Assembly: GCA_963789165.1 (NCBI GenBank)
Contig: CAWBJP010000003.1
Coordinates: forward strand, 518,625-582,624
Source of the DNA: an uncultured Actinomycetes bacterium
GTDB taxonomy: Bacteria > Actinomycetota > Acidimicrobiia > IMCC26256 > BP-133
Length of the DNA: 64,000 nt
Direction: 5' to 3'
A program made the translations under genes and the position numbers. Below are positions 1 through 64,000 of this stretch, one piece after another. How positions within the stretch are numbered: position 1 is the first letter of the stretch; each line of letters begins with the position of its first letter. The notes beneath the pieces are model-generated. The model saw only the letters and a program-made list of their open reading frames with translations, was not told the DNA's origin and ran no database searches.

Positions 1-549
1 ACCAACCTCAAGGCCAATGAGAGAGCGGTCAGCATCTCGGGCACGCCCACCGGCGCGGGCTACTGGGTCTTCACCAACCTGGGTCGGGTGGTTGCTTTCG
101 GCGACGCCAACAAGAACCTTGGTGACGTGTCCTCCTCGACGCTCAACGGCGAGATCCTCGACTCCTCCTCCACCCCGTCCGGCAACGGCTACTACATGGT
201 GGGTAGCGATGGCGGGGTGTTCACACAAGGAGACGCCAACTTTGAGGGGTCCATGGGCGGCTTCAAGCTCAACCAGCCCGTCCAGTCGATCGTCCCCGAC
301 CCCGACGGCATCGGCTACTGGCTCGTGGCCTCCGACGGCGGCGTGTTCAGTTTCAAAGCCCCGTTCCGGGGATCGACCGGCAGTTTGAAGCTGAACAAGC
401 CCATGACCGGCATGGTGCCCTACGGCGACGGTTACCTGATGGTGGCCGAGGACGGGGGCGTCTTCAACTTCAGCAACCTGCCCTTCTCCGGCTCGCTCGG
501 CAACAACCCGCCGACCAACGCGATCGTGTCCATCACCGCGCTCAGCTGA
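1..549 (+). CDS. C-terminal part of a repeat protein with ~42-aa GYW-V-SDGGVF-F-GDA-F-GS repeats (beta-propeller-like); the 5' end lies outside the window
   Basis: Frame 1 is open from base 1 (TNLKANERAVSISGTPTGAGYWVFTN...). The translation shows tandem repeats such as GYYMVGSDGGVFTQGDANFEGS, GYWLVASDGGVFSFKAPFRGS and GYLMVAEDGGVFNFSNLPFSGS. The same repeat occurs in the protein at 55251..57521. Confidence 0.7.
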   Translation, partial: TNLKANERAVSISGTPTGAGYWVFTNLGRVVAFGDANKNLGDVSSSTLNGEILDSSSTPSGNGYYMVGSDGGVFTQGDANFEGSMGGFKLNQPVQSIVPDPDGIGYWLVASDGGVFSFKAPFRGSTGSLKLNKPMTGMVPYGDGYLMVAEDGGVFNFSNLPFSGSLGNNPPTNAIVSITALS

Positions 550-585
550 CCTCTCCGGCGATCGCCGCCGGCACGTGAAAAGAGA

Positions 586-610
586 GAGCCCGGACCTCGT
601 GTCCGGGCTC
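586..610. terminator. GC-rich hairpin between convergent genes (possible bidirectional terminator)
   Basis: gagcccggac (586-595) pairs with gtccgggctc (601-610) around a 5-nt loop. It lies between the stop at 549 and the convergent stop at 645. There is no clear T-tract. Confidence 0.4.
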
Positions 611-644
611 CCTTCGTTGTCAGACCGTCCCGCTCGCTTGGTGC

Positions 645-1004
645 TCAGACTGCGTCGAGCGACTGCAGGGCCGGCCCTGCTTCGATGAGGCCGGTGAGGC
701 CGCAAAAGACGAGGACGTCCCGGGCGCACCTCGACGGGGACCGCAGGGTCAAGGTGCGGGACTGCCGGCGGAGCAGATTCCGGGCGCTGATCAGCGCGCC
801 GATCGTCGCCAGGCCCAGGAACGTCACCCCGCTCAAGTCGACGATCAGGTCGGCGTCGTCGGCGGAGGTGGCGTCCGCCAGCGTGTCGGTCAGGACGGGC
901 ACGGTGGCGATGTCGTGCTCACCTTCGAGCCAGACGACGGTCCGGTCGCCGTCGCGGGACACGAGTGGTACCCCCGTATCAGGGGGAGAAACGGAAAGGA
1001 CCAT
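645..1004 (-). CDS. STAS-domain protein (anti-sigma-factor antagonist family)
   Basis: Translation from ATG 1004: MVLSVS...TVVWLEGEHDIATVPVLTDTLADA...DLIVDLSGVTFLGLATIGALISARNLLRRQSRTLTLRSPSRCARDVLVFCGLTGLI, which matches the SpoIIAA-like STAS pattern. Confidence 0.75.
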   Translation of the reverse strand: MVLSVSPPDTGVPLVSRDGDRTVVWLEGEHDIATVPVLTDTLADATSADDADLIVDLSGVTFLGLATIGALISARNLLRRQSRTLTLRSPSRCARDVLVFCGLTGLIEAGPALQSLDAV

Positions 1005-1198
1005 GACAGCCAGCTCCCTGGTAGGCCAAGCGTCGTTTGACGCGCTGCCAAGGGTCTGGAGCACCGCTCCCGGCCGGCCAAAGTGCCGGCCCACACGTGT
1101 GGGATCTCGTCGTGCTGATTTCAAGGTACACCCGTCGCTAACGATTCGTCTCCCCGCCCCAAGGAGCGAAGCGGACAAACCGACGACGAGCTGCGTGC

Positions 1199-1948
1199 TC
1201 AGGAAACGAGAGGATCCGGTGCCCGAGGTGCAGAACGCGGAGCCTCAGGCACCAGGGTGCCTTCGATGACGGCCTGCGCAACGTCGACGAGCAGCAGATT
1301 GTGGCTGCGGGCATGGTTGCGCAGCCACGAGAAGGCGGCCTCCATGTCGAAGCCGGATCGCTCGGCGAGCATGCCCTTGGCCTGCTCGATCATGATGCGG
1401 CTGTGAAGGGCGTGGTTGAGCTGGTCGACCACGAGGTGGGCCTGGACAGCGGCGCGGTGCTGGAGGATACCGATGGTGGCGACGTCGGCCAGCGCCTGGG
1501 CGGCGATCGCGTCGGCTTCGTCCAACATTCCCTCGTCGACCCGGAACAGGTTGAGGGCGCCGATGGTCACGCCCCGCAAGCGCATCGGCATGGCGTGCAC
1601 CGACTTGAAACCGGCCGCGAGGGCCACGGGCCCGAACCGGGGCCAGTGTGCCGGATCCGTGGCCAGGTTATGGCTCATCGAGGCTTGGCCAGACCGGAAG
1701 CAGTCCGGGCACGGGCCTTCCTGGGACTGGATCTCGAACAGCTCGACGAGGCGCATCTCCTCGCTGGAGGAGGCCACCACCCGCAGGTCCCCCTCAGGGG
1801 CGGACAGCATCAGGCCGGCGGCGTCCACATCGAGCACCTCCACACACCGATCGGCGAGCAGGGTGAGCAGTTCCACAACATCGAAGTTGTCCACGAGGGT
1901 GTCGGCCAACTCGACCAAGGTCCGGGCCAGCAGGGCTTCCCTGGGCAT
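1199..1948 (-). CDS. GAF + ANTAR domain RNA-binding regulator
   Basis: ATG at 1948 is preceded by aaggagg. The GAF-like N-terminus is followed by a C-terminal ANTAR signature (LNHALHSRIMIEQAKGMLAERSGFDMEAAFSWLRNHARSHNLLLVDVAQAVI). Confidence 0.85.
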   Translation of the reverse strand: MPREALLARTLVELADTLVDNFDVVELLTLLADRCVEVLDVDAAGLMLSAPEGDLRVVASSSEEMRLVELFEIQSQEGPCPDCFRSGQASMSHNLATDPAHWPRFGPVALAAGFKSVHAMPMRLRGVTIGALNLFRVDEGMLDEADAIAAQALADVATIGILQHRAAVQAHLVVDQLNHALHSRIMIEQAKGMLAERSGFDMEAAFSWLRNHARSHNLLLVDVAQAVIEGTLVPEAPRSAPRAPDPLVS

Positions 1949-2051
1949 CGGAACCTCCTTTCTCAGCCCGCCTCCGCGCTTCTCTGGACGGGGCCGGCCC
2001 TGCGACGATGGTACCCGGCCCAGGGCCCGATTGCGGAACCTCCTGCCTTTC

Positions 2052-2747
2052 TCAGTCGAAGCGCAGCCGCAGACCCACGACATCCTCGGCCACGTCGACG
2101 AGCAGGCGTTCGTTCCCGAAAGCATGGGCGCGCAGGCGGAGCAGGGCTTCCCCGACGCTGATCCCGAGCTGGACCGCCACCATCCCCGAGGCCTGGTGCA
2201 CGACGAAGCGGAAGTTCGCTTCCTGGTCCAGCTCCGCGGCCAGCATCCCGGGCGGCGCCTGAGCCTGCATGGCGAGCACGGCCTGGGCGGCCACGCCGGC
2301 CAGGACCAGCGCGTCGGCGTACTGCTCGTCGCTGAGCGGTCCCGGCTGGTCGCGGTAGAGGTTGAGGGCGCCGAGCCGGACGGCGCCCACCTGGAGAGGG
2401 AACCCGAAGATGGCCCGAGCTCCGGCCTCGACGGCGGGGGGTGTGAAGGCGAGCCAACGGGGGTTGGCGGGTTCAGCCAGGTCGGGCTCGATCACGGGCC
2501 GGTTCTCGTGGTAGGCGTCCACGCACGGCCCCTCCCCCAGGGTGTACTGGAGCTCCTCGATCACCGCGCTCACCTCGTCGCTGGAGCACAGAGACCCCTG
2601 CTCCTCGTCACCGGTCATGAGCATGATGCCGGCGCCGCTCATGGCGGAGACTTTGGCGCACACCTGGCACAGGCGGGCCGCCTCCGGTTCGGTGGCGCCC
2701 CCGGAGGACAGCTGGGCCAGAATGCGCATGAGACGGTCGCCGGGCAT
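2052..2747 (-). CDS. GAF + ANTAR domain RNA-binding regulator (paralogue of 1199..1948)
   Basis: GAF-like core (LQYTLGEGPCVDAY...) plus an ANTAR-like C-terminus (FVVHQASGMVAVQLGISVGEALLRLRAHAFGNERLLVDVAEDVV). Confidence 0.85.
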   Translation of the reverse strand: MPGDRLMRILAQLSSGGATEPEAARLCQVCAKVSAMSGAGIMLMTGDEEQGSLCSSDEVSAVIEELQYTLGEGPCVDAYHENRPVIEPDLAEPANPRWLAFTPPAVEAGARAIFGFPLQVGAVRLGALNLYRDQPGPLSDEQYADALVLAGVAAQAVLAMQAQAPPGMLAAELDQEANFRFVVHQASGMVAVQLGISVGEALLRLRAHAFGNERLLVDVAEDVVGLRLRFD

Positions 2748-2884
2748 GAGTCAGCGCCACCATTCCTCGTCCACCAGGGGGAGGCGCTCAACAAGGTCTG
2801 GATCAGACGCGCACCCGAACACTCAGTCCATCGAGGACCGAGCCAACAACATTGATCATACTCCGGCAAGCGAGGTTGCCGGTT

Positions 2885-3100
2885 CTAGACGTCCGTCTCT
2901 CGCGCCACTGCGGGCCTCTGACGCCGGTCGTAGGGCGAGAAGCTGCTCCAGAACACGGCCGAGGCCAGCGCTCCGACCACTCCGACGAACATGAGGATCA
3001 CACCCACGACCTGCAGGTCGATCCCGTCGACCGGCTTGCTGACCGCGAAGCGCAAAATGGCGCCGACCGCAAAGAGAAAAATACCTACCGAAATGCCCAT
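2885..3100 (-). CDS. Small two-TM membrane protein (DUF6458-like)
   Basis: 71 aa starting MGISVGIFLFAVGAILRFAV...VVGVILMFVGVVGALASAVFW, with two hydrophobic helices and high GC3. Confidence 0.6.
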   Translation of the reverse strand: MGISVGIFLFAVGAILRFAVSKPVDGIDLQVVGVILMFVGVVGALASAVFWSSFSPYDRRQRPAVARETDV

Positions 3101-3315
3101 GATCTTGATTTCCTTTCGGTGATGCTCCCTTGGATGGCCGCGGCGTAGGCCCAGTCGTAGGTGCCGCCGAAGTCGGTGGAGAGCACGCCGCCGCTCCCGA
3201 AGCTGAAGTCGAGTTCCCCGGGCACGGCGATCGCCGGCTGCGCCGAGATGACCATGGCCACGGCGGCCAGCACGCCGAGCACGACGGGATACGTTCGCTC
3301 GCCGCGTTTTCGCAT
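3085..3315 (-). pseudogene. Truncated secreted-protein fragment: signal peptide plus a single delta-60-like repeat
   Basis: MRKRGERTYPVVLGVLAAVAMVISAQPAIA then VPGELDFSFGSGGVLSTDFGGTYDWAYAAAIQ. The ORF then ends after unrelated residues and overlaps the next gene start by 16 nt. Confidence 0.3.
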
Positions 3316-3636
3316 CACACGGTGGCGGAGTGCGTAGCTCACGTCGATCTCCCTGGTCCGTTGGCGCACCTTCCGTGCGCTACCAGGGGTCTGGAGCAAC
3401 GCTCCCGGGACCTTGCCGCAGAAGCGGCCAAATCCCACACGGGCGGGAGGCGTATTCACCGTGCTGAATTCAGCGTACACCTTTTGCCACAACGGGCCGC
3501 ACGTGCCCGGGCCATAGACACGGCCGAGCGACGCGTCTGAGCAGGTTCCTCGCCCCGTTCCGGACTTCGGCATCGCCCAAACAGGCGATCTGATCATCCG
3601 ATCAGAAAGAAAAACCTAAGCAGGAATTCACACGAA

Positions 3637-4033
3637 TCAACGTCGGCGGTACCGCCGCTTGACCAGGCGGGCGAGATCGGACAGGAGGATGCCGGAACCG
3701 ACCAGCACCAGACCGACGGCGAGCCCGCGGAGCGCTCCGGCCCCGGTGATGGGCAACTCCGTTCCGGTACTGCGGGTCCCGCCGGCGCCGGCGGTGCCTC
3801 GCTGACCGGGGCCGCCACCACCGGCGACGGCTGCGCCGGAACCGCAGGCGAACCGGTGGCGCCGGTGAAGGGTCCGGGCTCGGCGTCGAGCCGGAGCGGT
3901 CGAGAACCAGCGTGAAGTCGAGCCCGCAGGCGCCGGCCAGGTCGGGGTTGGCCGGCGCCGGCGCCGGTGGGGTTGCGCGGCCGGGAGTTCCGCCGCCCCC
4001 AGGCCTGCGCCCAGCACGAAAGCGATTCGTCAT
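3637..4033 (-). pseudogene. Decayed surface-protein gene: VWA-like start and LPXTG sorting signal lie in different frames
   Basis: One frame reads ...CGLDFTLVLDRSGS (start of a VWA MIDAS-like strand). Another frame ends in TELPITGAGALRGLAVGLVLVGSGILL...KRRYRRR, which is LPxTG plus a hydrophobic stretch plus a basic tail. Confidence 0.3.
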
Positions 4034-4060
4034 ATTCCGGCGAAATTCTGAGTTGTAGCC

Positions 4061-4831
4061 CTAGTCCCCCAGGGCATCCCGGGCCCGGAGGACGCCGTCC
4101 ACGTATGGCGGTCGTACGTGGAGGATGACCCGCTGGACTCCGATCTCGGCCAGTCGCCGGTGCTCCGCTCGGCCCGGACCCGCGCTGGTCGTGACGAGGA
4201 AGCGCTCGGGATCACGACCCGACCGGGCGCAGGCCTCCCGGGCCACCTCGACCAGCTGGGCGAGACGTGGTCCGCCGGGTGCGTTCACTCCGTCCGCCAC
4301 CCGGCCGGCCACCTCGGCCATCTTGGGGCCGAAGCCCCCGATGATGATCGGCGGCGGCGGCTGAGGGCGCAGGAAGCCGGTGACACCCCCCACCGTTCCC
4401 GACCACGTCGCCCTCAACGTGGTCACCGCGCGCTCGACGGCCCGACGGCGGGCGGCGTCGCCCGGGACCGGCCTCCCCAGCGCCTCCTGCTCAGCCGCGT
4501 ACGGAGTATCCCGCCCTCCGCCGGCGCCCAACCCGAGCAGCAGGCGACCCCCACTCACCTCCTGCAGCGTGGCGGCCATCAACCCCAGCACGCCCGGATC
4601 GCGGTTGGCCACGTTGAGGACGAGGGGACCGACCGCCAGACGGGGGACGGTCGCCGCGATCGCCGTGAGCGTCGTCCAGCACTCGAGGACGTGGCTCGCC
4701 CGGTGCACCGATCCGGCCAGATGGTCGTACAGCCACACCCCGTCGAAACCGGCTGCCTCGGCCGCCGACGCGCCCTCCCGTACGTCGCTCCATCGCCCGC
4801 CGAACGGATCGAAGAGAAGGTCGACGTGCAC
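4061..4831 (-). CDS. LLM-class (luciferase-like) F420-dependent oxidoreductase
   Basis: GTG start at 4831. Translation contains AAEAAGFDGVWLYDHL...LTAIAATVPRLAVGPLVLNVANRDPGVLGLMAATLQEVSGGRLLLGLGAG, typical of the LLM family. Confidence 0.85.
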   Translation of the reverse strand: MHVDLLFDPFGGRWSDVREGASAAEAAGFDGVWLYDHLAGSVHRASHVLECWTTLTAIAATVPRLAVGPLVLNVANRDPGVLGLMAATLQEVSGGRLLLGLGAGGGRDTPYAAEQEALGRPVPGDAARRRAVERAVTTLRATWSGTVGGVTGFLRPQPPPPIIIGGFGPKMAEVAGRVADGVNAPGGPRLAQLVEVAREACARSGRDPERFLVTTSAGPGRAEHRRLAEIGVQRVILHVRPPYVDGVLRARDALGD

Positions 4832-4870
4832 GGCGTGAGGCTATCGAGCCCGGTCGCGCCACCGGCGATG

Positions 4871-7800
4871 TCACACCGGAAGCGACTCCAGGGCGGCCAG
4901 CGCGTGGACCACCGCCTCTTCGATGGTCATGGCCTGGGCCCGGCATTGGGACGCTGCCCAGCGCTCCTCACCGAGCGACTCCATGATCTGCGACCGGCAG
5001 CACCGAAGGCGCTCGCCGAGGGCACCGAGCTGGCTGCCCGTCTCGTCGAGCGCCTGGCGGAGTTCATGGCTCACGGCCAGGACGACGGCGGCCTCGTCGG
5101 GAAGCGGCTCGGCCAGGGCCAGGGCGGCCATCTCCAGTGCCTCGTCCAGCCAGTAGCGGACTCCCATGTCGCGCAACATTCCCAGGAGGCGGGAGACAAG
5201 CGGTGCGGCCGAACTGTCGCCGCCCAGAATCGCCACCTGCCCGGCACGGGCCAACGCCATCATGAGGATACGCGGCCCGGCCCCTATTCTCTCGGCGGCG
5301 GTGATCCCCTCCTCGGCCATCGCACGGGCGGTCCCGTGATCACCCTGGAGCGCCGCCACCAGGGCTAGAGCCGGGCGGATGTGGGCCCGCAGGGTTTCGT
5401 CGTCGGCCTGTTCGGCGAGCCCGAGGGAGATTTCGAACTGCGTCGCCGCCCCCTCAACGTCGTCTTCGGCCAGGGCAATCCAGCCAAGCTCGCTGTGACA
5501 CCAGCCGTCTCCGGAGAGAAACCCGACTTTCTCCCACCGGCGCATGGACTCTCGCACCATGGCTTCGGCGGTGCGGCGGTCGCCTCGAGCCAGTTCGAAA
5601 TCCGATCGGTAGAAGCCGACCTGGGCCACGAGCTCGTCGCTCTCGAGACAGGACGCCACGGCCAGGGCCTCGTCGAAGAGCGTTTCACAGCGATCCGATT
5701 CCCCGGCCAGCCCCCGCAGCAGCGTGGCCAGCCCGATGAGCGCCTCGATGCGCGCTGGGCTCGGCGTCCGGCAACGGTCGAGCGCCTCGGGGAGCCACTG
5801 CCGCCAGTCGAGACTCTCGGTCCAGTACCAGTACGGCCAGAGGGCCGCGGCCAGGCGTAGCAGCTCCTCGTGGTCGCCCTGCACCCCTGACCACTCCAGG
5901 GCAGCGTGGAAGTTGTCGTGGTCCGTCGTGACCTGCCCGACCCACGGACCCCAATGGTGGTAGTCGCTCCTCAGAGCCCATTGATCGGCCAAGCCGAGGA
6001 AGTAATCCCGTTGGCGGCGCCGGACCTCTTCCGTCTCCCCCGCTTCCGCCAGCTTCTGCCCGGCGTATTCCCGGACCGTTTCCAGCAGGGCGTAGCGCAC
6101 CTCGGGCTCCTCGCTGGAGACGGAGACCATCGACTTGTCCACCAACCGGCAGAGCAGGTCGAGGACCTCGAAGCCGACCCCCGGGGCCGCGTCCTGGGGC
6201 ACGGAGCCGACGACCGCCTCGACGGCGGCCAGCCTGAAACTGCCGGGAAAGACGGCCAACCGCCGGAGTACCACCTGCTCAGAGGCGGGCAGCAGGCCGA
6301 AACTCCAATCCATGGCGGCCCGGAGCGTCTGGTGACGCGGGACCGCGGTGCGGGACCCTCCGGTCAGCAGTCGGAACCGGTCGTCGAGCCGCTCGGCCAC
6401 CTGGCCGGCTCCCAACACCCGGATCTTCGCCGCCGCCAGTTCCAGACCCAGGGGAATGCCGTCCAGGCGCCGGCAGATCCTCGCCACCGCCGCCGCATTG
6501 GCGGCGCTCAGGCCGAAGCCGGACTGGGCGGCGCGAGCCCGTTCGCAGAACAAGGCCACGGCGTCGGAGCGGGCGAGGTCCTCGAGACTGGCGACGTGAT
6601 CCGGCGGTACGGAGAGGGGCGGCACGTTCCACACCACCTCGCCGGGAAGACCCAGCACCTCCCGGCTGGTGGCCAGCACGGTGATATCCGGGCACCGGGC
6701 GAGCACGATGTGCGCCAGTTGGGCCGCGGCCTCCACGACGTGTTCGCAGTTGTCCAGCACAACGAGCAGCCGGCGAGCCCGGAGATGGTCACAGAGACGT
6801 TCCTCCAACGACTCGCCCGCCTGGACCAGTCCGCTGGGTAGGAACCCGAGCGAGGTGACCACCTCGGTGGCGACGAGCGCCGGGTCCCGGACGGGGGCCA
6901 GCTCGACGAACCAGGCGCCATCCGGAAACCGCTCCAGGGCGCCGGCCGCCGCCTGGAGCGCCAACCGGGTCTTGCCCGCTCCTCCCGTGCCCGCCAGTGT
7001 CAGCAGGCGGGACGTCCCCAGGAGCGACAGGACCTCGCTCAGCTCCCGCTCCCGACCGACAAAGGACGTGAGCGCGACCGGCAGGTTGTGCCGCCTGGCA
7101 TCCAGGGACTGCAACGGAGGAAAGTCGCCGGGCAGCTCGGGGTGCGTGACCTGGTAGACCCGCTCGGGACGGGCGAGGTCGGCCAGGCGGTGCTCCCCGA
7201 GATCGATGAGCCCGACACCGGAGGGCAGCTCGTCCTGGCTGAGGTCGGCCGCGACCTGGGAACAGACCACCTGGCCGCCGGCGGCGGTGGCGAGCAGACG
7301 GGCCGTGCGGTTGAGGGTCGGACCGAACCAGTTGCCGGCGCGCTGCTCCGCCGCGCCGGCGTGCACAGCCATGCGCACCTGCAGCGGACCCCGCGACGAC
7401 CAGGCCGTGGTGACCAGGGCCTGTTGCGCCATCACGGCGGTGTCCAGGGCCGCCTGCATGGTCGGGAAGACGATGCAGAATCCGTCGCCGGTATGACTGA
7501 AGACCTCACCACCGGTGGCCTCGACAGCTTCGAGCAGAAGCTCGTCATGGCGAGCCAGGTCGCGGGCCATCGCCTCCTGGTGACCCTCCCACCGGCTGGT
7601 ACTGGCCTCGATGTCGGTGAAGAGAAACACGGCGATGTCGGCCGATCGCCGGCGCGATCCACCGGTTCCCGAAGGCGACGACCGCGCTGACGTCGGTGGA
7701 GCCGGGGCGGCGAGGTCGGCCGATTGACGGAGGATCTGCTCCTCGAGCCGGCGGAGCTCCGGTGTCGGCTCCACGCCGAGCTCATCCCCGAGCAGGCGTC

Positions 7801-8497
7801 GCACTTGCTGGTAGGCCCGCAGGGCGTCGGCCTGTCGGCCGAGGCGGTAGAGCGCCAGCATCATCTGCCCCCACGGCCGTTCCCGCAGCGGATGTTGACC
7901 CACGTGGGACTTGAGGCGGGCGAGAGCGTCTTCGGGGCGTCCGAGGCTCAGCTCCGCTTCGGCCAGGTCTTCCACCGCCGCCAGCCGGGCCTCCTCGAGC
8001 CGGTGCGCCTCCAACTGGGCGAAGGGACGGTCGGACAGCTCGCCGAACACGGGGCCCCGCCAGAGCGCGAGCGCCGCCTCAAGCCGCTCCGCCGCGCGGG
8101 CGGCCTCGCCCGTGGCCAGCGCCTGGCGGCCTTCAGTGAGCAGCCGGTCGAACCGGAAAGCATCGACGAGGTCGGGCTCCGCCTCGAGGACATAGCCACC
8201 ATCTCGCCCGCGAAGCCGGGCCGCGTCACCGCCAGCGGCCGCGCCGGCGGTTTCGAGCGTTCGTCGCAGCCGCGAGACGAGGCTCTGGAGGGTGGCCTGG
8301 ACGCTGGCCGGCGGCGAGTCGCCCCACAGATCCTCGACCAGCACCTCGACCGCGACGGGACGGTTCAAGCGCAACAGGAGCGAGGCCAGCAGCGCCCGTT
8401 GCTTCAGGCTGCCGATCTCAATCACCTGGTCGCCGGCCATCACCTCGATGGTGCCGAGCAACCGGAACTCGATCCCGTGGCTCTCCGCCGGGTCCAC
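4871..8497 (-). CDS. Multidomain regulator: SARP/BTAD + class III nucleotidyl cyclase + P-loop STAND ATPase + TPR
   Basis: Winged-helix/BTAD N-terminus (IEFRLLGTIEV...LWGDSPPASVQATLQSLVSRLRRTLE). Cyclase core (AVFLFTDIEASTSRWE...FSHTGDGFCIVF...VRMAVHAGAAEQRAGNWFGPTLNRTARL). Walker A (LAGTGGAGKTRLA). Helical repeats at the C-terminus. The proposed GTG start at 8497 follows gagggggagggg; the ORF is open up to 8620. Confidence 0.85.
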   Translation of the reverse strand: MDPAESHGIEFRLLGTIEVMAGDQVIEIGSLKQRALLASLLLRLNRPVAVEVLVEDLWGDSPPASVQATLQSLVSRLRRTLETAGAAAGGDAARLRGRDGGYVLEAEPDLVDAFRFDRLLTEGRQALATGEAARAAERLEAALALWRGPVFGELSDRPFAQLEAHRLEEARLAAVEDLAEAELSLGRPEDALARLKSHVGQHPLRERPWGQMMLALYRLGRQADALRAYQQVRRLLGDELGVEPTPELRRLEEQILRQSADLAAPAPPTSARSSPSGTGGSRRRSADIAVFLFTDIEASTSRWEGHQEAMARDLARHDELLLEAVEATGGEVFSHTGDGFCIVFPTMQAALDTAVMAQQALVTTAWSSRGPLQVRMAVHAGAAEQRAGNWFGPTLNRTARLLATAAGGQVVCSQVAADLSQDELPSGVGLIDLGEHRLADLARPERVYQVTHPELPGDFPPLQSLDARRHNLPVALTSFVGRERELSEVLSLLGTSRLLTLAGTGGAGKTRLALQAAAGALERFPDGAWFVELAPVRDPALVATEVVTSLGFLPSGLVQAGESLEERLCDHLRARRLLVVLDNCEHVVEAAAQLAHIVLARCPDITVLATSREVLGLPGEVVWNVPPLSVPPDHVASLEDLARSDAVALFCERARAAQSGFGLSAANAAAVARICRRLDGIPLGLELAAAKIRVLGAGQVAERLDDRFRLLTGGSRTAVPRHQTLRAAMDWSFGLLPASEQVVLRRLAVFPGSFRLAAVEAVVGSVPQDAAPGVGFEVLDLLCRLVDKSMVSVSSEEPEVRYALLETVREYAGQKLAEAGETEEVRRRQRDYFLGLADQWALRSDYHHWGPWVGQVTTDHDNFHAALEWSGVQGDHEELLRLAAALWPYWYWTESLDWRQWLPEALDRCRTPSPARIEALIGLATLLRGLAGESDRCETLFDEALAVASCLESDELVAQVGFYRSDFELARGDRRTAEAMVRESMRRWEKVGFLSGDGWCHSELGWIALAEDDVEGAATQFEISLGLAEQADDETLRAHIRPALALVAALQGDHGTARAMAEEGITAAERIGAGPRILMMALARAGQVAILGGDSSAAPLVSRLLGMLRDMGVRYWLDEALEMAALALAEPLPDEAAVVLAVSHELRQALDETGSQLGALGERLRCCRSQIMESLGEERWAASQCRAQAMTIEEAVVHALAALESLPV

Positions 8498-8640
8498 GCC
8501 CCTCCCCCTCGCTCTGGCGGGAGCGTACCGTTGGTGGTCGCCGAGCAACACCGAACTTCTGGGGCCTGCAAGGATCACGCAAGAGGCGCGCAAGAGGCCC
8601 TCGGATGCTGGTGACAGCACCCGAACGAAGGAGGGGGACG

Positions 8641-9444
8641 ATGGCCGACACGACCATCCTGAACGAGGTCCGGAGCGCGCTGACCGAGATGTCGGCCCGG
8701 ACGGCGGGACTCGTGGGATCGCTTGCGGACACCGAGGTCCCCATCCCGGGGTCCACCTGGACGGTGAGGGAGGCGGCGGTCCACCTGGTGAACTGCGGCG
8801 TCCGGTATGCCGGGATGGTCCACGGCGAGCCCTTCGGGTACGGCTCGCTGACCCCCGAGGAGTGCGCCCGGGAGAACGCTCAGCTCATCGCTGACATCCC
8901 CGAGTCCGACCCCGGCAAGCTCGCCGCTCTGATGCACGAAGGCACCGGACACCTCCTCGGTGCGACCGCCGGCTGCGACGACGCCCAGGAGCTCATCTGG
9001 CACTGCGAAACCCGCATCACGGTCCCCCATCTCGTGGCCACCTGCCTGGCCGAGCACCTGCTCCACGGGTACGACATGGCACTCGCCGTCCACCAGCCCT
9101 GGCCGATCGATCCTCATCTGGCCGCCCTGGGCCTCTTCGGCTACGGGCCCGCCTACGGGTTGTGCCTCAACCCCGCCACCACCGCCGGCCACACCGCGGG
9201 CTACGGCATCGAGTTCCGGACGGGTGAGCGCTTCACGATCCGGTTCGTCGCCGGCGAGTACGGCCTCGAGCTTCCCGATTCGGGTCCCGTCGACTGCACC
9301 ATCACCGCTGACCCCGTCGCCTTCCTGCTCGTCGGCTCGGGGCGGCTCAGCCAGTGGGACGCCATCGCCCTCGGGCTCCTGGAGGCCAGCGGGGACCGTC
9401 CGGAGCTCGCCCTCGGGTTCACGGGCCTGTTCCTGTTCCCCTAG
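8641..9444 (+). CDS. DinB-like / maleylpyruvate isomerase-family (mycothiol-dependent type) protein
   Basis: ATG 8641 follows gaaggaggggga. DinB/MDMPI_N-like N-terminus (WTVREAAVHLV...HLLHGYDMALA) with an SCP2-like C-terminal half. Confidence 0.7.
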   Translation: MADTTILNEVRSALTEMSARTAGLVGSLADTEVPIPGSTWTVREAAVHLVNCGVRYAGMVHGEPFGYGSLTPEECARENAQLIADIPESDPGKLAALMHEGTGHLLGATAGCDDAQELIWHCETRITVPHLVATCLAEHLLHGYDMALAVHQPWPIDPHLAALGLFGYGPAYGLCLNPATTAGHTAGYGIEFRTGERFTIRFVAGEYGLELPDSGPVDCTITADPVAFLLVGSGRLSQWDAIALGLLEASGDRPELALGFTGLFLFP

Positions 9445-9445
9445 A

Positions 9446-9605
9446 CATGGGTCTGCATGCCCTCACCGCTTTGGCCGTGATCGTCGGGTCCGTCGTTGCG
9501 GCCACGACGATCGGCCTCGCCCTCGTACAGCTCATTGAGCGTGCCTTCCGGGGCTCCCGCCCCCGCCCGACGACGAGTCCTACCACGGACGACGCAGAGA
9601 CCTGA
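9446..9605 (+). CDS. Possible small membrane protein
   Basis: MGLHALTALAVIVGSVVAATTIGLALVQLI..., a single TM helix. No convincing RBS. Confidence 0.3.
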
Positions 9606-9705
9606 CCCGAGCCGAGGGTCGATCGCGGACCGCCGGTAGACGACGGTTCCATTCCTCCCTACAAATGAATGGTAGACATCAGTTGCCATCAACAGGGGAG
9701 GGGTC

Positions 9706-10677
9706 ATGAGCCGACGTCACCTGGGAATCCTTATCGCCGTTCTTCTGGCCATGGGGGTGGTCACCGCGGCGGCCACGCCGCCGACGGGCGTTACCCGCAC
9801 CGACCTGGCCCGGGCCACGATCTCGGCGCCGATCTCCGCCAGTGCGACCGGGGAATCCGACGTGGCGGGCCAGATGGTCACCGTTCCACCGGGCGGGATC
9901 ATCCCCTGGCACAGCCATCCCGGCGCCAACTTCGTGGCCGTCAAAGGCGGGGCGCTGACCGTCTACGTGGGTGGGGCCCAGGGCTGCACCGCCAGCACCT
10001 ACGCGGCTGCCCAGGGGTACCTGGAGCACGTCGGCCAGGTGCACTCCGCCAAGAACGAGGGGTCCGCGGCGGTTGAGGCCTACGTCACCCAGGTCGGCGT
10101 GCCCGTGGGAGCCGAGTTGCGCAAGGCGGAGGCGAACCCCGGCACGGCCAACTGTCCTGCTGACACGACGGCGCCGGCACCTACCGTGACGAACATCGTC
10201 CGGGCCAAGATCAGCGCCCCGTTCGAGGTCCCGTCCACCGCCACTTCCGATGTCACCATGCAGACGATCGTCATCGAGCCCGGCGGCACCGTCGGCTGGC
10301 ACAGCCACGCCTCGCCCACCTTCGTGGCCGTGAAGTCGGGAACCGTGACGCTCTACCAGGCCACGGCAGCGGGCTGCACGTCGCAGGCCTACGCCGCTGG
10401 GCAGGGCTACGTGGAGCCCGTCGGGACCACCCACATGGGCCGCAACGAGGGCACCACCCCGGTCGAGCTCTACGCCACGTACTTGGCCACCCCGGTCGGG
10501 GGCGAGCTGCGCGCCGACCAGCAGAGCCCCGGCGGAGCGAACTGCCCTGACGCGACCACCCCACAGCCCGCTTCCCAGCTGCCTCGTACGGGCCTCCCCG
10601 CCGGGCTGCTGATCACCCTGGCGGTGGGGTTCGCGGGAGCCGGCTCCGCGGCGCGCCTGGTGGCTCGGCGCCGGTAG
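9706..10677 (+). CDS. Secreted bicupin protein with an LPXTG cell-wall sorting signal
   Basis: Signal peptide (MSRRHLGILIAVLLAMGVVTAAA). Two cupin-like modules (GGIIPWHSHPGANFVAVKGG; GGTVGWHSHASPTFVAVKSG). C-terminal QLPRTG followed by a hydrophobic stretch and RRR. Confidence 0.8.
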   Translation: MSRRHLGILIAVLLAMGVVTAAATPPTGVTRTDLARATISAPISASATGESDVAGQMVTVPPGGIIPWHSHPGANFVAVKGGALTVYVGGAQGCTASTYAAAQGYLEHVGQVHSAKNEGSAAVEAYVTQVGVPVGAELRKAEANPGTANCPADTTAPAPTVTNIVRAKISAPFEVPSTATSDVTMQTIVIEPGGTVGWHSHASPTFVAVKSGTVTLYQATAAGCTSQAYAAGQGYVEPVGTTHMGRNEGTTPVELYATYLATPVGGELRADQQSPGGANCPDATTPQPASQLPRTGLPAGLLITLAVGFAGAGSAARLVARRR

Positions 10678-10942
10678 GTTCCTTGCCCTCCGGCGGACCG
10701 AAGGGCCGGATCTTCGGGTTCTCGTAGGGACCCTTGACTCCCGGCTGGGAGGCCGCCCGGGAGCCGGCCTCGGCCCGCACCAGGACGGCATACGTCCCCC
10801 GCTCCGGATCGAGGGAGACCAGGCCGAAGTCCTCGTCGACCTCGTCCTCGGCCAGGCCGAGCAGTTCCCGGGCCGCAGCCAGGGTCGCCCCCTCAGGCGG
10901 GAGTTCCACGGTCACCATGACGGTCGGGTCCGGCAGCGGCAT
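10613..10942 (-). CDS. Small protein resembling the N-terminal domain of the upstream S8 peptidase
   Basis: ATG 10942 follows ggagga, 16 nt after the S8 stop. High GC3. YAVLVRAEAGS...PGVKGPYENPKIRPF parallels GVLVRGEIADD...PDIVGIFADPTIGS in the S8 N-terminal region. Confidence 0.5.
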   Translation of the reverse strand: MPLPDPTVMVTVELPPEGATLAAARELLGLAEDEVDEDFGLVSLDPERGTYAVLVRAEAGSRAASQPGVKGPYENPKIRPFGPPEGKEPTGAEPPGAPRSRLPRTPPPG

Positions 10943-10958
10943 TCCGGTCCTCCTCCCG

Positions 10959-12329
10959 TCACCCCCGCGGCTTGTTGCGCCGCTCGAACGCCTTCATCAG
11001 CCCAGCGACGTCCATGATGCCGTAGCCATAGTCGTAGTCGTACCCGCCGCCGTTGCGATCGTCGGCGGTCCGCTGCAGCAACGTCCGCACCTGCCCGGGG
11101 CTGAGGGTCCGGGGCGGGAACAGGGTACGGATGGCGGCCACCACCCCGGCGGCCACGGGACAGGCCGCCGACGTTCCCGAGTCCGGCTTCCCGGGAAACG
11201 CCTCCGACCCGGTGAAGTGGGTGTAGGTGCACACGTCCGGCTTGCGCTGGTCCAGCCGCCCGGGACCCTGCGACGAGTAGCCCACCCGCTCGCCGGTGAC
11301 GTCGACGCCGCCAACGGAGAGCACCCCCGGATGCGAGTTGGCGCCGCCGATGGGACGGTCGGGGTACTCACAGCGCCCGTCGGGGCAGTCCCGCCCGCAG
11401 TTCCCGGCGGCGAAGACAATGTCGGCCCCCGCCGCCTCGAGGCTCGAGACGATGACGTTGAACGGGTGGGCCCGGCTGTCCGAGTAGTTCCCCGGGGCGC
11501 CCGGCGGGAAATCCCACCCCGGCGAGAAGGACCCCCAGCTGTTGGTCACCACCAGGGCCCGGCCCTCCTCGGGCATGGCGTCGAGGACGGCCCGGAGGTG
11601 GGCATAGGCCGCCACGGCGTCAGAGAGGAGCCCCTCCATAGCGTTCGCCCCCTGGCGCCCGGAGAGCAGCACGGCCATGTCGAGCACGGTCGCCTCGGGG
11701 GCGGCGATCAAAGCGTCGAAGCCACACATCGTCCCGTGGTCGACCTTGTGGGCCCCCGGCGTCGTTCCGACTCCGCTCGGGGTCCAGCTGCGGGCGGCGT
11801 CGAAAGCGAAACTCCGGCCAAGGTGGGCTTCGACGTGGGCCACGTTGACCCCCGAGTCGACTACCGCTAGGGCCACCCCCGCGCCGGTGAAACCAGCCCC
11901 GTGCAGCTCCGAGAGGTGGAGCTCGCCGGCCACGTCGTGCCAGTCCCCCACCGCCGGGCTGTCGCCGCAGGTGGGACACGACCCGATGGTGGGGTCGGCG
12001 AAGATCCCGACGATGTCAGGCCGGGAGCCGCTGAGCAGGGCCAGGCGACTAGCGAGGTTGTCGTCGGCGATCTCGCCCCGCACCAGAACGCCCGCTTCCT
12101 GTGGCTCGAAGGAGAAGGTCAGCTCCTGTTCCAAGGACAGCGGATCGCCACGCGGGTCCACGGGCCGGGGCCGGGGGACGGGCACCGGGGGATAGCCCGG
12201 GTCGATCCGGAACCCCGGCAGGTCCCCGGCGACGGCCTCCGGGCCGGGCGGCGCCACCGCTCCCCTCGTCGCCCGCACGGCGGCCTCGACGACGTCGGGT
12301 GCCGGTCGCATCTGAATGAGGACTCGCAT
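10959..12329 (-). CDS. S8-family (subtilisin-like) serine peptidase without a recognisable signal peptide
   Basis: Catalytic triad contexts: LAVVDSGVN (Asp), DHGTMCG (His), SGTSAACPVAAGVVAAI (Ser). ATG 12329 follows gaggggg. The N-terminus is not hydrophobic. Confidence 0.9.
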   Translation of the reverse strand: MRVLIQMRPAPDVVEAAVRATRGAVAPPGPEAVAGDLPGFRIDPGYPPVPVPRPRPVDPRGDPLSLEQELTFSFEPQEAGVLVRGEIADDNLASRLALLSGSRPDIVGIFADPTIGSCPTCGDSPAVGDWHDVAGELHLSELHGAGFTGAGVALAVVDSGVNVAHVEAHLGRSFAFDAARSWTPSGVGTTPGAHKVDHGTMCGFDALIAAPEATVLDMAVLLSGRQGANAMEGLLSDAVAAYAHLRAVLDAMPEEGRALVVTNSWGSFSPGWDFPPGAPGNYSDSRAHPFNVIVSSLEAAGADIVFAAGNCGRDCPDGRCEYPDRPIGGANSHPGVLSVGGVDVTGERVGYSSQGPGRLDQRKPDVCTYTHFTGSEAFPGKPDSGTSAACPVAAGVVAAIRTLFPPRTLSPGQVRTLLQRTADDRNGGGYDYDYGYGIMDVAGLMKAFERRNKPRG

Positions 12330-12589
12330 CTGGACCCCCTCGTGGCTGGCTCGGGACGAATCCCGCCCCCGGTGTTCCACCTGGAGGAGCGGCGCACTGC
12401 GCCGACCTCGCGGCCTCTAAATCCATACTACTTTTTCGAAGTTCTAGGAAGTATCGTGCTTGTGACGTACGGAACGCCGGCTTCGACACACTCGATACGG
12501 CTTGCCCGTCAATGAAGTACCGCCTTGCAGGGGCGAGGGTGACCCGGGAGCATTGCGACAGCGTGGATCGCTGACCCTTGGAGCGTGTC

Positions 12590-13627
12590 ATGGGCGGCAT
12601 CTTCATCAACTACAGGCGTAACGACTCCGAGTACATCGCGGGCCGGCTCCGAAACGACCTCTCCCGGCGGTTCGGCACCGATTTCCTGATTTTCCGCGAC
12701 GTCGACTCCTTGGCGCTCGGACGCTTCGCGGAGGAGATCGACCAGGCGGTCCGGTCCTGCGACGTGATGGTCGTGGTGATCGGTGACGGTTGGCTCGATG
12801 CCCGCGATGCCTCGGGCAAAAAGCGCCTGGACCAGCCCGACGACTGGGTCCGGCAGGAGATCGCCGCCGGCCTTAGACAGAAGAAGATTCTGGTCCCGGT
12901 ACTGGTCGAGAACGCCCGCCTGCCTTCGGCCCACGAGCTACCGCTGGAGATAGCGGAGCTGGTCGACCAGCAGGCCGTGGAGCTTCCCGACTCCCGGTGG
13001 GATTACGAGGTGGAACAACTGGTCGGAAAGCTGGAGCGGTCGCTCCGGTCGAGAAACCTCTTGCCCTCGGATCAACAGCAGGAATTGCCGGCTCCACCCC
13101 TGCGGGATTCCACCAGGAGGTCTGGGCCCAAATGGGCCTTGGCAATCATCCCCGTCGTTCTTGCCGCCGGTGTGTTCGCCATAGTCCGCTCGAGCGGCTC
13201 CGGCTCGGAGTGCACACGCGACCGAACTCCGGCGCCAGGGCGGACGACTGTTGCCTCCCGTCAGACGGACCGGTCATATACCGGCCCATGGTCGGTGACC
13301 TGCGGTCCCCTCACGCTCACCATCGAGAAGATCGAAACCTCCGCCAGCGCCACCCGGGTTCATGCCCGGGTGGACAACGAGACGGACGACACCCTGATCC
13401 TTTCCGCCAGTCAGTTCAACATGGTCGATGACAACGGACACAGCTATCGAGCGAATCCGTTCTCGAGCGAATGGCCCAAAGACATTCCCCCCGGTGTGCT
13501 CCGCGGGATCGTCGATGTCGTGGAGCCGCTCCGGCCGGAGGCGACAAGTATCAGCGCGGGGTGGGGCACCGTGTTCGGGACCTTCGCGGTCGACCAGATC
13601 TTCGTCGAGGGCATCGGGCTGCGGTAG
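12590..13627 (+). CDS. Membrane-anchored TIR-domain protein with a C-terminal DUF4352-like beta-sandwich
   Basis: N-terminus MGGIFINYRRNDSEYIAGRL...VMVVVIGDGWL...DDWVRQEIAAGL (TIR_2-type motifs including the conserved Glu). TM helix WALAIIPVVLAAGVFAIV. C-terminal LTIEKIETSASATRVHARVDNETDDTLILSASQFNMVDDNGHSY. Confidence 0.85.
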   Translation: MGGIFINYRRNDSEYIAGRLRNDLSRRFGTDFLIFRDVDSLALGRFAEEIDQAVRSCDVMVVVIGDGWLDARDASGKKRLDQPDDWVRQEIAAGLRQKKILVPVLVENARLPSAHELPLEIAELVDQQAVELPDSRWDYEVEQLVGKLERSLRSRNLLPSDQQQELPAPPLRDSTRRSGPKWALAIIPVVLAAGVFAIVRSSGSGSECTRDRTPAPGRTTVASRQTDRSYTGPWSVTCGPLTLTIEKIETSASATRVHARVDNETDDTLILSASQFNMVDDNGHSYRANPFSSEWPKDIPPGVLRGIVDVVEPLRPEATSISAGWGTVFGTFAVDQIFVEGIGLR

Positions 13628-13636
13628 GCGACCGGA

Positions 13637-14173
13637 GTGATCATCGTGCATGCGGGCAATCGAATCGATCCGCCGGGAAGAGTCCCGCCCCGCTTTCCCG
13701 CCCATCGGGAACGGGCGGTCGGGGCCAGGATGGTGGAGCTACTCCAGATTCTCGAGCCCGCAGGCATTGTCAGCGCGGCGGCCGCCGGTGCCGACCTCCT
13801 GTTGGCCGAAGCGGCTCTGGATCGGGCGGTACCCCTCCACGTCGTCCTCCCCTGCCCTCGAGCCCGCTTCCAGGAGGTGTCGGTCGCGGATCAAGGCCCG
13901 CGTTGGGTTCTCGCCTTCGAGCGGGTCCTGAACCATGTCGCCCAAGACACCCGGTCCTCGTTGGAGGAGTTGACGCTCGAGCCGGACGACGCCGGCTTCC
14001 GCATGGCCAACCAGGTGCTGCTGGATCGGGCGGTCAACCTCGGCGCCGACCGGGTACTGGCCGTGGCCGTCCGCCCGAGACAGAGGGAGTCCACGCCGAG
14101 CGTGACCGATGACTTCGTCGACCGCGCCGAGGCGGCCGGATTCTTCGTACTGGAGATCGATCCCGGGCACTGA
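13637..14173 (+). CDS. SLOG/LOG-like Rossmannoid domain protein (tentative)
   Basis: HAGNRIDPPGRVPPRFP...IVSAAAAGADLLLAEAALDRAVPLHVVLPCPRARFQEVSV resembles the N-terminal module of DUF4071/TRAFs-binding-type proteins. The gene starts 10 nt after the TIR stop and ends 40 nt before the CHAT gene. The start could be GTG 13637 or GTG 13646. Confidence 0.5.
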   Translation: MIIVHAGNRIDPPGRVPPRFPAHRERAVGARMVELLQILEPAGIVSAAAAGADLLLAEAALDRAVPLHVVLPCPRARFQEVSVADQGPRWVLAFERVLNHVAQDTRSSLEELTLEPDDAGFRMANQVLLDRAVNLGADRVLAVAVRPRQRESTPSVTDDFVDRAEAAGFFVLEIDPGH

Positions 14174-14213
14174 GCGCAAACGTCCAGCAGGTCAGCCGGA
14201 AGGGGGACCCAAG

Positions 14214-17200
14214 ATGGCGGAGTCCGAGAGCGGGCCCGGCGTCCAAGGCATCTCACTGGCAGGCGAAGGCGTCCGATTCGCCGCGGATCGTGGAGTCGCC
14301 GCCGACACCCGGTCGGACGGCGTCACCGTTGATCCCGTGGCCGCCACCATCAACGCCACCGATGGCTTGCGTATCGCTGAGGCCATCACCATTCGAAACC
14401 TCGAGGTGACCGGGGGCGGCGGTCGAGGTGACGCGCGTGAGGGTGCGCTGGTTGTGGATGTCGGGCGGGCAGAGCCGGGTGAACGACCCGTTGTTCTCGT
14501 CGAAGAGGACGGCCGCTACACCTGGGTCGTTCCCGCCCCAGGCCAGGAACGTCTCCGGTTGCCGGTGGAAGCCGCTCCTGGAAGCCGGGGGCTGGCCGGC
14601 TGGGCTGTTCGCCGCGTGCTTCGCGTGGTGGCCGTGAAGACCGTGGGCTGGGCGGTGCACGAGGCGACGCGGACGATCGTCGGCGGCTGGGACGAACGGC
14701 GCCACCCGCACCGCCTCCGCGCCTGGACGCCCGAGAACCACCGCGACCCCAATGCCCCACCTCCCGACATGCAAGCTCTGGGGGCCGGACCAGCTCTGCT
14801 TGTCATCCACGGGTTCATGGGGTCCGTCCACGGGTCCTTCGGCGACCTGGCGGCTGACGTAGTGCGCGGGTTCCACCGGGCGTATCGCGGCCGCACATTC
14901 GCCTTCGACCACCCGACCCTGGCGGTCTCCCCAAGGAAGAACGCCAAGTGGCTCGCCCAGCAGCTCAGCAGCGAGGGCGTTCCCCTGGTCCTCGATGTCG
15001 TCGCCCACTCGCGGGGCGGGCTCGTCGCCCGCGAGCTGGCTCAGCGACTGAGCGGAGATGGCGTCACGGTGCAGTCGATCACGTTCGTAGCCACCCCGAA
15101 TGACGGCACCCCTCTGGCCGACCCGAAGCGACCCGAGGGGCTTCTCGACGCTCTCACCAACCTGGCTGGCGCAGTGCCGGGCAGCGATGCCCTCCAACTC
15201 GTCTTGGAACTCTTGAAAGACATCGTGGTGGGGTCAGCCTTCACCGGCCTCAAGGGGCTGGTGGCCATGGAGCCGGGCGGGGCCTACCTCAGCGAGCTCA
15301 ATGCTCTACCCGTCCCGGAGGGCTTGGAGCTCCGGGCCATCGCGGCTGACTTCGAACCCCGCAGCGACGCCGGGATCGTCCGGACCGCACACGACCGTTT
15401 GATCGACGCCTACTTCGGTGGGCTTCGCAATGACCTCATCGTTCCCACGCTGAGCACGATCGTGACGAGCGGCGCCTTCGGTGTCCGTGCCGGCCACCGC
15501 CTCGTCCTCGACAGCAGCCGCGGGGTGGACCACAGCTCGTTCTGGACCAACCCCAGGGCCGTAGGCCAGCTCGCCGATTGGCTGCGCCCGGACTGGCGTG
15601 AGCGTCCCCCGGACGAGGTACCTGACGAGGAGACGGACCCCGGAGCCGAGATGGCGCTGCCCCCCGATCCCCGGAGGATCGAAGACGTGGCGGATGCCGT
15701 CAGCCGCCTCCCCGACAGGTCCCGCAAGGCGGTGGAGGAACTTGTCGGAGGCCCGATCAATGAACGGGCCCGCAGACCCACAGGCGACCGTCCAGCCGTG
15801 GTCGTCATCCCGGGAATCATGGGGACGCATCTGCGCCGCCGAGCCGGTGAGCTCATCTGGATCGATCCGTTGCGCCTGATGCGCGGCCACTTCAGTGACT
15901 TGTCCTTGGCACCGCCAGGGGCCGAGGTGGAGCCTGCGGGATTGAACCGCACGTATCTCCCCCTCATCACCCATCTCGCCGAAACGCGGGATGTCTACCT
16001 GGCTCCGTTCGACTGGCGCCTCGACATCCGGGACTCGGCGAACAAGCTGGCGAACCTGATCCAGGACCAGGTTCTCGTAGCCAACCCCACCCGGTCGGTG
16101 CATCTCGTAGCCCATTCGATGGGTGGCCTGGTGGGCCGGTCACTCACCTTCGTAGCTCCGGGCGTGTGGTCCGAAATGGGTGCTGAGCAGCGCGGAGACA
16201 GTGGTCGGCTGGTGATGCTGGGGACACCGAACCGAGGATCGTTTTCCATCGTGCTGACCCTCACGGGCGCAGAGATGATCTTGAAAGCCCTCGCCGCAGT
16301 CGACTTCCGTGCCGACACCAGACGGCTGCTCGAGGTCGTGGCCACCTTCCCGGGCGTGTATCAGATGCTTCCCTCCCTCAGCGTCGGGCCGGGCGACGAC
16401 CGGCACCGCGACCTGTTTACCGCCACCAACTGGGGCAGTCGGTCACCGGTTCAGCAGGCCCTTCTTTCCGATGCGGTCGAGTTCCACGCCGCCCTGGAAG
16501 AAGCGCACCGGAACCTGAGCGATACGGACCTCGCCCGCATGACGTCCGTCGCCGGGTACGGCGTCGCCACCCCTTATCGGCTGGAGATCACCGAACCCGG
16601 GTCGTTCAGCGTCGGTCGGGTGCTGAGGGGCGACGGCCGCGTGGCGATGGCTCTCAATCACCTCGACGGCGTGACCCGCTACTACTGCAAGGCATCCCAT
16701 GGTGCGCTGCCGTCGGCACCGGATGTCCTGGCCTCGCTCGGGGAACTGCTGGCCGGGAACCCTGGCCAGTTGGAGCGTGAGGCGCCCGAATCCCGAGGCG
16801 CCGAGGCCATGGACCGGCCGCCGATGATCCCCGTCGAACTCTTCGACTCGGTACCCACCGGCGGGACACGCTCCGGCGTCGCCGTCGTAGGCCGGCGCCA
16901 GGCGGAGGCGCGCCTGGTCGAGGCTCTCAGACCCTCGTTGGGCGGAGGCCTCGCCCCTCCCGAACGGGTGCAGGTCAAGGTCCGCGTGGTCCATGCCAGC
17001 CTCGAACAGGCCGATTTCCCGGTCGCTGTCGGTCATTACACGGGGGTCCCGGTCGACGGGTCGGAAGGGTTTCTCGACCGCAAGCTGTTGGGTGCCCTGC
17101 GCCAACGGCAGTACCTCGGGCAATATCCCGAACGGGCAGGGACGGCCGTGTACATCCCGGCCCCGCCTGGCCACCAGCCCCGGGGGGCGCTGATATTGGG

Positions 17201-19709
17201 CCTCGGGGAGTTCGGCACGTTGACGGGCGCCAACCTCTCCGAGGCAATGACCCAGGCTGTCATCGCCCTGGTCCTCGACCAGCGTGAGCGCGACCCGGAT
17301 CCGAGCGCTTCTGTGAGCATCGGCGTCTCATCGGTGCTCGTCGGGACACCCGGGCGTCACGGTCTGACCATCGAGAACGCCGTCACTTCACTGGTTGAGG
17401 GCGTGATCGAAGCCGTGGTCCGCCTTCGACGCCAGGACGAGCCCATTCCCCTGCGAACGGTCGAGCTCGAATTGATCGAGAGCTATCAGCAACCCGCGGA
17501 AGAGGCGGCGATGCTGCTGGCCGACCTGGACAGGCTGCTGGAGCCCGGCCTGCGGGACCAGGTCGACCTGCTGACCGTCGACCGCTTGGTCGCACGCGAG
17601 GGCCACCAGCCCGGCGCGCCGCCGGGACGTGAGTCGGGCGAGGCCTGGATCCGTGTGCTGGTAGGGCTCGAACGCGATGAGCAGGCGGCGGGGACTTCCT
17701 CGATCCGTCGTATGACCTTCTCGACGCTCGCCCGCGGGGCCCAGGCCAACCTGATTTCACACGACGTCGACCTGGAGAAGATTCGGGCCTACGTCGACGC
17801 CGCCGTCCGACGCCCAGAACAGGATCCGGCCATCAACCGGACGCTGTTCGAACTGCTCTTTCCGCCCCGGGCCAAGCTGGACCTCGACCGGTCGGAGCAC
17901 CTCCACCTCATCGTGGACGACGAGACGGCCCAGCTGCCGTGGGAGCTCCTGGCGGCGGCAGCCGTCGGTCGCGATGTTGCGCCTCTCGCCCTGCGGGCGG
18001 GCATGCTGCGGCAACTTCAGAGCCCGTCGCTCACGCGCTACCGAACAGGCTCTCCCCGGGGCCTGACGGCTCTGTTCGTCGGAGATCCGCCCACCAGCTA
18101 CCCCCGCCTGCCCAACGCCAGAGAAGAGGCTGAACGCTTGGCGACACTGTTTGAAGGGCGACGCTGGGAGGTGGAACGCCGCATCTACGGGGACGACCAC
18201 ACCGGCGACGCCGACGAGTGGATGGACGTCCTGAACGCCCTCCACCAGCGGGACTACCGCGTGGTGCACATCGCGGCCCACGGCGTGTTCGATGAGGACT
18301 GGCGGCGCAGCGGCGTCGCCATCGGGCCCCTCCCCGAGCACCGCCTGACCGCCCTCGAGTTCGAGGCCATGAGCTCCACCCCTGACCTCGTCTTCCTGAA
18401 TTGCTGCCATCTCGGCCGCCTGGGTTGGTTGCTCGATCAGGCCAAGGAGCCCGACGCCCGGGCCCTCGAGCGGCCACACCGGGTCGCCGGCACGGTCGCC
18501 CAGCAACTCCTCCGCAACGGGGTCGGGGCGGTGGTGGTAGCGGGTTGGGCCGTCGACGACTTCGCCGCCGCCGCCTTTGCCTCTGAGCTCTACGAATCGA
18601 TGCTCGGCGGCTATCCCTTCGGCGAGGCGGTGCGCAAGGCCCGCATCGCCGCTCACAAAGCCGACGATGGCCGTTCAAACACGTGGGGGGCGTACCAGTG
18701 TTACGGCGACCCGGACTTCGAGATGTTGGCCCGGGACGTCCCGCCCACGACGCGGCCCGCACCCGTGAGCGCGGCGCAGCTGGCCCGAGACCTGCGACTG
18801 GCCGCCATCCGGGCCAGTGAAGCGACAACGGTCGAGCACACCAGGCAGGTGGCGAGAGAGGTCAACGGGCTGCGGGTGGCCGGGGGGGACCTGGTCAACG
18901 ACGGCCGGGTGCTGGAAGAGCTGGGTGACGCCTTCAGCGAGCTCGGTCACTATGAGCAGGCCGTGGAGGCCTATGAGCAGGCCCTGCGCGAGGAGAAGGG
19001 CGAGGTCCGGATCAGGACGGCCGAACAGCTCGCGAACCTGAAGGCCCGCCTCGCGGTCAACCTGGCCCGAAAGCCGGACGGGTCCGCGGATGCCCGCCGG
19101 CTTTTTGCCGAGGCCAGCTCGATGCTCGACCTTCTCGACCGTCTCGCCGGGAACACGGCCGAACGCCACGCCTTGCGAGGCAGCCTGGAGAAGAAGCGGG
19201 CCACCACCGTGGAAGGCGAGCAACGCGCCAAAGCCCTCATCACGGCCCGCGCCGCGTACCTGACGGCCCGTCAGCTCAGCTCGCCTGACCGCCACGCGTG
19301 GCTGGTCCCGTACCACACCAACCTCTGGCTGCAGCTCGTCATCCTGACCAGCGAATCCGCTGCCCTCGCGGAAGAAGAATCAGGCTGGCTGGATGCGCTC
19401 CACCACCAGGTCGCCGAGCAAGCGAGCACTCCGTCCAACTATTGGGAGCTGGCGGCACTGGCCGACACGCTGCTGACCTATCTCCTGGCCGACCGGCCCA
19501 CCACTCGAGGTTCGGTGTCCGCCGAAGAGGTGAAGACGAGCTATCTGAAGGCCTTCGAGCTTCGTTCCACCGTGCGCCAACGCGATTCTGCCCTCACCCA
19601 CCTTCACGATCTCAGCCTGCTCGTGCCGTTCGAGAGAGCGCAGCCGTACGTCACCCTGTTGGAAAGCCTGAGAAGGGTCTTCCCCGATGAGGAAGGTGCC
19701 GGGCGATGA
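14214..19709 (+). CDS. 1831-aa multi-effector protein: two alpha/beta-hydrolase (lipase/PGAP1/LCAT-like) modules + CHAT caspase-like protease + C-terminal helical-repeat (TPR/DUF4071-like) region
   Basis: ATG 14214 follows ggaaggggga. Hydrolase 1: LLVIHGFMGS...LDVVAHSRGGLVAREL. Hydrolase 2: VVVIPGIMGTHL...VHLVAHSMGGLVGRSL. CHAT dyad: YRVVHIAAHGVF ... DLVFLNCCHLG. C-terminus contains LGDAFSELGHYEQAVEAYEQALRE and further helices. Confidence 0.9.
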   Translation: MAESESGPGVQGISLAGEGVRFAADRGVAADTRSDGVTVDPVAATINATDGLRIAEAITIRNLEVTGGGGRGDAREGALVVDVGRAEPGERPVVLVEEDGRYTWVVPAPGQERLRLPVEAAPGSRGLAGWAVRRVLRVVAVKTVGWAVHEATRTIVGGWDERRHPHRLRAWTPENHRDPNAPPPDMQALGAGPALLVIHGFMGSVHGSFGDLAADVVRGFHRAYRGRTFAFDHPTLAVSPRKNAKWLAQQLSSEGVPLVLDVVAHSRGGLVARELAQRLSGDGVTVQSITFVATPNDGTPLADPKRPEGLLDALTNLAGAVPGSDALQLVLELLKDIVVGSAFTGLKGLVAMEPGGAYLSELNALPVPEGLELRAIAADFEPRSDAGIVRTAHDRLIDAYFGGLRNDLIVPTLSTIVTSGAFGVRAGHRLVLDSSRGVDHSSFWTNPRAVGQLADWLRPDWRERPPDEVPDEETDPGAEMALPPDPRRIEDVADAVSRLPDRSRKAVEELVGGPINERARRPTGDRPAVVVIPGIMGTHLRRRAGELIWIDPLRLMRGHFSDLSLAPPGAEVEPAGLNRTYLPLITHLAETRDVYLAPFDWRLDIRDSANKLANLIQDQVLVANPTRSVHLVAHSMGGLVGRSLTFVAPGVWSEMGAEQRGDSGRLVMLGTPNRGSFSIVLTLTGAEMILKALAAVDFRADTRRLLEVVATFPGVYQMLPSLSVGPGDDRHRDLFTATNWGSRSPVQQALLSDAVEFHAALEEAHRNLSDTDLARMTSVAGYGVATPYRLEITEPGSFSVGRVLRGDGRVAMALNHLDGVTRYYCKASHGALPSAPDVLASLGELLAGNPGQLEREAPESRGAEAMDRPPMIPVELFDSVPTGGTRSGVAVVGRRQAEARLVEALRPSLGGGLAPPERVQVKVRVVHASLEQADFPVAVGHYTGVPVDGSEGFLDRKLLGALRQRQYLGQYPERAGTAVYIPAPPGHQPRGALILGLGEFGTLTGANLSEAMTQAVIALVLDQRERDPDPSASVSIGVSSVLVGTPGRHGLTIENAVTSLVEGVIEAVVRLRRQDEPIPLRTVELELIESYQQPAEEAAMLLADLDRLLEPGLRDQVDLLTVDRLVAREGHQPGAPPGRESGEAWIRVLVGLERDEQAAGTSSIRRMTFSTLARGAQANLISHDVDLEKIRAYVDAAVRRPEQDPAINRTLFELLFPPRAKLDLDRSEHLHLIVDDETAQLPWELLAAAAVGRDVAPLALRAGMLRQLQSPSLTRYRTGSPRGLTALFVGDPPTSYPRLPNAREEAERLATLFEGRRWEVERRIYGDDHTGDADEWMDVLNALHQRDYRVVHIAAHGVFDEDWRRSGVAIGPLPEHRLTALEFEAMSSTPDLVFLNCCHLGRLGWLLDQAKEPDARALERPHRVAGTVAQQLLRNGVGAVVVAGWAVDDFAAAAFASELYESMLGGYPFGEAVRKARIAAHKADDGRSNTWGAYQCYGDPDFEMLARDVPPTTRPAPVSAAQLARDLRLAAIRASEATTVEHTRQVAREVNGLRVAGGDLVNDGRVLEELGDAFSELGHYEQAVEAYEQALREEKGEVRIRTAEQLANLKARLAVNLARKPDGSADARRLFAEASSMLDLLDRLAGNTAERHALRGSLEKKRATTVEGEQRAKALITARAAYLTARQLSSPDRHAWLVPYHTNLWLQLVILTSESAALAEEESGWLDALHHQVAEQASTPSNYWELAALADTLLTYLLADRPTTRGSVSAEEVKTSYLKAFELRSTVRQRDSALTHLHDLSLLVPFERAQPYVTLLESLRRVFPDEEGAGR

Positions 19710-20764
19710 CCATGCAGCTCTTCCTGAGCCACTCGACTCGTGACCGAACCATCGCCGAGGCGGTCAAGGTACTGGTTGAGGACCTGTTCGGGACGGACCG
19801 GGTTCAGGTGGAATTCTCTTCCGATCAGCAAGCTGGCGGCGGCATCCCGCCCGGCGCGCAGTGGCTCCCATGGATCACTGAGCGCATCACGCGAGCCGAC
19901 AAGACCTACGTGCTCATCACGCCGAACTCGACGAAGAAGCCCTGGGTCCTGTGGGAGTCGGGGGCGGCCGCCGGTGTCGCTCTGGCAACCCACAGATCGA
20001 GCCCCGTCGTCCCCATCACGTTCGGCATCGCAGACGCCGACATCCCGAGCCCTCTCCTGGCCAATCAGCGGGTGCGGGGTGACACCGATGAGGCCGACGG
20101 CATCACCCGGTTGCTCCAGGACCTCAACCTTGCCGTTGGTGCCCCACTGACCACCAAGGCCTTCGCTTCAACCATCGACGAGTGCCTCCCCGATTTCTTT
20201 GCCAAGATCAAGATGGCCCTCGGTCAATCCTCACCCGCAGAAAGCCTGCTCGCCTCGGTACCCCACAGCTTCTCCGCCGAAGCGCTGGGCGGCTTCTGGG
20301 TCACCTGCTACCAGTTCGCTTCGAGCCAGGGCCTGGGGTGCCATGCCGACATCGCGCAGCTCACCCCGGAATCGGATCGACGGGTGAGAGCCAGGAACTG
20401 CCCGCCTGAGCCCCGAACCGACGGTCACCGCACGCCGTTCCGGAACGAGATCGAGGCCGAGTTGGCCAACCGGCACCTCATCGGTTATTGGAAGAACGTC
20501 AGCGACACCCGGTACTTCGGGACAGTTCACCTCGCCGTCCTCCCTGGCGAGACCGTGATGGACGGCTACTACACCAGCTTCACAAGCGACGTCGAGGCCG
20601 GCACCGGGCACTGGAGGTGGGTCCTCCTCGACCCCGAGTCGCTTCCGGGTGTCGATCTCACCCGCATGGCGTTGCGGGAGCCAGCCGTGATCCACGAACT
20701 GCTTCTGGCGCACTCCAAGCACGCCGGGCCGATCAAGTTGGCCGATGTGGCGGAGGCCATCTAG
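19706..20764 (+). CDS. TIR-like domain protein with an uncharacterised ~180-aa C-terminal domain
   Basis: The ATG overlaps the CHAT stop (ATGA at 19706-19709). MQLFLSHSTRDRTIAEAVKVLVEDL...YVLITPNSTKKPWVLWESGAAAG (TIR-like beta-A motif and W..E glutamate). I do not recognise the C-terminal half. Confidence 0.7.
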   Translation: MTMQLFLSHSTRDRTIAEAVKVLVEDLFGTDRVQVEFSSDQQAGGGIPPGAQWLPWITERITRADKTYVLITPNSTKKPWVLWESGAAAGVALATHRSSPVVPITFGIADADIPSPLLANQRVRGDTDEADGITRLLQDLNLAVGAPLTTKAFASTIDECLPDFFAKIKMALGQSSPAESLLASVPHSFSAEALGGFWVTCYQFASSQGLGCHADIAQLTPESDRRVRARNCPPEPRTDGHRTPFRNEIEAELANRHLIGYWKNVSDTRYFGTVHLAVLPGETVMDGYYTSFTSDVEAGTGHWRWVLLDPESLPGVDLTRMALREPAVIHELLLAHSKHAGPIKLADVAEAI

Positions 20765-21154
20765 GTGGGAATCACCAGGCAGGAGGCCGGCGACGTCGTC
20801 AACCTCTACATCCAGGCGTGGGTCGGGCAGGATCCCGATCTGATCGTGACCATCTTCACCCCTTCGGCCACCTATCACGAGCGCGTGCTCGACACTCCGA
20901 TCCGAGAACGCGAAGGGATCCGGGCGTACTGGCAGGCGAAGGTCGTCGAGTCGCAACGCAACATCGAATGCGACCTGCTGAACCTGTATCTCGACGGGGC
21001 TACCGCCATTGTCGAATGGGAGGCCCGTTTCGACGACCTGGTTGCGAAGGAGCGGAAACGGATGCGAGAGGTGGCGATCCTCGTCTTCGAGGGCCAACTG
21101 ATCGCCAGCCTCCGCGAATACTGGTCCTCGGAGCGGATCGCCGACCTGTCCTAA
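20765..21154 (+). CDS. NTF2-like / SnoaL-like fold protein
   Basis: GTG start immediately after the TAG of the preceding gene. VVNLYIQAWVGQDPDLIVTIFTPSATYHE...IRAYWQ...YLDGATAIVEWEARF...VAILVFEGQLIASLREYW is typical of the SnoaL/NTF2 pattern. Confidence 0.7.
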   Translation: MGITRQEAGDVVNLYIQAWVGQDPDLIVTIFTPSATYHERVLDTPIREREGIRAYWQAKVVESQRNIECDLLNLYLDGATAIVEWEARFDDLVAKERKRMREVAILVFEGQLIASLREYWSSERIADLS

Positions 21155-21306
21155 CTCGTATACGCGAGCGGAACGACTTTCAAGTTTCCGTAGACATTAT
21201 GGCATTCTTCGCTAAAGTTAGGCGTAGTTGACGCTCTACCTCGAGCGGGCGCCGAGGGACGAAGGTGCGACGTGCATCCCCTCGTTCGAAAGCGAAGGGA
21301 GCAGCG

Positions 21307-22170
21307 ATGTCGCGCGGATGGTCAATCCATATCGGCCTCAACTCCGTCGATCCTGACAGTTACGAGGGTTGGGCGGGCCCGCTCTCGGCCTGCGAGTTCG
21401 ACGCTGGCGACATGGCCGTCCTTGCTGAAAGCCAGGGCTTTGAAACCAGGACGATCCTCACTCGCGAAGCCACCGCAATCAACGTCATCGGAGCACTCCA
21501 ACAGGCCGCGGCCGTACTTCAGGATGGCGACATTCTCTTCCTCTCCTACTCCGGGCATGGTGGCCAGGTCGACGACGCGAACGGCGACGAGAAGGACCTG
21601 CGGGATGAGACCTGGGTCCTCTATGACCGACAGCTTCTCGATGACGAGCTCTACGACCTGTGGAGCAGATTCCGTCCTGGTGTTCGGATCGTCGTCGTCT
21701 CCGACTCCTGCCACAGCGGGACGGTAGTGAGGGGGATTCCCGATTACCTCCAGGCCTCGGTCCTTCAGGCCCGCTACGGGGGGATGACGGTGGAGGATGT
21801 TGACCGAGGCACCAAGGCCATGCCCGAGAAGATCAGCAGGAGCGTCAACAACGCCCACCGCGACCTATACGACGGCATCCAGAGAGCCCTCAAGACGAGG
21901 GATGGGGCCGCAATAGGGGCCGGCGTGCTCCTCATCTCCGGATGCATGGACAACCAACTCTCAGCGGATGGGGAGCGCAACGGAAGGTTCACCGAAGAGC
22001 TTCTCCGGGTGTGGAACACCGGCAAGTTCGAAGGGTCGTACCGCTCCTTGCACAAGACAATCCTCATGGGCATGCCGCCAGACCAGTCCCCGAACCTTCT
22101 TCCCGTCGGTACTGCCAACCCGGAGTTCGAACAGCAACGACCCTTCAGTATCGAGCTCTTCCCACGGTGA
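21307..22170 (+). CDS. Caspase-family (peptidase C14, metacaspase-like) cysteine protease
   Basis: ATG 21307 follows gaaggga. His context ILFLSYSGHGGQV and Cys context IVVVSDSCHSGT. Confidence 0.9.
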   Translation: MSRGWSIHIGLNSVDPDSYEGWAGPLSACEFDAGDMAVLAESQGFETRTILTREATAINVIGALQQAAAVLQDGDILFLSYSGHGGQVDDANGDEKDLRDETWVLYDRQLLDDELYDLWSRFRPGVRIVVVSDSCHSGTVVRGIPDYLQASVLQARYGGMTVEDVDRGTKAMPEKISRSVNNAHRDLYDGIQRALKTRDGAAIGAGVLLISGCMDNQLSADGERNGRFTEELLRVWNTGKFEGSYRSLHKTILMGMPPDQSPNLLPVGTANPEFEQQRPFSIELFPR

Positions 22171-22709
22171 GCACCCCGACCATTCCAGAGGACGTCGAGC
22201 CGACCGAACGGATCGAGGTGTTCTTGTCCTACGCGCATGAGGACCAGGAGTTTCGCGGCCAGCTTGCCGCGCACCTCAGTCAATTAGAACAGAACGGCGA
22301 TATCAAAGCCTGGTCAGACCGTGAAATTGCGCCCGGTGCCAATTGGGATCGAGAAATTGACGTTCACGTGCTGACGGCGCACGTGATTCTTCCTCTGCTC
22401 AGCCGACACTTTATGGCGTCGCGTTATTGTTTCTCGGAAGAACTACGTATCGCAAAGAAGCGACACGAAGCCGAAGAAACTCGTCTAATTCCCATATTGA
22501 TTCGTCCAGTTGCCCTCGTCGGAGTGCTGATGCAGCTTCAGATGCTGCCCTCCTGTCCTGACGGAAGCGAACTACTCCCCGTGAGTGCATGGCCCGACGT
22601 CGACAACGCATGGACGCAGGTCACCGACCGAATAATCGAGGCGGTGGCCAGCGTGCGCAAGCAGCGGCAACAGAAATCTCCAAAGGTCTGGGGCAGCGGT
22701 TCGGGATAG
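22167..22709 (+). CDS. TIR-domain protein
   Basis: GTG 22167 overlaps the caspase stop (GTGA). IEVFLSYAHEDQEFRGQLAAHL...WSDREIAPGANWDREI...ILPLLSRHFMASRYCFSEELRIA (TIR_2 motifs including the conserved Glu). Confidence 0.85.
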   Translation: MSTPTIPEDVEPTERIEVFLSYAHEDQEFRGQLAAHLSQLEQNGDIKAWSDREIAPGANWDREIDVHVLTAHVILPLLSRHFMASRYCFSEELRIAKKRHEAEETRLIPILIRPVALVGVLMQLQMLPSCPDGSELLPVSAWPDVDNAWTQVTDRIIEAVASVRKQRQQKSPKVWGSGSG

Positions 22710-22716
22710 AGAGAGG

Positions 22717-23334
22717 TTGTTCGGCCGACAGGACCTTTTGGACGATCTTTGGTATCGCTACAAAGACCTGACTCAATCCAATATCCAAGTACTGGTCGGC
22801 TCTTCAGGGCTCGGTAAAAGCACCGTCGCTGCGCAGTACGCCTGGACACATCGTCCTGACTACGAAGTCGTGTGGTGGATCAACGCAAGCGACCCGACTC
22901 AACTCGAAGCCTCCTACGTTGCCCTCGCGGAAGCCCTGGGATCCGCGACACTGAGGGGCGATGCCGCCAAGGAGGTAGTGAAGGAACGACTCAAGGAAAC
23001 CGGAGCGCTTCTGATCTTCGACAACGCGCGGGACCCACGACACATTGAGTCGTTCCTCCCACACCAGCCTCGTAGCCATGTGCTCGTCACATCGCAGGGC
23101 GGTAATTGGCCGGAGCTTGGATACGTCACATCTTTTCAGGCCCTTACTCAGGCCGAGGTCGAGCACGTCCTGCGTGAGGCTGCAGATATGGACGACCAGG
23201 ATCTAGTCCCCGAGCTCGCCCGCCACCTTCAAGGCGACCCGTTGGCGGTAAAGACCGCTGTCGCCCGGCTGCGGTCCGGGGAGAGCGCATGGTCCTACCT
23301 TCGCAAGCTTCAGCAATGGGCAAAAGGGCAGTGA
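22717..23334 (+). CDS. NB-ARC-type STAND P-loop NTPase module (no sensor or winged-helix part in this frame)
   Basis: TTG 22717 follows gagagagg, 7 nt after the TIR stop. FGRQDLLDDL...VLVGSSGLGKSTVAAQYA (Walker A), ALLIFDNARD (Walker B), HVLVTSQ, GDPLAVKTAVARL. Confidence 0.85.
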   Translation: MFGRQDLLDDLWYRYKDLTQSNIQVLVGSSGLGKSTVAAQYAWTHRPDYEVVWWINASDPTQLEASYVALAEALGSATLRGDAAKEVVKERLKETGALLIFDNARDPRHIESFLPHQPRSHVLVTSQGGNWPELGYVTSFQALTQAEVEHVLREAADMDDQDLVPELARHLQGDPLAVKTAVARLRSGESAWSYLRKLQQWAKGQ

Positions 23335-26300
23335 CTTCTAGCGCCGGCGGCGTGACCGGTGGTTCGGTAACAACGGCAGCCGAGCTCGCTCTCGACGAGA
23401 TGAGCACCGATTCTGCCGAAGTCATGGAGTTGCTAAGCCTTCTCGCCTTCTTCGCCCCGGACAGCGACATCCCCGGGCTCGTCCTCCTTGACGGTGCCAC
23501 CGCGCTCGAAGCAGATGCATGCAAACCAATTTCCTCTCCGCTCGCTCTCAACGACGCGATGTCCACTCTCGTCGCATGGGGGCTGGCAGAAGTTGACGGT
23601 GTCAGCCTGGTCATCCATGAGCGGATCCAGATCGCCGTGCGGGCGCGCCTCGGCTCCGATCAACAGCGCCGAACCGCGGAAGCCGCGGGTCTCGTCATAG
23701 CGTCGACCTATCCAGACCATCCCGATGCCATTCGGAACTGGCCCAAGGCCGGGTTGCTGCTCTCGCATGCTCTCGGGCTCATCGATCACCTTGAACGGCT
23801 TCGAAGTAAATCGGAAGTCCTTCCCCGGTTGCTCGACCGAGTCGGCCTCCATTTTATGGGCCTCGGACGACTGCAGGATGCCCTCCGGCTTCTCGAGCAG
23901 GCACAAGCAACTGTGTTCCTGGTCCACGGCGCTGGAAGCGACCTCGATGCTTGCGTCCAGCGCCACCTGGGCACGGTCCTTCGGGAGGCGGGCCGGCTCA
24001 GAGAATCAGAGTTGTTACTCCAAAGAGCGCTGGCGAAGGACACAGATCGAGACGGGGCTGATTCTCCGTCCGTAGCATTGGACCTCCGAGAGCTGGGCCA
24101 GACACTGGCCCGCCACAAGGGCTATCTCGAAGCACGAAAGCATCTGGCCAAAGCGCTTCAGATCCACGAGACTTTCGAGCCCGACGGGTTCGAGGTCGCC
24201 GCCGATCTTGATGCGCTATTTGAGGTGTTCGCCCTCCGAGGCGACATCGCCGAAGCGCGCAGCGTTCTCGAACGGGCTTTGTCCATCCGCGAGAAGCTCT
24301 TCGGTCATGACGACGTCGACACAATCATGACTCGCGTTGCCTTGGAGGTATTTCGTGGACTCTTGGTCGAGGGTTGGTCGAACACCTCTGCCATCGAACG
24401 GTACGTAGCGCAATCGGAACAGACGTTCGGCCTATCTCACCCTCGAGTCGCGGAGGTCTACGAACTGGTGTCGGATGCGGCTGCGAACCGGCAGGATTGG
24501 GAAGCTGCGCAGACGTATCTCGAACGGTCTCTAGAGGTCAACAAGTCCGCATACGGTCGTACGCATCCGCGCATCATCAGCAACCTATTCCGGCTCTTCA
24601 GAACAGCCTTGGCTCTGGGGCAAATTCAACGGGCCGGGGCGTTAACTGAGGAAGCGATCGGCATCCTGAAAGAGGTGCGGCCAGAGGATCTTGAAGCGAC
24701 GATCGCCCAAGCTGACGTCGCCACCGCTCTTTCGCCGTTGTCAGAGCTGGACCCTTCGGCCCGTCCGGCAGCCCGTACCGGCCTGGAACGATCGCTTGAG
24801 ATGCTTCGGCATGAACTGCCCGCCGCGCGCACGACAGAGATCGATCTCCTAGAGGTGCTGGCCCAGCTGGCGGTCGACCAGGGTGAACGCAATCTGGAAA
24901 AGGATCTCTTGAGCGAGGCTCTGGAAATCGTCCGCTCGACAGATATGTCAGAGCTGGAGGAGGCTCGCCTGCTGAGCAAGATGGCCGCGGGCGAGGAATC
25001 GCCTGCCAAGGCACTCCTCTTATGGACACGGGTTCTCGAGGTGGAGCGTCGCGAGCTCGGCCCCGATCACTATCGCCTCTTTACCACGTACTCATCCTTG
25101 TGGCCTCTGCTCCTAACGCTGAACCGGGTGCACGAGGCCCGAAGCGCCCTCGAGGAGGGCATCCGGATCGCTGGAAAAACATTCGGGCCCGACCATTGGC
25201 TGCTCGAGCAGATGCACGAGGCGCAGTCAGTCCTCAGCGCCTACGGCGGCGACATGGCCTCTGCGGTGGACGCGAGGCGCAAGGCCTTGGCTGCGGCAGA
25301 GAGCAATCCCAATTCTGATCAGGCGACCCTGGTGGTGCGGTTGATGCAGCTGGCCGAGACGCTCCAAGTCATCGGTGGATGGGAAGAGGCGCTAGAGCTC
25401 CTCCATCGGGGCCTGGAGATCCAAAAGGATGCGAAGCTCGACGAAGGACTTCGAGGGACCCTGCATCTCCGGCTAGCCGATTCGCTCATCCACGAAGGCG
25501 ACTACTCAGCAGCCCTGGCCAGCCTCAAAGAAGCTGCTCGGGTCGTAGAGATTGGGGAGGCCCGCCAAGACGCGGTGGAAGAAGCTGGCGCCTTGAGTCC
25601 CGGTCGCGAACAGATCGTCGAGGGATGGTCCAATCTCGGGGACGCCCTGCTCGCCAGTGGCCAGCCCTCGCTGGCGATCGAGCGTTACCAACTCGGGTTG
25701 CAAGCGGCGGCCCTGACTGAGACGCCTCTCGATGATGCGCAACTTCATGTCCGGCTTGCAGTCTTGGCCGGTATTCATCAGCAGGACGACTCGGCGAAGA
25801 ATCATCTGGAAAGAGCGCTTAAATTCATTCAAGCGGCTCAAATGCCCGGACCTCTGTGGGGCCTTTTGATCTCTTGCTCACGGGTCATGGCTCTCACGGA
25901 GCCACCCCAGGCAATTTTGCGACTCATACGAGAACTGGTCAGGTCTAGCTCGGGAGCGATGATGGACTTTCGTGGCAAACTCACGGGGGGCGTGCCTGAT
26001 GGATGGTTTGCGAAGGAGTCCCTCACTTTCGTTGCACCAGACGGCCAGGCGAACGTGATCGCTTCGAGTGAGCCACTCGACGAAACGATCAGGTCTGAGG
26101 AGTATGCGCAAATTCAAGGCGATCTTCTGCAAAGCGAATTTCCGGAGTATGCCGAACTCTCTTTTGAACCCGCTCACGTCTTTGGCCGAGCCGGATTCGT
26201 CCGCTATTTCCGTTGGACTCCTCCAGATGGCGTCTCAGTAACCCAGATCCAGTTCTACCACGCCGATACTGGACGAGGCTTTACTGCCACAGCGACTACA

Positions 26301-26396
26301 CCGACGATTAACTTTGATTCGGTTGGCGGTCTACTTCGCCTCGTGCTGGATGCACTCGTCATCGGCGATGACGCCGCCGCCGTGAACGTCTCGTGA
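23289..26396 (+). CDS. Continuation of the STAND NTPase: winged-helix segment + long TPR array + C-terminal DUF1795/DcrB-like domain
   Basis: This frame overlaps the NB-ARC ORF by 46 nt. MELLSLLAFFAPDSDIPGLVLL is a typical NB-ARC WH segment. Many TPR_10/12-like repeats follow (LGTVLREAGRLRESELLLQRALA ...). The tail reads GVPDGWFAKESLTFVAPDGQANVIASSEPLDETIRSEEYAQIQGDLLQSEFPEYAEL. The true N-terminus probably lies in the previous ORF. Confidence 0.85.
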   Translation: MVLPSQASAMGKRAVTSSAGGVTGGSVTTAAELALDEMSTDSAEVMELLSLLAFFAPDSDIPGLVLLDGATALEADACKPISSPLALNDAMSTLVAWGLAEVDGVSLVIHERIQIAVRARLGSDQQRRTAEAAGLVIASTYPDHPDAIRNWPKAGLLLSHALGLIDHLERLRSKSEVLPRLLDRVGLHFMGLGRLQDALRLLEQAQATVFLVHGAGSDLDACVQRHLGTVLREAGRLRESELLLQRALAKDTDRDGADSPSVALDLRELGQTLARHKGYLEARKHLAKALQIHETFEPDGFEVAADLDALFEVFALRGDIAEARSVLERALSIREKLFGHDDVDTIMTRVALEVFRGLLVEGWSNTSAIERYVAQSEQTFGLSHPRVAEVYELVSDAAANRQDWEAAQTYLERSLEVNKSAYGRTHPRIISNLFRLFRTALALGQIQRAGALTEEAIGILKEVRPEDLEATIAQADVATALSPLSELDPSARPAARTGLERSLEMLRHELPAARTTEIDLLEVLAQLAVDQGERNLEKDLLSEALEIVRSTDMSELEEARLLSKMAAGEESPAKALLLWTRVLEVERRELGPDHYRLFTTYSSLWPLLLTLNRVHEARSALEEGIRIAGKTFGPDHWLLEQMHEAQSVLSAYGGDMASAVDARRKALAAAESNPNSDQATLVVRLMQLAETLQVIGGWEEALELLHRGLEIQKDAKLDEGLRGTLHLRLADSLIHEGDYSAALASLKEAARVVEIGEARQDAVEEAGALSPGREQIVEGWSNLGDALLASGQPSLAIERYQLGLQAAALTETPLDDAQLHVRLAVLAGIHQQDDSAKNHLERALKFIQAAQMPGPLWGLLISCSRVMALTEPPQAILRLIRELVRSSSGAMMDFRGKLTGGVPDGWFAKESLTFVAPDGQANVIASSEPLDETIRSEEYAQIQGDLLQSEFPEYAELSFEPAHVFGRAGFVRYFRWTPPDGVSVTQIQFYHADTGRGFTATATTPTINFDSVGGLLRLVLDALVIGDDAAAVNVS

Positions 26397-26421
26397 CATC
26401 CCACGAGGTGGGCACCCTTTA

Positions 26422-26471
26422 CCGTGGGCGATACTGGTTTCGAACCAGTGGCCTCTGCCGTGTGAAGGCAG
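26422..26471. repeat. Distal att-type direct repeat: 50-bp copy of the 3' part of tRNA-Val
   Basis: ccgtgggcgatactggtttcgaaccagtggcctctgccgtgtgaaggcag is identical to 38450..38499. It lacks the 5' half of the tRNA. Confidence 0.85.
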
Positions 26472-26667
26472 ATCGGAGCTTCGCCCCGTCTGCCCTCACC
26501 TCTTGAAAGGGCCGGTCAGGCGGCATTTCGTGTGACCGGCAGTGTCCACCATGACCGGTGGTTTTCGGTCCTTCCGCGGGGCATCCGCGGGGCGTCGGGG
26601 GATCACTCCCGGGATCAGTGGGAGTCGGCGCATCGACCCGCTTCGATGACGACTAGGCGGGTGGCGC

Positions 26668-27612
26668 TTAGCGCAGGAAGGCGCCGTTGCGCTCCCGTCC
26701 CACAGCGGCGAACACGGTCCTGGACCGCTCCGCCGGATCGGAGTCGTAGCGGGCTTGCTCGGTGCGGCCCGACCAGGCCACCGTGGCCGCGGCGGTGCGG
26801 AACTCGCCGGCGAAGCCGTGGGCCTCGGAGCGCACCGGCTCGGCCGGACCGGTGGCGGTCCACACCACCTCGAAGGCGACGTTGCCGGGGACGGAAGGCC
26901 CTTCGGCCAGCGAGTTGGCCAGGTTGAAGGCGTCGGGCATGTCGAGTGACGGGATGCGGAGCGACACCGAGTCGAGGGCGTCGTCGAAGACGACCGTGTC
27001 TGGCGCCACCGGCACCGTCCAGAAGAGCCCGGTCTCGGACACGCCGGGGCTGAAGTCGTGGATCTGGATTCCCTGACTGCCGGGAGCGGAGCCGAACTGG
27101 CCCACGTAGACATCCAGTCATATCAAGACGAAGGTACCGTCATGGTGCTGGCCGTCGAAGCCCACGTAGGGACCGGCCATGATGCGCATGTCGGCGTCGA
27201 AGGGAAGCGGCACGGACTGGCCCCCGCGCTCCTCCGTGCCCGTCCCCTGGACTTGGGCGATGGCCATCACCCCGTCGAAATCGGTGATGGCCGACGGTTC
27301 GTTCATCACCGAGGACGGGTCGAGCGGGTTCGACGGGCCCGGCGGGTAGGCGTGCCAGCGCCGCCCGTCGACGGTGGCGAACCCGCCCGGGATCGGCCGG
27401 GGCCCGGGCCCACCGCCGGTGGAGGCGGCCCACCCCGCCGTCGGGCGCAGCACACGGGCGCCCGCCAGGGCCAGGCCAGCGGCGCCGGCCGCCTGCATCA
27501 GGTTCCGGCGGGACAGGGCCCGCTCCCAGAAGTGGGCGTGCCCTGCTCGCGGGGCGTCGGCAAGCGAAATGCGCGGCATTCCCTCGAGTCGCATCGTCCC
27601 TTCTCCCCTCAC
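26668..27612 (-). pseudogene. TAT-signal secreted protein interrupted by an in-frame TGA (27118-27120)
   Basis: Upstream part: ...ALSRRNLMQAAGAAGLALAGA (twin-arginine signal) ... DGTFVLI, then TGA. The same frame continues LDVYVGQFGSAPGSQGIQIHDF... down to 26668. I checked the frame continuity codon by codon. Confidence 0.5.
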
Positions 27613-27811
27613 TCAGAATCACGTCTCCAACCGGGGCAGTTGGGTGCCCCTGCTGAAGCCCGCCGTGGCGTCGTCCCGGCCACGTTCTGACTGGCACCAG
27701 GGTGAGCGTAAGTCTGGGGCGATCCGAAAACCTCCGTACTGGTACGGAGACGGAGCATGAAGCCGACCATTAGCATCGGGGCGTCGGAGGCGGACTTGGG
27801 GAGGTCAGCGG

Positions 27812-30754
27812 GTGGCCGCTTTGACGCCATCCAGCCCCCAGTGCCCGCCCCCTACCGCCGCCGGCCCCCCGCTGGTGGGACGGGCCCGGGAACTGGCCTG
27901 GCTCAAGGACGAACTCGAACGGGCCCGGGCCGGCCGGTTCGGCATCGTCCTGCTCGTCGCCGAGGCGGGTGTGGGGAAGACCCGGCTGACGGGCGAGCTC
28001 CTCGGCCGGCATGCGCAGGAGTGCATCTGCTTGTCGGCCCGCGCCCATGCCCTGGGGGACACCACCTCCTTCGGCCTGTGGGCGGAGGCCTTCGAAGGCC
28101 ACCTCCGGAGCTGCGATCCGGCGGAGGTGGTCGAGCTGTGCGGCGGTCTGCTGGACGACGTCGCCGGCCTCTTGCGCAGTGCGGCTGTGGCCCGAGGAGG
28201 AATCCCCGACCCGGAGCCGTCGCGGGCCCAGCTGATCGACGGTTTGGCCGTCCTCCTCAACAGCCTGGGCCGCTCCGCCCCCGTGGTCATCTTCCTCGAC
28301 GACGTCCACGTGGCCGACGCCTCGTCCTGGAATGCCCTCGCCTACCTGGCCCGCAACCTGGGGGACTTACCCGTGCTCGTCATCGCCGCCGCCCGCACGG
28401 GCGAACTGGCCGCCCAGGCCGGTCCCACCCAGATGGTCCTCGGCATGGAGCAGGACGGACTGCTGCGCCGCCTCGCGCTCGGCCCGCTGGGGGAAGAGGC
28501 GATCGCTGAACTGGCTGGATCGATGGTCGGCGGTTCGCCGCCGCCCGCACTGGTGGGCTGGCTGATGGAGCGATCCCGGGGGAATCCGCTCTTCGCCCGG
28601 GGGCTGCTCCACGCGCTCCTTGACGAAGGCGCCGACCTGTCGGCCCCCCGGCTCCGGCGTCTCCCCGAAGGCCTCGCCGAGCGGGTCGTGGCCCGCCTCG
28701 ACGGCCTGCCCGACGCGGCCCGGAACACGGTGGAGCTCCTCGCCGTCGTGGGCCGCCGGATCGAGCTCGGCGACCTCGTCGATCTCAGCGGCCAGCCGTT
28801 CCAGCAGGTGGGGCCCATCCTGGACGGTCTGGTCCGGTCCCAGTTCCTCACCGCCGTGGAGCGGGGCCGGGGGGTGACCTACGAGATCCTCCATCCCCTG
28901 GCCCAGGAGGCCACCTACCAGGGCGTGGGGGCGGCCCGGCGCCATGAGCTCCACCGGCGCGTGGCCCGTGCCCTGCTAGCCGCCGGGCATCTGGGCGAGG
29001 CTGCGCCCCACTACGCGCGGTCAGCAGAGGTCGGCGACGCGGAGGCCATCGACGCGCTGTGCGGGGCGATGCGCCAGGCCGAGGACCGTCAGGCCTACCG
29101 AGAAGCGCTCACCATCCTCGGGCACCTCGTCGACCTGGTGCCGAGGGGAGATGAGCGCTGGCTCAGCGTGCTGGACGGCATGGTCCTCCAGGCGGAGTGG
29201 GTGGTCGACCACCGGGCCGACATCCACGCCGCCCTCGCAGTCCCGGCGCTGCGGACTCTTGACGCCATGCTCGAAGGGACGGCCAATGCCGAGCGGCGAG
29301 CGGCGGTCAAGTTCCGCCTGGCGAGCTTCACGATCTGGGGGACGGGTGAGCTTGACGCTGGCCTTGAGGCGGCTCGGGGGGCCAGGGCGCTCTTCGAGGA
29401 AGCGGGGAACCGCCAAGGGCCGCTGCTGGCGAGCCTGGAAGAGGCGTTCGCCCTGGCTTTCGCGGGCAAATCCGGGGGGTGGGTACCGGAATCACGTCAC
29501 TTGGCGGAGTTGGCCGAGGAACTGGGCGACCGCCTCGCCATGATGCACATCGTGGGGCGCGGGATCGGGTGGGGCGGCTTCTGGACCGGACGGTTCGACG
29601 AGGCGAAGCTCGCCCTCCTGCGGGCCATCGATCTCGCCCGGGAGGACAGCAAGACCTACTTCCATTCGCTCTGCCTGGGCGGGCTGGCCTTCACCCTCGC
29701 CTTCGAAGGCCGCATCGCGGAGACGGACAGCGTCCTCGCCGAGGCCAAGACGGTGAACCCGCAGTGGCGGGAGAGCCTGCTGCCCGAATGCGAGATCTGG
29801 GTTCGCTGGCTGGCGGGAGACTTTCAAGGGGCCTTGGATTGCGCCTGGGACTCGGTGGCGTGGAACACCAGCGGGGTGAGCCGGCGTCGGGGGGCCCCGT
29901 TCCCGTTCGCCGCCCTGGCCGCGCTCGAGACCGGCCGCCTGTCCGAGGCGGAGCGACTGCTGGCTGTGAGTCGGACCACCTTTGGCGAGCACCCCTTGCC
30001 CCTCACGCTCCAGCTCTGCGGCCATGCCCAAGCCGTGCTCGATTGGAACCAAACCCGCGATCGGAGAGCGCTCGCCCGCACCGAGGAGGCGGCCACCGAA
30101 ATCCAGCGGGTGGAGTGGTACCCATGGGCCGCCTTCCTCTTCCTCGACCTGGCTGAGATCGCCGCCGACGCCGGCGACCTCGCCACCGGGCAACGGGCCG
30201 CTGCCGGGCTCGAGGACGTTTCCGGGGAGCTTGATCGCGACCTGTACCGCGCGCTCGCCGCTATGGCCCGTTCCTGGGGGGCACTCGCCGGTCGAAAGCC
30301 GAAGGCGGCCGCCGAGGAGGCCGAGCGGGCCCTCGACCTCCTGCCCGCCGGCTACCAGGCTTTCGCCGGGCGGGCGCTCGACCTTTTCGGACGGGCCGTC
30401 GCCTCGGCCGACCGCCCTCGGGCGCGAAGCTCCCTCGAACAGGCCGCCACCGTGTTCGAGGGCTGCGGCGCCGCCAGGCGCCGGGAACGGACCCTCAAGG
30501 CGCTGGCCCGTCTCGGCAGCAGCGGCCAGAAGGCCGCGGCCGCCCTCGGCTCCGGCGCCCTCACCGCCCGGGAGACGGAGGTCGCACGGCTCGCCGCCCG
30601 GGGTCATACCGCCCCCGACATCGCCCGGCGGCTCGCCATCGGGGACCGGACGGTGGAGAGCCACATGGCTCGCATCTACGCCAAGCTGGGGGTCTCCTCC
30701 AAAGGTGAGCTCATCGACCGGGCCGCCGACCTCGGCTTGATCGACAAACCCTGA
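27812..30754 (+). CDS. LuxR-family regulator with an N-terminal AAA/STAND ATPase and helical repeats (MalT/LAL-like)
   Basis: GTG 27812 follows ggagg. Walker A LLVAEAGVGKTRL. C-terminal HTH LTARETEVARLAARGHTAPDIARRLAIGDRTVESHMARIYAKLGV. Confidence 0.9.
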   Translation: MAALTPSSPQCPPPTAAGPPLVGRARELAWLKDELERARAGRFGIVLLVAEAGVGKTRLTGELLGRHAQECICLSARAHALGDTTSFGLWAEAFEGHLRSCDPAEVVELCGGLLDDVAGLLRSAAVARGGIPDPEPSRAQLIDGLAVLLNSLGRSAPVVIFLDDVHVADASSWNALAYLARNLGDLPVLVIAAARTGELAAQAGPTQMVLGMEQDGLLRRLALGPLGEEAIAELAGSMVGGSPPPALVGWLMERSRGNPLFARGLLHALLDEGADLSAPRLRRLPEGLAERVVARLDGLPDAARNTVELLAVVGRRIELGDLVDLSGQPFQQVGPILDGLVRSQFLTAVERGRGVTYEILHPLAQEATYQGVGAARRHELHRRVARALLAAGHLGEAAPHYARSAEVGDAEAIDALCGAMRQAEDRQAYREALTILGHLVDLVPRGDERWLSVLDGMVLQAEWVVDHRADIHAALAVPALRTLDAMLEGTANAERRAAVKFRLASFTIWGTGELDAGLEAARGARALFEEAGNRQGPLLASLEEAFALAFAGKSGGWVPESRHLAELAEELGDRLAMMHIVGRGIGWGGFWTGRFDEAKLALLRAIDLAREDSKTYFHSLCLGGLAFTLAFEGRIAETDSVLAEAKTVNPQWRESLLPECEIWVRWLAGDFQGALDCAWDSVAWNTSGVSRRRGAPFPFAALAALETGRLSEAERLLAVSRTTFGEHPLPLTLQLCGHAQAVLDWNQTRDRRALARTEEAATEIQRVEWYPWAAFLFLDLAEIAADAGDLATGQRAAAGLEDVSGELDRDLYRALAAMARSWGALAGRKPKAAAEEAERALDLLPAGYQAFAGRALDLFGRAVASADRPRARSSLEQAATVFEGCGAARRRERTLKALARLGSSGQKAAAALGSGALTARETEVARLAARGHTAPDIARRLAIGDRTVESHMARIYAKLGVSSKGELIDRAADLGLIDKP

Positions 30755-30859
30755 CCGTCGGCGGATCGAGGAATCCGCGCGCCCGGGCCCCGTTCCGTAC
30801 TGGGTACGGCAGACGCCGGACGGCCCGTTGCTTACGGTGACGACGGAGGGAGGGCGGCA

Positions 30860-31576
30860 GTGCTGACACGTCGTGATTTCCTCGCCTACTTCGGCGGCCT
30901 GACCCTGACGAGCGCTGCAGTTTCCGCGCTGCCGGACGTTCTGTGCAGCCGGGGCTGGTGGTCGGCGGCCTACGCTGAGGACGCGGACGTCGTCCTTGAC
31001 ACCTACAACGGACTGGCGGGCATGGTGTGGCCCGGCAACGACGCCTACTCGAAGGCGCAGGGAGAGTGGAACGACCGCCCCGGCGCCATCGCCGCCAACG
31101 CCGGCCGTCATCTCCGGGAGGCCCTCGACGGGCTGGTGGCCCAGCCGTACCTGGTGCAGCGCGACCCCGACGGCACGGTGCCGCTGTCAGGCTCCATCGC
31201 CAGTGCCATCAATACCGTGGCGCTGACGGTGAACCCGGCTGCAACCGGAGGCGGCTTCCCGTCGCCGTTCGCCCGGCTCCCCTTCTCTGACAAGGTGGCC
31301 GTCTGGCGCAGGCTGGAACAGGACACCCGACACGTCTCCGATCGGGATCCGACGGACAGCATCGGCGTGCTCCAGTTCGTGTTTGGTTTCTTGCCCGGGT
31401 TGGTGCTCTTCTTCGCCTTCTCGGAGATCGACGTCCTGGATCCGCAGACGCGGACCCTGAAGCGCCGGCCGGTCGGCTGGGACCACTGCGGCTATCTCGG
31501 CAACCGGCTGGAACCGGTGGAGGGTTGGGATGATCTCCTGGGCTTCTACCAGGACCGGAGGAAGGCGGACGGCTGA
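30860..31576 (+). CDS. TAT-signal protein, likely the small partner subunit of the downstream GMC flavoprotein
   Basis: MLTRRDFLAYFGGLTLTSAAVSALP (twin-arginine motif). Its stop overlaps the beginning of the GMC reading frame. Confidence 0.6.
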   Translation: MLTRRDFLAYFGGLTLTSAAVSALPDVLCSRGWWSAAYAEDADVVLDTYNGLAGMVWPGNDAYSKAQGEWNDRPGAIAANAGRHLREALDGLVAQPYLVQRDPDGTVPLSGSIASAINTVALTVNPAATGGGFPSPFARLPFSDKVAVWRRLEQDTRHVSDRDPTDSIGVLQFVFGFLPGLVLFFAFSEIDVLDPQTRTLKRRPVGWDHCGYLGNRLEPVEGWDDLLGFYQDRRKADG

Positions 31577-33348
31577 TCCGCGACGTCATCGTCGTCGGTG
31601 CCGGCGGCGGCGGGCCGGTGGTGGCCAAGGAACTCGCCGCCCGGGGCCTGGATGTCCTGCTCCTCGAGGCGGGGCCGCGCCATGGCGAGCCGGAGCGGGA
31701 GTGGACCCACTTCGAGAACGAGGCTGCCGGTCGTTTCCGGTGGGGTCCGGCCGATCGGGCCAGGCCGCCGTGGCTGCGGGAGGTGCCGTACAACGGCACC
31801 GTCGTTCAACTCTCCGGGGTGGGGGGCACGACGCAGCATTACGGCGCCGTTTCCCCCCGGGCGATGCCTGGAGTCTTCACCGGTTATGCCGGCACCGACG
31901 CCGGAACTTATGACGTCGCCCACCGGTTCCCGTTCACCTATGCCGAGCTGGTGCCCTACTACGAATGGGTTGAGCACACGCTGCCGGTCCAGACCGCGGC
32001 CATGGGAACCAGGACGGCGCTCTTCTTCCGGGGTGCGGAACGGATCGGCCTGCCGGTCAACACGACGAAGAACGTCGCTCGTGACTCGTTCCGCCCCCAG
32101 GAGAGTGCCATCCTCCAGCCCGGCGGCGACGCCGGCCGCACCACCGACCCGAGCCGGCTCATCTGGCCCCAGGCCACCGGCTGCACGCTCTGTGGGTACT
32201 GCACGACAGGCTGCTATCAGCCTCGCCAAGCGCCCCGGAACCTCAAGGCGAAGCGCTCGACCGACAACAGCTACGTCCCGATGGCTCTCACTTCTGGGCG
32301 CTGGCAAGCGGGCGGCCGCGACATCAGTCTCGTCACCGACGCTTTCGCTACCGCCATCGGCACGGCCCACCACGGCGGCGAGGTGGTCGCCCGGTCCGTC
32401 AGCTGGCGCATCGGCGCCACCGGCGAGAAGGTCACCGAGGAGGCCCAGGTGGTCGTCTTGGCCGCCGGCGCCACGGAGTCGCCCCGTCTCTGGTTGAACT
32501 CGGAGCTCCCCAACCCCAACGACTGGGTTGGACGCGGCTACATCGACCACTACTTCGACCTTGTCATCGGCAGGTTCGACGAGGACACCGGCTCGGCCAA
32601 GGGGCCGATCTCGGGCGCCCGGGCCGACTTCCCGGGGCGCGGCCACTTCCACGACGCCGGTGTCCCGCCTGCGCTTCAGATGTTGATCTCCGGCCTGTCG
32701 GACGCCGGCATTGCCGGGTTCTACGACAACGGTCGACCCGACGCCGCCGGCGCCGACAGCAGCGGCCGACTGATCGGCAACCGCTTCGCCGACTTCATGA
32801 ACGGCATCGACCGTCTGCTCATCATCTCGATCCTCACTGACGACGACGTCGAGGCGAACAACCGGGTGACTCTGTCCCGAGCGGCCGACGAGCACGGGCC
32901 GATCCCCAAGGTGTTCTTCGATCATCGCCACCGGTCAGCGCGCACGGTGGCGAACCGCGAGTTCCTCGCCGGCAAGGCGGTCGAGGTGTTGCGCGCCTCC
33001 GGCGCCCGGGCCGTCCACCGCCTCAACGCCCCACCATTGAACTTTCACCCCATGTCAACGATGCGCATGGGCCACGACGCCGCCGACTCGGTGTGCGACG
33101 AGAATGGTGCCGCCCACGCCGTCCGACGCCTCTACATCGCCGATAACTCGCTCCTCGCCAACGCCCTCGGCGGCTCGAACCCGACGCTCACGACCCAGGC
33201 CCTGGCGACCCGCACGGCCGAGAAGATCTTCGCCCGGGAATTCGGCGGCGACCCCTGGGTGGGCCGGGAGACGCCGGTGTCATCGATCGATGCGGTCGTC
33301 ACTCAAGCGGTTCTGGACGCCCAAAGGAGTTGGAACGTCGGTCACTGA
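31573..33348 (+). CDS. GMC-family FAD-dependent oxidoreductase (start codon unresolved)
   Basis: DVIVVGAGGGGPVVAKELAARGLDVLLLEAG (Rossmann GxGxxG) plus a GMC C-terminal part (HPMSTMRMG...LYIADNSLLANALGGSNPTLTTQALA). The first ATG/GTG/TTG in frame is at 31618, which is inside the GxGxxG helix. The frame opens at 31534. Confidence 0.8.
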   Translation: MIRDVIVVGAGGGGPVVAKELAARGLDVLLLEAGPRHGEPEREWTHFENEAAGRFRWGPADRARPPWLREVPYNGTVVQLSGVGGTTQHYGAVSPRAMPGVFTGYAGTDAGTYDVAHRFPFTYAELVPYYEWVEHTLPVQTAAMGTRTALFFRGAERIGLPVNTTKNVARDSFRPQESAILQPGGDAGRTTDPSRLIWPQATGCTLCGYCTTGCYQPRQAPRNLKAKRSTDNSYVPMALTSGRWQAGGRDISLVTDAFATAIGTAHHGGEVVARSVSWRIGATGEKVTEEAQVVVLAAGATESPRLWLNSELPNPNDWVGRGYIDHYFDLVIGRFDEDTGSAKGPISGARADFPGRGHFHDAGVPPALQMLISGLSDAGIAGFYDNGRPDAAGADSSGRLIGNRFADFMNGIDRLLIISILTDDDVEANNRVTLSRAADEHGPIPKVFFDHRHRSARTVANREFLAGKAVEVLRASGARAVHRLNAPPLNFHPMSTMRMGHDAADSVCDENGAAHAVRRLYIADNSLLANALGGSNPTLTTQALATRTAEKIFAREFGGDPWVGRETPVSSIDAVVTQAVLDAQRSWNVGH

Positions 33349-33817
33349 TCCGTACACGCACGAACGGCTGTGGCGGGGTCACCGGGGACACGGCGAGTCA
33401 ACTGAGCACCACATCTGGCGGGTGGCACTGGCGGTCAGCGAGATGGAGGAAGCGTTGTCCGACCAGGCGCATGAGCATGGAGACGGGCTTGCAAGAGCAG
33501 TGCTACAGCCTCGTCCCGTCCCTCGTTCAGACTCATCAGCGACACCGTTCAGTCTGAACGCCCTCAGCGGGGACCGAGCTTGCACGGCCGTGGGCGCCCC
33601 GGAGACTCACCCGGAGCAACGTCGTCCGAGGCCAAGTCGTCGAATCGGGAGCACGTGATGCTCTGCGGTGGCGGTCCCGACGCTTCGGTGATCGTCATGG
33701 AGATCCTCTGGGGCCCTACGATCGGCGCTCGGCTCTGCCTCCCCGCTCCCCGCCGGAACCAACCGCCACTCGCGTCCGGAGGAGGCCGTGTCCGCTGAGC
33801 AGCGGACACGGCAAGTC

Positions 33818-34000
33818 TGTAATGCTTCCTTGGAGGGACTTAGTTCAGGGAGGGCGGGGGTGGGTCGGTTCGTGCTCGGACGCGCGCGCGGTCGTCGCGG
33901 CTCGGTGGGAGGGTCGTCGGGGTTGGCTGAGCGCAAGCGGGCGGGCGGGCGGCGCGGGATGGTTCGTGACGGCTGCTGATGCAGGTTCGACAGGCGGGGG
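33818..34000. repeat. 183-bp direct repeat, copy 1 (part of a 193-bp unit at 33808..34000)
   Basis: Compared base by base with 35824..36006 and identical. Confidence 0.9.
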
Positions 34001-34020
34001 GGTGGAGACGGCAAGTCTGT

Positions 34021-35520
34021 GACCCTATGCGGGACTGGTTGTCAAGGGGCGTGAGCGGGACGTTGCCGGGGTGGTGGGGCGGGGTCTTGATCATCGGAGC
34101 CGTATCGGCTTTCGTGGCGGTGCGGGGAAGGTCGCCTCGGCTGTCGACGCGGTGACGCGTCTGACCTGACGCATGTGCCTTGAGCACTTGGTGAGGGGCC
34201 TTCCTCGCACTTTTCCGTGAGCGGCGCCGGCGGCGCACGTCCTCAGGGCACCGGTAATGCTCCTCGATGATCGCGTGGGCCTCGGCCGGGCTGACGGGGG
34301 TGCCGTCGACGTCGCGGATGACGTAGGGCTCGGCTCGGGACATCACCACCCAGGCTCGCTCGGCGAGGCGGGCGGCGACTATGCAGACGGCCTTCTGGTG
34401 GTGGGCGCCGCGTTCGACCATCTGCGTGAAGTAGACAGCGGCGAGCTGCGGGTCGACCCGCCGGGCGGTGTTGGCCGACTGCACGAGCTGGTCGCGGAGC
34501 CGCCGGGGCCCTGCCTTGGAGATGGCTTGGCCTTTGCGGTCGGTGTCGCCGGTTTCGGATGCCTTGGGGGTCAGGCCGGTGAATCGCTTGAAGGCGGCGG
34601 CCTCGGGGAAGCGGTGCGGGTCGCCCATGGCGGCCACCAGCACCGGCCCGCCGATGTCGGCGATCCGGGCAGGCTGCGGGCCAGGCCCTCGGGGTCCACC
34701 CGGCGGTAGGCGGCCTCACGCTGGCGGGCGTGGGAGTCCCGCTCGGCCAGCACGGCCGCAGGAGCCGGGCTTCGGTGGCCATCTCGGCGGCCAGATCGGC
34801 GAACGGGACGGCGGGATCGTCGCGGTAGAGGTCGAGCGCAGCGGCAGCCACCGACCGCCAGGCCTCGGCTCGGTCCTGGCCGTAGTGGCCCCGCGATGCC
34901 TTGCGGATCAACGCCGCGAGCCGGGCCAGGCCCGTGCGCAGCAGGGCCCGGGGGTCGCCGTAACGCTCGAGGACGGCCACGTCGGCGGCGGTGAGCTCGC
35001 CGGTGATGGCCTCGTCCAGCATGGGCATGGCCTGGCGGGCCAGCTCCCGGAGTCGGACCTTGTGGCGGGTGGCGGTGTCGGTCAGCCGGTCCGCGGCCCG
35101 CACCCGACGATCCAGACTCGCCGCTGGCCCCTCGGCCAGCCAGAGGCGCTGGAGGCCGTCGGGGTCGACGACGGCCAAGCGGGCGAGGGCCTCGGCGTCG
35201 ATCGAGTTCGACTTGGCGTGCTGGGACAGGAACCGTCGCAGCGCCGCCGCCTTCGCCGAGCTCACCCGGTGCACCACATGCCCGCGCCGACAGAAGAACA
35301 CCGCCACGGGCAGCCAGGCCGCCCCCGTCGGCTCGATGATCACCTCCAACCGGGTGCCCTCCGGCGCTCCCGTCAGGGCCGCCGCCTCGATCGTGGCCAG
35401 GCTCTCTGTCGTCGGCCGGCAGCGGCGGCGGGCCAGCACCTCGGTCGTCTCGTCGATCACCACCACCGTGTGGGTGCTGGCGATGCCCAGGTCGATCCCG
35501 ACGATGCGCCGGGTCCTCAT
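34021..35520 (-). pseudogene. IS110-family (DEDD) transposase broken into three reading frames
   Basis: N-terminal part: MRTRRIVGIDLGIASTHTVVVID...IIEPTGAAWLPVAVFF (ORF 34243..35646). Middle part: ...DPEGLARSLPG (ORF 34571..34753). C-terminal part: VAAMGDPHRFPEAAAFKRFTGLTPKASETGD...KAGPRRLRDQL (ORF 33840..34643, which stays open past the inferred IS end). Confidence 0.75.
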
Positions 35521-35826
35521 AGTCGTCTCCTTCTCGTCACCGATGGACACCCCGACGATCCAGGTCCTCGACGGCCACGGCCCCACGGTCGCAAGCGAAA
35601 GCCCGTCACGGCCCCACACATGTTCCTCAACCGGGCTCGACCTCACGGGCCGGCCGACGTCCCTATCCGGGTCCTCCGTGGCCGGGTCGGAGGAGGCACT
35701 CAGACTTCCGAGGCACGACCACGTCGTCCTCAGTGTGGATCCTCCCGCCTCCCCCCGAACCAGCCGGGGTCCCTCACATGCAACCCCGTGGGCCGAGCCA
35801 ACCGGTGGACCGAACCACTTACATGT
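34021..35826 (-). mobile_element. IS110-family insertion sequence; boundaries inferred from comparing the filled and empty sites
   Basis: The sequence acggcaagtctgt|aatgcttcc is contiguous at 33808..33829. At 34008..34020 / 35827.. it is split by 1.8 kb carrying an IS110-type recombinase gene. tgt is present at both junctions. Confidence 0.65.
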
Positions 35827-36006
35827 AATGCTTCCTTGGAGGGACTTAGTTCAGGGAGGGCGGGGGTGGGTCGGTTCGTGCTCGGACGCGCGCGCGGTCG
35901 TCGCGGCTCGGTGGGAGGGTCGTCGGGGTTGGCTGAGCGCAAGCGGGCGGGCGGGCGGCGCGGGATGGTTCGTGACGGCTGCTGATGCAGGTTCGACAGG
36001 CGGGGG
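35824..36006. repeat. 183-bp direct repeat, copy 2
   Basis: Identical to 33818..34000. Confidence 0.9.
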
Positions 36007-36130
36007 CCCGGTGGCCCCAGCCAGGCCTGCACTGGCTGCCGCTCGAAATTTCGGAAGTGCCCCGTCGCATCGGGAGAAGGCGCACGCGCATAGGTGTAGG
36101 TGAGAGACAACTTTCACCAAGGAGGTCACA

Positions 36131-36424
36131 GTGCCCGAGCCGGAAGTGATCAGGGAGGAGCGGAGGTTCTTGGACATCGAGGAGGTGGCGAGGCTCCTCG
36201 GTGTGGGCGTCCGACACGTGCGGCGCCTGGTCGCCGATCGAAGGATCCCATACCTGAAGTGGGGCCACCTGCTTCGCTTCGATCCGGTCGAGATCGACGC
36301 CTGGCTCGACGCCGCACGGCGACCGACGAGGAGCGAGGTTGTCAGCATGCCGGCGCTTCGCATCCACGGCGGGCGCCACGTGAAGGGCGGGCGGCGGCCG
36401 TGGCCGTCGTCCGGAGCCCGCTGA
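36131..36424 (+). CDS. Excisionase-family / MerR-like helix-turn-helix DNA-binding protein
   Basis: GTG 36131 follows aaggagg. FLDIEEVARLLGVGVRHVRRLVADRRIPYLKWGHLLRFDPVEIDAWL is the typical Xis-type HTH_17 pattern. The gene lies directly upstream of the integrase. Confidence 0.75.
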   Translation: MPEPEVIREERRFLDIEEVARLLGVGVRHVRRLVADRRIPYLKWGHLLRFDPVEIDAWLDAARRPTRSEVVSMPALRIHGGRHVKGGRRPWPSSGAR

Positions 36425-36482
36425 GACTGTCCTACCCCGCGGAGATGATGGACCGGTCGAACCGATCGGAGGCGGGTGAGCC

Positions 36483-37622
36483 ATGGGGCACCTACGAAAG
36501 GCGCCGAGCGGGCGTTGGGAGGCGCGGTACCGGGGGTCGGACGGCCGGGAGCACAGCCGGCGGTTTCCCACGAAGCGGGAGGGACAGGCCTTCCTGGAGC
36601 GGACCGGCGCGGAGCAGCAGCGGGGCGAGTGGCGGGACCCGCAGGGCGCCAAGGTCCGGACGGCGGACTGGATCGACGCGTGGTGGGCGACGACGGTGAA
36701 CCTGCGGCCGTCGTCGAGGGCGCGGGACGAGGCGTACATCCGGAACCACGTCCTCCCCGCCTTCGGCGAGCTTCCGCTCGGCGCAATCACGCATCTCGAC
36801 GTCCGGGCCTGGGTGGCCGAGCTCGCTGCCAAGGGACGGGCGCCGGCAACGGTCCAGAAGGCGTACCAGACCCTTTCGAAGATCCTGCGGGGCGCGGTGG
36901 ACGCCGGGCTCATCGCCCAGTCGCCCTGCCGGAACGTCGCCTTACCGCGGGTCGAGCGCGAGGAGATGAGGTTCCTCACACCGGCGGAGGTGGCCGCTCT
37001 CGCCGAAGCAATCGATCCCCGGTACCGAGCGCTGATCTTCTTCGACGCCTACTGCGGGCTGCGGCTGGGCGAGTTGGCGGGGCTCCGCCGAGGCCGGGTC
37101 GACCTGCTCCACCGCGAGGTTAGCGTCACCGAGATCGCCGTCGAGGTCAAGGGCAACCTGATTTTCGGGCCGCCCAAGACGAGGGCGGGCCATCGGAAGG
37201 TTCCGGTTCCCCGCTTTGTCGCCGACGAGATGGCTGCCCACCTCGACGCCTACGGGGAGCCCAACACGGACGCTCTCGTCTTCGTCGGCGCAGACGGCGG
37301 CGCACTGCGAGCCAACGGCTGGCGCGCCCGGCATTGGCGCCCGGCGATCCGGGCCGCCGGGCTCGAACCGCTCCGCCCCCACGACCTCCGACACACCGCC
37401 GTCTCGCTGTGGGTGGCGGCCGGCGCGAGTCCCAAGCAGATCGCCACCTGGGCCGGCCACACCTCAGTCTCGGTCGTCCTCGATCGCTACGGCCACCTCT
37501 TTCCTGGCCACGAGGACACCGTCCTCGCCCGCCTGGAGAATCTCGGGCGAACGCCGGCCGTGCCTTCGAGTGAGGGTCTTGGCCTCCCTGAGCACCGGTC
37601 CGCTATACTGTCTAGCCAGTAG
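36483..37622 (+). CDS. Tyrosine-type site-specific integrase
   Basis: N-terminal SAM-like domain (GRWEARYRGSDGREHSRRFPTKREGQAFL). Catalytic region (GLRLGELAGLR...HDLRHTAVSLWVAAG...GHTSVSVVLDRYGHL). Confidence 0.9.
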   Translation: MGHLRKAPSGRWEARYRGSDGREHSRRFPTKREGQAFLERTGAEQQRGEWRDPQGAKVRTADWIDAWWATTVNLRPSSRARDEAYIRNHVLPAFGELPLGAITHLDVRAWVAELAAKGRAPATVQKAYQTLSKILRGAVDAGLIAQSPCRNVALPRVEREEMRFLTPAEVAALAEAIDPRYRALIFFDAYCGLRLGELAGLRRGRVDLLHREVSVTEIAVEVKGNLIFGPPKTRAGHRKVPVPRFVADEMAAHLDAYGEPNTDALVFVGADGGALRANGWRARHWRPAIRAAGLEPLRPHDLRHTAVSLWVAAGASPKQIATWAGHTSVSVVLDRYGHLFPGHEDTVLARLENLGRTPAVPSSEGLGLPEHRSAILSSQ

Positions 37623-37631
37623 ACTCTTTCG

Positions 37632-37865
37632 GTGCGGGCACGAGAGGTCATCCGAAGGATCGACTCGGCCAAGTGCGGAACGAAGAAGTGCTGCCAATTC
37701 GTTCGCCAGGAAGGCTCGCATAAGCGCTTCGACTGCCGTTGCGACGAGAAAGTATGTAGGACCACCGTCCCCGATCATGGAAGCCGAGACCTGACCAAAG
37801 GAACGCTGCGGAGCATCGAACGAGACCTGGAACCCTGCCTCGGGAAAGGGTGGCTGAGGAGATGA
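37632..37865 (+). CDS. hicA: HicA-family type II toxin (mRNA interferase)
   Basis: REVIRRI...VRQEGSHKRF...TTVPDHGSRDLTKGTLRSIERDL matches the HicA pattern. Confidence 0.7.
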   Translation: MRAREVIRRIDSAKCGTKKCCQFVRQEGSHKRFDCRCDEKVCRTTVPDHGSRDLTKGTLRSIERDLEPCLGKGWLRR

Positions 37866-38308
37866 GCAGACGGAGCTACCGCGTCAACATCCAGCTCGAC
37901 GACAACGGCTGGTGGTTCGTGGACGCCCCGGATGTCCAGGGGGCTCACTCCGAGGGTCAGACGCTGGCCCGAGCGCGGTCCAACATCCGGGAGGCGATCG
38001 TTCTCATGGAGGATCTCCCCTCAGGCGCAGAAGACACGTTTGACCTGGAGGAGCGAATCGTCCTCCCGGTCCCCGTCCGGCGAGCAGTGGCGAAGGTGCA
38101 CCGTGCCCGGGCGCGGGCCGAAGCAGCCGCCGAGGACGCGCGTAAAGCCACGCAGGAGGCGCTCGAAGCGCTGTCCACTCACCTGCCCGACCTCGGGCTC
38201 CGAGACCAGGCTGAACTCGTCGGCGTGTCATTCCAGCGCGTCCAGCAGCTTCGACCGGGCGCTCCGCGCCGGGGTCGCCGGCCAGCACCGGTGAGAGAGG
38301 TCGGATGA
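37862..38308 (+). CDS. hicB: HicB-family antitoxin
   Basis: SYRVNIQLDDNGWWFVDAPDVQGAHSEGQTLARARSNIREAIVLMED (HicB N-terminal fold pattern). It overlaps the hicA end. An alternative GTG start is at 37850. Confidence 0.7.
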   Translation: MSRRSYRVNIQLDDNGWWFVDAPDVQGAHSEGQTLARARSNIREAIVLMEDLPSGAEDTFDLEERIVLPVPVRRAVAKVHRARARAEAAAEDARKATQEALEALSTHLPDLGLRDQAELVGVSFQRVQQLRPGAPRRGRRPAPVREVG

Positions 38309-38449
38309 ATGCACGCGGTGTGCCCGCCGACGACCGCCACTGCCATCCACGACCTGGCCGCGCCGCGGGGTCCCGCGGGTTTTTCGCGGGGCAAACGGCA
38401 GCGACGGGAGCCGAGCGGCTCCCGTCATGTGCCCTGACCAGCGCCTGTC

Positions 38450-38499
38450 CCGTGGGCGATACTGGTTTCGAACCAGTGGCCTCTGCCGTGTGAAGGCAG
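38450..38499. repeat. Proximal att-type direct repeat, inside the intact tRNA-Val
   Basis: Identical to 26422..26471. Confidence 0.85.
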
Positions 38500-38524
38500 C
38501 GCTCTCCCGCTGAGCTAATCGCCC
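38453..38524 (-). tRNA. tRNA-Val (anticodon CAC)
   Basis: The reverse complement folds by hand as GGGCGAT-TA-GCTC-AGCGGGA-GAGC-G-CTGCC-TTCACAC-GGCAG-AGGCC-ACTGG-TTCGAAA-CCAGT-ATCGCCC-A (72 nt). CCA is not encoded. Confidence 0.9.
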
Positions 38525-38548
38525 GGAAGACCCTTCGAGAATAGCCGC

Positions 38549-39070
38549 TCAGGTGAGTTCGGGAGTGGCCTCCACCCGCTTCGCGAGGGGTAGGCGCAGG
38601 CGGAGCGGATCGGCGGCCAGGCAGGCGGTGGAGAACAGCACCGCCCGGTGCCGGCCGGCGAAGGGAGCCACCTGGCCGCCCTCAGACGCCACCACCTCGA
38701 CGTGGGCCATGAAGGCCCGCGTGGGGAGCGACGACCGGCTGCCAGCTCGGCCCCCCAGGAGCCAGCCGGGGACCCGGGCGGGCACCGAGCGCCGGCCGAT
38801 CCCGGCCCAGATCTTCAGGCCGCCTTCCTCCCAGTGGACTTCGCGGCGGCGGTCCTGCGCCAGCCAGTTGACGGTGGCGGGCGACTCGACCCCCGGCCCG
38901 CGGGCGGCCAGCACCCGGCGCGCCATCCCAGGGCGCCGGCCCGGCCTCATCGCCGCCAGCACCACCTCGGTAACCGGGCCCTGCCTCCCCGGCCGGTGGA
39001 TGGCGGCGAGCACGAGCGGACGGGCGCCGGCACGCCCCCAGATCACCAGGGCCTCACCCTCGAAGGGCAT
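38549..39070 (-). CDS. Hypothetical protein
   Basis: High-GC3 frame starting at MPFEGEALVIWG...; no recognisable motif. Confidence 0.4.
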   Translation of the reverse strand: MPFEGEALVIWGRAGARPLVLAAIHRPGRQGPVTEVVLAAMRPGRRPGMARRVLAARGPGVESPATVNWLAQDRRREVHWEEGGLKIWAGIGRRSVPARVPGWLLGGRAGSRSSLPTRAFMAHVEVVASEGGQVAPFAGRHRAVLFSTACLAADPLRLRLPLAKRVEATPELT

Positions 39071-39200
39071 GAGCGATCCTTCCGGCGCCACACCCCCACG
39101 ATATCCACCGGGAGGTCCGGTCCGGCACCATCCCCACCCCCAGAACGAGCAACCGCCCGGCCGGAGCCGGGCGGTTGCTGTCACGAACTGAGCGAGAGGC

Positions 39201-39404
39201 TCAGGGAAGCGCTCTGACGTTCTGCGCCTGGTCGCCTTTCGGACCGCTGGTCACCTCGAACTCGACCTGCTGGCCTTCTTCGAGGCTGCGGTAGCCGCCC
39301 CCTTCGATGGCGCTGTAGTGCACGAACACGTCGGCGCCGCCCTCACGGGAGATGAAGCCGTAGCCCTTCTCCGCGTTGAACCATTTCACCGTGCCAGTCG
39401 CCAA
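39201..39404 (-). CDS. cspA: Cold-shock protein (CspA family)
   Basis: TTG start 7 nt after ggaaggag. (M)[50 protein letters not shown] carries the RNP-1/RNP-2 motifs. Confidence 0.9.
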
Positions 39405-39841
39405 GACCGGACTCCTTCCATGAACGCTGCGGAGGGTCGGCCTGACGGACTGCACCCTCACTCCTGCAAGGCCTTCATGATATCTGACCGCCCCACCTGA
39501 ATCACAGGCTCCTCGCGCAACTTTGACCGGCCTGAGATCGTCGCCGACCGGTACGCTGTGGCGGTCGAGATCGTCGCACCGCCATGAGGGGGTCAGACGT
39601 GGCTGGAAGTGGTCGGGCTAGGCGGTTTCGTGCCGCGCGCCAGCTCAAGCAGGGCGGGCAGGAGCGCATCTGCAGCGCCTGTCATGCCAACCTGACCCTC
39701 GGGGAGTCCCACGACTCCGAGTGCGAGTACGCCCTGGAGGAAGACCCCTGGGCCGCCGAGCTCGCCGACGAGACCGAGGAGGAGGAAGAGGAAGAGGCCT
39801 GGTAGCCGGCCGGCTCCTCTGATCTCGCTCCGGGCGGGCCT

Positions 39842-42532
39842 TCAGGCCTCCCGGGGGTCGAGCGCCTCGGTGTCGATCTCGTAGCGGCGGATCGCCTCCG
39901 CCACGACCTCGCCCTTGACCTCGCCCTGCTGGGCCAGTCCGTGCAGCACCGCCACCACCACGTGAGCGGCGTCCGTCTCGAAGTGGCGGCGGAGCGCAGC
40001 GCGGGTGTCGGAGAAGCCGTAACCGTCGGTGCCGAGGGGGATGAACGGCCCCGGGGCCCAGCGAGCGATCTGTTCGGGTACCACCTTCATGTAGTCGGTC
40101 ACCGCCACCACCGGCCCGCCATTCGACCCCAGGGTCTGGCTGACCCAGGGGACACGGGGCGCCTCGGTGGGGTGGAGGCGGTTCCAGCGCTCCACCGCCA
40201 GGGCGTCCTCCCGGAGCGCCTTGTAGCTGGTGGCGCTCCAGACCTCGACCGCGGTGTCGTGGTGCTCCATCAACAGCTCGCGGGCCTCGATGGCGGCCTG
40301 CATGGCCGAACCTGAGGCCAGGATGCGGGCCCGGTAGGTGGCTTCGCCCTCGGGCGCCGCCAGGTGGCGGTACAGCCCCCGCAGGATGCCCTCTTCCGAC
40401 CCCTCGGGCATGGCCGGCATGGCGATCGCCTCGTTGTAGAGGGTGATGTAGTAGAAGCAGTCCTCCGGGTTCTCGCCGTACATGCGGGCGATCCCGTCCT
40501 CGATGATGACGGCCAGCTCGTAGGCGAAGGCGGGGTCGTAGACCCGGCAGTTGGGCACGGTCGAAGCCAGCACCGGCGAGTGCCCGTCATCGTGCTGGAG
40601 CCCCTCGCCGTGCAGGGTCGTCCGACCGGCGGTGGCGCCCAGGAGGAAGCCCCGGCCCCGGGCGTCGCCGAAGGCCCAGATGAGGTCCCCCACCCGCTGG
40701 AAGCCGAACATCGAATAGAAGATGTAGAAGGGGATCATCGGCTGGCCCCAGGTGGCGTAGGCCGTACCCGCGGCGGTGAAGCTGGCCAGGGAGCCGGCCT
40801 CGGTGATGCCCTCCTCCAGGATCTGGCCGGTGCGCTCCTCCTTGTAGGCCAGGAGCAGCTGGGCGTCGACGGGCTCGTACTTCTGGCCGAAGGGGGCGTA
40901 GATCTTGGCCAGGGGGAAGAGGGCGTCGAGGCCGAAGGTGCGGCCCTCGTCGGGGATGATGGGAACGATCCGCTTGCCGATGGTCTTGTCTTTGATCAGG
41001 TTGCGCAGCATCCGGGTCAGCGCCGAGGTGGTCGTCGCCTTGACCTTGTCGCCCGTCCCCGCCTTGAGCTCCTTGAAGGGGTCGCCCGCGGGGGCGGGGA
41101 GCGGCTGGGCCCGCACCACCCTCTGGGGGATGGGCCCGTCCAGCGCCTGGCGCCGGGACCGCATGTAGGCCAGCTCCTCGGAGTCCTCCCCCGGGTGGTA
41201 GTAGGGGGGCTCGCCCTCGGTCAGCACCTTGTCGGGGATGTCGAGGAAGAGCCGGTCCCGGAACGTCCGCAGCTCCGCTTCGGTCATCTTCTTGATCTGG
41301 TGGGTGGCGTTGCGGGCCTCGAACTCGGGACCCAGCGTCCAGCCCTTGACCGTCTTGGCCAGGATGACGGTGGGGCTGCCCTCGTGCTCGGTGGCGGCCT
41401 TGTAGGCGGCGTAGAGCTTGTGGTAGTCGTGCCCACCGCGGGACAGCTTGCGCAGGTCGTCGTCGGAGAGGTGCTCCACCATCTTGTGCAGCCGGGGGTC
41501 GGGGCCGAAGAAGTGCTCCCGGATGTAGGCCCCGGACTCCACCGAGTACTTCTGGAACTGCCCGTCGCAGGTCGTGTTCATCTGGTTGACGAGCACGCCG
41601 TCGGTGTCGCGCAGGAGGAGGGCGTCCCACTCGCGGCCCCACACCACCTTGATGACGTTCCAGCCGCCGCCCTTGTAGGTGGCCTCCAGCTCCTGGATGA
41701 TCTTGCCGTTCCCCCGCACGGGGCCGTCGAGCCGCTGCAGGTTGCAGTTCACGACGAAGATCAGGTTGTCGAGCTGCTCGGTGGCAGCCAGGTGGAGCCC
41801 GGCCATCGACTCGGGCTCGTCCATCTCCCCGTCGCCCACGAAGCACCACACCTTGGCCCGGCTGGTGTCGGCGATCTGGCGGTTGAGCATGTAGCGGTTG
41901 AAGCGGGCCTGGTACACGGCGTTGAGCGGTCCGAGCCCCATGGACACGGTGGGGAACTCCCAGAAGTCGGGCATGCGCCGCGGATGGGGATAGGAGGGCA
42001 GGCCATGGCCGCCCACCTCGCGGCGGAAGTGGTCGAGCTGGTCCTCGGTCAGGCGCCCCTCGAGGAAGGCCCGGGCGTAGACGCCGGGAGCGGCGTGGCC
42101 CTGGATGAAGACCTGGTCGCCGAAGCCGCCGTCGGACTTGCCCCGGAAGAAGTGGTTGAACCCCACCTCGTAGAGCGACGCCGACGAGGCGTAGGTGGAC
42201 AGGTGGCCGCCGAGACCGTCGAAGCGCCGGTTGGCCCGGGTCACCATGGCCATGGCGTTCCAGCGGATGAAAGCCCGGATGCGACGCTCGACGTGCTCGT
42301 CGCCCGGGAACCACGGCTCCTGCTCGGGGGGGATGGTGTTGATGTAGTCAGAGGAGACCATGGCCGGGACACCGACCTGGAGCTCCCGGGCCCGGGCCAG
42401 GAGGCGCGCCAGCAGATACCGGGCTCGGGCCTTCCCCCGGATGTCGACCACGGAGTTGAGGGAGTCCAGCCACTCCCGGGTCTCCGCCGAGTCAATGTCG
42501 GGCAATTGGTGCGAATAACCGTCGATGATCAC
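39842..42532 (-). CDS. aceE: Pyruvate dehydrogenase E1 component, homodimeric type
   Basis: 896 aa. [16 protein letters not shown]..., ThDP-binding region [10 protein letters not shown], transketolase-like C-terminal domains. Confidence 0.95.
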
Positions 42533-42612
42533 GAATCCAGATTACGCCCGCTCAGGAGCTTCGCGAACGGGGGTGCGCGACCGGCGTGAGTGCCGTAGGT
42601 AGGCTCGCTGTC

Positions 42613-43620
42613 ATGCGGTGGAACGTGCACGCTGGTGTCCTGGTCGTCGCCCTGGCCGCCGGAGCGTGCTCCAGCGGCAGCGAGCCCCAGGCGGGGAAGA
42701 CGGCTGACACGTCCTCGACCACCGTCGTTGAGCCGACCACCACGTCGACAGAGGCCGTCACCACCACGTCGGCGGCTGCGCCTCCCACCACCCGGGGGGC
42801 CACGCCGACCACCAAGGCGACCACGTCGACCACCAAGCCGCCGGCCACCTCGGGTCGGGACTCCGCCCCCTTCGCCACCACCGCCATCGCACCCGCGCCC
42901 ACGGACCCGGCCGAGCTGGCCGCGATGGCCGACGAGCTGGCCGCGGCCGAGACCCGCCTACACGACGCGGCCACGCCGGTGGCCGACATCCCCGCCGTGG
43001 CCCGGCGCGCCCAGGCGATCTACCGGGCCATCGCCGCCCGGCCCGAGGCGCTGGCCGCCGTCATCGACCGGATCCCGGAAGCCCTCCGCCCGACCGTGGA
43101 CGCCAACGTTACGGCCGGGGTGGAGCTCCGCCGCCTGACCGGCAACCCCCGCACCGAGCTGCCGCCGTGGCGCATCATCGCCCCGCCCGCGGCCAGCGAA
43201 CTCGAAGCCCACTACAAGGAGGCCGAGACCCGCTACGGCGTGCCCTGGGAGTACCTGGCTTCGGTCCATCTGGTGGAGACCCGCATGGGCCGCATCCGGG
43301 GGACGAGCGAGGCCGGCGCCCAGGGGCCCATGCAGTTCCTGCCCGCCACCTGGGCCGCTTACGGCGAGGGGGGCGACATCAACGACCCCCACGACGCCAT
43401 CATGGCCGCCGCCCGCTACCTGAAGCGCAACGGCGCCCCCGGGGACATGGCCAACGCCTTGTGGAACTACAACCACTCCGACCGCTACGTGCGGGCGGTC
43501 ACGCTCTACGCCCAGCAGATGGAGGCCGACCCGAGGGCCTACCTCGCATACCACGCCTGGCAGGTGTACTACATCATGACCCGGGGCGACGTCCTCCTCG
43601 AAGAGGGCTACAGCGGATAG
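42613..43620 (+). CDS. Lytic transglycosylase-domain lipoprotein
   Basis: Lipobox LAAGACSS, a Thr/Pro-rich linker, and an SLT-like core GVPWEYLASVHLVETRMGRIRGTSEAGAQGPMQFLPATWAAYG. An alternative GTG start is at 42586. Confidence 0.8.
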   Translation: MRWNVHAGVLVVALAAGACSSGSEPQAGKTADTSSTTVVEPTTTSTEAVTTTSAAAPPTTRGATPTTKATTSTTKPPATSGRDSAPFATTAIAPAPTDPAELAAMADELAAAETRLHDAATPVADIPAVARRAQAIYRAIAARPEALAAVIDRIPEALRPTVDANVTAGVELRRLTGNPRTELPPWRIIAPPAASELEAHYKEAETRYGVPWEYLASVHLVETRMGRIRGTSEAGAQGPMQFLPATWAAYGEGGDINDPHDAIMAAARYLKRNGAPGDMANALWNYNHSDRYVRAVTLYAQQMEADPRAYLAYHAWQVYYIMTRGDVLLEEGYSG

Positions 43621-43771
43621 CGCGACGGGCAGGAAACGGGCAACCGTGACCCCCGGACGCATCGAAGCAATCAGACCGTAAGGTTCGCGGTAAGGGGACG
43701 GGCACCTCAGCGCCGAATACCCAGGTACCAAGGACTGGTTTCCCCCCACGGAACCCCGCCCTTCCGGACGC

Positions 43772-45328
43772 TTGGGAGAAAGCGAGGCGCGTCTGGTGCA
43801 ACGATTGGCGCGGATCATCGCCGCCGGCATCCCGGTGGTGGCCGTCACCGTGCTCGTCGTGCCCGCCGCCCACGCCGCGCCGGGCCTCCCTCCCGATCTC
43901 AAGGTCGAGAGCCGCACCGACCTCGCTCCCGGCGTCGAGCATCTCCGCCTCATCCGGGCGGAGCCGCCTCTGGTGGTCAACGTGGCCCGGATCGCCGCCG
44001 ACGCTCCCGTGACCCTACGGGCCGTCCTCTCCAACGAGCAGGTGGCGGGAAACGACCCCCTGCTGGAACGCACCAGCAGCATGTGCGCCCGGGTCAACTG
44101 CCTGGTGGCGCTCAACGGCGACTTCGCCGCCGTCGGATCGGACCAGCCCATCGGAGGGCTCATCACCGACGGTCAGCTCCTGCGCAGCCCGAGCGAGACC
44201 CACCACCAGCTCTCCGTCACCGGCGACGGGCACCTCAGCGCCGGTTCCTTCGAATGGTCGGGGAGCCTCGTCCCCACCGACCTGCGACCGCTGCGCCTCG
44301 ACGGCGTCAACGTGGCCCGGCCGGAGGGCAAGGTGGTGCTCTACACACCGGCCTTCGGGCCGACCACGGAGACCGGCGGGCCGGGGACCTCCCTCGTCCT
44401 GCGGTCGGTGCAGCCGGCCGGGCCGCTGCGCCTCGGACAGACCAGCGTGGTGGAACTCGTGTCCCTGGTAGAGGACGCCGCCCCGGTACCCATCCCGGCC
44501 GACGGCGCCGTCCTGTCCGCCTCGGGCGCGGCCGCCGGCGCCCTGCAGGACGTGTGGGCCCGGGTGCAGCAGGGAAACGCCGACTCCTGGGCCCTGCTCC
44601 GGATGGAGACCCCGGCCGGCGTGGTGGAGAGCCTGGGCGGGAGCCCGATCCTGCTCCGGGAGGGCAAGCGCTGGTTCGGCGAGGTCGACGACAACTTCAC
44701 TCGGGGCCGGCACCCCCGCACGCTGGTCGGGTGGAATCCCGCCGGCGAGACCTTCCTGGTCACGGTGGACGGCCGCCAGCCCGAATTGAGCGTGGGTATG
44801 ACGCTGGCCGAAGCCGCCGACCTGCTCCTGGCCCTGGGCGCCACCGATGGCATCAACATGGACGGGGGCGGCTCGACCACCTTCGTCACGAACGGGACGG
44901 TAGCCAACCACCCCAGCGACGTGGCCGTCCGGGGCGCCGGAGGGCCGCTCATCCGCCACACCGGCCAGGCGGGCGACAAGGTCCTCGGTCATGTGGAGCG
45001 GCCGGTGGCCAGTGCCCTGGCCGTGGTTCCGGCCAACGAAGTGGCCGTCCCCCGGGTCGATCCGCTGGCCCGTCCCAGCCTGGGGCTCCCCCAGGCGCTG
45101 GCGCTGCCCACCGTCTCCGCCACCGACCCCGGTTCGGTGCCCGATGGCAGCCTCCCGGCCCTGATCAGCGAGAGCCCGCCCGACCTGACCGACACGCTGC
45201 GGGTTTCAGCGGTGGCCGCCAACGTGGTGGTGGCCGTGTGCCTCTGGGTGGTGGCCAAACCCCGCCGAGGGGGACGAACCGGTGGCACCCCCCGTCATCG
45301 CCAAGAGAAGCCGGCGTTGGCCGGATGA
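43772..45328 (+). CDS. Phosphodiester glycosidase (NAGPA/DUF2233) family secreted protein with a C-terminal TM anchor
   Basis: Signal peptide IIAAGIPVVAVTVLVVPAAHA; the ...GATDGINMDGGGSTTFV motif; C-terminal VAANVVVAVCLWVVA. Confidence 0.75.
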   Translation: MGESEARLVQRLARIIAAGIPVVAVTVLVVPAAHAAPGLPPDLKVESRTDLAPGVEHLRLIRAEPPLVVNVARIAADAPVTLRAVLSNEQVAGNDPLLERTSSMCARVNCLVALNGDFAAVGSDQPIGGLITDGQLLRSPSETHHQLSVTGDGHLSAGSFEWSGSLVPTDLRPLRLDGVNVARPEGKVVLYTPAFGPTTETGGPGTSLVLRSVQPAGPLRLGQTSVVELVSLVEDAAPVPIPADGAVLSASGAAAGALQDVWARVQQGNADSWALLRMETPAGVVESLGGSPILLREGKRWFGEVDDNFTRGRHPRTLVGWNPAGETFLVTVDGRQPELSVGMTLAEAADLLLALGATDGINMDGGGSTTFVTNGTVANHPSDVAVRGAGGPLIRHTGQAGDKVLGHVERPVASALAVVPANEVAVPRVDPLARPSLGLPQALALPTVSATDPGSVPDGSLPALISESPPDLTDTLRVSAVAANVVVAVCLWVVAKPRRGGRTGGTPRHRQEKPALAG

Positions 45329-45351
45329 CCCCACCGTTGAGGAGACCTTCC

Positions 45352-45489
45352 ATGCCCCGTGACGCGCTCGAAGCCCGACTGCTGGCCACCGAGATCGCCC
45401 TCGATGCCCTTCTGGCCGAGATCGAGGAGCTCCACCAGCGCCTGGATGATCACGCCCGGGTCTGCCCCGTCGAGATCCAACTGCCGTAA
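45352..45489 (+). CDS. Possible 45-aa helical protein
   Basis: The ATG follows gaggag with 7-nt spacing. MPRDALEARLLATEIALDALLAEIEELHQRLDDH... Confidence 0.35.
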   Translation: MPRDALEARLLATEIALDALLAEIEELHQRLDDHARVCPVEIQLP

Positions 45490-45670
45490 AGCGCCCATCT
45501 CCGGACAGACCTCCCGTCACCGCCGTCATGGGCGGCGTGCCGGGGCGTTGGATGGGGCAGAAGCAACCAACGCAACCCCCGTACTGAGCCCCCGGTCCCC
45601 TCCCTACCGGGGGCTCAGTCGCGTGTGGGCATGTTGGCGGCCGGCACGGGCGTGTCATGCTGGCCCGCCG

Positions 45671-46654
45671 ATGGATCCACTGAGCCGCCGCCGTCTTCTC
45701 CAGGCCGGATTCGCCGCCACCTTCCTGCCGTCGCTGCTGGGCCGGCGCGCCGCCGGAGCTGCCGCTCCCTCCATCCATCCCCGGGCCGACTGGGGCGCCG
45801 ATCTCCCACCCCGCGGCCCGCTTGAGCCCGAACAGCCCGGAGACGTCCGCTTCCTCCTGGTGCACCACTCCGTCTCCGTCAACGACTACCCACCCGAGGC
45901 CGTGCCCGAGGAGCTGCGCAGCTTCTTCCGGCTCCACACGGCACCGGAGAAGGGCTGGGCCGACATCGCCTACAACTTCCTGGTCGATCGCTTCGGCGGC
46001 ATCTGGGAGGGCCGGGCCGGGAGCCTGGAGGCGCCGATCAGGGGCGACGCCACCGGCGGCAGTCAGGGCTTCGCCCTCCTGTGCTGCTTCATCGGCGATC
46101 ACCGCACGGCCGCACCCTCGCCTGAAGCTCAGGCATCGATGGTGTCCCTCCTGGCCTGGCTGGCCGAGCGCTACGGCGTCGACCCCCGCCCGGGGACGAC
46201 AACGACCTTCACCTCCCGCGGCTCCAACCGCTGGCCGTCAGGCACTCCGGTGACGACCACCACCATCGCCGGCCATCGGGACATGTCGAAGACGGTCTGC
46301 CCCGGCGACGCCGCCTACCACCTGGTCCGCAACGACTTCCCCGCCCGGGTCACCGCCGCCACGGGGACAGTTGCTGTGGAGCCAACGTCCTCAAGCACCT
46401 CCCCTCCCGAGACCAGCGCTGCGCCGACATCCTCCGCGCCGACCTCGACCGGCAGCACGCTCGCGGCGACAAGCACCACATCGCAAGCGTCGACGACCAT
46501 CCCCTCGACGGCTTCGACGTCCTCTCCCACCGAAGCCAGCGCTCCTCCGCGAGGCGCGCGCAGCAATCCATGGCCCCTTCCGCTGGGTGCAGCCGCAGCC
46601 ACGGTAGGCGTCGCTTTCGCCATTCGAAGACGTGGGAAGCGGACCGAAGAATAA
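45671..46654 (+). CDS. N-acetylmuramoyl-L-alanine amidase (Amidase_2/PGRP-like) with a TAT signal, Ser/Thr-rich linker and C-terminal TM
   Basis: MDPLSRRRLLQAGFAAT...; LLVHHSV...WADIAYNFLVDRFGGIWEGR...IAGHRDMSKTVCPGD. Confidence 0.8.
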   Translation: MDPLSRRRLLQAGFAATFLPSLLGRRAAGAAAPSIHPRADWGADLPPRGPLEPEQPGDVRFLLVHHSVSVNDYPPEAVPEELRSFFRLHTAPEKGWADIAYNFLVDRFGGIWEGRAGSLEAPIRGDATGGSQGFALLCCFIGDHRTAAPSPEAQASMVSLLAWLAERYGVDPRPGTTTTFTSRGSNRWPSGTPVTTTTIAGHRDMSKTVCPGDAAYHLVRNDFPARVTAATGTVAVEPTSSSTSPPETSAAPTSSAPTSTGSTLAATSTTSQASTTIPSTASTSSPTEASAPPRGARSNPWPLPLGAAAATVGVAFAIRRRGKRTEE

Positions 46655-46694
46655 ACACTTGTTCCCCGAACTGTCGTTCGTTACCCTGACCGCC

Positions 46695-47453
46695 ATGACA
46701 CGGTCAGCTGGGGAAGTTCAACGTGCTCGAGAACTCTTCGAGCAAGGCATTGCCATCGCAGAAGTCGCAAGACGGGCCGGCATCCCCCGCTCCACCGTCC
46801 GAGAGTGGATCAAGGATGGCTTCACGCACAAAAGGGGCCGAGGTAGACCTCTTGATGAGCGGTGCGATCCATGTCCAGCCGTCCTGAACCTCGAAGAGGA
46901 ACCCTACGCCTACCTGCTGGGGCTCTATCTCGGTGACGGCTGCATTTCTGCGTTACCGCGGACCTACAAGCTCCGAATCACATTGGACGAGAAATACCCG
47001 AACATCGTTAGCGAGTGCAAGGCAGCTATGGCCGCAGTGCTGCCGAATCGTGTCGGTAAGGCTCAGAAGATCGGGTGCGTTGAGATCATGAGCCATTCAC
47101 AGCACTGGCCATGCCTTTTCCCGCAACACGGGGCAGGCCGGAAGCATCTGCGGACAATCGCGCTCGAACCTTGGCAACAATGGATTGCGGTCGAGCGAAA
47201 TCCCAAGTCGCTTCTTCGAGGGCTTATTCACTCCGACGGTTGCCGAGCCATCAATACAATAAGGGCTCCGTACGGTACTTATTCGTATCCCAGGTATCAA
47301 TTCTCGAACCGCTCCGCAGAAATTCGAGCGATCTTCACACTAGCCTGCGGTCGAGCCGGAATTGAGTGCCGTCCGAGCAATGCTTGGACGGTCTCGGTCT
47401 CGAAAATGTCTGAGGTCGCACGAATGGACGAATTTATCGGACCGAAGACTTGA
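46695..47453 (+). CDS. HTH + double LAGLIDADG-motif (homing-endonuclease-like) protein
   Basis: N-terminal HTH (IAIAEVARRAGIPRSTVREWIK). Two LAGLIDADG-type motifs (YLLGLYLGDGCIS and LLRGLIHSDGCRA). Noticeably lower GC (a hand-counted line gives 52%). Confidence 0.7.
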   Translation: MTRSAGEVQRARELFEQGIAIAEVARRAGIPRSTVREWIKDGFTHKRGRGRPLDERCDPCPAVLNLEEEPYAYLLGLYLGDGCISALPRTYKLRITLDEKYPNIVSECKAAMAAVLPNRVGKAQKIGCVEIMSHSQHWPCLFPQHGAGRKHLRTIALEPWQQWIAVERNPKSLLRGLIHSDGCRAINTIRAPYGTYSYPRYQFSNRSAEIRAIFTLACGRAGIECRPSNAWTVSVSKMSEVARMDEFIGPKT

Positions 47454-47457
47454 ATTG

Positions 47458-47540
47458 TGCCCGGAGTGGGATTCGAACCCACACGCCCTTTCGGACAATG
47501 GATTTTGAATCCATCATGTCTTCCCTTCCATCACCCGGGC
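47458..47540 (-). tRNA. tRNA-Leu (anticodon CAA), class II with a long variable arm
   Basis: Reverse complement GCCCGGG...ATGGA-TTCAAAA-TCCAT...GTGGG-TTCGAAT-CCCAC-TCCGGGC-A (83 nt). Confidence 0.9.
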
Positions 47541-47596
47541 ATAGTTGCTATTTCGTAGGCGATGCTTAAACGAATAGCCAACTCCGTCGGACGATT

Positions 47597-48379
47597 CTAC
47601 CGGCTCGGCGCCCGCCCTTTGCCGCTGGCGGCCCAGGCGTTCCGGAGGGTGCGCTCGAAGCTGTAGGCGACCAGGGACGTGGCGGCCTGGACGAGGAGGC
47701 TGAAGGCGGCCTCGCCCCGGCCCTCCTCCTCGCTCGGGTCCAGCCCGGCGGCCTGGAGGGGCTCACCCACGTACTTGGTGTAGAGCTCCACCGCACCCGC
47801 CGCCACCTGCTGCATGGCCGCGATCTGGATGGTGGCCAGGCGCATGAACTCCTCCATGGGCAGGCCCACGCCGAGGAGGCTCAGGAGCATCCGCACCGCC
47901 CGGACGTCGGCCGCCGTGTAATAGGCGCCTTCGTCACCCTTCCGGGGCCGGACCACCCCCGAACCCTCGAGTGACCGGAGGACGGCCAGCGGGACCCGGG
48001 TGCGGTCGGCCAGCTCGTGGAGGTCGAGGTGTTCGTCGTCCCCGACGGGCGGAACCGCGGCCAGCGCCCGCGACGCCCGCGAGTCCTCCCCCAGGCGAGA
48101 CCGCTCCCGGTCGGCCAGGAGGCCGGAGATGGCCTTGAGCGAGTAGCCCTTCTCTTTCAGAGTGGCGATTTCCCGCAGCCGCTCCAGGTGCCGCTCCCCG
48201 TAGAGCGCCACGCGGCCCTCCCGGCGGGGGCCATCGAGCAGCCCTTTCGACTGGTACGACCGGACCAGCTCCACGCTGATTCCAGCTGCCGCCGCCAGCT
48301 CCGCCACCCGGTAGGCCAAGGCGCTCCCCTGAAGCGTGTTCCCCGCAAAGTTCGATGAACCGTAACACAACGTTGTCAA
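47597..48379 (-). CDS. MerR-family transcriptional regulator with two HTH_MerR-like modules
   Basis: YRVAELAAAAGISVELVRSYQSKGLL...LYGERHLERLREIATLKEKGYSL and a second LHELADRTRVPLAVLRSLEGSGVV...YYTAADVRAVRML. The start is uncertain (TTG 48379 is the upstream limit). Confidence 0.8.
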   Translation of the reverse strand: MTTLCYGSSNFAGNTLQGSALAYRVAELAAAAGISVELVRSYQSKGLLDGPRREGRVALYGERHLERLREIATLKEKGYSLKAISGLLADRERSRLGEDSRASRALAAVPPVGDDEHLDLHELADRTRVPLAVLRSLEGSGVVRPRKGDEGAYYTAADVRAVRMLLSLLGVGLPMEEFMRLATIQIAAMQQVAAGAVELYTKYVGEPLQAAGLDPSEEEGRGEAAFSLLVQAATSLVAYSFERTLRNAWAASGKGRAPSR

Positions 48380-48508
48380 ACCATTGGAGGCGGGTATGTA
48401 ACGCTGTTACCTGGCCGGAGGTCAGACCCCCGAATAGCGCCCTGGGCTCAACGATGCGTCCGGTGGGCACCAAAAGCAGGCTCGAGGTGGGTGGAGGCGA
48501 GCAGGCGC

Positions 48509-49426
48509 GTGGGCGTAGCGGTGATGTTCCCCGGACAGGGGAGCCAAGGAGCAGCCATGGGCGTCCCGTGGCGCGACCACCCGGCCTGGTCCGTGGTGGT
48601 CCGGGCCGAGGCCGCCCTGGGCGAGCCCCTCGCCCCCCTCCTCCTGGCCGAGTCTGCCGAGGACCTGACCCGCACCCGGGACGTCCAGCTGGCCGTGCTC
48701 CTCACCTCACTGGTGACCTGGGAGGCCGTTCGGGACGTGCTTCCCCCTCCGCTCGCCTTCGCCGGTCACTCCCTCGGGCAGGTGACCGCCCTCATCGCCG
48801 CCGGCGCCCTCACGCTCGAGGACGGCGTCCGCCTCGCCGCCCGGCGGGCCGAGCTCACCCAGGCCGCCGCCGACCATCACGAGGGGCGGATGGTCGCCCT
48901 CATGGGCGCCGACCCCGAGCAGGTGGCCGAGGCGTGCGCCGCGGCCCAGGGTGAATGCTGGCTGGCCAACGACAACGCTCCGGGCCAGATCGTCATCGCG
49001 GGCACCGCCTCCGGAGTGCAGCTGGCGGCCAAGGCCGCCAGCGAAGCCGGCGTGCGTCGGGTCGTCCCGCTGCCGGTGGGCGGCGCCTTTCACACCCCGC
49101 TCATGCAGGATGCGGCCGACGAGCTCGCCGGCGTCCTGGCCGAGGTCGACTTCGCCGCCCCCTCGGCCCCGGTGGTATCCAACGCCGACGCGGTTCCCTA
49201 CACCGACGGCGACGGCTGGCGCACCCGCCTGGTCGAGCATCTGGTCTCCCCCGTCCGCTGGCGGCCGTCGATGACGACGCTCGTCTCCGAACTCTCGGCC
49301 GGCACGCTCGTCGAGCTCGGCTACGGGTCGACGCTTTCCGGGCTGGCCAAGCGTTGCGTCCCCGGTACCCCTCTCTCCACCATCGGCTCCCCCGCCGATA
49401 TCCCCCCTGCCCCGGAGGTTGTCTGA
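48509..49426 (+). CDS. fabD: Malonyl-CoA:ACP transacylase
   Basis: VAVMFPGQGSQGAAMG and the active-site GHSLGQVTAL. Alternative start at 48491. Confidence 0.9.
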   Translation: MGVAVMFPGQGSQGAAMGVPWRDHPAWSVVVRAEAALGEPLAPLLLAESAEDLTRTRDVQLAVLLTSLVTWEAVRDVLPPPLAFAGHSLGQVTALIAAGALTLEDGVRLAARRAELTQAAADHHEGRMVALMGADPEQVAEACAAAQGECWLANDNAPGQIVIAGTASGVQLAAKAASEAGVRRVVPLPVGGAFHTPLMQDAADELAGVLAEVDFAAPSAPVVSNADAVPYTDGDGWRTRLVEHLVSPVRWRPSMTTLVSELSAGTLVELGYGSTLSGLAKRCVPGTPLSTIGSPADIPPAPEVV

Positions 49427-49693
49427 ATGGATAGTGCCCCGCTCCATGGCGAGATCCTCGCCGTTCCTGAACGGGTCATCGTGGCCCCCGCGGTCGGGGT
49501 CTTCCGGCCGCTGGAGCATCCCGACGGGGAGGAAACCGTCATCGCCGCCGGCGAGGCCATCGGTGTGGTCGAAGGCCCGGGTGCATCCACCCCGGTGCGC
49601 AGCCCCTTCCCCGGCGCCCTCATCGGGATGCTGGCCCGGGCCGGCGAGCGGGTCCGCGAAGGACAGCCCGTGGCCTGGCTGCGCCTGACGTGA
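49427..49693 (+). CDS. Biotinyl/lipoyl-domain-like protein lacking any lysine
   Basis: GEAIGVVEGPGASTPVRSPFPGALIGMLARAGERVREGQPVAWL has BCCP-like hammerhead topology, but EGPG replaces EAMK and the 88-aa sequence contains no Lys. The ATG directly follows the fabD stop, and its own stop overlaps the fabH GTG. Confidence 0.5.
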   Translation: MDSAPLHGEILAVPERVIVAPAVGVFRPLEHPDGEETVIAAGEAIGVVEGPGASTPVRSPFPGALIGMLARAGERVREGQPVAWLRLT

Positions 49694-50718
49694 TCCGAGC
49701 GGCCATCGCCGGCTGGGGTCTCGGTCTCCCCGAGGGACGCCTGACCAACGCCGACCTGGAGGCACGGGGCATCGGCACCAACGACGACTGGATCTTCGAA
49801 CGCACCGGTATCCGGGAGCGGCGCATGTGCGGCCCGGGGGAGACCACCTCCACGATGGCCATCGCCGCCGGGAACGCGGCCATCAAATCGGCGGGGATCA
49901 CGCCGAGCGACCTGTCCATGGTGATCGTGGCCACCTGCACCCCCGACCAGACAGTCCCTGAGACCTCGGCCTACGTGGCGGACGGGCTCGGAATCCGCTG
50001 CGGGGCCTTCGACGTCGGCGCCGCCTGCGCCGGGTTCTGCTACGGCCTCGTGGTCGCCGGCGGCATCATCACCTCGACCCCGGACGTCGGGCCGCTCCTC
50101 CTCGTGGGCGCGGAGAACCTGACCAGGGTCGTCGATCCCGCCGAGCGCTCGGTGTCGATCCTCTTCGGCGACGGCGCCGCGGCCGTCGTGCTGGTGCCGT
50201 CCGACGCCGGGCCCGACGGACCCGGCCTGCTCTCCTGGGACATGGGATCCGACGGGTCGGCCGCCTCCCTCATCGAGATCCGGGCGGGTGGAACCCGCCT
50301 TCCCACCACGGCCGAAACGGTGGCGTCCGGCGCCCACTGGTTGACCATGGAGGGCCAGGAAGTGTTCCGCCGGGCTGTGCGCGTGGTGGTCGATTCCTGC
50401 CACACCGCCCTGGCCCGGGCCGGCTGCTCCATCAGCGACATCGACTGGTTCATCCCCCATCAGGCCAACGCCCGCATCGTGTCCTCCGCCGCCGGTCGCC
50501 TGAAGATCCCGCCGGAACGCTGCGTGGTGAACATCGACCGCTTCGGCAACACCTCGGCCGCCTCGGTCCCCATCGCGCTGGCCGAAGCGGCCGACGACGG
50601 ACGCCTGAAGGACGGCGACCTCCTGCTGCTGTCCGGCTTCGGGGCCGGGATGACCTGGTCCAGCATGGTGGTGCGGTGGGGGCGGCCCGGAGGGCCCGCC
50701 GCGGGAGGCACGCCGTGA
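49690..50718 (+). CDS. fabH: Beta-ketoacyl-ACP synthase III
   Basis: NDDWIFERTGIRERR..., active-site context FDVGAACAGFCYGL, C-terminal HQANARI...GNTSAASVP. Confidence 0.9.
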   Translation: MIRAAIAGWGLGLPEGRLTNADLEARGIGTNDDWIFERTGIRERRMCGPGETTSTMAIAAGNAAIKSAGITPSDLSMVIVATCTPDQTVPETSAYVADGLGIRCGAFDVGAACAGFCYGLVVAGGIITSTPDVGPLLLVGAENLTRVVDPAERSVSILFGDGAAAVVLVPSDAGPDGPGLLSWDMGSDGSAASLIEIRAGGTRLPTTAETVASGAHWLTMEGQEVFRRAVRVVVDSCHTALARAGCSISDIDWFIPHQANARIVSSAAGRLKIPPERCVVNIDRFGNTSAASVPIALAEAADDGRLKDGDLLLLSGFGAGMTWSSMVVRWGRPGGPAAGGTP

Positions 50719-51470
50719 CGCCCGGGACCGACCGGCGGGTGGCCCTGGTGACGGGGGGCTCCCGGGGCATCGGGCGGGCCACCGTCCTGGCCCTGGCCGG
50801 CGCCGACCTGCGGGTGGCGCTGTGTTACCGCGCCGACGCCGACGGCGCGGCGGAGACGGTCGCCGCCGTGCGCGACCAGGGAGGCGAAGCGCTGGCCGTG
50901 GCCGCCGACGTGGCCGATCCCGGCGCCCTCGATGTGGCCTTCAAGGAGATCGAGGCCACCTTCGGTCCGGTGCAGGTCCTGGTCAACAACGCCGGGGTGA
51001 CCCGCGACGGGTTGCTGCTGCGCATGGGTGACGACGCCTGGGCCGACGTGCTGCGCACCAACCTCGACGGCGCCTTCTACGCCATCCGCCGGGCCGCCCC
51101 GGCCATGGTGCGGGGCCGGTTCGGACGCATCGTGAACATCGGCTCGGCCGCCGGTCTCACTGGCTCGGCCGGTCAGGTGAACTACGCCGCGGCCAAGGCC
51201 GGTTTGGTGGGCCTGACCCGTTCCGTGGCCCGGGAGCTGGCCTCCCGCAACGTCACCGCCAACCTGGTGGCGCCCGGCCCCATCGCCACGGCCATGCTCG
51301 ACGGCGTGTCGGACGAGCGCCAGGCCGAACTGGCCAAGCTCACCCCGCTGGGGCGCCTCGGCACCCCCGAGGACGTGGCCGCCGCCGTGGCTTTCCTGTG
51401 CTCCGAGGCCGCCGGCTACATCACCGGCGCCATCCTTGCCGTCGACGGCGGCCTCTCCATGGGACACTGA
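50715..51470 (+). CDS. fabG: 3-oxoacyl-ACP reductase (SDR)
   Basis: The GTG overlaps the fabH stop. VALVTGGSRGIGRA, NNAGV, and the YAAAKAG catalytic YxxxK. Confidence 0.9.
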   Translation: MTPGTDRRVALVTGGSRGIGRATVLALAGADLRVALCYRADADGAAETVAAVRDQGGEALAVAADVADPGALDVAFKEIEATFGPVQVLVNNAGVTRDGLLLRMGDDAWADVLRTNLDGAFYAIRRAAPAMVRGRFGRIVNIGSAAGLTGSAGQVNYAAAKAGLVGLTRSVARELASRNVTANLVAPGPIATAMLDGVSDERQAELAKLTPLGRLGTPEDVAAAVAFLCSEAAGYITGAILAVDGGLSMGH

Positions 51471-51505
51471 CCGACCTCATTCACCAGACCAAAGGAGACA
51501 CACAC

Positions 51506-51757
51506 ATGGACCGCACGGAGGCGTTCGTCATCCTCAAGGAGGCGGCGGTGGAGGTACTCGCCGTCGACCCCTCGGCCGTCACCGAAGAAGCCCGGTTCAA
51601 GGAGGACCTCGACGCCGACAGCCTCGACCTGGTCGAGTTCGTCATGGCCCTCGAGGAGCGCTTCGACATCTCCGTGCCGGAAGAGGACCTGGAGGGGATC
51701 GAGACGGTCGGAGCCGCCCTTACCCTCGTGCTCGGCAAGCTGGGCGCGCACGCATGA
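51506..51757 (+). CDS. acpP: Acyl carrier protein
   Basis: The ATG follows aaaggaga. FKEDLDADSLDLVEFVMALEERF contains the DSL phosphopantetheine site. Confidence 0.9.
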   Translation: MDRTEAFVILKEAAVEVLAVDPSAVTEEARFKEDLDADSLDLVEFVMALEERFDISVPEEDLEGIETVGAALTLVLGKLGAHA

Positions 51758-53019
51758 GCGAAACGGACCACCGGGGGCGCCCCCGGGTGGCCGTCACCGG
51801 CGTCGGGGTGAAGTCCCCGGCGGGCTGTGACGTGGCGACGTTCTGGGACACCGTCCTGGCCGGCCGCCCCACCGCCGGGCCCATCACCAACTTCGACGCC
51901 TCTGAGATGCCGGTCCGCTTCGCCTGCGAGGTGAAGGACTTCGACGCCGTCGCCTACCTGGGGCCCAAGGAGGTCCGGCGGGTGGACCGCGTGGCCCAAC
52001 TGGGCTTCGCCGCGGCCATCGACGCCCTGCGCGACTCCGGCGATCCCGCGGCCGACCCGGCCCGCAGCGCGGTGGTGTCAGGGACGGGGATCGGCGGCCT
52101 CGGAACCATGGAAGCCCAGATCCAGGTGCTCAACGAACGGGGGGCCCTGCGGGTGACCCCGTTCCTGGTCCCGATGATGATGCCCAACGCCACCCCGGCC
52201 ATGATCGCCATGGAGCTGGGCTGGACCGGTCCGAACCTGTGCGTGGCCACGGCGTGCGCGGCCAGTACGCACGCCATCGGCGAGGCAGCGCGGCTCATCC
52301 GCGACGGCACCACGGACGTGGTGCTGGCGGGTGGGACCGAAGCCGTCATCGTGCCCGTGGCGGTGGCCGCGTTCTCCCGCATGGGGGCACTGTCCGGCCG
52401 CCACGACGACCCGGAGCGGGCCTCGCGGCCCTTCGACGTCGACCGGGACGGCTTCGTCATGGGGGAAGGTGGCGCTTTCCTGGTGCTGGAACGCCTCGAC
52501 CGGGCCCGGTCCCGCGGCGCCCACATCTACGGCGAGGTCGTCGGCTACGGCCGCAACGCCGACGCCTACCACATCACCGCGCCGTCGCCCGGCGGGGCGG
52601 GGGCGGCGGCCTGCATGCAGCTGGCGCTCGACGATGCCGGCCTCGAACCGGCGGCCATCGCCCACATCAACGCCCACGGGACGTCCACCCCGCTGAACGA
52701 CGCGTCCGAGTCGGAGGCGATCGTGAAGGTGTTCGGCGAGACGCCGCCGCCCGTCACCTCGCTGAAGGGCGTCACCGGCCACCTCATCGGGGCGGCCGGC
52801 GGGGTCGAGGCCGTGGCCTGCATGCTCTCGCTCCGGCACGGGAAGGTGCCGCCCACCGCCAACCACGAGCGCACCGATCCCGACATCACCATCGACGTGG
52901 TGGCCGGCTCACCCCGCGACCTGATCGGCCCGATCGTGTCCAACTCCTTCGGTTTCGGCGGGCACAACGCCACCCTCGTCTTCGCCCCGACCTCCGGGGA
53001 ACCCGAGGGAGACGGATAG
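51754..53019 (+). CDS. fabF: Beta-ketoacyl-ACP synthase II (KasA/FabF type)
   Basis: ATGA overlap with the acpP stop. RVAVTGVGVKSP..., active-site ATACAAST, NAHGTSTPLND, SFGFGGHNATLVF. Confidence 0.92.
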   Translation: MSETDHRGRPRVAVTGVGVKSPAGCDVATFWDTVLAGRPTAGPITNFDASEMPVRFACEVKDFDAVAYLGPKEVRRVDRVAQLGFAAAIDALRDSGDPAADPARSAVVSGTGIGGLGTMEAQIQVLNERGALRVTPFLVPMMMPNATPAMIAMELGWTGPNLCVATACAASTHAIGEAARLIRDGTTDVVLAGGTEAVIVPVAVAAFSRMGALSGRHDDPERASRPFDVDRDGFVMGEGGAFLVLERLDRARSRGAHIYGEVVGYGRNADAYHITAPSPGGAGAAACMQLALDDAGLEPAAIAHINAHGTSTPLNDASESEAIVKVFGETPPPVTSLKGVTGHLIGAAGGVEAVACMLSLRHGKVPPTANHERTDPDITIDVVAGSPRDLIGPIVSNSFGFGGHNATLVFAPTSGEPEGDG

Positions 53020-53024
53020 CCAGG

Positions 53025-54416
53025 ATGACGCTCCATCTCGACGGGGGTGGTTCCCTGCCTATCGCGGCGGGAACCTCGACTGCGGTCAGCGCCAGCCTGC
53101 GGACCATCGACGGCCGCGCCGTCGCCTTCTTCCGGCTCGAGGGCGGCAAGCACCGCGGCGCGGTCGGGCCCCCCGAGGGGATCGTGCTGGAGCGCATCGT
53201 GGGCCGGGCCGTCGAGCTCGGGCTCCCGCTGGTGGGCGTCCTGTCCACCTCGGGGGCGGACATCCACGAGGGCGTCGCCTCCCTCCACGCCTGGGGTCGG
53301 GTGGCGCGCGCCGTGGCGCAGGCCTCGGGCGCAGTTCCGGTCGTCTTCGCCGTCATCGGGCCCTGCACCTCGGGACCGGCCCTGCTCCTCGGCGTGGCCG
53401 ACCACGTGGTGATGACCCCCGATGCCTTCGCCTACGTCAGTGGCCCCGAAGCGGTGGCCGAATTCACCGGGGTGGCCATGGACCGGCTGACCCTGGGCGG
53501 CGGCGCGGTCCACGACAGCCGGACGGGTGTCGCCTCCCTGATCGCGGCGGACGAGGAAGACGCCCTGCTGGCCGTGGCCGACCTGCTCGCCTACCTGCCC
53601 TCCCACCATCTCGAGGATCCGCCCGCCGAGGCCACCCACGACCCTCTGGACCGGCCCTGCCGGCGGGCGGCGGAAGCGGTCCCCGAAGACGGGCGCGCCT
53701 CCTACGACGTGCGCACGGTGGTGGCCGACGTCATCGACGCCGGCACCTTCCTGGAGGTCCGGGCCCGCTACGCCCCCAACATGGTCACCGGCTACGGCCG
53801 CCTCGGCGGCCGGGCGGTGGCGATCATCGCCAACCAGCCCCAGGAGCGGGCCGGCACGCTCGACATCGAGGCCTCCCGCAAGGCGGCCCGCTTCGTGCAG
53901 TGCGCCGACGCCTTCAACACCCCGATCCTCACCTTCGTCGACACCCCCGGCTTCGAGCCGGGCAAGGACCTCGAGTGGCGGGGCATGATCCGCCACGGCG
54001 CCGAGCTGGTCCACGCCTACGCCGTCGCCACCGTGCCCCGGGTCTGCCTCGTCCTGCGCAAGGCCTACGGCGGGGCCTACATCGTCATGGACTCCAAGGA
54101 GCTGGGCAACGACGCCGCCTTCGCCTGGCCCAGCGCCGAGATCGCGGTCATGGGAGCCAAGGGCGCGGTCCAGGTGCTCTTCGGCAAGCGCCTGGCCGCC
54201 AACGGGAGCGAGTCGGAGCGGGACGAGCTGCGGGCCGGCCTCGAAGCCGACTACGAGGCCCGCTTCTGCACGCCGGTGCTGGCCGCCGAGCGGGGCCTGG
54301 TCGACGACATCATCGACCCCCTCGACACCCGCCGGGTGCTCGGTGGAGCGTTGGCCGGCCTGGCCAGCAAGCGGGAGCGCAACGTCACCCGCAAGCACAG
54401 CATCTCCCCCTGTTGA
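53025..54416 (+). CDS. Acyl-CoA carboxylase carboxyltransferase (beta) subunit, AccD6-like position in the FAS-II operon
   Basis: GGKHRGAVGPPEG...LPLVGVLSTSGADIHEG...; C-terminal half ANQPQERAGTLDIEASRKAARFVQCADAFNTPILTFVDTPGF. Confidence 0.88.
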   Translation: MTLHLDGGGSLPIAAGTSTAVSASLRTIDGRAVAFFRLEGGKHRGAVGPPEGIVLERIVGRAVELGLPLVGVLSTSGADIHEGVASLHAWGRVARAVAQASGAVPVVFAVIGPCTSGPALLLGVADHVVMTPDAFAYVSGPEAVAEFTGVAMDRLTLGGGAVHDSRTGVASLIAADEEDALLAVADLLAYLPSHHLEDPPAEATHDPLDRPCRRAAEAVPEDGRASYDVRTVVADVIDAGTFLEVRARYAPNMVTGYGRLGGRAVAIIANQPQERAGTLDIEASRKAARFVQCADAFNTPILTFVDTPGFEPGKDLEWRGMIRHGAELVHAYAVATVPRVCLVLRKAYGGAYIVMDSKELGNDAAFAWPSAEIAVMGAKGAVQVLFGKRLAANGSESERDELRAGLEADYEARFCTPVLAAERGLVDDIIDPLDTRRVLGGALAGLASKRERNVTRKHSISPC

Positions 54417-54439
54417 CGCCTGAGGTTCCGGAGGGTTCC

Positions 54440-55207
54440 ATGCTCCTCGACGGCAAGCGCATTCTCATCACCGGCGTCCTCACCGACGACTCCATCGCCT
54501 TCTCGGTGGCCCGGGTGGCCCAGGAGCAGGGCGCCGAGATCCTCCTCACCTCCTTCGGACGGGCCATGAGCCTCACCCGCCGGACGGCCCGCCGCCTCCC
54601 GGCGGAACCCGAAGTGCTCGAGCTGGACGTCACCAACCCCGAGCAGATCGATGCGCTGGGAGAGGAACTCAACCGCCGCTGGGGACGCCTCGACGGGGTG
54701 CTCCACGCCATCGGCTTCGCTCCCGAGTCCTGCCTGGGCGGCGACTTCCTCGGAGCGTCGTGGAACGACGTGGCCACGACGCTCCACGTCTCGGCCTACT
54801 CCCTCAAGGCGCTGGCCGATCTGGCCCTCCCGCTCATGAAGGAGGCGGGGGGCTCCATCGTGGGCCTCGACTTCGACGCCACCGTGGCCTGGCCGGCCTA
54901 CGACTGGATGGGCGTGGCCAAGGCCGCCCTCGAGTCGACGTCCCGCTACCTGGCCCGCGATCTCGGTTCCGCTGGCATCCGGGTCAACCTGGTGGCCGCC
55001 GGCCCGGTGCGCACCGTGGCCGCCCGCTCCATCGCCGGCTTCAACCGCTTCGAGGAGGTCTGGGCCCCCCGGGCGCCGCTGGGCTGGGACGTGAACAACG
55101 CCGAGCCGGTGGCCCGGGCCTGCGTCGCCCTGTTCTCCGACTGGTTCCCCGCCACCACCGGCGAGATCATCCACGTCGACGGCGGCTACCACGCCCTGGG
55201 GGCGTAG
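54440..55207 (+). CDS. fabI: Enoyl-ACP reductase (FabI/InhA type)
   Basis: MLLDGKRILITGVLTDDSIAFSVARVAQEQGAEILLT...YDWMGVAKAALES...GEIIHVDGGYHALG. Confidence 0.9.
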   Translation: MLLDGKRILITGVLTDDSIAFSVARVAQEQGAEILLTSFGRAMSLTRRTARRLPAEPEVLELDVTNPEQIDALGEELNRRWGRLDGVLHAIGFAPESCLGGDFLGASWNDVATTLHVSAYSLKALADLALPLMKEAGGSIVGLDFDATVAWPAYDWMGVAKAALESTSRYLARDLGSAGIRVNLVAAGPVRTVAARSIAGFNRFEEVWAPRAPLGWDVNNAEPVARACVALFSDWFPATTGEIIHVDGGYHALGA

Positions 55208-55250
55208 CAGCCGCCGTCGGCGACGTTCGATCGGGAAAGCCGGCGAGCAG

Positions 55251-57521
55251 TTAGTTCACGTGGACGAAGATGTCCTGGCCGCTCGTGCCGGGGTCCTCGG
55301 GGAACAGGTTGGTGGCCTTGGAGTCGAAGGCGACGAACCGGCCGTCCATGCTGATGGCCGGGCTGAAGCTCTCGTCGTTGCCCAACACTCCGGCGCTGGA
55401 CACGCTGGCCAGCCTGATGGTCCCGGTCAGGCGGTCGTAGACGTAGATGTCCGGACACGAGGGACCGCTGGCGACCGCGGGGCAGGTGTTGGTGTCGCCG
55501 TCGACGAGGTCGCCGGCCGCGGACCAGTAGGTGACGTAGCGGCCGTCGGCGCTGATCGACGAGTCGTGGCTCTCGCCGTTGGCCTGGGCGCCGGCCTTGC
55601 TGGTGCTGGCCCGGCTCACGGTGCCGGTCGAGAGGTCCTTCACGTATACGTCGTCGGTTCCGTTGTCCCCGTTGCCGAAGCTGGCTCCGGAGTCGAAGGA
55701 GACGAAGTTCCCGTTGGCGCTGATGGAGGGGCTGAGTGAAGGCCCGTTGGCCTCGGCGCCGTTGCTGTTCACGCTGACCCGGGTCGTCTGGCCGGTGTTC
55801 AGGTCGTGGAGGAAGACGTCCCAGTTGGTGTTGCCGTCGCCGGACACGAGGTTGCTCGCTTCGGACTGGAAAGCGATCTTGTGACCGTCGGTGCTGAGGG
55901 AGGGCCGGTTGCTGGGACCGTTGCCCTGGCCGCCACCCGAGGCGATGCTGACCCGGGTCGTCCGCTGGGTCGCCATGGAGTAGACGAACACATCCTCCAC
56001 GTTGTTGGTGTCCCCGGTGCCCACCGGGCCGACCCCGCCCGCCAGGTTCGTGGCGTCGGATTCAAAGGCGACGTAGAGGCCGTCCCTGCTCATGACCGGG
56101 CGCTCGCTGGCCCCGTTGCCCTGGACACCGCTCGACGTGACGCTCACCCGGATGGTGGAGCCGCTCGTGCGGTCCCAGACGAAGGCGTCGGCGACGCCGT
56201 TGGTGTCGCCCTCGACCAGGTTGGTCGCCGTCGACCAGAAGGCCACGAACCGACCGTCGGCGGACAGGGTGGGCCGCTGGCTGGCGCCATCGGGTGCACC
56301 GCCCGCCACCGACTTCGTGACCCGGACGGTGGTTCCGCCCACACGGTCGTAGACGTAGACGTCGCGCACCTCGTCGGTCTCGACCACTCCGGCGATGTTC
56401 CGCTTGCCGGCCGAGTCGTACGCCAGGTAGCGGCCGTCTCCGCTCATCCAGGGCCGGAAGCTCTCCGAGCCCCGCTGGCGAACCGTGGTCCCCGAGGGAC
56501 CCCACTCGACCGGCGGGCCCGCAGGGCCGGTTGTCGGCGGCGTGGTGGTGGGCGGAGCGGTGGTCGGGGTCGTCCCGCCGGTGGTCGGAGAGGTCCCACT
56601 CGGGCCGGTGGGAGCGGGCCCGGTCGGTCCGCCCGGAGTGGGCAGGGCCGGAGCATTGAGGCTGACGCCGGCCATGCCGACGATGGGCTGGTTGAGCCGG
56701 ACGTCACCGGTGGAGCCGTGGAAGGCGGCGTCGCCGAAGGAGAAGATCCCGCCGTCGGAGGCCACCAGCCAGTAGCCGTTGCCGCTCGGGGAGGCCGACA
56801 TGCCCACCACCGGGAGGGCGAGGGGCCGCCCGCCCATCGAACCGAAGAACTTGGCGTCGCCGTAGGCGTACACGGCGCCGTCGGAGGCGACCAGCCAGTA
56901 GCCGTTGCCGCTGGGGGTGGAGGCCATGCCGACGATCGGGAAGCGAGGCGGGGTCTTGGCCGTGGAGCCCCAGAACTTGGCGTCGCCGAACACGAACATG
57001 CCTCCGTCGGCGGCCACGAACCAGTAGCCCTTCCCGGTGGGAGTGGCGGCCATGCCCACGATGGGCTTGTTGAGACGCAGGCTGCCCGTCGAGCCGTAGA
57101 AGTTGGCGTCGCCGAAGGAGAAGATGCCGCCGTCGGCGGCCACGAACCAGTAGCCGTTGCCGCTGGGCGTCGGCGCCATACCCACGATCGGCTTGTTGAG
57201 GGGCTTCCCACCCATCGAGCCTCGGAAGGCGGCGTCGCCGAAAGAGAAGATGCCGCCGTCGGAGGCGACGAACCAGTAGCCCCTCCCGCTGCGTGTGGGA
57301 GCCATGCCCACGATCGGCTTGTTGAGGCGCTTGTCGCCCATGGAGCCGTAGAAGCCGGCGTCGTCGAAGGTGAAGATGCCGCCGTCGGCGGCTACGAACC
57401 AGTAGCCGCGGGTGGGCGTGCCGGCCGCATTGGCGCCCGTACCGGGCACCAGGGGGACGACAGCGAGCAGAACGGCGGCCAGCACGGCCAACCGGCCGGC
57501 ACGGGCTCGGAAATGCCTCAT
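55251..57521 (-). CDS. Secreted protein: ~9-10 tandem 42-aa GYWFVA-DGGIF-FGDA-F-GS repeats + Pro/Thr linker + PD40/TolB-like beta-propeller repeats
   Basis: Signal peptide LAVLAAVLLAVVPLVPGTGANA. Repeats such as GYWFVAADGGIFSFGDANFYGSTGSLRLNKPIVGMAATPTGK. C-terminal SADGRFVAFWSTATNLVEGDTNGVADAFVWD-type repeats. Confidence 0.8.
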   Translation of the reverse strand: MRHFRARAGRLAVLAAVLLAVVPLVPGTGANAAGTPTRGYWFVAADGGIFTFDDAGFYGSMGDKRLNKPIVGMAPTRSGRGYWFVASDGGIFSFGDAAFRGSMGGKPLNKPIVGMAPTPSGNGYWFVAADGGIFSFGDANFYGSTGSLRLNKPIVGMAATPTGKGYWFVAADGGMFVFGDAKFWGSTAKTPPRFPIVGMASTPSGNGYWLVASDGAVYAYGDAKFFGSMGGRPLALPVVGMSASPSGNGYWLVASDGGIFSFGDAAFHGSTGDVRLNQPIVGMAGVSLNAPALPTPGGPTGPAPTGPSGTSPTTGGTTPTTAPPTTTPPTTGPAGPPVEWGPSGTTVRQRGSESFRPWMSGDGRYLAYDSAGKRNIAGVVETDEVRDVYVYDRVGGTTVRVTKSVAGGAPDGASQRPTLSADGRFVAFWSTATNLVEGDTNGVADAFVWDRTSGSTIRVSVTSSGVQGNGASERPVMSRDGLYVAFESDATNLAGGVGPVGTGDTNNVEDVFVYSMATQRTTRVSIASGGGQGNGPSNRPSLSTDGHKIAFQSEASNLVSGDGNTNWDVFLHDLNTGQTTRVSVNSNGAEANGPSLSPSISANGNFVSFDSGASFGNGDNGTDDVYVKDLSTGTVSRASTSKAGAQANGESHDSSISADGRYVTYWSAAGDLVDGDTNTCPAVASGPSCPDIYVYDRLTGTIRLASVSSAGVLGNDESFSPAISMDGRFVAFDSKATNLFPEDPGTSGQDIFVHVN

Positions 57522-57552
57522 CGGGGTCTTACCTCGCGCGGGGGTGAGGGGG

Positions 57553-57578
57553 ATGACTAGTCAGCGCTGACTAGTCAT
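57553..57578. promoter_or_regulatory. Perfect 26-bp palindrome (candidate operator)
   Basis: ATGACTAGTCAGC|GCTGACTAGTCAT, 32 nt upstream of the start codon at 57521. AT-richer than its surroundings. Confidence 0.4.
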
Positions 57579-57751
57579 TCCTGAGCGTAAGGAGAACCCG
57601 GGCAAAAATCAACGCAGACAGTGGTGACGTACCCACCCAAAGCGGTCAAAACCAGACATAATTTCTTGCCCGGGCTCCAGTGCCGGTGATATCGGCGTCA
57701 GCCACCGATCCCACCAGCTCAGTAGTACGACCCCGGGGTCCCGCGGACCTT

Positions 57752-58243
57752 TCAGTCCGGAGCCAGAGCGTTCGAAGCCATGGGCGTGGTGGAGCTCGTC
57801 GTGGGCGCCGCCGGGTCGGCAGGTGGGGCCGGAGCCGTCGCCTCCCCTTCGCAGTTGACCGTGCGCTCGGCGTCACAGGCGTCCTCGCCGGGACCGCCGT
57901 TGGCCCGGTCGAATCCGTCACCGCCGGTGATCTTGTCGGCGCCGCCCATACCGCACACGCGGTCGTCACCCGCGTCGGCGCTGATGACGTCATCGCCCTC
58001 GGTGCCGACGATGATGTCGTTGCCCGCCGTGCCGGCGATGGTGCCGTCGCCCGGGGTGGCGTCGGCGTCTCCGATGATGGTCGCCGGCGCGCCCAGGCAC
58101 TGCGGAGGTTCCTGCCCCAGTACCTGCGGCGAGGCGAGGACGAAGAGGCCGGCCACAGATCCGAGCAGCAGCAGTCCGACCAGGGAAGAGCGCTTGGCGA
58201 TGTTCGACACGTTGCCTCCTGATGATCGAGAGGTTCGTGACAA
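57752..58243 (-). CDS. Secreted calcium-binding (RTX/hemolysin-type GGxGxD-like) repeat protein
   Basis: Signal/TM SLVGLLLLGSVAGLFVLA, then GTAGNDIIVGTEGDDVISADAGDDRVCGMGGADKITGGDGFDRANGGPGED. Confidence 0.6.
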   Translation of the reverse strand: MSRTSRSSGGNVSNIAKRSSLVGLLLLGSVAGLFVLASPQVLGQEPPQCLGAPATIIGDADATPGDGTIAGTAGNDIIVGTEGDDVISADAGDDRVCGMGGADKITGGDGFDRANGGPGEDACDAERTVNCEGEATAPAPPADPAAPTTSSTTPMASNALAPD

Positions 58244-58278
58244 TTATCGACGCTCCCGCGGCCCGAGCGGGGGATGCA

Positions 58279-58740
58279 TCAGCCCGACAGGGCCTTCATG
58301 GCCTTGGGCACCGTGTCCTTGGGGCTGACCTTGTAGAGGGTCTCGGCGATGCGGCCCTCCTCGTCGATGACGAAGGCCGAGCGGATGATCCCCATGTACT
58401 TCTTGCCGTACATGGAACGCTCGCCCCAGGCTCCGTAGGCCTCGGCCACGGCGTGGTCGGGATCCGACAGCAGGGGGAACCCGAGGTCGTACTTGGCGTC
58501 GAAACGGGACTGGGCCGCCGGCTTGTCGGGACTGATGCCCACCACCACGGCGCCCGCCGCGTCAAGGTCCGGGCGGGCGTCCCGCAGCGAGCAGGCCTGG
58601 GTGGTGCAGCCCGGCGTGTCGGCCCGGGGATAGAAGTACACCACCACCCGCCGGCCTCTCAGGTCGGCGAGACGGACCGCCTCGCCGGCCTGGTCCGGGA
58701 GGACGAAATCGGGAGCCGGGTCCCCAACTTTGAGGGTCAT
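58279..58740 (-). CDS. bcp: Thioredoxin-dependent thiol peroxidase (Bcp peroxiredoxin)
   Basis: VGDPAPDFVLPDQAGEAVRLADLRGRRVVVYFYPRADTPGCTTQAC. Confidence 0.9.
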   Translation of the reverse strand: MTLKVGDPAPDFVLPDQAGEAVRLADLRGRRVVVYFYPRADTPGCTTQACSLRDARPDLDAAGAVVVGISPDKPAAQSRFDAKYDLGFPLLSDPDHAVAEAYGAWGERSMYGKKYMGIIRSAFVIDEEGRIAETLYKVSPKDTVPKAMKALSG

Positions 58741-58860
58741 AAAACGTCCTTTCCTCTGCTTCGGGGCGACACCCCTGTGCCCCCCGGGACGTGGAACGGC
58801 GTCACCCTACCGACGGGGTGTGACGGAAACCGGCTGACGGGGCACCACTAGCATCGGCCG

Positions 58861-60426
58861 ATGCCCGACCGCACCCTTGTTCTCCACGCGTCCGCGGCGG
58901 ACGTGCGGCGGGCGGCGGAGACGGCCCTGTCGGCCCGGGCCACGGCCGACGGCGGCCTGGCCGGCGAGGTGCCGTTCTCGAGCGGCGAGCCGGTGCCCCT
59001 GGCCATCCTGGTGGGCCCGGCGCCCGCCGGCGGCACCGAGGTCCAACTGGTGGCGCCCGACCCGCCGGCGATCCCTTACTTCGGCTGGTTCGTCCGTCCC
59101 ATCGTCCGGTCCGCCCACCGCCGGGCCGTGGCCCATGCCGCCGCCGCTCTGATGGCGACGCTGGCTGGCGACCCGGTCCCCAACCCGCCCCGGCGGCCGG
59201 CGCTGGCTCCACCCGCCGACTTCGACCGGGTTCAGGGGACGCTGCTGGCCACCGTGTGCGCCGTGGCCTGCGTGGCCACCTTCGGCGGTTCGCTCCTCTC
59301 CCAGCACGTCGACTACGTCGGCCGGTCCTTCGGCGCCTCCGACCGGGCGCTGGGTGCCACGCTCGCCTTCTCCCGCACCGGCATCCTCATCGCCCTGGTC
59401 GCCACCGCCCTGGCCGACCGGAGGGGCCGGCGCCGGCTCCTGCTCATCTCCTTCGCCGGCGTGTGCGTGGCCAACGCGGTGGCCGCCCTGGCCCCCAACC
59501 TGGCCGTGTTCACGGTGGGTCAGGTCCTCATGCGGGGCTTCGTCAACACCGCCCTCACCGTGGCCACCGTGGCCGCCATCGAGGAGGCGCCCGAGGGCGC
59601 GCGGGCCTACTCGCTCGCCCTCCTGGGTCTGGCCGGAGGGTTCGGCTACGCGGTAGGCGTCACGCTCCTGCCCGTCGCCGACCTGGCTGACGAGGCGTGG
59701 AGGGCGTCCTTCGCCCTCTCCGCCGCCTCGCTCGTGTTCCTTCCCGGCTTCGCCCGCCACCTGGCCGAGACCACCCGCTACACCGACCTGGCGGCCCGAG
59801 GGGCGCAACGGGGCCGGATCGGCGAGGTCTTCGACGAACGCTACGGGGAGCGCTTCGGCGTACTGGTGGCGGCGACGTTCCTCTTCGGCCTGTTCGCGGC
59901 CTCGTCATCCCAGTTCACCAACCGCTACCTGGCCCGCGACCGCGGGTTCTCCGGGTTCGACATCACCGTCCTGCGCGCCGTCACCCAGGGCCTCCCCGGC
60001 GTGGCCGGAATCATCCTCGGCGGCCGGCTGGCCGAGACCAAGGGACGCCGACCGGTGGCCGCCATCGCCCTCTTCTTCGGCACCCTGGCCCAGATGGGGT
60101 TCTTCCTCGTCGGCGGTCCCACCATGTGGTTGGCCTCGGCGGTAGCCATCGTCCTGGCCGGCGTCGCCGCCCCCGCGCTGGGCGCCTTCTCCGGCGAACT
60201 GTTCCCCACTGAGATCCGGGGTACCGCCAACGCCTTCCTGCTGGTGGCCGGCGTTCTCGGCTCGGCCCTGGGTCTGGTGATCTCGGGCATCTTGTCCGAC
60301 AGCTGGGGCCTCGGTCCGGCCATCGCCGTCCTGGGAATACCGTCGGCGCTGGCCTGCGGCCTGTTGCTCCGCCTCCCCGAGCCGGCCGCCCACACCCTCG
60401 AAGAAGTCAGCCCGTCAGAGGTCTGA
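58861..60426 (+). CDS. MFS transporter with a ~120-aa N-terminal cytoplasmic extension
   Basis: Twelve hydrophobic segments. MFS loop motifs LADRRGRRRLL and GGRLAETKGRRP. Confidence 0.8.
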   Translation: MPDRTLVLHASAADVRRAAETALSARATADGGLAGEVPFSSGEPVPLAILVGPAPAGGTEVQLVAPDPPAIPYFGWFVRPIVRSAHRRAVAHAAAALMATLAGDPVPNPPRRPALAPPADFDRVQGTLLATVCAVACVATFGGSLLSQHVDYVGRSFGASDRALGATLAFSRTGILIALVATALADRRGRRRLLLISFAGVCVANAVAALAPNLAVFTVGQVLMRGFVNTALTVATVAAIEEAPEGARAYSLALLGLAGGFGYAVGVTLLPVADLADEAWRASFALSAASLVFLPGFARHLAETTRYTDLAARGAQRGRIGEVFDERYGERFGVLVAATFLFGLFAASSSQFTNRYLARDRGFSGFDITVLRAVTQGLPGVAGIILGGRLAETKGRRPVAAIALFFGTLAQMGFFLVGGPTMWLASAVAIVLAGVAAPALGAFSGELFPTEIRGTANAFLLVAGVLGSALGLVISGILSDSWGLGPAIAVLGIPSALACGLLLRLPEPAAHTLEEVSPSEV

Positions 60427-60727
60427 GGACCCTCGTCCTCCGCGGTCGGCTTCACTGAAATCAAAGGCCGCAATGAAGGGAGGCGACGGGCGCGTTCCGG
60501 TCCGCACTGACGTTGCCGGTGTTATCGGTTGAGGTTTGTGGGGCCCCCAACCTCGAACCGGCGTTTCTCAGGCCCTATATGCGGCGGTGAGAAACGCCGG
60601 TTGCGGACGGGGCGGGCAGCCGGGACGAGACGAAGCGGCGGCGGGGCTATCGACGTCACCTCCTTCGTTGCCGCCTTTGAAACGTGCCCCGGCGCGGCGC
60701 AACCGCATGGTGACGCTGACCGCCGCG

Positions 60728-61462
60728 CTACGGCTTGCGGCGGTCCTTGAGGCTCCAGGACCGGCGCCACGCCGAGGCGTCGGGGCCGGTGAGGGCGGGC
60801 GAGGTGCCGGCCGCCGCCCGCTGCCGGGCGGTCCACCAGTCGCTGCGACGCTCGTCGGCCAGCGTGACCACCGCCGCCTCCAGACGGGCGGCCAGCTTGC
60901 GGGCGTCCTCCCCCGGCTCCGCTGTCATCGGCACCCCGAAGGTGACCGACACCGACGCGCCGGTCCGAGGGAGGCGCCGGCCCTTGGGCCACACCTCCCA
61001 GGTTCCCTCCAGGTACACGGGCACCACGGGGACGCCGGTCCGGACCGACAGATAGGCGGCGCCGCCCCGGAAGTCCTGGCCCCACCCGTCAGGGCTGCGC
61101 CCGCCCTCGGGGAAGATGACCAGGCTCCAGCCCTCGTCCACCAGGGCGGCGGTCACGTCGGCTGAGCGGCGGTTGACCTTCTGGCGCTCGACCGGCACCG
61201 CCCCGAAGGCCAGGGCGTGGAGCGTCCCCTTGGCCCGGCTGGAGAAGAAGTAGTCGGCCGCCGCGGCCACCACCGCCCGGTGCCGGAAGCGCTCGGGCAG
61301 GACGGACAGCAGCAGGCCGGTGTCCAGATGGCTCCGGTGGTTGGCGGCAAAGATGGCCGGCGCCGGGAGGCCGTCCAGGCGCTCGCGCCCGTCCACCTCG
61401 GGGCTGGCCACCGCGTGGACGGCGGGGCGGATCACGAAGTCGACGAGACCGGCCCGGGCCAA
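60728..61462 (-). CDS. Lysophospholipid / 1-acyl-glycerol-3-phosphate acyltransferase (PlsC family)
   Basis: HxxxxD block FAANHRSHLD and the FPEGGRSPDG block. Start uncertain (TTG 61462). Confidence 0.8.
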   Translation of the reverse strand: MARAGLVDFVIRPAVHAVASPEVDGRERLDGLPAPAIFAANHRSHLDTGLLLSVLPERFRHRAVVAAAADYFFSSRAKGTLHALAFGAVPVERQKVNRRSADVTAALVDEGWSLVIFPEGGRSPDGWGQDFRGGAAYLSVRTGVPVVPVYLEGTWEVWPKGRRLPRTGASVSVTFGVPMTAEPGEDARKLAARLEAAVVTLADERRSDWWTARQRAAAGTSPALTGPDASAWRRSWSLKDRRKP

Positions 61463-61588
61463 CCGGGCGCCCGGGCTGCGGGCCCAAGCGGTGTCGAAAT
61501 CGGCGCCGGTGCCGCGAGACCACCGGCGGCCGGGTCACGGTTCCGGGCCACGTCGGCGCCCCCAGCGGGAACTTCAACGCCGGCCGCT

Positions 61589-63171
61589 TCACGTCACGTC
61601 GGCCATGAGCAGCGGCGGAGAGTGCATGTGGGTGATGGTCGGGTCCCGGCCCACCGTGTCCTCCGCCATCTCCAGGGCGTCGCGCAGGGTGGAGGCGGGC
61701 TTGAAGCCCATGCGTCGCACGGCCCGGGGGTCACCGCCTACCACGATGACGCTCCCGAGATGCTGGAGGGCGTGCGCCCCCCAGTACCACATGTAGAAGG
61801 GGTGGACCCCGTGGTAGGCGTAGGAGCGGCGGTACAGGTGGACGTACCAGGGGTCGGTGGCGAAGTCCTCCTCGAACTTGGCCTCGATCTCCACCGGGTC
61901 GGTGGTCTCGGTCAGCACCTGCTCGAAGAAGTCGAGGTAGCTGGGATGGTGCACGGGGTGGAACTCCCAGGGCGTGGGGTGGGCCATGATCAGCACGCCG
62001 CCCCGGCGCACCAGGGGCTTACCCCGGTACAGGTTGAAGAAGTAGCCGAGGCCCAGGCACATGACCAGGATCGGGTTCATGATCGAGTTGACGTTGTAGG
62101 GGCAGATGTAGGGCAGCCCCATGGTCAGGATGTCGGTCTGGCCCGACACCGGCACCAACTGGGAGCGATAGACCTCGGCCGTGCTCAACGCGTGGACCGC
62201 CTCCACCTCGCCGGCCTGCACCGAGCTCATGGCGTGAGGGGAGGAGATGCGCTGGAACATGGCCCGGGCCGCTTTGCGGGGCATCCGCTCCAGCCCCGAG
62301 GCGGCGGCCAGGTAGGCGGCCCGATCCCGGGCCGACCACTCCCACTCCCGGCGCTGGAGGAAGTCGAAGGGCTTGGGGAAGGTGTCGTTGTTGAGGGTCG
62401 TCTCGATCTGGAAGATGGGGGGCCCGTCGGCGGCCAGCAGCCGGCCCATGCGCCAGTTGGAGGAATGGAGGGCGCTGCGCTCCTGGTCCATGAACGACCG
62501 GCTGTGCTGCATGGTCCGCACGTTGTGGTGGTGCTTGAGGCTGGCGTAACCGGCCAGCCCGGTGGCCACGCTCTTATGGCCCCCGTCCATGGCCACCAGG
62601 TTGATGTTGACGTAGACCAGCAGGTCGGACGTCGCCGCCCGCTTGTTGATCTCCACCCGCTCGCCATCGTCGGTGTGGCCCACCAGGAGCATCCCGTCGG
62701 GATCCTCGGCGTCGTGGTTGTAGAGCCGCCCGTGGGGGGCGAAGGCGTCGAAGACCCGCTTGCCCACCGCGTGGCGCAGCTCGGCGTCAGTCATGCGCCG
62801 GTGCAGGGCCAGGGCGGCGATCAGCTCGACGTCGTCCACGCCGGCGGCGGCGGCCATGTCCAGGACCGCCTCGATGACCCGCTGGCGGTTGTCGGGCGCC
62901 CGCATGGGGGGCAGCGGCAGCGAGATGTCGTCGAAGGCGATGGTGAGGCGCATCCCGGGCCGCAGCAGGGCGGGCAGCGGGTCGGTGCCCACCGGGTGGA
63001 GCAGGGCGTGGCGGACGGCGCCGTCGGGGTCGGTCAGCGCCTTGGTCGGCTCGGGCGGGTAGATGACCCGGGCCCCCACCGGCAGGCGCTCGAGACCGAA
63101 GCCCTCACCGTGGTGGAACAGCACGGGAGGCGTCGAGCGGTCCACGTCGAGGACATAACCCGGCCGGGACA
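61589..63171 (-). CDS. LarA-like (DUF2088, nickel-dependent lactate-racemase family) protein
   Basis: ATG 63171 directly follows the upstream stop. ...TIAFDDISLPLPPMRAPDNRQRVIEAVL...VNINLVAMDGGHKSVATGLAGYASLKHHH... Confidence 0.75.

Positions 63172-64000: not shown

Follow-up and report, generated by a model that had tools for sequence, protein, structure and literature searches.

What does a bacterial protein do that joins two lipase-type hydrolases, a protease and a helical tail in a single polypeptide of 1831 residues? The question is raised by the third of five genes of an operon (14214..19709) in the 64,000-nt stretch of DNA analysed here, which is referred to as the window; all features described below lie on the + strand. 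Hydrolases, a CHAT protease and a sensor-type tail stand beside genes for TIR and SLOG-like proteins, so that this protein (hereafter the giant) would most likely be the killing arm of a Thoeris-like immunity. In particular, we hold with moderate confidence that it serves as cytoplasmic executioner in a TIR-linked, probably anti-phage or abortive-infection, conflict system belonging to the TPR-S class. Bacterial conflict systems are known to use α/β hydrolases, caspases and TIR domains as effector modules (PMC8195603); a description of the architecture of the giant was not found in the literature.

Gene boundaries and domain order

The longest reading frame over the locus spans 14109..19709. 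The start was placed at the ATG at 14214, before which stands GGAAGGGGGA (the first-pass annotation had noted a good ribosome-binding site), and it is backed by homologues through the near-invariance of M1 in their alignment (A1). The ORF is intact, with length and domain order preserved in homologues of 26–74% identity, and its GC3 of 0.81 is like that of the neighbouring genes. Given that neither a signal peptide nor a transmembrane helix was found when both were looked for, the giant is predicted to be cytoplasmic.

From the N-terminus onwards, the protein consists of a β-rich domain, hydrolase 1, hydrolase 2, a domain resembling the N-terminal part of leucine aminopeptidase (LAP-N-like), the CHAT protease and a TPR-S tail; AlphaFold2 models of the protein have pLDDT values of 84–87. 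None of the eight catalytic residues varies among 48 sequences of 26–74% identity. Scans of the giant with PADLOC and NCBIfam returned no match beyond trivial sub-threshold ones, and when the full-length sequence was run against the PDB, only designed TPRs and a marginal LCAT match came back. The N-terminal β-rich domain (aa 1–175, 14214..14738), delimited on the AlphaFold2 model, matched DUF7362 in Pfam below threshold and nothing above it, and is kept in the closest homologues only, as judged by BLAST. This domain was absent from the first-pass annotation.

Tandem α/β hydrolases

Hydrolase 1 (aa about 190–460, 14781..15593) was assigned by Pfam, catalytic triad and fold. It matches DUF7379 over residues 195–363 (E-value 6e-51), a family that no paper found in a literature search names, and carries the oxyanion HG at positions 199–200 along with the triad S266/D407/H440. 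Hydrolase 2 (aa about 525–860, 15786..16793) is LCAT/LPLA2-like by Pfam, Foldseek and triad: residues about 590–730 match LCAT (3.6e-5) and PGAP1 (7.4e-8), a PGIMG motif is present, and the triad is S635/D807/H829. Its fold matches LPLA2 (4x90; Foldseek E-value 6.8e-9), and viral LCAT-family proteins and phospholipases also match. The AlphaFold2 hydrolase model (pLDDT 83.8) reached a Foldseek probability of 1.00 to LPLA2, LCAT, family-I lipases and Tle4, and both triads are invariant in the 48 sequences.

Two nucleophile elbows, AHSRGG around residue 300 and AHSMGG around residue 650, had been proposed from the sequence. Both motifs are there, with S266 encoded at nt 15009–15011 and S635 at nt 16116–16118, and the residue numbers fit only roughly; counted from the start at 14109, the two serines are residues 301 and 670. 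The (V/I)HG(F/I)MG strand that was said to precede each elbow is found before the first (LLVIHGFMGS) but not before the second, where VVVIPGIMGT has PG in place of HG. That both GxSxG regions adopt α/β-hydrolase folds is upheld by structure prediction and Foldseek in agreement, together with the invariant triads.

The two domains are thus most likely of lipase/phospholipase type and candidate lipolytic enzymes, as judged from motifs and models. They share with LCAT/LPLA2, family-I lipases and Tle4 a common fold with a cap, the AHSMGG/AHSRGG elbow and the Ser-Asp-His triad, at a sequence identity of only 14–19%. Unlike LCAT/LPLA2 and Tle4, the two copies in the giant are arranged in tandem within what appears to be a cytoplasmic signalling protein.

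Middle domain and CHAT protease

The segment following the hydrolases (aa about 918–1125, 16965..17588), which had been left as a middle domain of unknown function, exists as such and is Peptidase_M17_N-like: it was assigned by Foldseek and profiles to the macro-fold N-terminal domain of leucine aminopeptidases. Foldseek matches comprised LAPs and TTHA0132 (2dx6), the latter with a target-normalised TM-score of 0.70. The profile of the domain matched PDB 3jru_B (E-value 3.9e-4), and PF02789 (Peptidase_M17_N) was matched by 11 of 24 members. Assignment as a bona fide ADP-ribose-binding Macro domain was considered and dropped; within the macro fold, the domain is nearest to the LAP N-terminal branch, and the correspondence of its conserved motifs to the ADPR-binding loops of Macro domains is by eye only. 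The domain may be regarded as a candidate ligand-binding or oligomerisation module.

The CHAT caspase-like protease (aa about 1146–1500, 17649..18713) was identified by Pfam and Foldseek. PF12770 matches residues 1209–1499 with an E-value of 1.3e-32 and 113.9 bits against a cutoff of 24, and the dyad that had been read from the letters corresponds to H1356 (HIAAHG) and C1398 (NCCH), both invariant in the 48 sequences. The top structural match of the region is Csx29 (8eex_B; Foldseek E-value 7.6e-7), from the type III-E Craspase, a protease that cuts a partner protein, Csx30. Csx29 and the giant each combine TPR and CHAT in one polypeptide, and in both the protease is presumably kept inactive until a signal arrives. 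They differ in that the TPR of Csx29 is N-terminal and the Csx29 protein docks on gRAMP/Cas7-11, whereas the giant has a C-terminal TPR-S tail, and in that Csx29 has neither lipase modules nor a TPR-S-type repeat. There is no CRISPR array in the 64,000-nt window, and no cas gene among the window ORFs scanned with Pfam.

Helical tail and the SLOG-like protein

The helical tail of about 330 aa announced in the first-pass annotation is real and occupies aa about 1520–1825 of the model (18771..19688), as assigned by Pfam, Foldseek and hhalign. Pfam labels it TPR-S (PF20308; residues 1580–1693, E-value 1.6e-8 for the tail), and both the full protein (32.0 bits) and the tail alone (35.4 bits) score above the cutoff of 27.6. 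Among TPR structures, the tail best matches the central regulatory region of ASK1 (5ulm_B; Foldseek E-value 5.2e-4), on which 315 columns were superposed with a target-normalised TM-score of 0.55. The tail had also been called DUF4071-like. With hmmscan, the tail of the giant itself does not match PF13281 (MAP3K_TRAF_bd, DUF4071), which is matched directly by homologous bacterial tails; since the model matches the ASK1 central regulatory region, the call therefore holds through the fold and these relatives, and the Pfam label itself is TPR-S.

Immediately upstream lies a gene for a protein of 178 aa (13637..14173), termed SLOG-like on the basis of family profile matches and fusions. The window protein has no Pfam match of its own. 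Within its family, YAcAr/YspA SLOG models are weakly matched by 7 of 38 members and DprA by 3 of 38, with a best E-value of 0.0024, and a search of the PDB with the family profile gave nothing significant; these weak matches, plus a motif read by eye, suggest a SLOG domain weakly. Loci L001 and L004 have homologues of the protein, 79% and 61% identical, upstream of the giant. The domain is fused to TPR-S in seven of the eight long family members tested, which yields proteins of about 600–660 aa whose C-termini are homologous to the tail of the giant (hhalign 98.8%, E-value 8.7e-17). This relation exists at the profile level only, as BLASTP of the tail against the fusions was not significant. 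The earlier argument that the two modules are joined in other proteins is hence borne out, with tails homologous to that of the giant, and the 178-aa protein is, by sequence comparison, a standalone copy of the domain that is elsewhere fused to TPR-S.

Flanking genes

The five genes of the operon encode, in this order, a TIR-TM protein, the SLOG-like protein, the giant, a second TIR protein and a SnoaL-like protein, with gaps of 9, 40, −4 and 0 nt. The first is a receptor-like protein of 349 aa (12578..13627; Pfam TIR_2, 9.7e-12), which may truly start at the ATG at codon 5. It comprises an N-terminal TIR_2 domain with a candidate catalytic Glu in DDWVRQE, as read from the sequence, one transmembrane helix at aa about 186–204 and a C-terminal domain (about 140 aa), for which an extracytoplasmic location is predicted. 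Homologous TIRs that share this TM topology adjoin giant homologues in loci L006, L083 and L026, and the family partners giants in Actinomycetota, Betaproteobacteria and Bacteroidota. The start of the gene for the second TIR protein (352 aa, 19706..20764; Pfam TIR_2, 1.1e-9; PADLOC TIR-TM and ThsB-like), which has a C-terminal domain of about 200 aa, overlaps the stop of the giant by 4 nt. In L001 (giant 73% identical) and in Hydrogenophaga L006 (28% identical), too, the giant stop lies within the start of a TIR gene. The downstream TIR of the latter shows no BLASTP similarity to the downstream TIR of the window and is homologous to its upstream one. The first-pass annotation was silent on these flanking TIR genes, the source of the likeliest regulatory logic.

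Directly after the stop of the second TIR gene begins that of the SnoaL-like (NTF2-fold) protein (129 aa, 20765..21154; Pfam SnoaL_2, 1.5e-12), whose membership of the system is uncertain and which does not recur beside giants elsewhere. A caspase of 301 aa (Peptidase_C14; 21265..22170; Pfam 1.2e-21) follows 1.5 kb downstream of the giant, probably as a separate transcription unit, and matches the HMM built from giant-adjacent caspases with an E-value of 8.9e-69. Beyond the adjacent caspase/TIR/STAND cluster, the surroundings contain no obvious defence island.

Distribution and genomic neighbourhood

At 90% identity, the giant family falls into at least 238 clusters, and it is present in at least 134 GTDB species. 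Far from being rare, the architecture is shared by hundreds of database proteins of many phyla, and the family is also common among unicellular members of the Proteobacteria, Bacteroidota, Planctomycetota and Acidobacteriota. Across the family, the LAP-N-like–CHAT core, usually with the TPR-S tail, is constant, and the hydrolases occur in zero to two copies.

Neighbours were counted at 83 homologue loci, over 534 kb within 4 kb of the giant and 507 kb at 4–10 kb. The near and far zones contained 19 and 1 TIRs, 16 and 1 caspases, and 5 and 1 SLOG-like proteins, respectively. Loci with a TIR within 4 kb are a minority (17/83), yet this is a strong enrichment over the 4–10 kb zone; any of the three partners is found within 4 kb in 28 of the 83. 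Caspases were detected within 4 kb by HMM in 14 loci, in most of which a caspase of about 300 aa is encoded within 100 nt upstream of the giant. On several long contigs (L002, L003 and L005) the giant stands alone, and no consistent TIR–effector pairing was found across the family. As some loci combine the giant with a caspase and lack a TIR, a TIR messenger is therefore not the universal trigger of the family.

Proposed function and alternatives

Gene order and spacing, folds, invariant residues, distance-dependent co-occurrence and the SLOG-like–TPR-S fusions form the observed base, from which we infer TIR signalling, the identity of the ligand, the substrates, the mode of activation and the cell-death outcome. 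In the proposed mechanism, the two flanking TIR proteins would act as sensors, one of them membrane-anchored and receptor-like, and would convert NAD+ into an ADP-ribose-derived messenger. This would be read by a split sensor made up of the upstream SLOG-like protein and the C-terminal TPR-S tail of the giant, possibly assisted by the LAP-N/macro-like domain. Reading of the messenger would free or switch on the three hydrolytic centres, possibly by autoprocessing at the low-confidence linkers around aa 460–525 and 860–920. The two Ser-Asp-His lipase/phospholipase-type domains would then attack the lipids of the cell's own membrane and the Cys-His CHAT protease would attack proteins, so that the infected cell would cease to grow or die. 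The putative killing activity of the giant is part of this scheme. If it is true, TIR/TPR-S signalling can drive an effector that hits membrane lipids and proteins together. The conserved TIR-TM-ectodomain partner is a hint that TIR signalling may cross the bacterial membrane in the manner of a receptor.

A bolder version, which we consider rather unlikely as a whole, would make the locus a new Thoeris type. There, a TIR protein shaped like a Toll-like receptor (ectodomain, TM and TIR) would sense an envelope cue, and a split SLOG/TPR-S sensor, which in bacteria would correspond to the N-terminal regulatory half of the ASK1 signalosome, would read the NAD-derived messenger and activate the single polypeptide with its two phospholipases and CHAT protease, possibly through CHAT autoprocessing by which the lipase modules are released.

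Among the alternatives, the one with an appreciable, if minor, chance of being right is an autonomous sensor-effector, whose tail or LAP-N-like domain would directly recognise a protein or peptide derived from phage or stress in place of a TIR nucleotide. TIR, caspase and SLOG-like proteins would then be optional co-effectors, or CHAT substrates in a proteolytic cascade like that of Csx29–Csx30. It would accommodate the roughly two thirds of loci that have none of these partners within 4 kb and the several caspase loci that have no TIR. The constancy of the LAP-N-like–CHAT core, usually with the tail, while hydrolase copies vary, and the structural proximity of CHAT to a partner-cleaving protease also fit. 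However, the homology of the tail to tails fused to a SLOG-like, nucleotide-binding-type domain, its membership of a TPR class tied experimentally to cADPR sensing and the translational coupling of the window TIR genes to the giant argue against it.

The remaining two alternatives concern where and when the activities would be used. Regulated self-destruction or remodelling in the life cycle of a filamentous actinomycete, such as hyphal programmed cell death or membrane turnover, with TIR and caspase as developmental rather than anti-phage death effectors, is improbable. In its favour, the window, with SARP, LAL and mycothiol genes, is chromosomal DNA of actinomycete type, and comparable TIR/caspase/α/β-hydrolase systems are reported as enriched in multicellular prokaryotes (PMC7159879, PMC8195603); against this, the family is also common in unicellular phyla, and both its patchy, phylum-crossing spread and the variation in its accessory genes typify conflict systems. 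A secreted or contact-delivered antibacterial lipase toxin (Tle-like) with an extra protease, suggested by the T6SS lipase effector Tle4 (4r1d) among the structural matches, is highly improbable, as the giant has no signal peptide, transmembrane helix or secretion-associated Pfam domain, neither immunity-like nor secretion genes were seen nearby, and the TIR, SLOG-like and caspase partners, like the TPR-S tail, are modules of intracellular signalling. It was set aside as the main reading on account of these absent export features and intracellular partners.

Relation to known systems

The giant is best read as a new effector with several enzymes in one protein, which belongs to the TIR/TPR-S signalling class and is closest to type VIII Thoeris. 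The effector of that type, ThsI, consists of a CMP hydrolase and a TPR and is triggered by TIR-made cADPR (bioRxiv 10.64898/2025.12.03.692087). The introduction of that preprint further states that the SLOG domain of ThsA binds 3'cADPR, and its authors credit Burroughs & Aravind with predicting the role of the ThsI TPR in TIR signalling. BcTpr has the architecture of ThsI, and its reported Kd for cADPR is 1.9 µM (bioRxiv 10.1101/2023.05.26.542521). In type VIII Thoeris (ThsB and ThsI) and BcTir/BcTpr, a TIR gene adjoins an effector with a TPR-S/ASK1-type TPR, as here, and the messenger logic leads from TIR via cADPR to the effector. A TIR gene in the operon of the effector, as in Thoeris, is present on both sides of the giant. 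As for domains that could read TIR products, TPR-S is present, an adjacent SLOG-like protein is suggested by weak matches, and the LAP-N-like domain has a macro-type fold. The differences are that ThsI and BcTpr have about 415 aa with an N-terminal MilB-like CMP-hydrolase/N-glycosidase, while in the giant TPR-S is the C-terminal tail of an 1831-aa protein with two lipase-type hydrolases, a LAP-N-like domain and CHAT, and the SLOG-like module is encoded separately. No MilB-like CMP-hydrolase was found in the giant with Pfam, NCBIfam or among the best 50 Foldseek matches per model, and none of the Thoeris models of PADLOC and NCBIfam matches it.

Type IV Thoeris (TIR and the caspase-like ThsE, with N7-cADPR) likewise pairs a TIR with a caspase-superfamily protease, which degrades cell proteins; the protease of the giant, by contrast, is a CHAT domain inside a multi-enzyme protein. 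In the text and table rows examined of the Thoeris survey, a payload aimed at lipids and proteins together is not mentioned and the term CHAT does not occur; the survey also reports that SLOG–patatin configurations were tried and gave no defence in E. coli. For the class of the TPR-S-centred systems of Burroughs & Aravind (2020), neighbours containing SLOG (YspA), patatin and caspase domains are described. Characterisation of one member would annotate many giants now listed as 'CHAT domain-containing'.

ASK1 (MAP3K5) resembles the tail of the giant in its central regulatory region, that is, the MAP3K_TRAF_bd fold, and differs in that the giant has no kinase and no PH domain. The natural split between a SLOG-type domain and a TPR-S/ASK1-type tail makes the locus tractable for studying how the two work jointly, and is relevant to the bacterial origin that has been proposed for the ASK signalosome (PMC8195603).

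Gene start, domain anatomy and predicted folds

The longest ORF recovered for the giant gene in an ORF scan spans 14109..19709 (+). Its start was placed at the ATG at 14214, which is preceded by GGAAGGGGGA, matches the first methionine of the homologues (M1 is nearly invariant in their alignment) and gives a product of 1831 aa. GC3 is 0.81, similar to that of neighbouring genes. The protein collection contained one identical protein and at least 237 relatives, many of them 1,800–2,200 aa long, with query coverage of 94–100% and identity of 27–73%. The homologue-supported start, GC3 and the full-length relatives show a genuine gene without interruption, whose product is conserved as one polypeptide; the first-pass annotation had likewise read it as one ORF. 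The SARP, LAL and mycothiol-type genes of the window indicate an actinomycete chromosome.

Pfam searches assigned DUF7379 to residues 195–363 (hydrolase 1, 6e-51), an LCAT/PGAP1-type hydrolase to residues about 590–730 (hydrolase 2; LCAT 3.6e-5, PGAP1 7.4e-8), CHAT to residues 1209–1499 (1e-32), and TPR plus above-threshold TPR-S (PF20308) to residues 1554–1693. Conservation of catalytic residues was assessed in two alignments of 48 sequences each (identity range 26–74%), in which H199-G200, S266, D407 and H440 of hydrolase 1, S635, D807 and H829 of hydrolase 2, and H1356 and C1398 of CHAT were invariant. AlphaFold2 models were computed for residues 1–960 (pLDDT 83.8) and 901–1831 (pLDDT 87.2). 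The former matched lysosomal phospholipase A2 (4x90, 6.8e-9), LCAT, family-I lipases of Proteus and Pseudomonas, and the Tle4 lipase of T6SS; in a viral library, it matched LCAT-family proteins and phospholipases from large DNA viruses. In the latter, the CHAT part matched Csx29/TPR-CHAT of Craspase (8eex_B, 7.6e-7), and the helical tail matched the central regulatory region of ASK1 (5ulm_B, 5.2e-4, 315 columns). Both GxSxG regions are thus predicted to adopt alpha/beta-hydrolase folds with invariant triads, in agreement with the two lipase-like hydrolases of the first-pass annotation; its CHAT His/Cys dyad was likewise recovered, and its DUF4071-like tail carries the Pfam name TPR-S.

The middle-domain model matched leucine aminopeptidase (LAP) N-terminal domains and TTHA0132 (2dx6, target-normalised TM-score 0.70). 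This LAP-N-like assignment is backed at the sequence level by a profile match of the region to LAP 3jru_B (E 3.9e-4) and by Peptidase_M17_N matches in 11 of the 24 members tested. The N-terminal beta-rich domain (aa 1–175, 14214–14738) gave only a sub-threshold DUF7362 match and showed no recognisable conservation outside the closest homologues. Neither a signal peptide nor a transmembrane helix was found in the giant protein.

Operon organization and TIR proteins

Five genes are closely packed, with intergenic gaps of 9, 40, −4 and 0 nt: a TIR protein (12578..13627), the 178-aa SLOG-like protein (13637..14173), the giant (14214..19709, +), a second TIR protein (19706..20764) and a SnoaL-like (NTF2-fold) protein (20765..21154). 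The last begins on the base directly after the stop of the second TIR gene and was not recurrent beside giant homologues. A spacer of 198 nt separates the first TIR gene from a divergently transcribed subtilase (Peptidase_S8) gene (10959–12380, −).

The upstream TIR protein comprises an N-terminal TIR, one clear transmembrane helix (…PKWALAIIPVVLAAGVFAIV…) and a C-terminal domain of ~140 aa with a weak DUF5643 match, a predicted receptor-like arrangement reminiscent of Toll-like receptors. By eye, and from sequence only, both operon TIRs retain a Glu at the catalytic-residue position. Homologues of the same topology adjoin giant homologues in Betaproteobacteria and Bacteroidota (L006, Hydrogenophaga, 14616–15665; L083, 7768–8988; L026, 4398–5396) and include a TIR on a Ginsengibacter contig.

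The SLOG-like protein and fusions of its domain to TPR-S

For the 178-aa protein, the source gene call is 147 aa (P0122), and homologues favour the 178-aa ORF. Its family has no Pfam model; weak matches were obtained to the YspA/YAcAr SLOG family in 7 of 38 members and to DprA in three, and its AAAGADLLxxEAA motif, judged by eye, resembles the glycine-rich motif of SLOG/DprA. An exhaustive profile search yielded 3,917 cluster representatives, mostly of ~180 aa, with a recurrent class of ~600–660 aa that carries the SLOG-like domain at the N-terminus. TPR-S was found at about aa 400–545 in seven of eight long members tested, one of which also matches MAP3K_TRAF_bd, and proteins directly adjoining giant homologues at two loci (L036 and L082) show the reverse order. 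Profile–profile comparison related the tail of the giant to the C-terminal regions of those fusions that have the SLOG-like domain at the N-terminus (98.8% probability, E 8.7e-17, 261 columns). Since the two modules are fused elsewhere and encoded by neighbouring genes here, they probably cooperate; the fusion argument of the first-pass annotation thus held, and the partnership it proposed between tail and 178-aa protein is probable. At one locus (L008), a family member adjoins a SLATT_1/SLATT_3 gene pair; at another (L007), one neighbours caspase, LCAT-like and TPR-S modules that are each encoded by their own gene, an arrangement resembling a "split" giant.

Related loci and proposed mechanism

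At the closest locus examined in detail, that of P0002 (73% identical to the giant), the giant homologue is preceded by a counterpart of the 178-aa gene (79% identity), and a patatin-TIR gene overlaps the homologue's stop. The order at P0013 is TIR-WD40, 178-aa homologue, unknown gene and giant homologue. The Hydrogenophaga homologue, at only 28% identity, is preceded by caspase and amidase genes, and the gene for a 349-aa TIR overlaps the homologue's stop; this TIR is homologous to the upstream TIR of the window. Among GTDB species representatives, at least 134 relatives were confirmed by a scan, of which the best 80 were taken as loci, with hosts in Proteobacteria, Bacteroidota, Acidobacteriota, Planctomycetota, Nitrospirota and Mycolicibacterium. 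Neighbours were counted at 83 loci with HMMs built for this analysis, within 4 kb (534 kb) and at 4–10 kb (507 kb). TIR gave 19 matches within 4 kb (17 loci) against one at 4–10 kb, caspase 16 (14 loci) against one, and SLOG-like five (five loci) against one. Any of these partners was present at only 28 of the 83 loci, and several long contigs carried the giant without partners; the association is genuine yet partial.

Five loci (L014, L015, L016, L017 and L076) encode a LAP-N-like–CHAT core of ~930–985 aa without hydrolases, and in three of them (L015, L016 and L076) BLAST also detected the TPR-S tail. The architectural variants, which with these loci take in P0020–P0029, also include single-hydrolase forms and ~2,200-aa forms with an extra N-terminal metallo-beta-lactamase domain. 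The LAP-N-like–CHAT unit stays constant as the chassis of the family, with the hydrolases as a variable payload.

The best-supported reading of the locus is abortive infection through a TIR-made messenger. Anatomy, conservation, operon structure, co-occurrence statistics and the fusion link are observed, and ligands, substrates, activation and phenotype are predictions. TIR proteins, one of them membrane-anchored, would sense infection and produce an NAD-derived messenger, to be read by the SLOG-like protein and the TPR-S tail, possibly with a contribution from the LAP-N-like domain; the lipase-type and CHAT centres would then be switched on intracellularly. The main rival, favoured by the many TIR-less loci, holds that the giant is an autonomous sensor-effector, with TIR and caspase as optional co-effectors or CHAT substrates. 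With two TIRs, a SLOG-like gene and a caspase, the locus carries the system in unusually complete form; the function of the system is so far predicted, and the locus makes several hypotheses testable.

Comparison with known systems

According to a survey of TIR systems that defines type VIII Thoeris (bioRxiv 10.64898/2025.12.03.692087), the type VIII effector ThsI combines a CMP hydrolase with a TPR, which its authors state was predicted in TIR signalling by Burroughs and Aravind, and is triggered specifically by canonical cADPR made by TIR. The BcTir/BcTpr preprint (bioRxiv 10.1101/2023.05.26.542521) describes the same architecture and cADPR binding, and summarises the Tpr-centred assemblies of Burroughs and Aravind as having TIR, YspA (SLOG), patatin, calcineurin-type and caspase neighbours. 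The window locus fits this Tpr-centred TIR class by gene context and TPR-S tail. Unlike ThsI and BcTpr, however, the giant has lipase-type and CHAT modules in place of the CMP-hydrolase domain, and was therefore kept outside type VIII Thoeris; nor was it classed with type IV Thoeris or Craspase. CHAT is not mentioned in the survey text or the examined parts of its tables (bioRxiv 10.64898/2025.12.03.692087), a literature search for "DUF7379" returned no paper, PADLOC (2023) and NCBIfam (2026) hold no model for the giant, and no experimental study of its family was found in the literature. The family is widespread; among described effectors, this architecture is new.

Downstream caspase cluster and wider window

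A caspase (Peptidase_C14) gene (21265..22170) follows ~110 nt past the SnoaL-like gene and belongs to the same family as the giant-adjacent caspases (HMM, E 8.9e-69). It is followed by a TIR that probably starts at a GTG near 22167, a STAND NTPase ORF (22717–23334) and a TPR protein ORF (23289–26396); the G+C of this cluster (21265–26396) is about 0.60, below the ~69% of the window. A single NCBIfam model, FxSxx_TPR, spans both the NTPase and the TPR ORF, each of which matches a successive part of it; the two are thus one gene split by a frameshift, whether in a pseudogene or through an error in sequencing. The TIR ORF, in frame 0, may also once have formed one gene with the NTPase ORF, in frame 1. 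A tRNA-Val (26424–26501, −) lies immediately after the cluster, a position consistent with a genomic island boundary. Elsewhere, ORF 55251–57521 (−) contains a tandem repeat at 56669–57408 (period 126 bp, 5.4 copies, 78% matches) and probably encodes a repeat-domain protein.

Follow-up and report, generated by a model that had tools for sequence, protein, structure and literature searches.

A locus of an uncultured actinomycete encodes a TIR domain, an NB-ARC domain and a winged helix (WH) with a TPR array in three consecutive ORFs, which lie in two alternating reading frames. How many genes do these ORFs represent? They could be pieces of one gene, separated by assembly errors, by real mutations or by a programmed frameshift; each of them could be a genuine gene; or there could be two genes, one of them only seemingly divided. 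To the last alternative, a two-gene TIR-effector STAND (NB-ARC / AP-ATPase type) sensor with a single-base assembly error in gene A, we assign a probability of about 0.6. Gene A (22167-23334, 388 aa) would comprise the TIR, the NBD and the ARC1 helical domain, and gene B (from GTG 23331, or from ATG 23289 or 23316, to 26396) the winged helix, the TPR array and a DcrB-like C-terminal domain. Positions refer to the window, that is, the whole stretch of 64,000 nucleotides that was analysed.

The boundaries given in a preliminary description of this DNA, namely a frame-3 TIR ORF stopping at 22709, a frame-1 NB-ARC ORF from TTG 22717 to TGA 23332-23334, and a winged-helix segment in a frame-3 ORF from 23289, with an A4 run (23322-23325) inside the 46-nt overlap of the latter two, agree with our reading (Table 1). 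The TIR ORF starts with GTG 22167, which shares bases with the TGA that ends the caspase ORF (GTGA), and stops at TAG 22707-22709. Its TIR is ThsB-like (PADLOC ThsB PDLC00420, 1e-35); in a motif-level alignment through the profile of the clade of short proteins described below, YCFSEEL (SEEL) stands opposite WCLEEL (CLEEL) of Roq1 (PDB 7jlv), the best solved-structure match of that profile (TIR through GLPLAL, E 8e-9), and contains the putative catalytic Glu. The NB-ARC ORF is open in frame 1 from 22636, with TTG 22717 as the first start. It has both STAND motifs, Walker A (GSSGLGKST) and Walker B (LLIFDNA), passes the Pfam NB-ARC gathering score (24.2 bits vs the cut-off of 23.5), and carries GDPLAV, aligned to G.P.AL of relatives, as the ARC1 GxP (GLPLAL-type) motif. 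The WH-TPR ORF (frame 3, ATG 23289 to 26396) matches Pfam TPR_12 five times (4e-38) and, weakly, DUF7779 (0.0097); of the alternative starts of gene B, ATG 23289 is preceded by GGAG 5 nt upstream, the other being ATG 23316, and public gene calling on the contig gives a truncated product of 772 aa (P0157). Judging from its sequence, the DcrB-like domain is possibly an extra sensor or partner-binding domain. As the winged-helix/DUF7779 part is encoded by the following ORF, whose frame differs from that of the NBD and the helical domain, the assembled locus is not a one-polypeptide STAND. The three pieces, at ~60% GC, contain no in-frame stops, and the catalytic and nucleotide-binding motifs are intact across ~1400 codons.

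Table 1. Features of the locus and of the adjacent caspase-like gene (window coordinates).
Feature	Position	Strand	Basis or content
Caspase-like (Peptidase_C14) gene	21265..22170	+	Pfam Peptidase_C14 1.2e-21
TIR ORF, N-terminal part of gene A	22167..22709	+	frame 3; TIR_2 2.3e-18, 67.3 bits
Junction 1, +1 frame break (one extra base)	22689..22716	+	collinear motif across break
NB-ARC ORF (NBD + ARC1/HD), C-terminal part of gene A	22717..23334	+	frame 1; Pfam NB-ARC/AAA_16
Junction 2 zone	23311..23334	+	final non-conserved gene A codons, A4 run, GTG/TGA overlap
Gene B (WH-TPR)	23331..26396	+	frame 3; short Ser/Gly tail, winged helix (DUF7779-like), TPR array, C-terminal DcrB-like domain
Gene B C-terminal alpha/beta domain	25800..26393	+	Pfam DcrB E 0.00096, under cut-off

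The single-chain order of the ORFs, already pointed out in that description, is borne out by the homologues: 100 of the 150 best NB-ARC homologues can be aligned without loss over the passage from frame 1 to frame 3, and hence the ORFs are collinear with single-chain relatives. The NF040586 profile extends over both ORFs (profile positions 7-211 in the NB-ARC ORF, 226-559 in the WH-TPR ORF). Membership in FxsT, the family of this profile, was rejected, as the two ORFs score 136.8 and 123.9 bits against a 300-bit cut-off, and neither a radical SAM gene nor Fxs partner genes are present among the scanned neighbours. All three pieces have a GC content of 57-61% and GC3 of 0.62-0.67, compared to 71% GC in the genome; this low GC suggests that the locus is foreign and was probably acquired horizontally. 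The surrounding conflict island contains CHAT, caspase and further TIR genes. Assignment to Thoeris was also rejected, since no PADLOC match to a ThsA-type effector (SIR2 or Macro/SLOG) was observed among nine island proteins.

For the interpretation of both junctions we used a group of seven short TIR-NB-ARC proteins (387-406 aa; P0045, P0052, P0104, P0029, P0038, P0074 and P0277), compared by protein sequence. Each has a complete N-terminal TIR domain and comes from a contig 2-12 kb long that is recorded in JGI/IMG, Logan or NCBI/ENA. In the NB-ARC tree, the window falls into a clade with these seven proteins and one fused protein (support 99/96), and the independent TIR-domain tree unites it with three of the seven (SH-aLRT 97). 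The nearest NB-ARC neighbour of the window is the fused P0022 (1574 aa), a placement that carries a long-branch warning, and a clade of the short proteins without the window is not rejected by the AU test (p 0.27). A 410-aa TIR_2+NB-ARC cluster with 57 members is present in ESM Atlas.

The identity of the locus to any database protein is 30-40% at most. By DNA, the locus itself was absent from 40 other, related genomes. The protein search for the closest homologues returned nothing beyond the truncated gene call of this contig itself and matches of at most 32% identity, the search for longer homologues returned giant TPR proteins, the WH-region search a single weak fused match, and the ESM Atlas search with gene B generic TPR clusters only. 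Scans of genome and metagenome contigs for the context of short TIR-NB-ARC genes yielded only fused relatives (25-42% identity), and a short TIR-NB-ARC ORF was found neither in the class (401 genomes) nor in the phylum (401) nor in Cyanobacteriota (401, centred on genome G789). Viral contigs gave no matches, and plasmid matches were either fused or divided at the TIR/NB-ARC junction.

An assembly error had been among the explanations offered earlier, and for the assembly in general it is supported: 1-nt indels occur in rpoB, dnaE, alaS, uvrA and gltX, at approximately one per 3.5 kb. An extra G interrupts rpoB within SPDR/VDYMDVSPKQ, and the frame is broken once each in dnaE, dnaE2 and gltX, twice in uvrA and at least three times in alaS. 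The rate is derived from 8 breaks in ~29 kb of nine genes chosen irrespective of their state, and implies ~1.2 errors in the 4.2-kb locus; a paralogue-based count (37 split pairs vs 859 testable ORFs) gives a value lower than the true rate according to the housekeeping genes. Because even rpoB and alaS are affected at about one indel per 3.5 kb, no claim of a frameshift, pseudogene or recoding from this MAG should be accepted until it has been confirmed at the level of reads. The junction to which such an error fits best is, however, that between TIR and NB-ARC, and not the NB-ARC/TPR junction that had been questioned.

At the TIR/NB-ARC junction, previously treated as a normal gene start, we instead observe that the frame breaks by +1 within the conserved linker motif ..P.VW..(V)..R...FGR. 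In the alignment, SPKVW of frame 3 followed by AAVRDRERLFGRQ of frame 1 is collinear with LPKVWNVPFRRNPHFTGR of the relatives, and the likeliest site of the extra base is the G4 run at 22690-22693. Frame 1 lacks any start ahead of TTG 22717, and GAGAGG abuts this TTG, leaving no usable SD spacing. Comparison of separate and fused architectures, which had been proposed, demonstrated that in the closest relatives TIR and NB-ARC are always in one ORF; all short members of the clade are fused in this way, while the fused member P0022 has another N-terminal domain. As assembled, the locus lacks a single frame of ~390 aa due to the +1 break at 22690-22716, but gene A read through it (with X at the break) has 388 aa, matching the length of the short proteins. 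As the assembly carries 1-nt indels in housekeeping genes, junction 1 is most likely a consensus error of this long-contig MAG assembly, and less likely a true inactivating mutation.

At the second junction, homology in frame 1 stops at YLRKL, and homology in frame 3 starts near 23358. Joining of the two parts had been thought to require a -1 shift; the frames do differ, and the A4 run is present, but the nearest clade stops at this place and perhaps no shift is needed. All seven short proteins, although diverged, terminate at the alignment position of TGA 23332, and the distance from the (D)YL..L helix to the C-terminus is 8-14 aa in these proteins and 11 aa in the window ORF. The stop is overlapped by GTG 23331-23333 (GTGA), without a strong SD before the GTG; overlapping stop/start couplings of the ATGA/GTGA type are also present at 19706 and 22167 in the operon. 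These observations suggest that junction 2 is probably a true gene boundary, splitting the STAND between ARC1 and the winged helix, and that translation of gene B is probably coupled to that of gene A via the overlap. A conserved two-gene NB-ARC plus WH-TPR state had earlier been named as the finding that would speak against a shift; the TIR-NB-ARC proteins of the nearest clade, ending exactly there, largely agree with such a state, whereas 120 of 132 informative, more distant loci continue in frame beyond the ARC1/winged-helix boundary, and the split is seen in 0 of 132 (of the remaining 12 loci, 11 leave their contig and one, L179, has a stop within the NB-ARC match).

If both junctions were assembly indels, the real gene would encode a single-chain TIR-NB-ARC-WH-TPR protein of ~1409 aa, similar to P0022 or P0021. 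The error rate in essential genes, some of them with two or three breaks in 2.6-2.8 kb, favours this explanation, as do the collinearity of all three pieces with single-chain proteins, the fused state of the nearest NB-ARC neighbour P0022, the presence of both A4 and G3 runs at junction 2, and the canonical length of the linker in the joined reading (52 aa vs 51 in P0164). We nevertheless consider it rather unlikely: chance alone would have to place the second error in a stretch of ~7 codons where seven related proteins end, the chance of a random indel landing in this ~24-nt zone being below 1% even at the error rate of this assembly, and both domain trees place the window among the short proteins. 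Decay, with one or both breaks being real mutations in a recently acquired, unselected defence gene, would be in line with the foreign, low-GC nature of the locus and its position in a defence cluster, where genes turn over fast, and further accessory genes of the genome are multiply broken; still, with rpoB and alaS also hit, errors are at least tenfold commoner than real mutations, from which they are not distinguishable here, and the absence of in-frame stops and the retention of all key motifs over ~1400 codons make decay improbable.

Three genuine, separately translated genes (TIR, NBD-HD and WH-TPR) are a very improbable alternative. Natural TIR/NB-ARC splits do exist elsewhere, with the frame offset conserved in 12 of 13 examined Polyangiaceae loci and both parts annotated as adjacent CDSs on Acaryochloris plasmids, but they retain the VW.VP motif in the NB-ARC ORF, whereas here the break is inside the motif; moreover, the sole available start is the TTG abutting the SD-like run, and in the window's own clade the two domains are fused. 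The earlier suggestion that programmed -1 slippage on the A4 run controls the dose of full-length sensor, here relative to TIR-NB-ARC, is barely tenable. At C_AAA_AGG, the tRNA-Lys bound to AAA could re-pair in the -1 frame, but the site offers just G_GCA_AAA_GGG with the A4 run instead of an X_XXY_YYZ heptamer, and the downstream RNA is not exceptionally stable (MFE -34.5 kcal/mol vs the shuffle mean of -36.8, z +0.66). At the protein level, no motif, Lys-rich or otherwise, is common to the C-terminal ends of the seven clade members, and the full-length product, as assembled, would also need a +1 shift, of the opposite sign, at 22690-22716, 620 nt upstream.

Under the preferred two-gene reading, the stop at 23332 would be the natural C-terminus of gene A, either inherited with the short TIR-NB-ARC clade or convergent on it, and gene B would be translated independently, probably coupled by the GTGA overlap. 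The third ORF would be only apparent, owing to a single additional base in gene A close to the G4 run (22690-22693). Protein B may use its TPR/C-terminal arm to bind an invader-derived ligand, and its winged helix would dock on the nucleotide-bound NBD-HD of A. A would then oligomerise, and the clustered TIR domains would cleave NAD+ or produce a signal; this output might feed into the caspase-like protease, with which gene A is translationally coupled. The chances seem evenly balanced that there exists a clade of NLR-like STANDs which work as two polypeptides, with the cut precisely at the border of ARC1 and winged helix: a TIR-NBD-HD "effector + switch" and a WH-TPR "lid + sensor". As the ORFs are one frame apart with a 4-nt overlap, single-base indels in the linker could toggle lineages between split and fused states (compare the short clade with the fused P0022). 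If this is true, the NBD-WHD contact that locks in ADP and holds STANDs in the off state would form in trans, and sensing would be naturally separated from switching. NLR-type autoinhibition and activation would then take place between two proteins and could be tested by co-expression and titration, which is impossible with single-chain NLRs.

Single-chain bacterial TIR-NB-ARC-TPR STANDs (relatives of FxsT-like NF040586, antiviral STANDs of the Avs/AVAST type, and the NTP-dependent conflict systems of Kaur et al. 2020, PMC7159879) share with the locus the order of TIR, P-loop NBD, ARC1, winged helix and TPR, but in the locus ARC1 and the winged helix are in separate ORFs, and gene B has the additional DcrB-like C-terminal domain. 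Full-text literature searches yielded no account of a bacterial STAND split between ARC1 and WHD, and "split proteins" were mentioned just in passing for Avs7. The short metagenome TIR-NB-ARC proteins (387-406 aa) resemble gene A in clade (both trees), C-terminal end point and read-through length; the window copy differs in being frame-broken after VW and in having a WH-TPR gene directly downstream.

In plant TIR-NLRs, the TIR NADase is activated by STAND oligomerisation, and truncated plant TN and TNP proteins exist. This activation logic would be common with the locus, which differs in the TPR instead of LRR sensor, the bacterial host and the two-chain layout. AfsR and large SARP regulators (PDB 8k60, 8jke) have an NB-ARC-TPR core homologous to that of the locus (E 1e-8), but AfsR is a transcription factor with a DNA-binding SARP effector, whereas the effector of the locus is a ThsB-like TIR. 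Finally, pairing of TIR with a caspase has been reported for Type IV Thoeris-like systems (Rousset et al. 2025, as cited in PMC13581612, ref 55). At the gene level, the locus resembles them in a ThsB-like TIR gene translationally coupled to a caspase-like protease gene, and differs from them in that its TIR is fused to a STAND NTPase.

The map of three ORFs, their frames and motifs given in the preliminary description was confirmed by re-reading of the sequence and by Pfam (see the table). The P-loop motifs of the NB-ARC ORF are intact, and the TIR domain is ThsB-like (PADLOC, 1e-35) and still has ..C.SEEL, which lines up with CLEEL, the catalytic motif of Roq1. Among solved structures, the clade profile is closest to Roq1, a plant TIR-NLR, and to AfsR, a regulator of the NB-ARC-TPR type. 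At its C-terminus the TPR protein carries a non-TPR alpha/beta domain of ~190 aa (25800-26393), weakly similar to DcrB (E 0.001). The public gene call, P0157 (772 aa, 24078-26396), starts far downstream and misses the winged-helix part of the ORF.

Features of the locus (window coordinates) and housekeeping genes with frame breaks (C, contigs of the same MAG)
Feature	Coordinates	Strand, frame	Remarks
TIR gene	12578-13627	+	upstream cluster member
DUF7379/alpha-beta-hydrolase/CHAT/TPR-S protein	14109-19709	+	upstream cluster member, 1866 aa
Second TIR gene	19706-20764	+	upstream cluster member
SnoaL-like gene	20765-21154	+	upstream cluster member
Caspase-like gene	21265-22170	+	upstream cluster member
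TIR ORF	GTG 22167 to TAG 22707-22709	+, frame 3	Pfam TIR_2, 67 bits
NB-ARC ORF	open from 22636, first start TTG 22717, TGA 23332-23334	+, frame 1	Pfam NB-ARC/AAA_16
Winged-helix/TPR ORF	ATG 23289 to 26396	+, frame 3	Pfam TPR_12 in five stretches, weak DUF7779
rpoB	C12:382626-385956		one extra G inside the universal ..SPDR/VDYMDVSPKQ stretch
dnaE, two copies	C2:274700-277832 and C3:84046-86726		one break each
alaS	C7:149110-151694		at least 3 breaks
uvrA	C11:76959-79744		2 breaks
gltX	C1:291638-293033		frameshifted; additional to the nine-gene set

Queried with the NB-ARC piece, 1.8 billion representatives (full HMMER search) yielded homologues of only 30-40% identity. When aligned back to DNA, 100 of the 150 best homologues remained collinear across the change from frame 1 to frame 3, and those bearing a TIR domain also across that from frame 3 to frame 1. 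Residues 4-137, 149-347 and 348-774 of the homologue P0021 match the TIR, NB-ARC and winged-helix/TPR pieces in that order, and positions 7-211 and 226-559 of the NCBIfam FxsT profile fall in the NB-ARC and winged-helix/TPR ORFs, respectively. Thus, compared with single-chain proteins, the locus changes frame twice, by +1 near 22700 and by -1 near 23320.

At the first junction, frame 3 terminates with ..SPKVWGSGSG and a stop, and frame 1 carries on as AAVRDRERLFGRQDLL; joined, they yield the conserved linker of the relatives, ..LPKVWNVP.R...F.GR.., with no residue lost. Frame 1 has no start codon upstream of TTG 22717, which a GAGAGG run directly abuts. The TIR and NB-ARC domains share one ORF in every short member of the window's clade (below), and the window's gene comprises 388 aa if the G4 run (22690-22693) is bridged by an X. 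We conclude that one base is inserted at the break, very likely by an error of the assembly. Natural splits between TIR and NB-ARC do occur elsewhere, as a conserved -1 offset common to 12 Polyangiaceae loci and as an in-frame stop in Acaryochloris plasmids; however, in Polyangiaceae the NB-ARC ORF retains the VW motif, whereas in the window the break falls inside it.

The Polyangiaceae set (L020-L031, L053, L024, L028, ~4200-5830 in each) covers ten Sorangium genomes, Chondromyces apiculatus and one Polyangiaceae MAG, in each of which the split paralogue directly precedes a gene for a fused TIR-NB-ARC-TPR protein. The TIR part of the paralogue ends with ..EQLTQNP[PS] and a stop, its NB-ARC part lacks TPR, and the -1 offset is present in every genome; it is either a conserved natural split or a recoding site. 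In the Acaryochloris plasmids (H17-H20) the TIR CDS adjoins the NB-ARC-TPR CDS, and three of the four records annotate both. An in-frame TAG separates the two parts in A. marina pREB7 (L189, 4347-7609).

The MAG (4.31 Mb, 14 contigs, completeness 91%, contamination 7.4%) was assessed by nine long housekeeping genes, picked regardless of their state. Of these, rpoC, ileS, secA and gyrA are unbroken. The set contains 8 breaks in ~29 kb, or approximately one indel per 3.5 kb; bases are gained in some breaks and lost in others, and most lie in short runs of G or C. As the organism could not live with such genes broken, these are consensus errors; about 1.2 would be expected in the 4.2-kb locus, and this consensus is an unreliable basis for any frameshift or pseudogene claim. 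Contig C5 (82 kb) repeats, in synteny and at 78-90% nucleotide identity, a section of C12 (249000-338000), hence the bin includes a second, related population, accounting for part of the contamination. The gyrA gene (C9:93687-97352) is a single 1341-aa open frame; between positions 116 and 115 of the profile it contains 1.26 kb that do not match gyrA, probably an intein.

For the second junction, the best matches include seven TIR-NB-ARC proteins of 387, 389, 389, 391, 401, 403 and 406 aa, which are singletons or belong to one small cluster; their source contigs measure 2-12 kb and come from JGI/IMG, Logan or NCBI/ENA records. All seven proteins stop 8-14 aa past the (D)YL..L helix closing ARC1, with unrelated tails, and the window ORF stops 11 aa past it; random truncations among other matches (P0064, P0075) end at different places. 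In the maximum likelihood tree of NB-ARC domains the window falls in a clade with these seven and the fused protein P0022 (UFBoot 99, SH-aLRT 96), and in a separate TIR tree it groups with three of them (SH-aLRT 97). The GTG at 23331 overlaps the TGA (GTGA), a coupling style seen elsewhere in the operon, and ATG 23289 has GGAG 5 nt upstream. We estimate at about 70% the probability that this junction is a natural gene boundary, and the need for a -1 shift, claimed in the preliminary description, is probably wrong, as the short-clade proteins end at the same position.

If instead an indel error had split one long gene, a deletion would have had to hit the ~24-nt zone from YLRKL to the stop, the chance of which is below 1% even at the error rate of this assembly; therefore a real, shared terminus is favoured. 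Caveats apply to this terminus: the nearest NB-ARC neighbour of the window is the fused P0022, with a short-only clade not rejected by the AU test (p 0.27); scans of genome, metagenome and viral contigs gave no match to the loci of the short homologues, and none of 132 judgeable, more distant loci is split here (120 continue in frame, 11 run off the contig end, and in one a stop interrupts the match). We consider an indel error unlikely, and a true recent mutation would take the small remainder. Programmed frameshifting, suggested earlier as slippage setting the dose of full-length sensor, is hardly credible: an A4 run (23322-23325) does lie within the 46-nt overlap of the ORFs, but the site G_GCA_AAA_GGG is no tandem-slip heptamer, the 105 nt beginning at ATG 23316 and running through it are no more stably folded than shuffled sequences (z +0.66), the relatives' C-terminal tails hold no conserved slippery peptide, and the full-length protein as assembled would also require the second, +1 shift. 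The locus is best read as a TIR-STAND of two genes, the first of which is predicted to contain a single assembly error; given the poor consensus quality, this reading needs read-level confirmation.

The STAND pieces close a plus-strand cluster, whose adjoining genes (12578-22170) are mostly linked by stop/start overlaps (ATGA/GTGA). With GC of 57-61% and GC3 of 0.62-0.67 vs 71% GC of the genome, the three pieces were acquired together by horizontal transfer. The upstream conflict island has GC of 62-68%; directly downstream, an AAA_16 + LuxR (GerE) regulator (27812-30754, 980 aa) has 72.5%, normal for the genome.

By analogy, the TPR/DcrB-like arm would detect an invader molecule, the nucleotide switch would then oligomerise, and the clustered TIR domains would use up NAD+ or produce a signal, the upstream GTGA-coupled caspase-like gene being a candidate downstream effector. 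Assignment as an FxsT equivalog was rejected (score under the cut-off, no Fxs partners in the scanned neighbourhood), as was a Thoeris system (no PADLOC match to ThsA in nine proteins of the island). The locus may represent a split-NLR variant, and its coupling of TIR and caspase-like genes resembles the TIR-caspase pairing of type IV Thoeris, as cited in PMC13581612.
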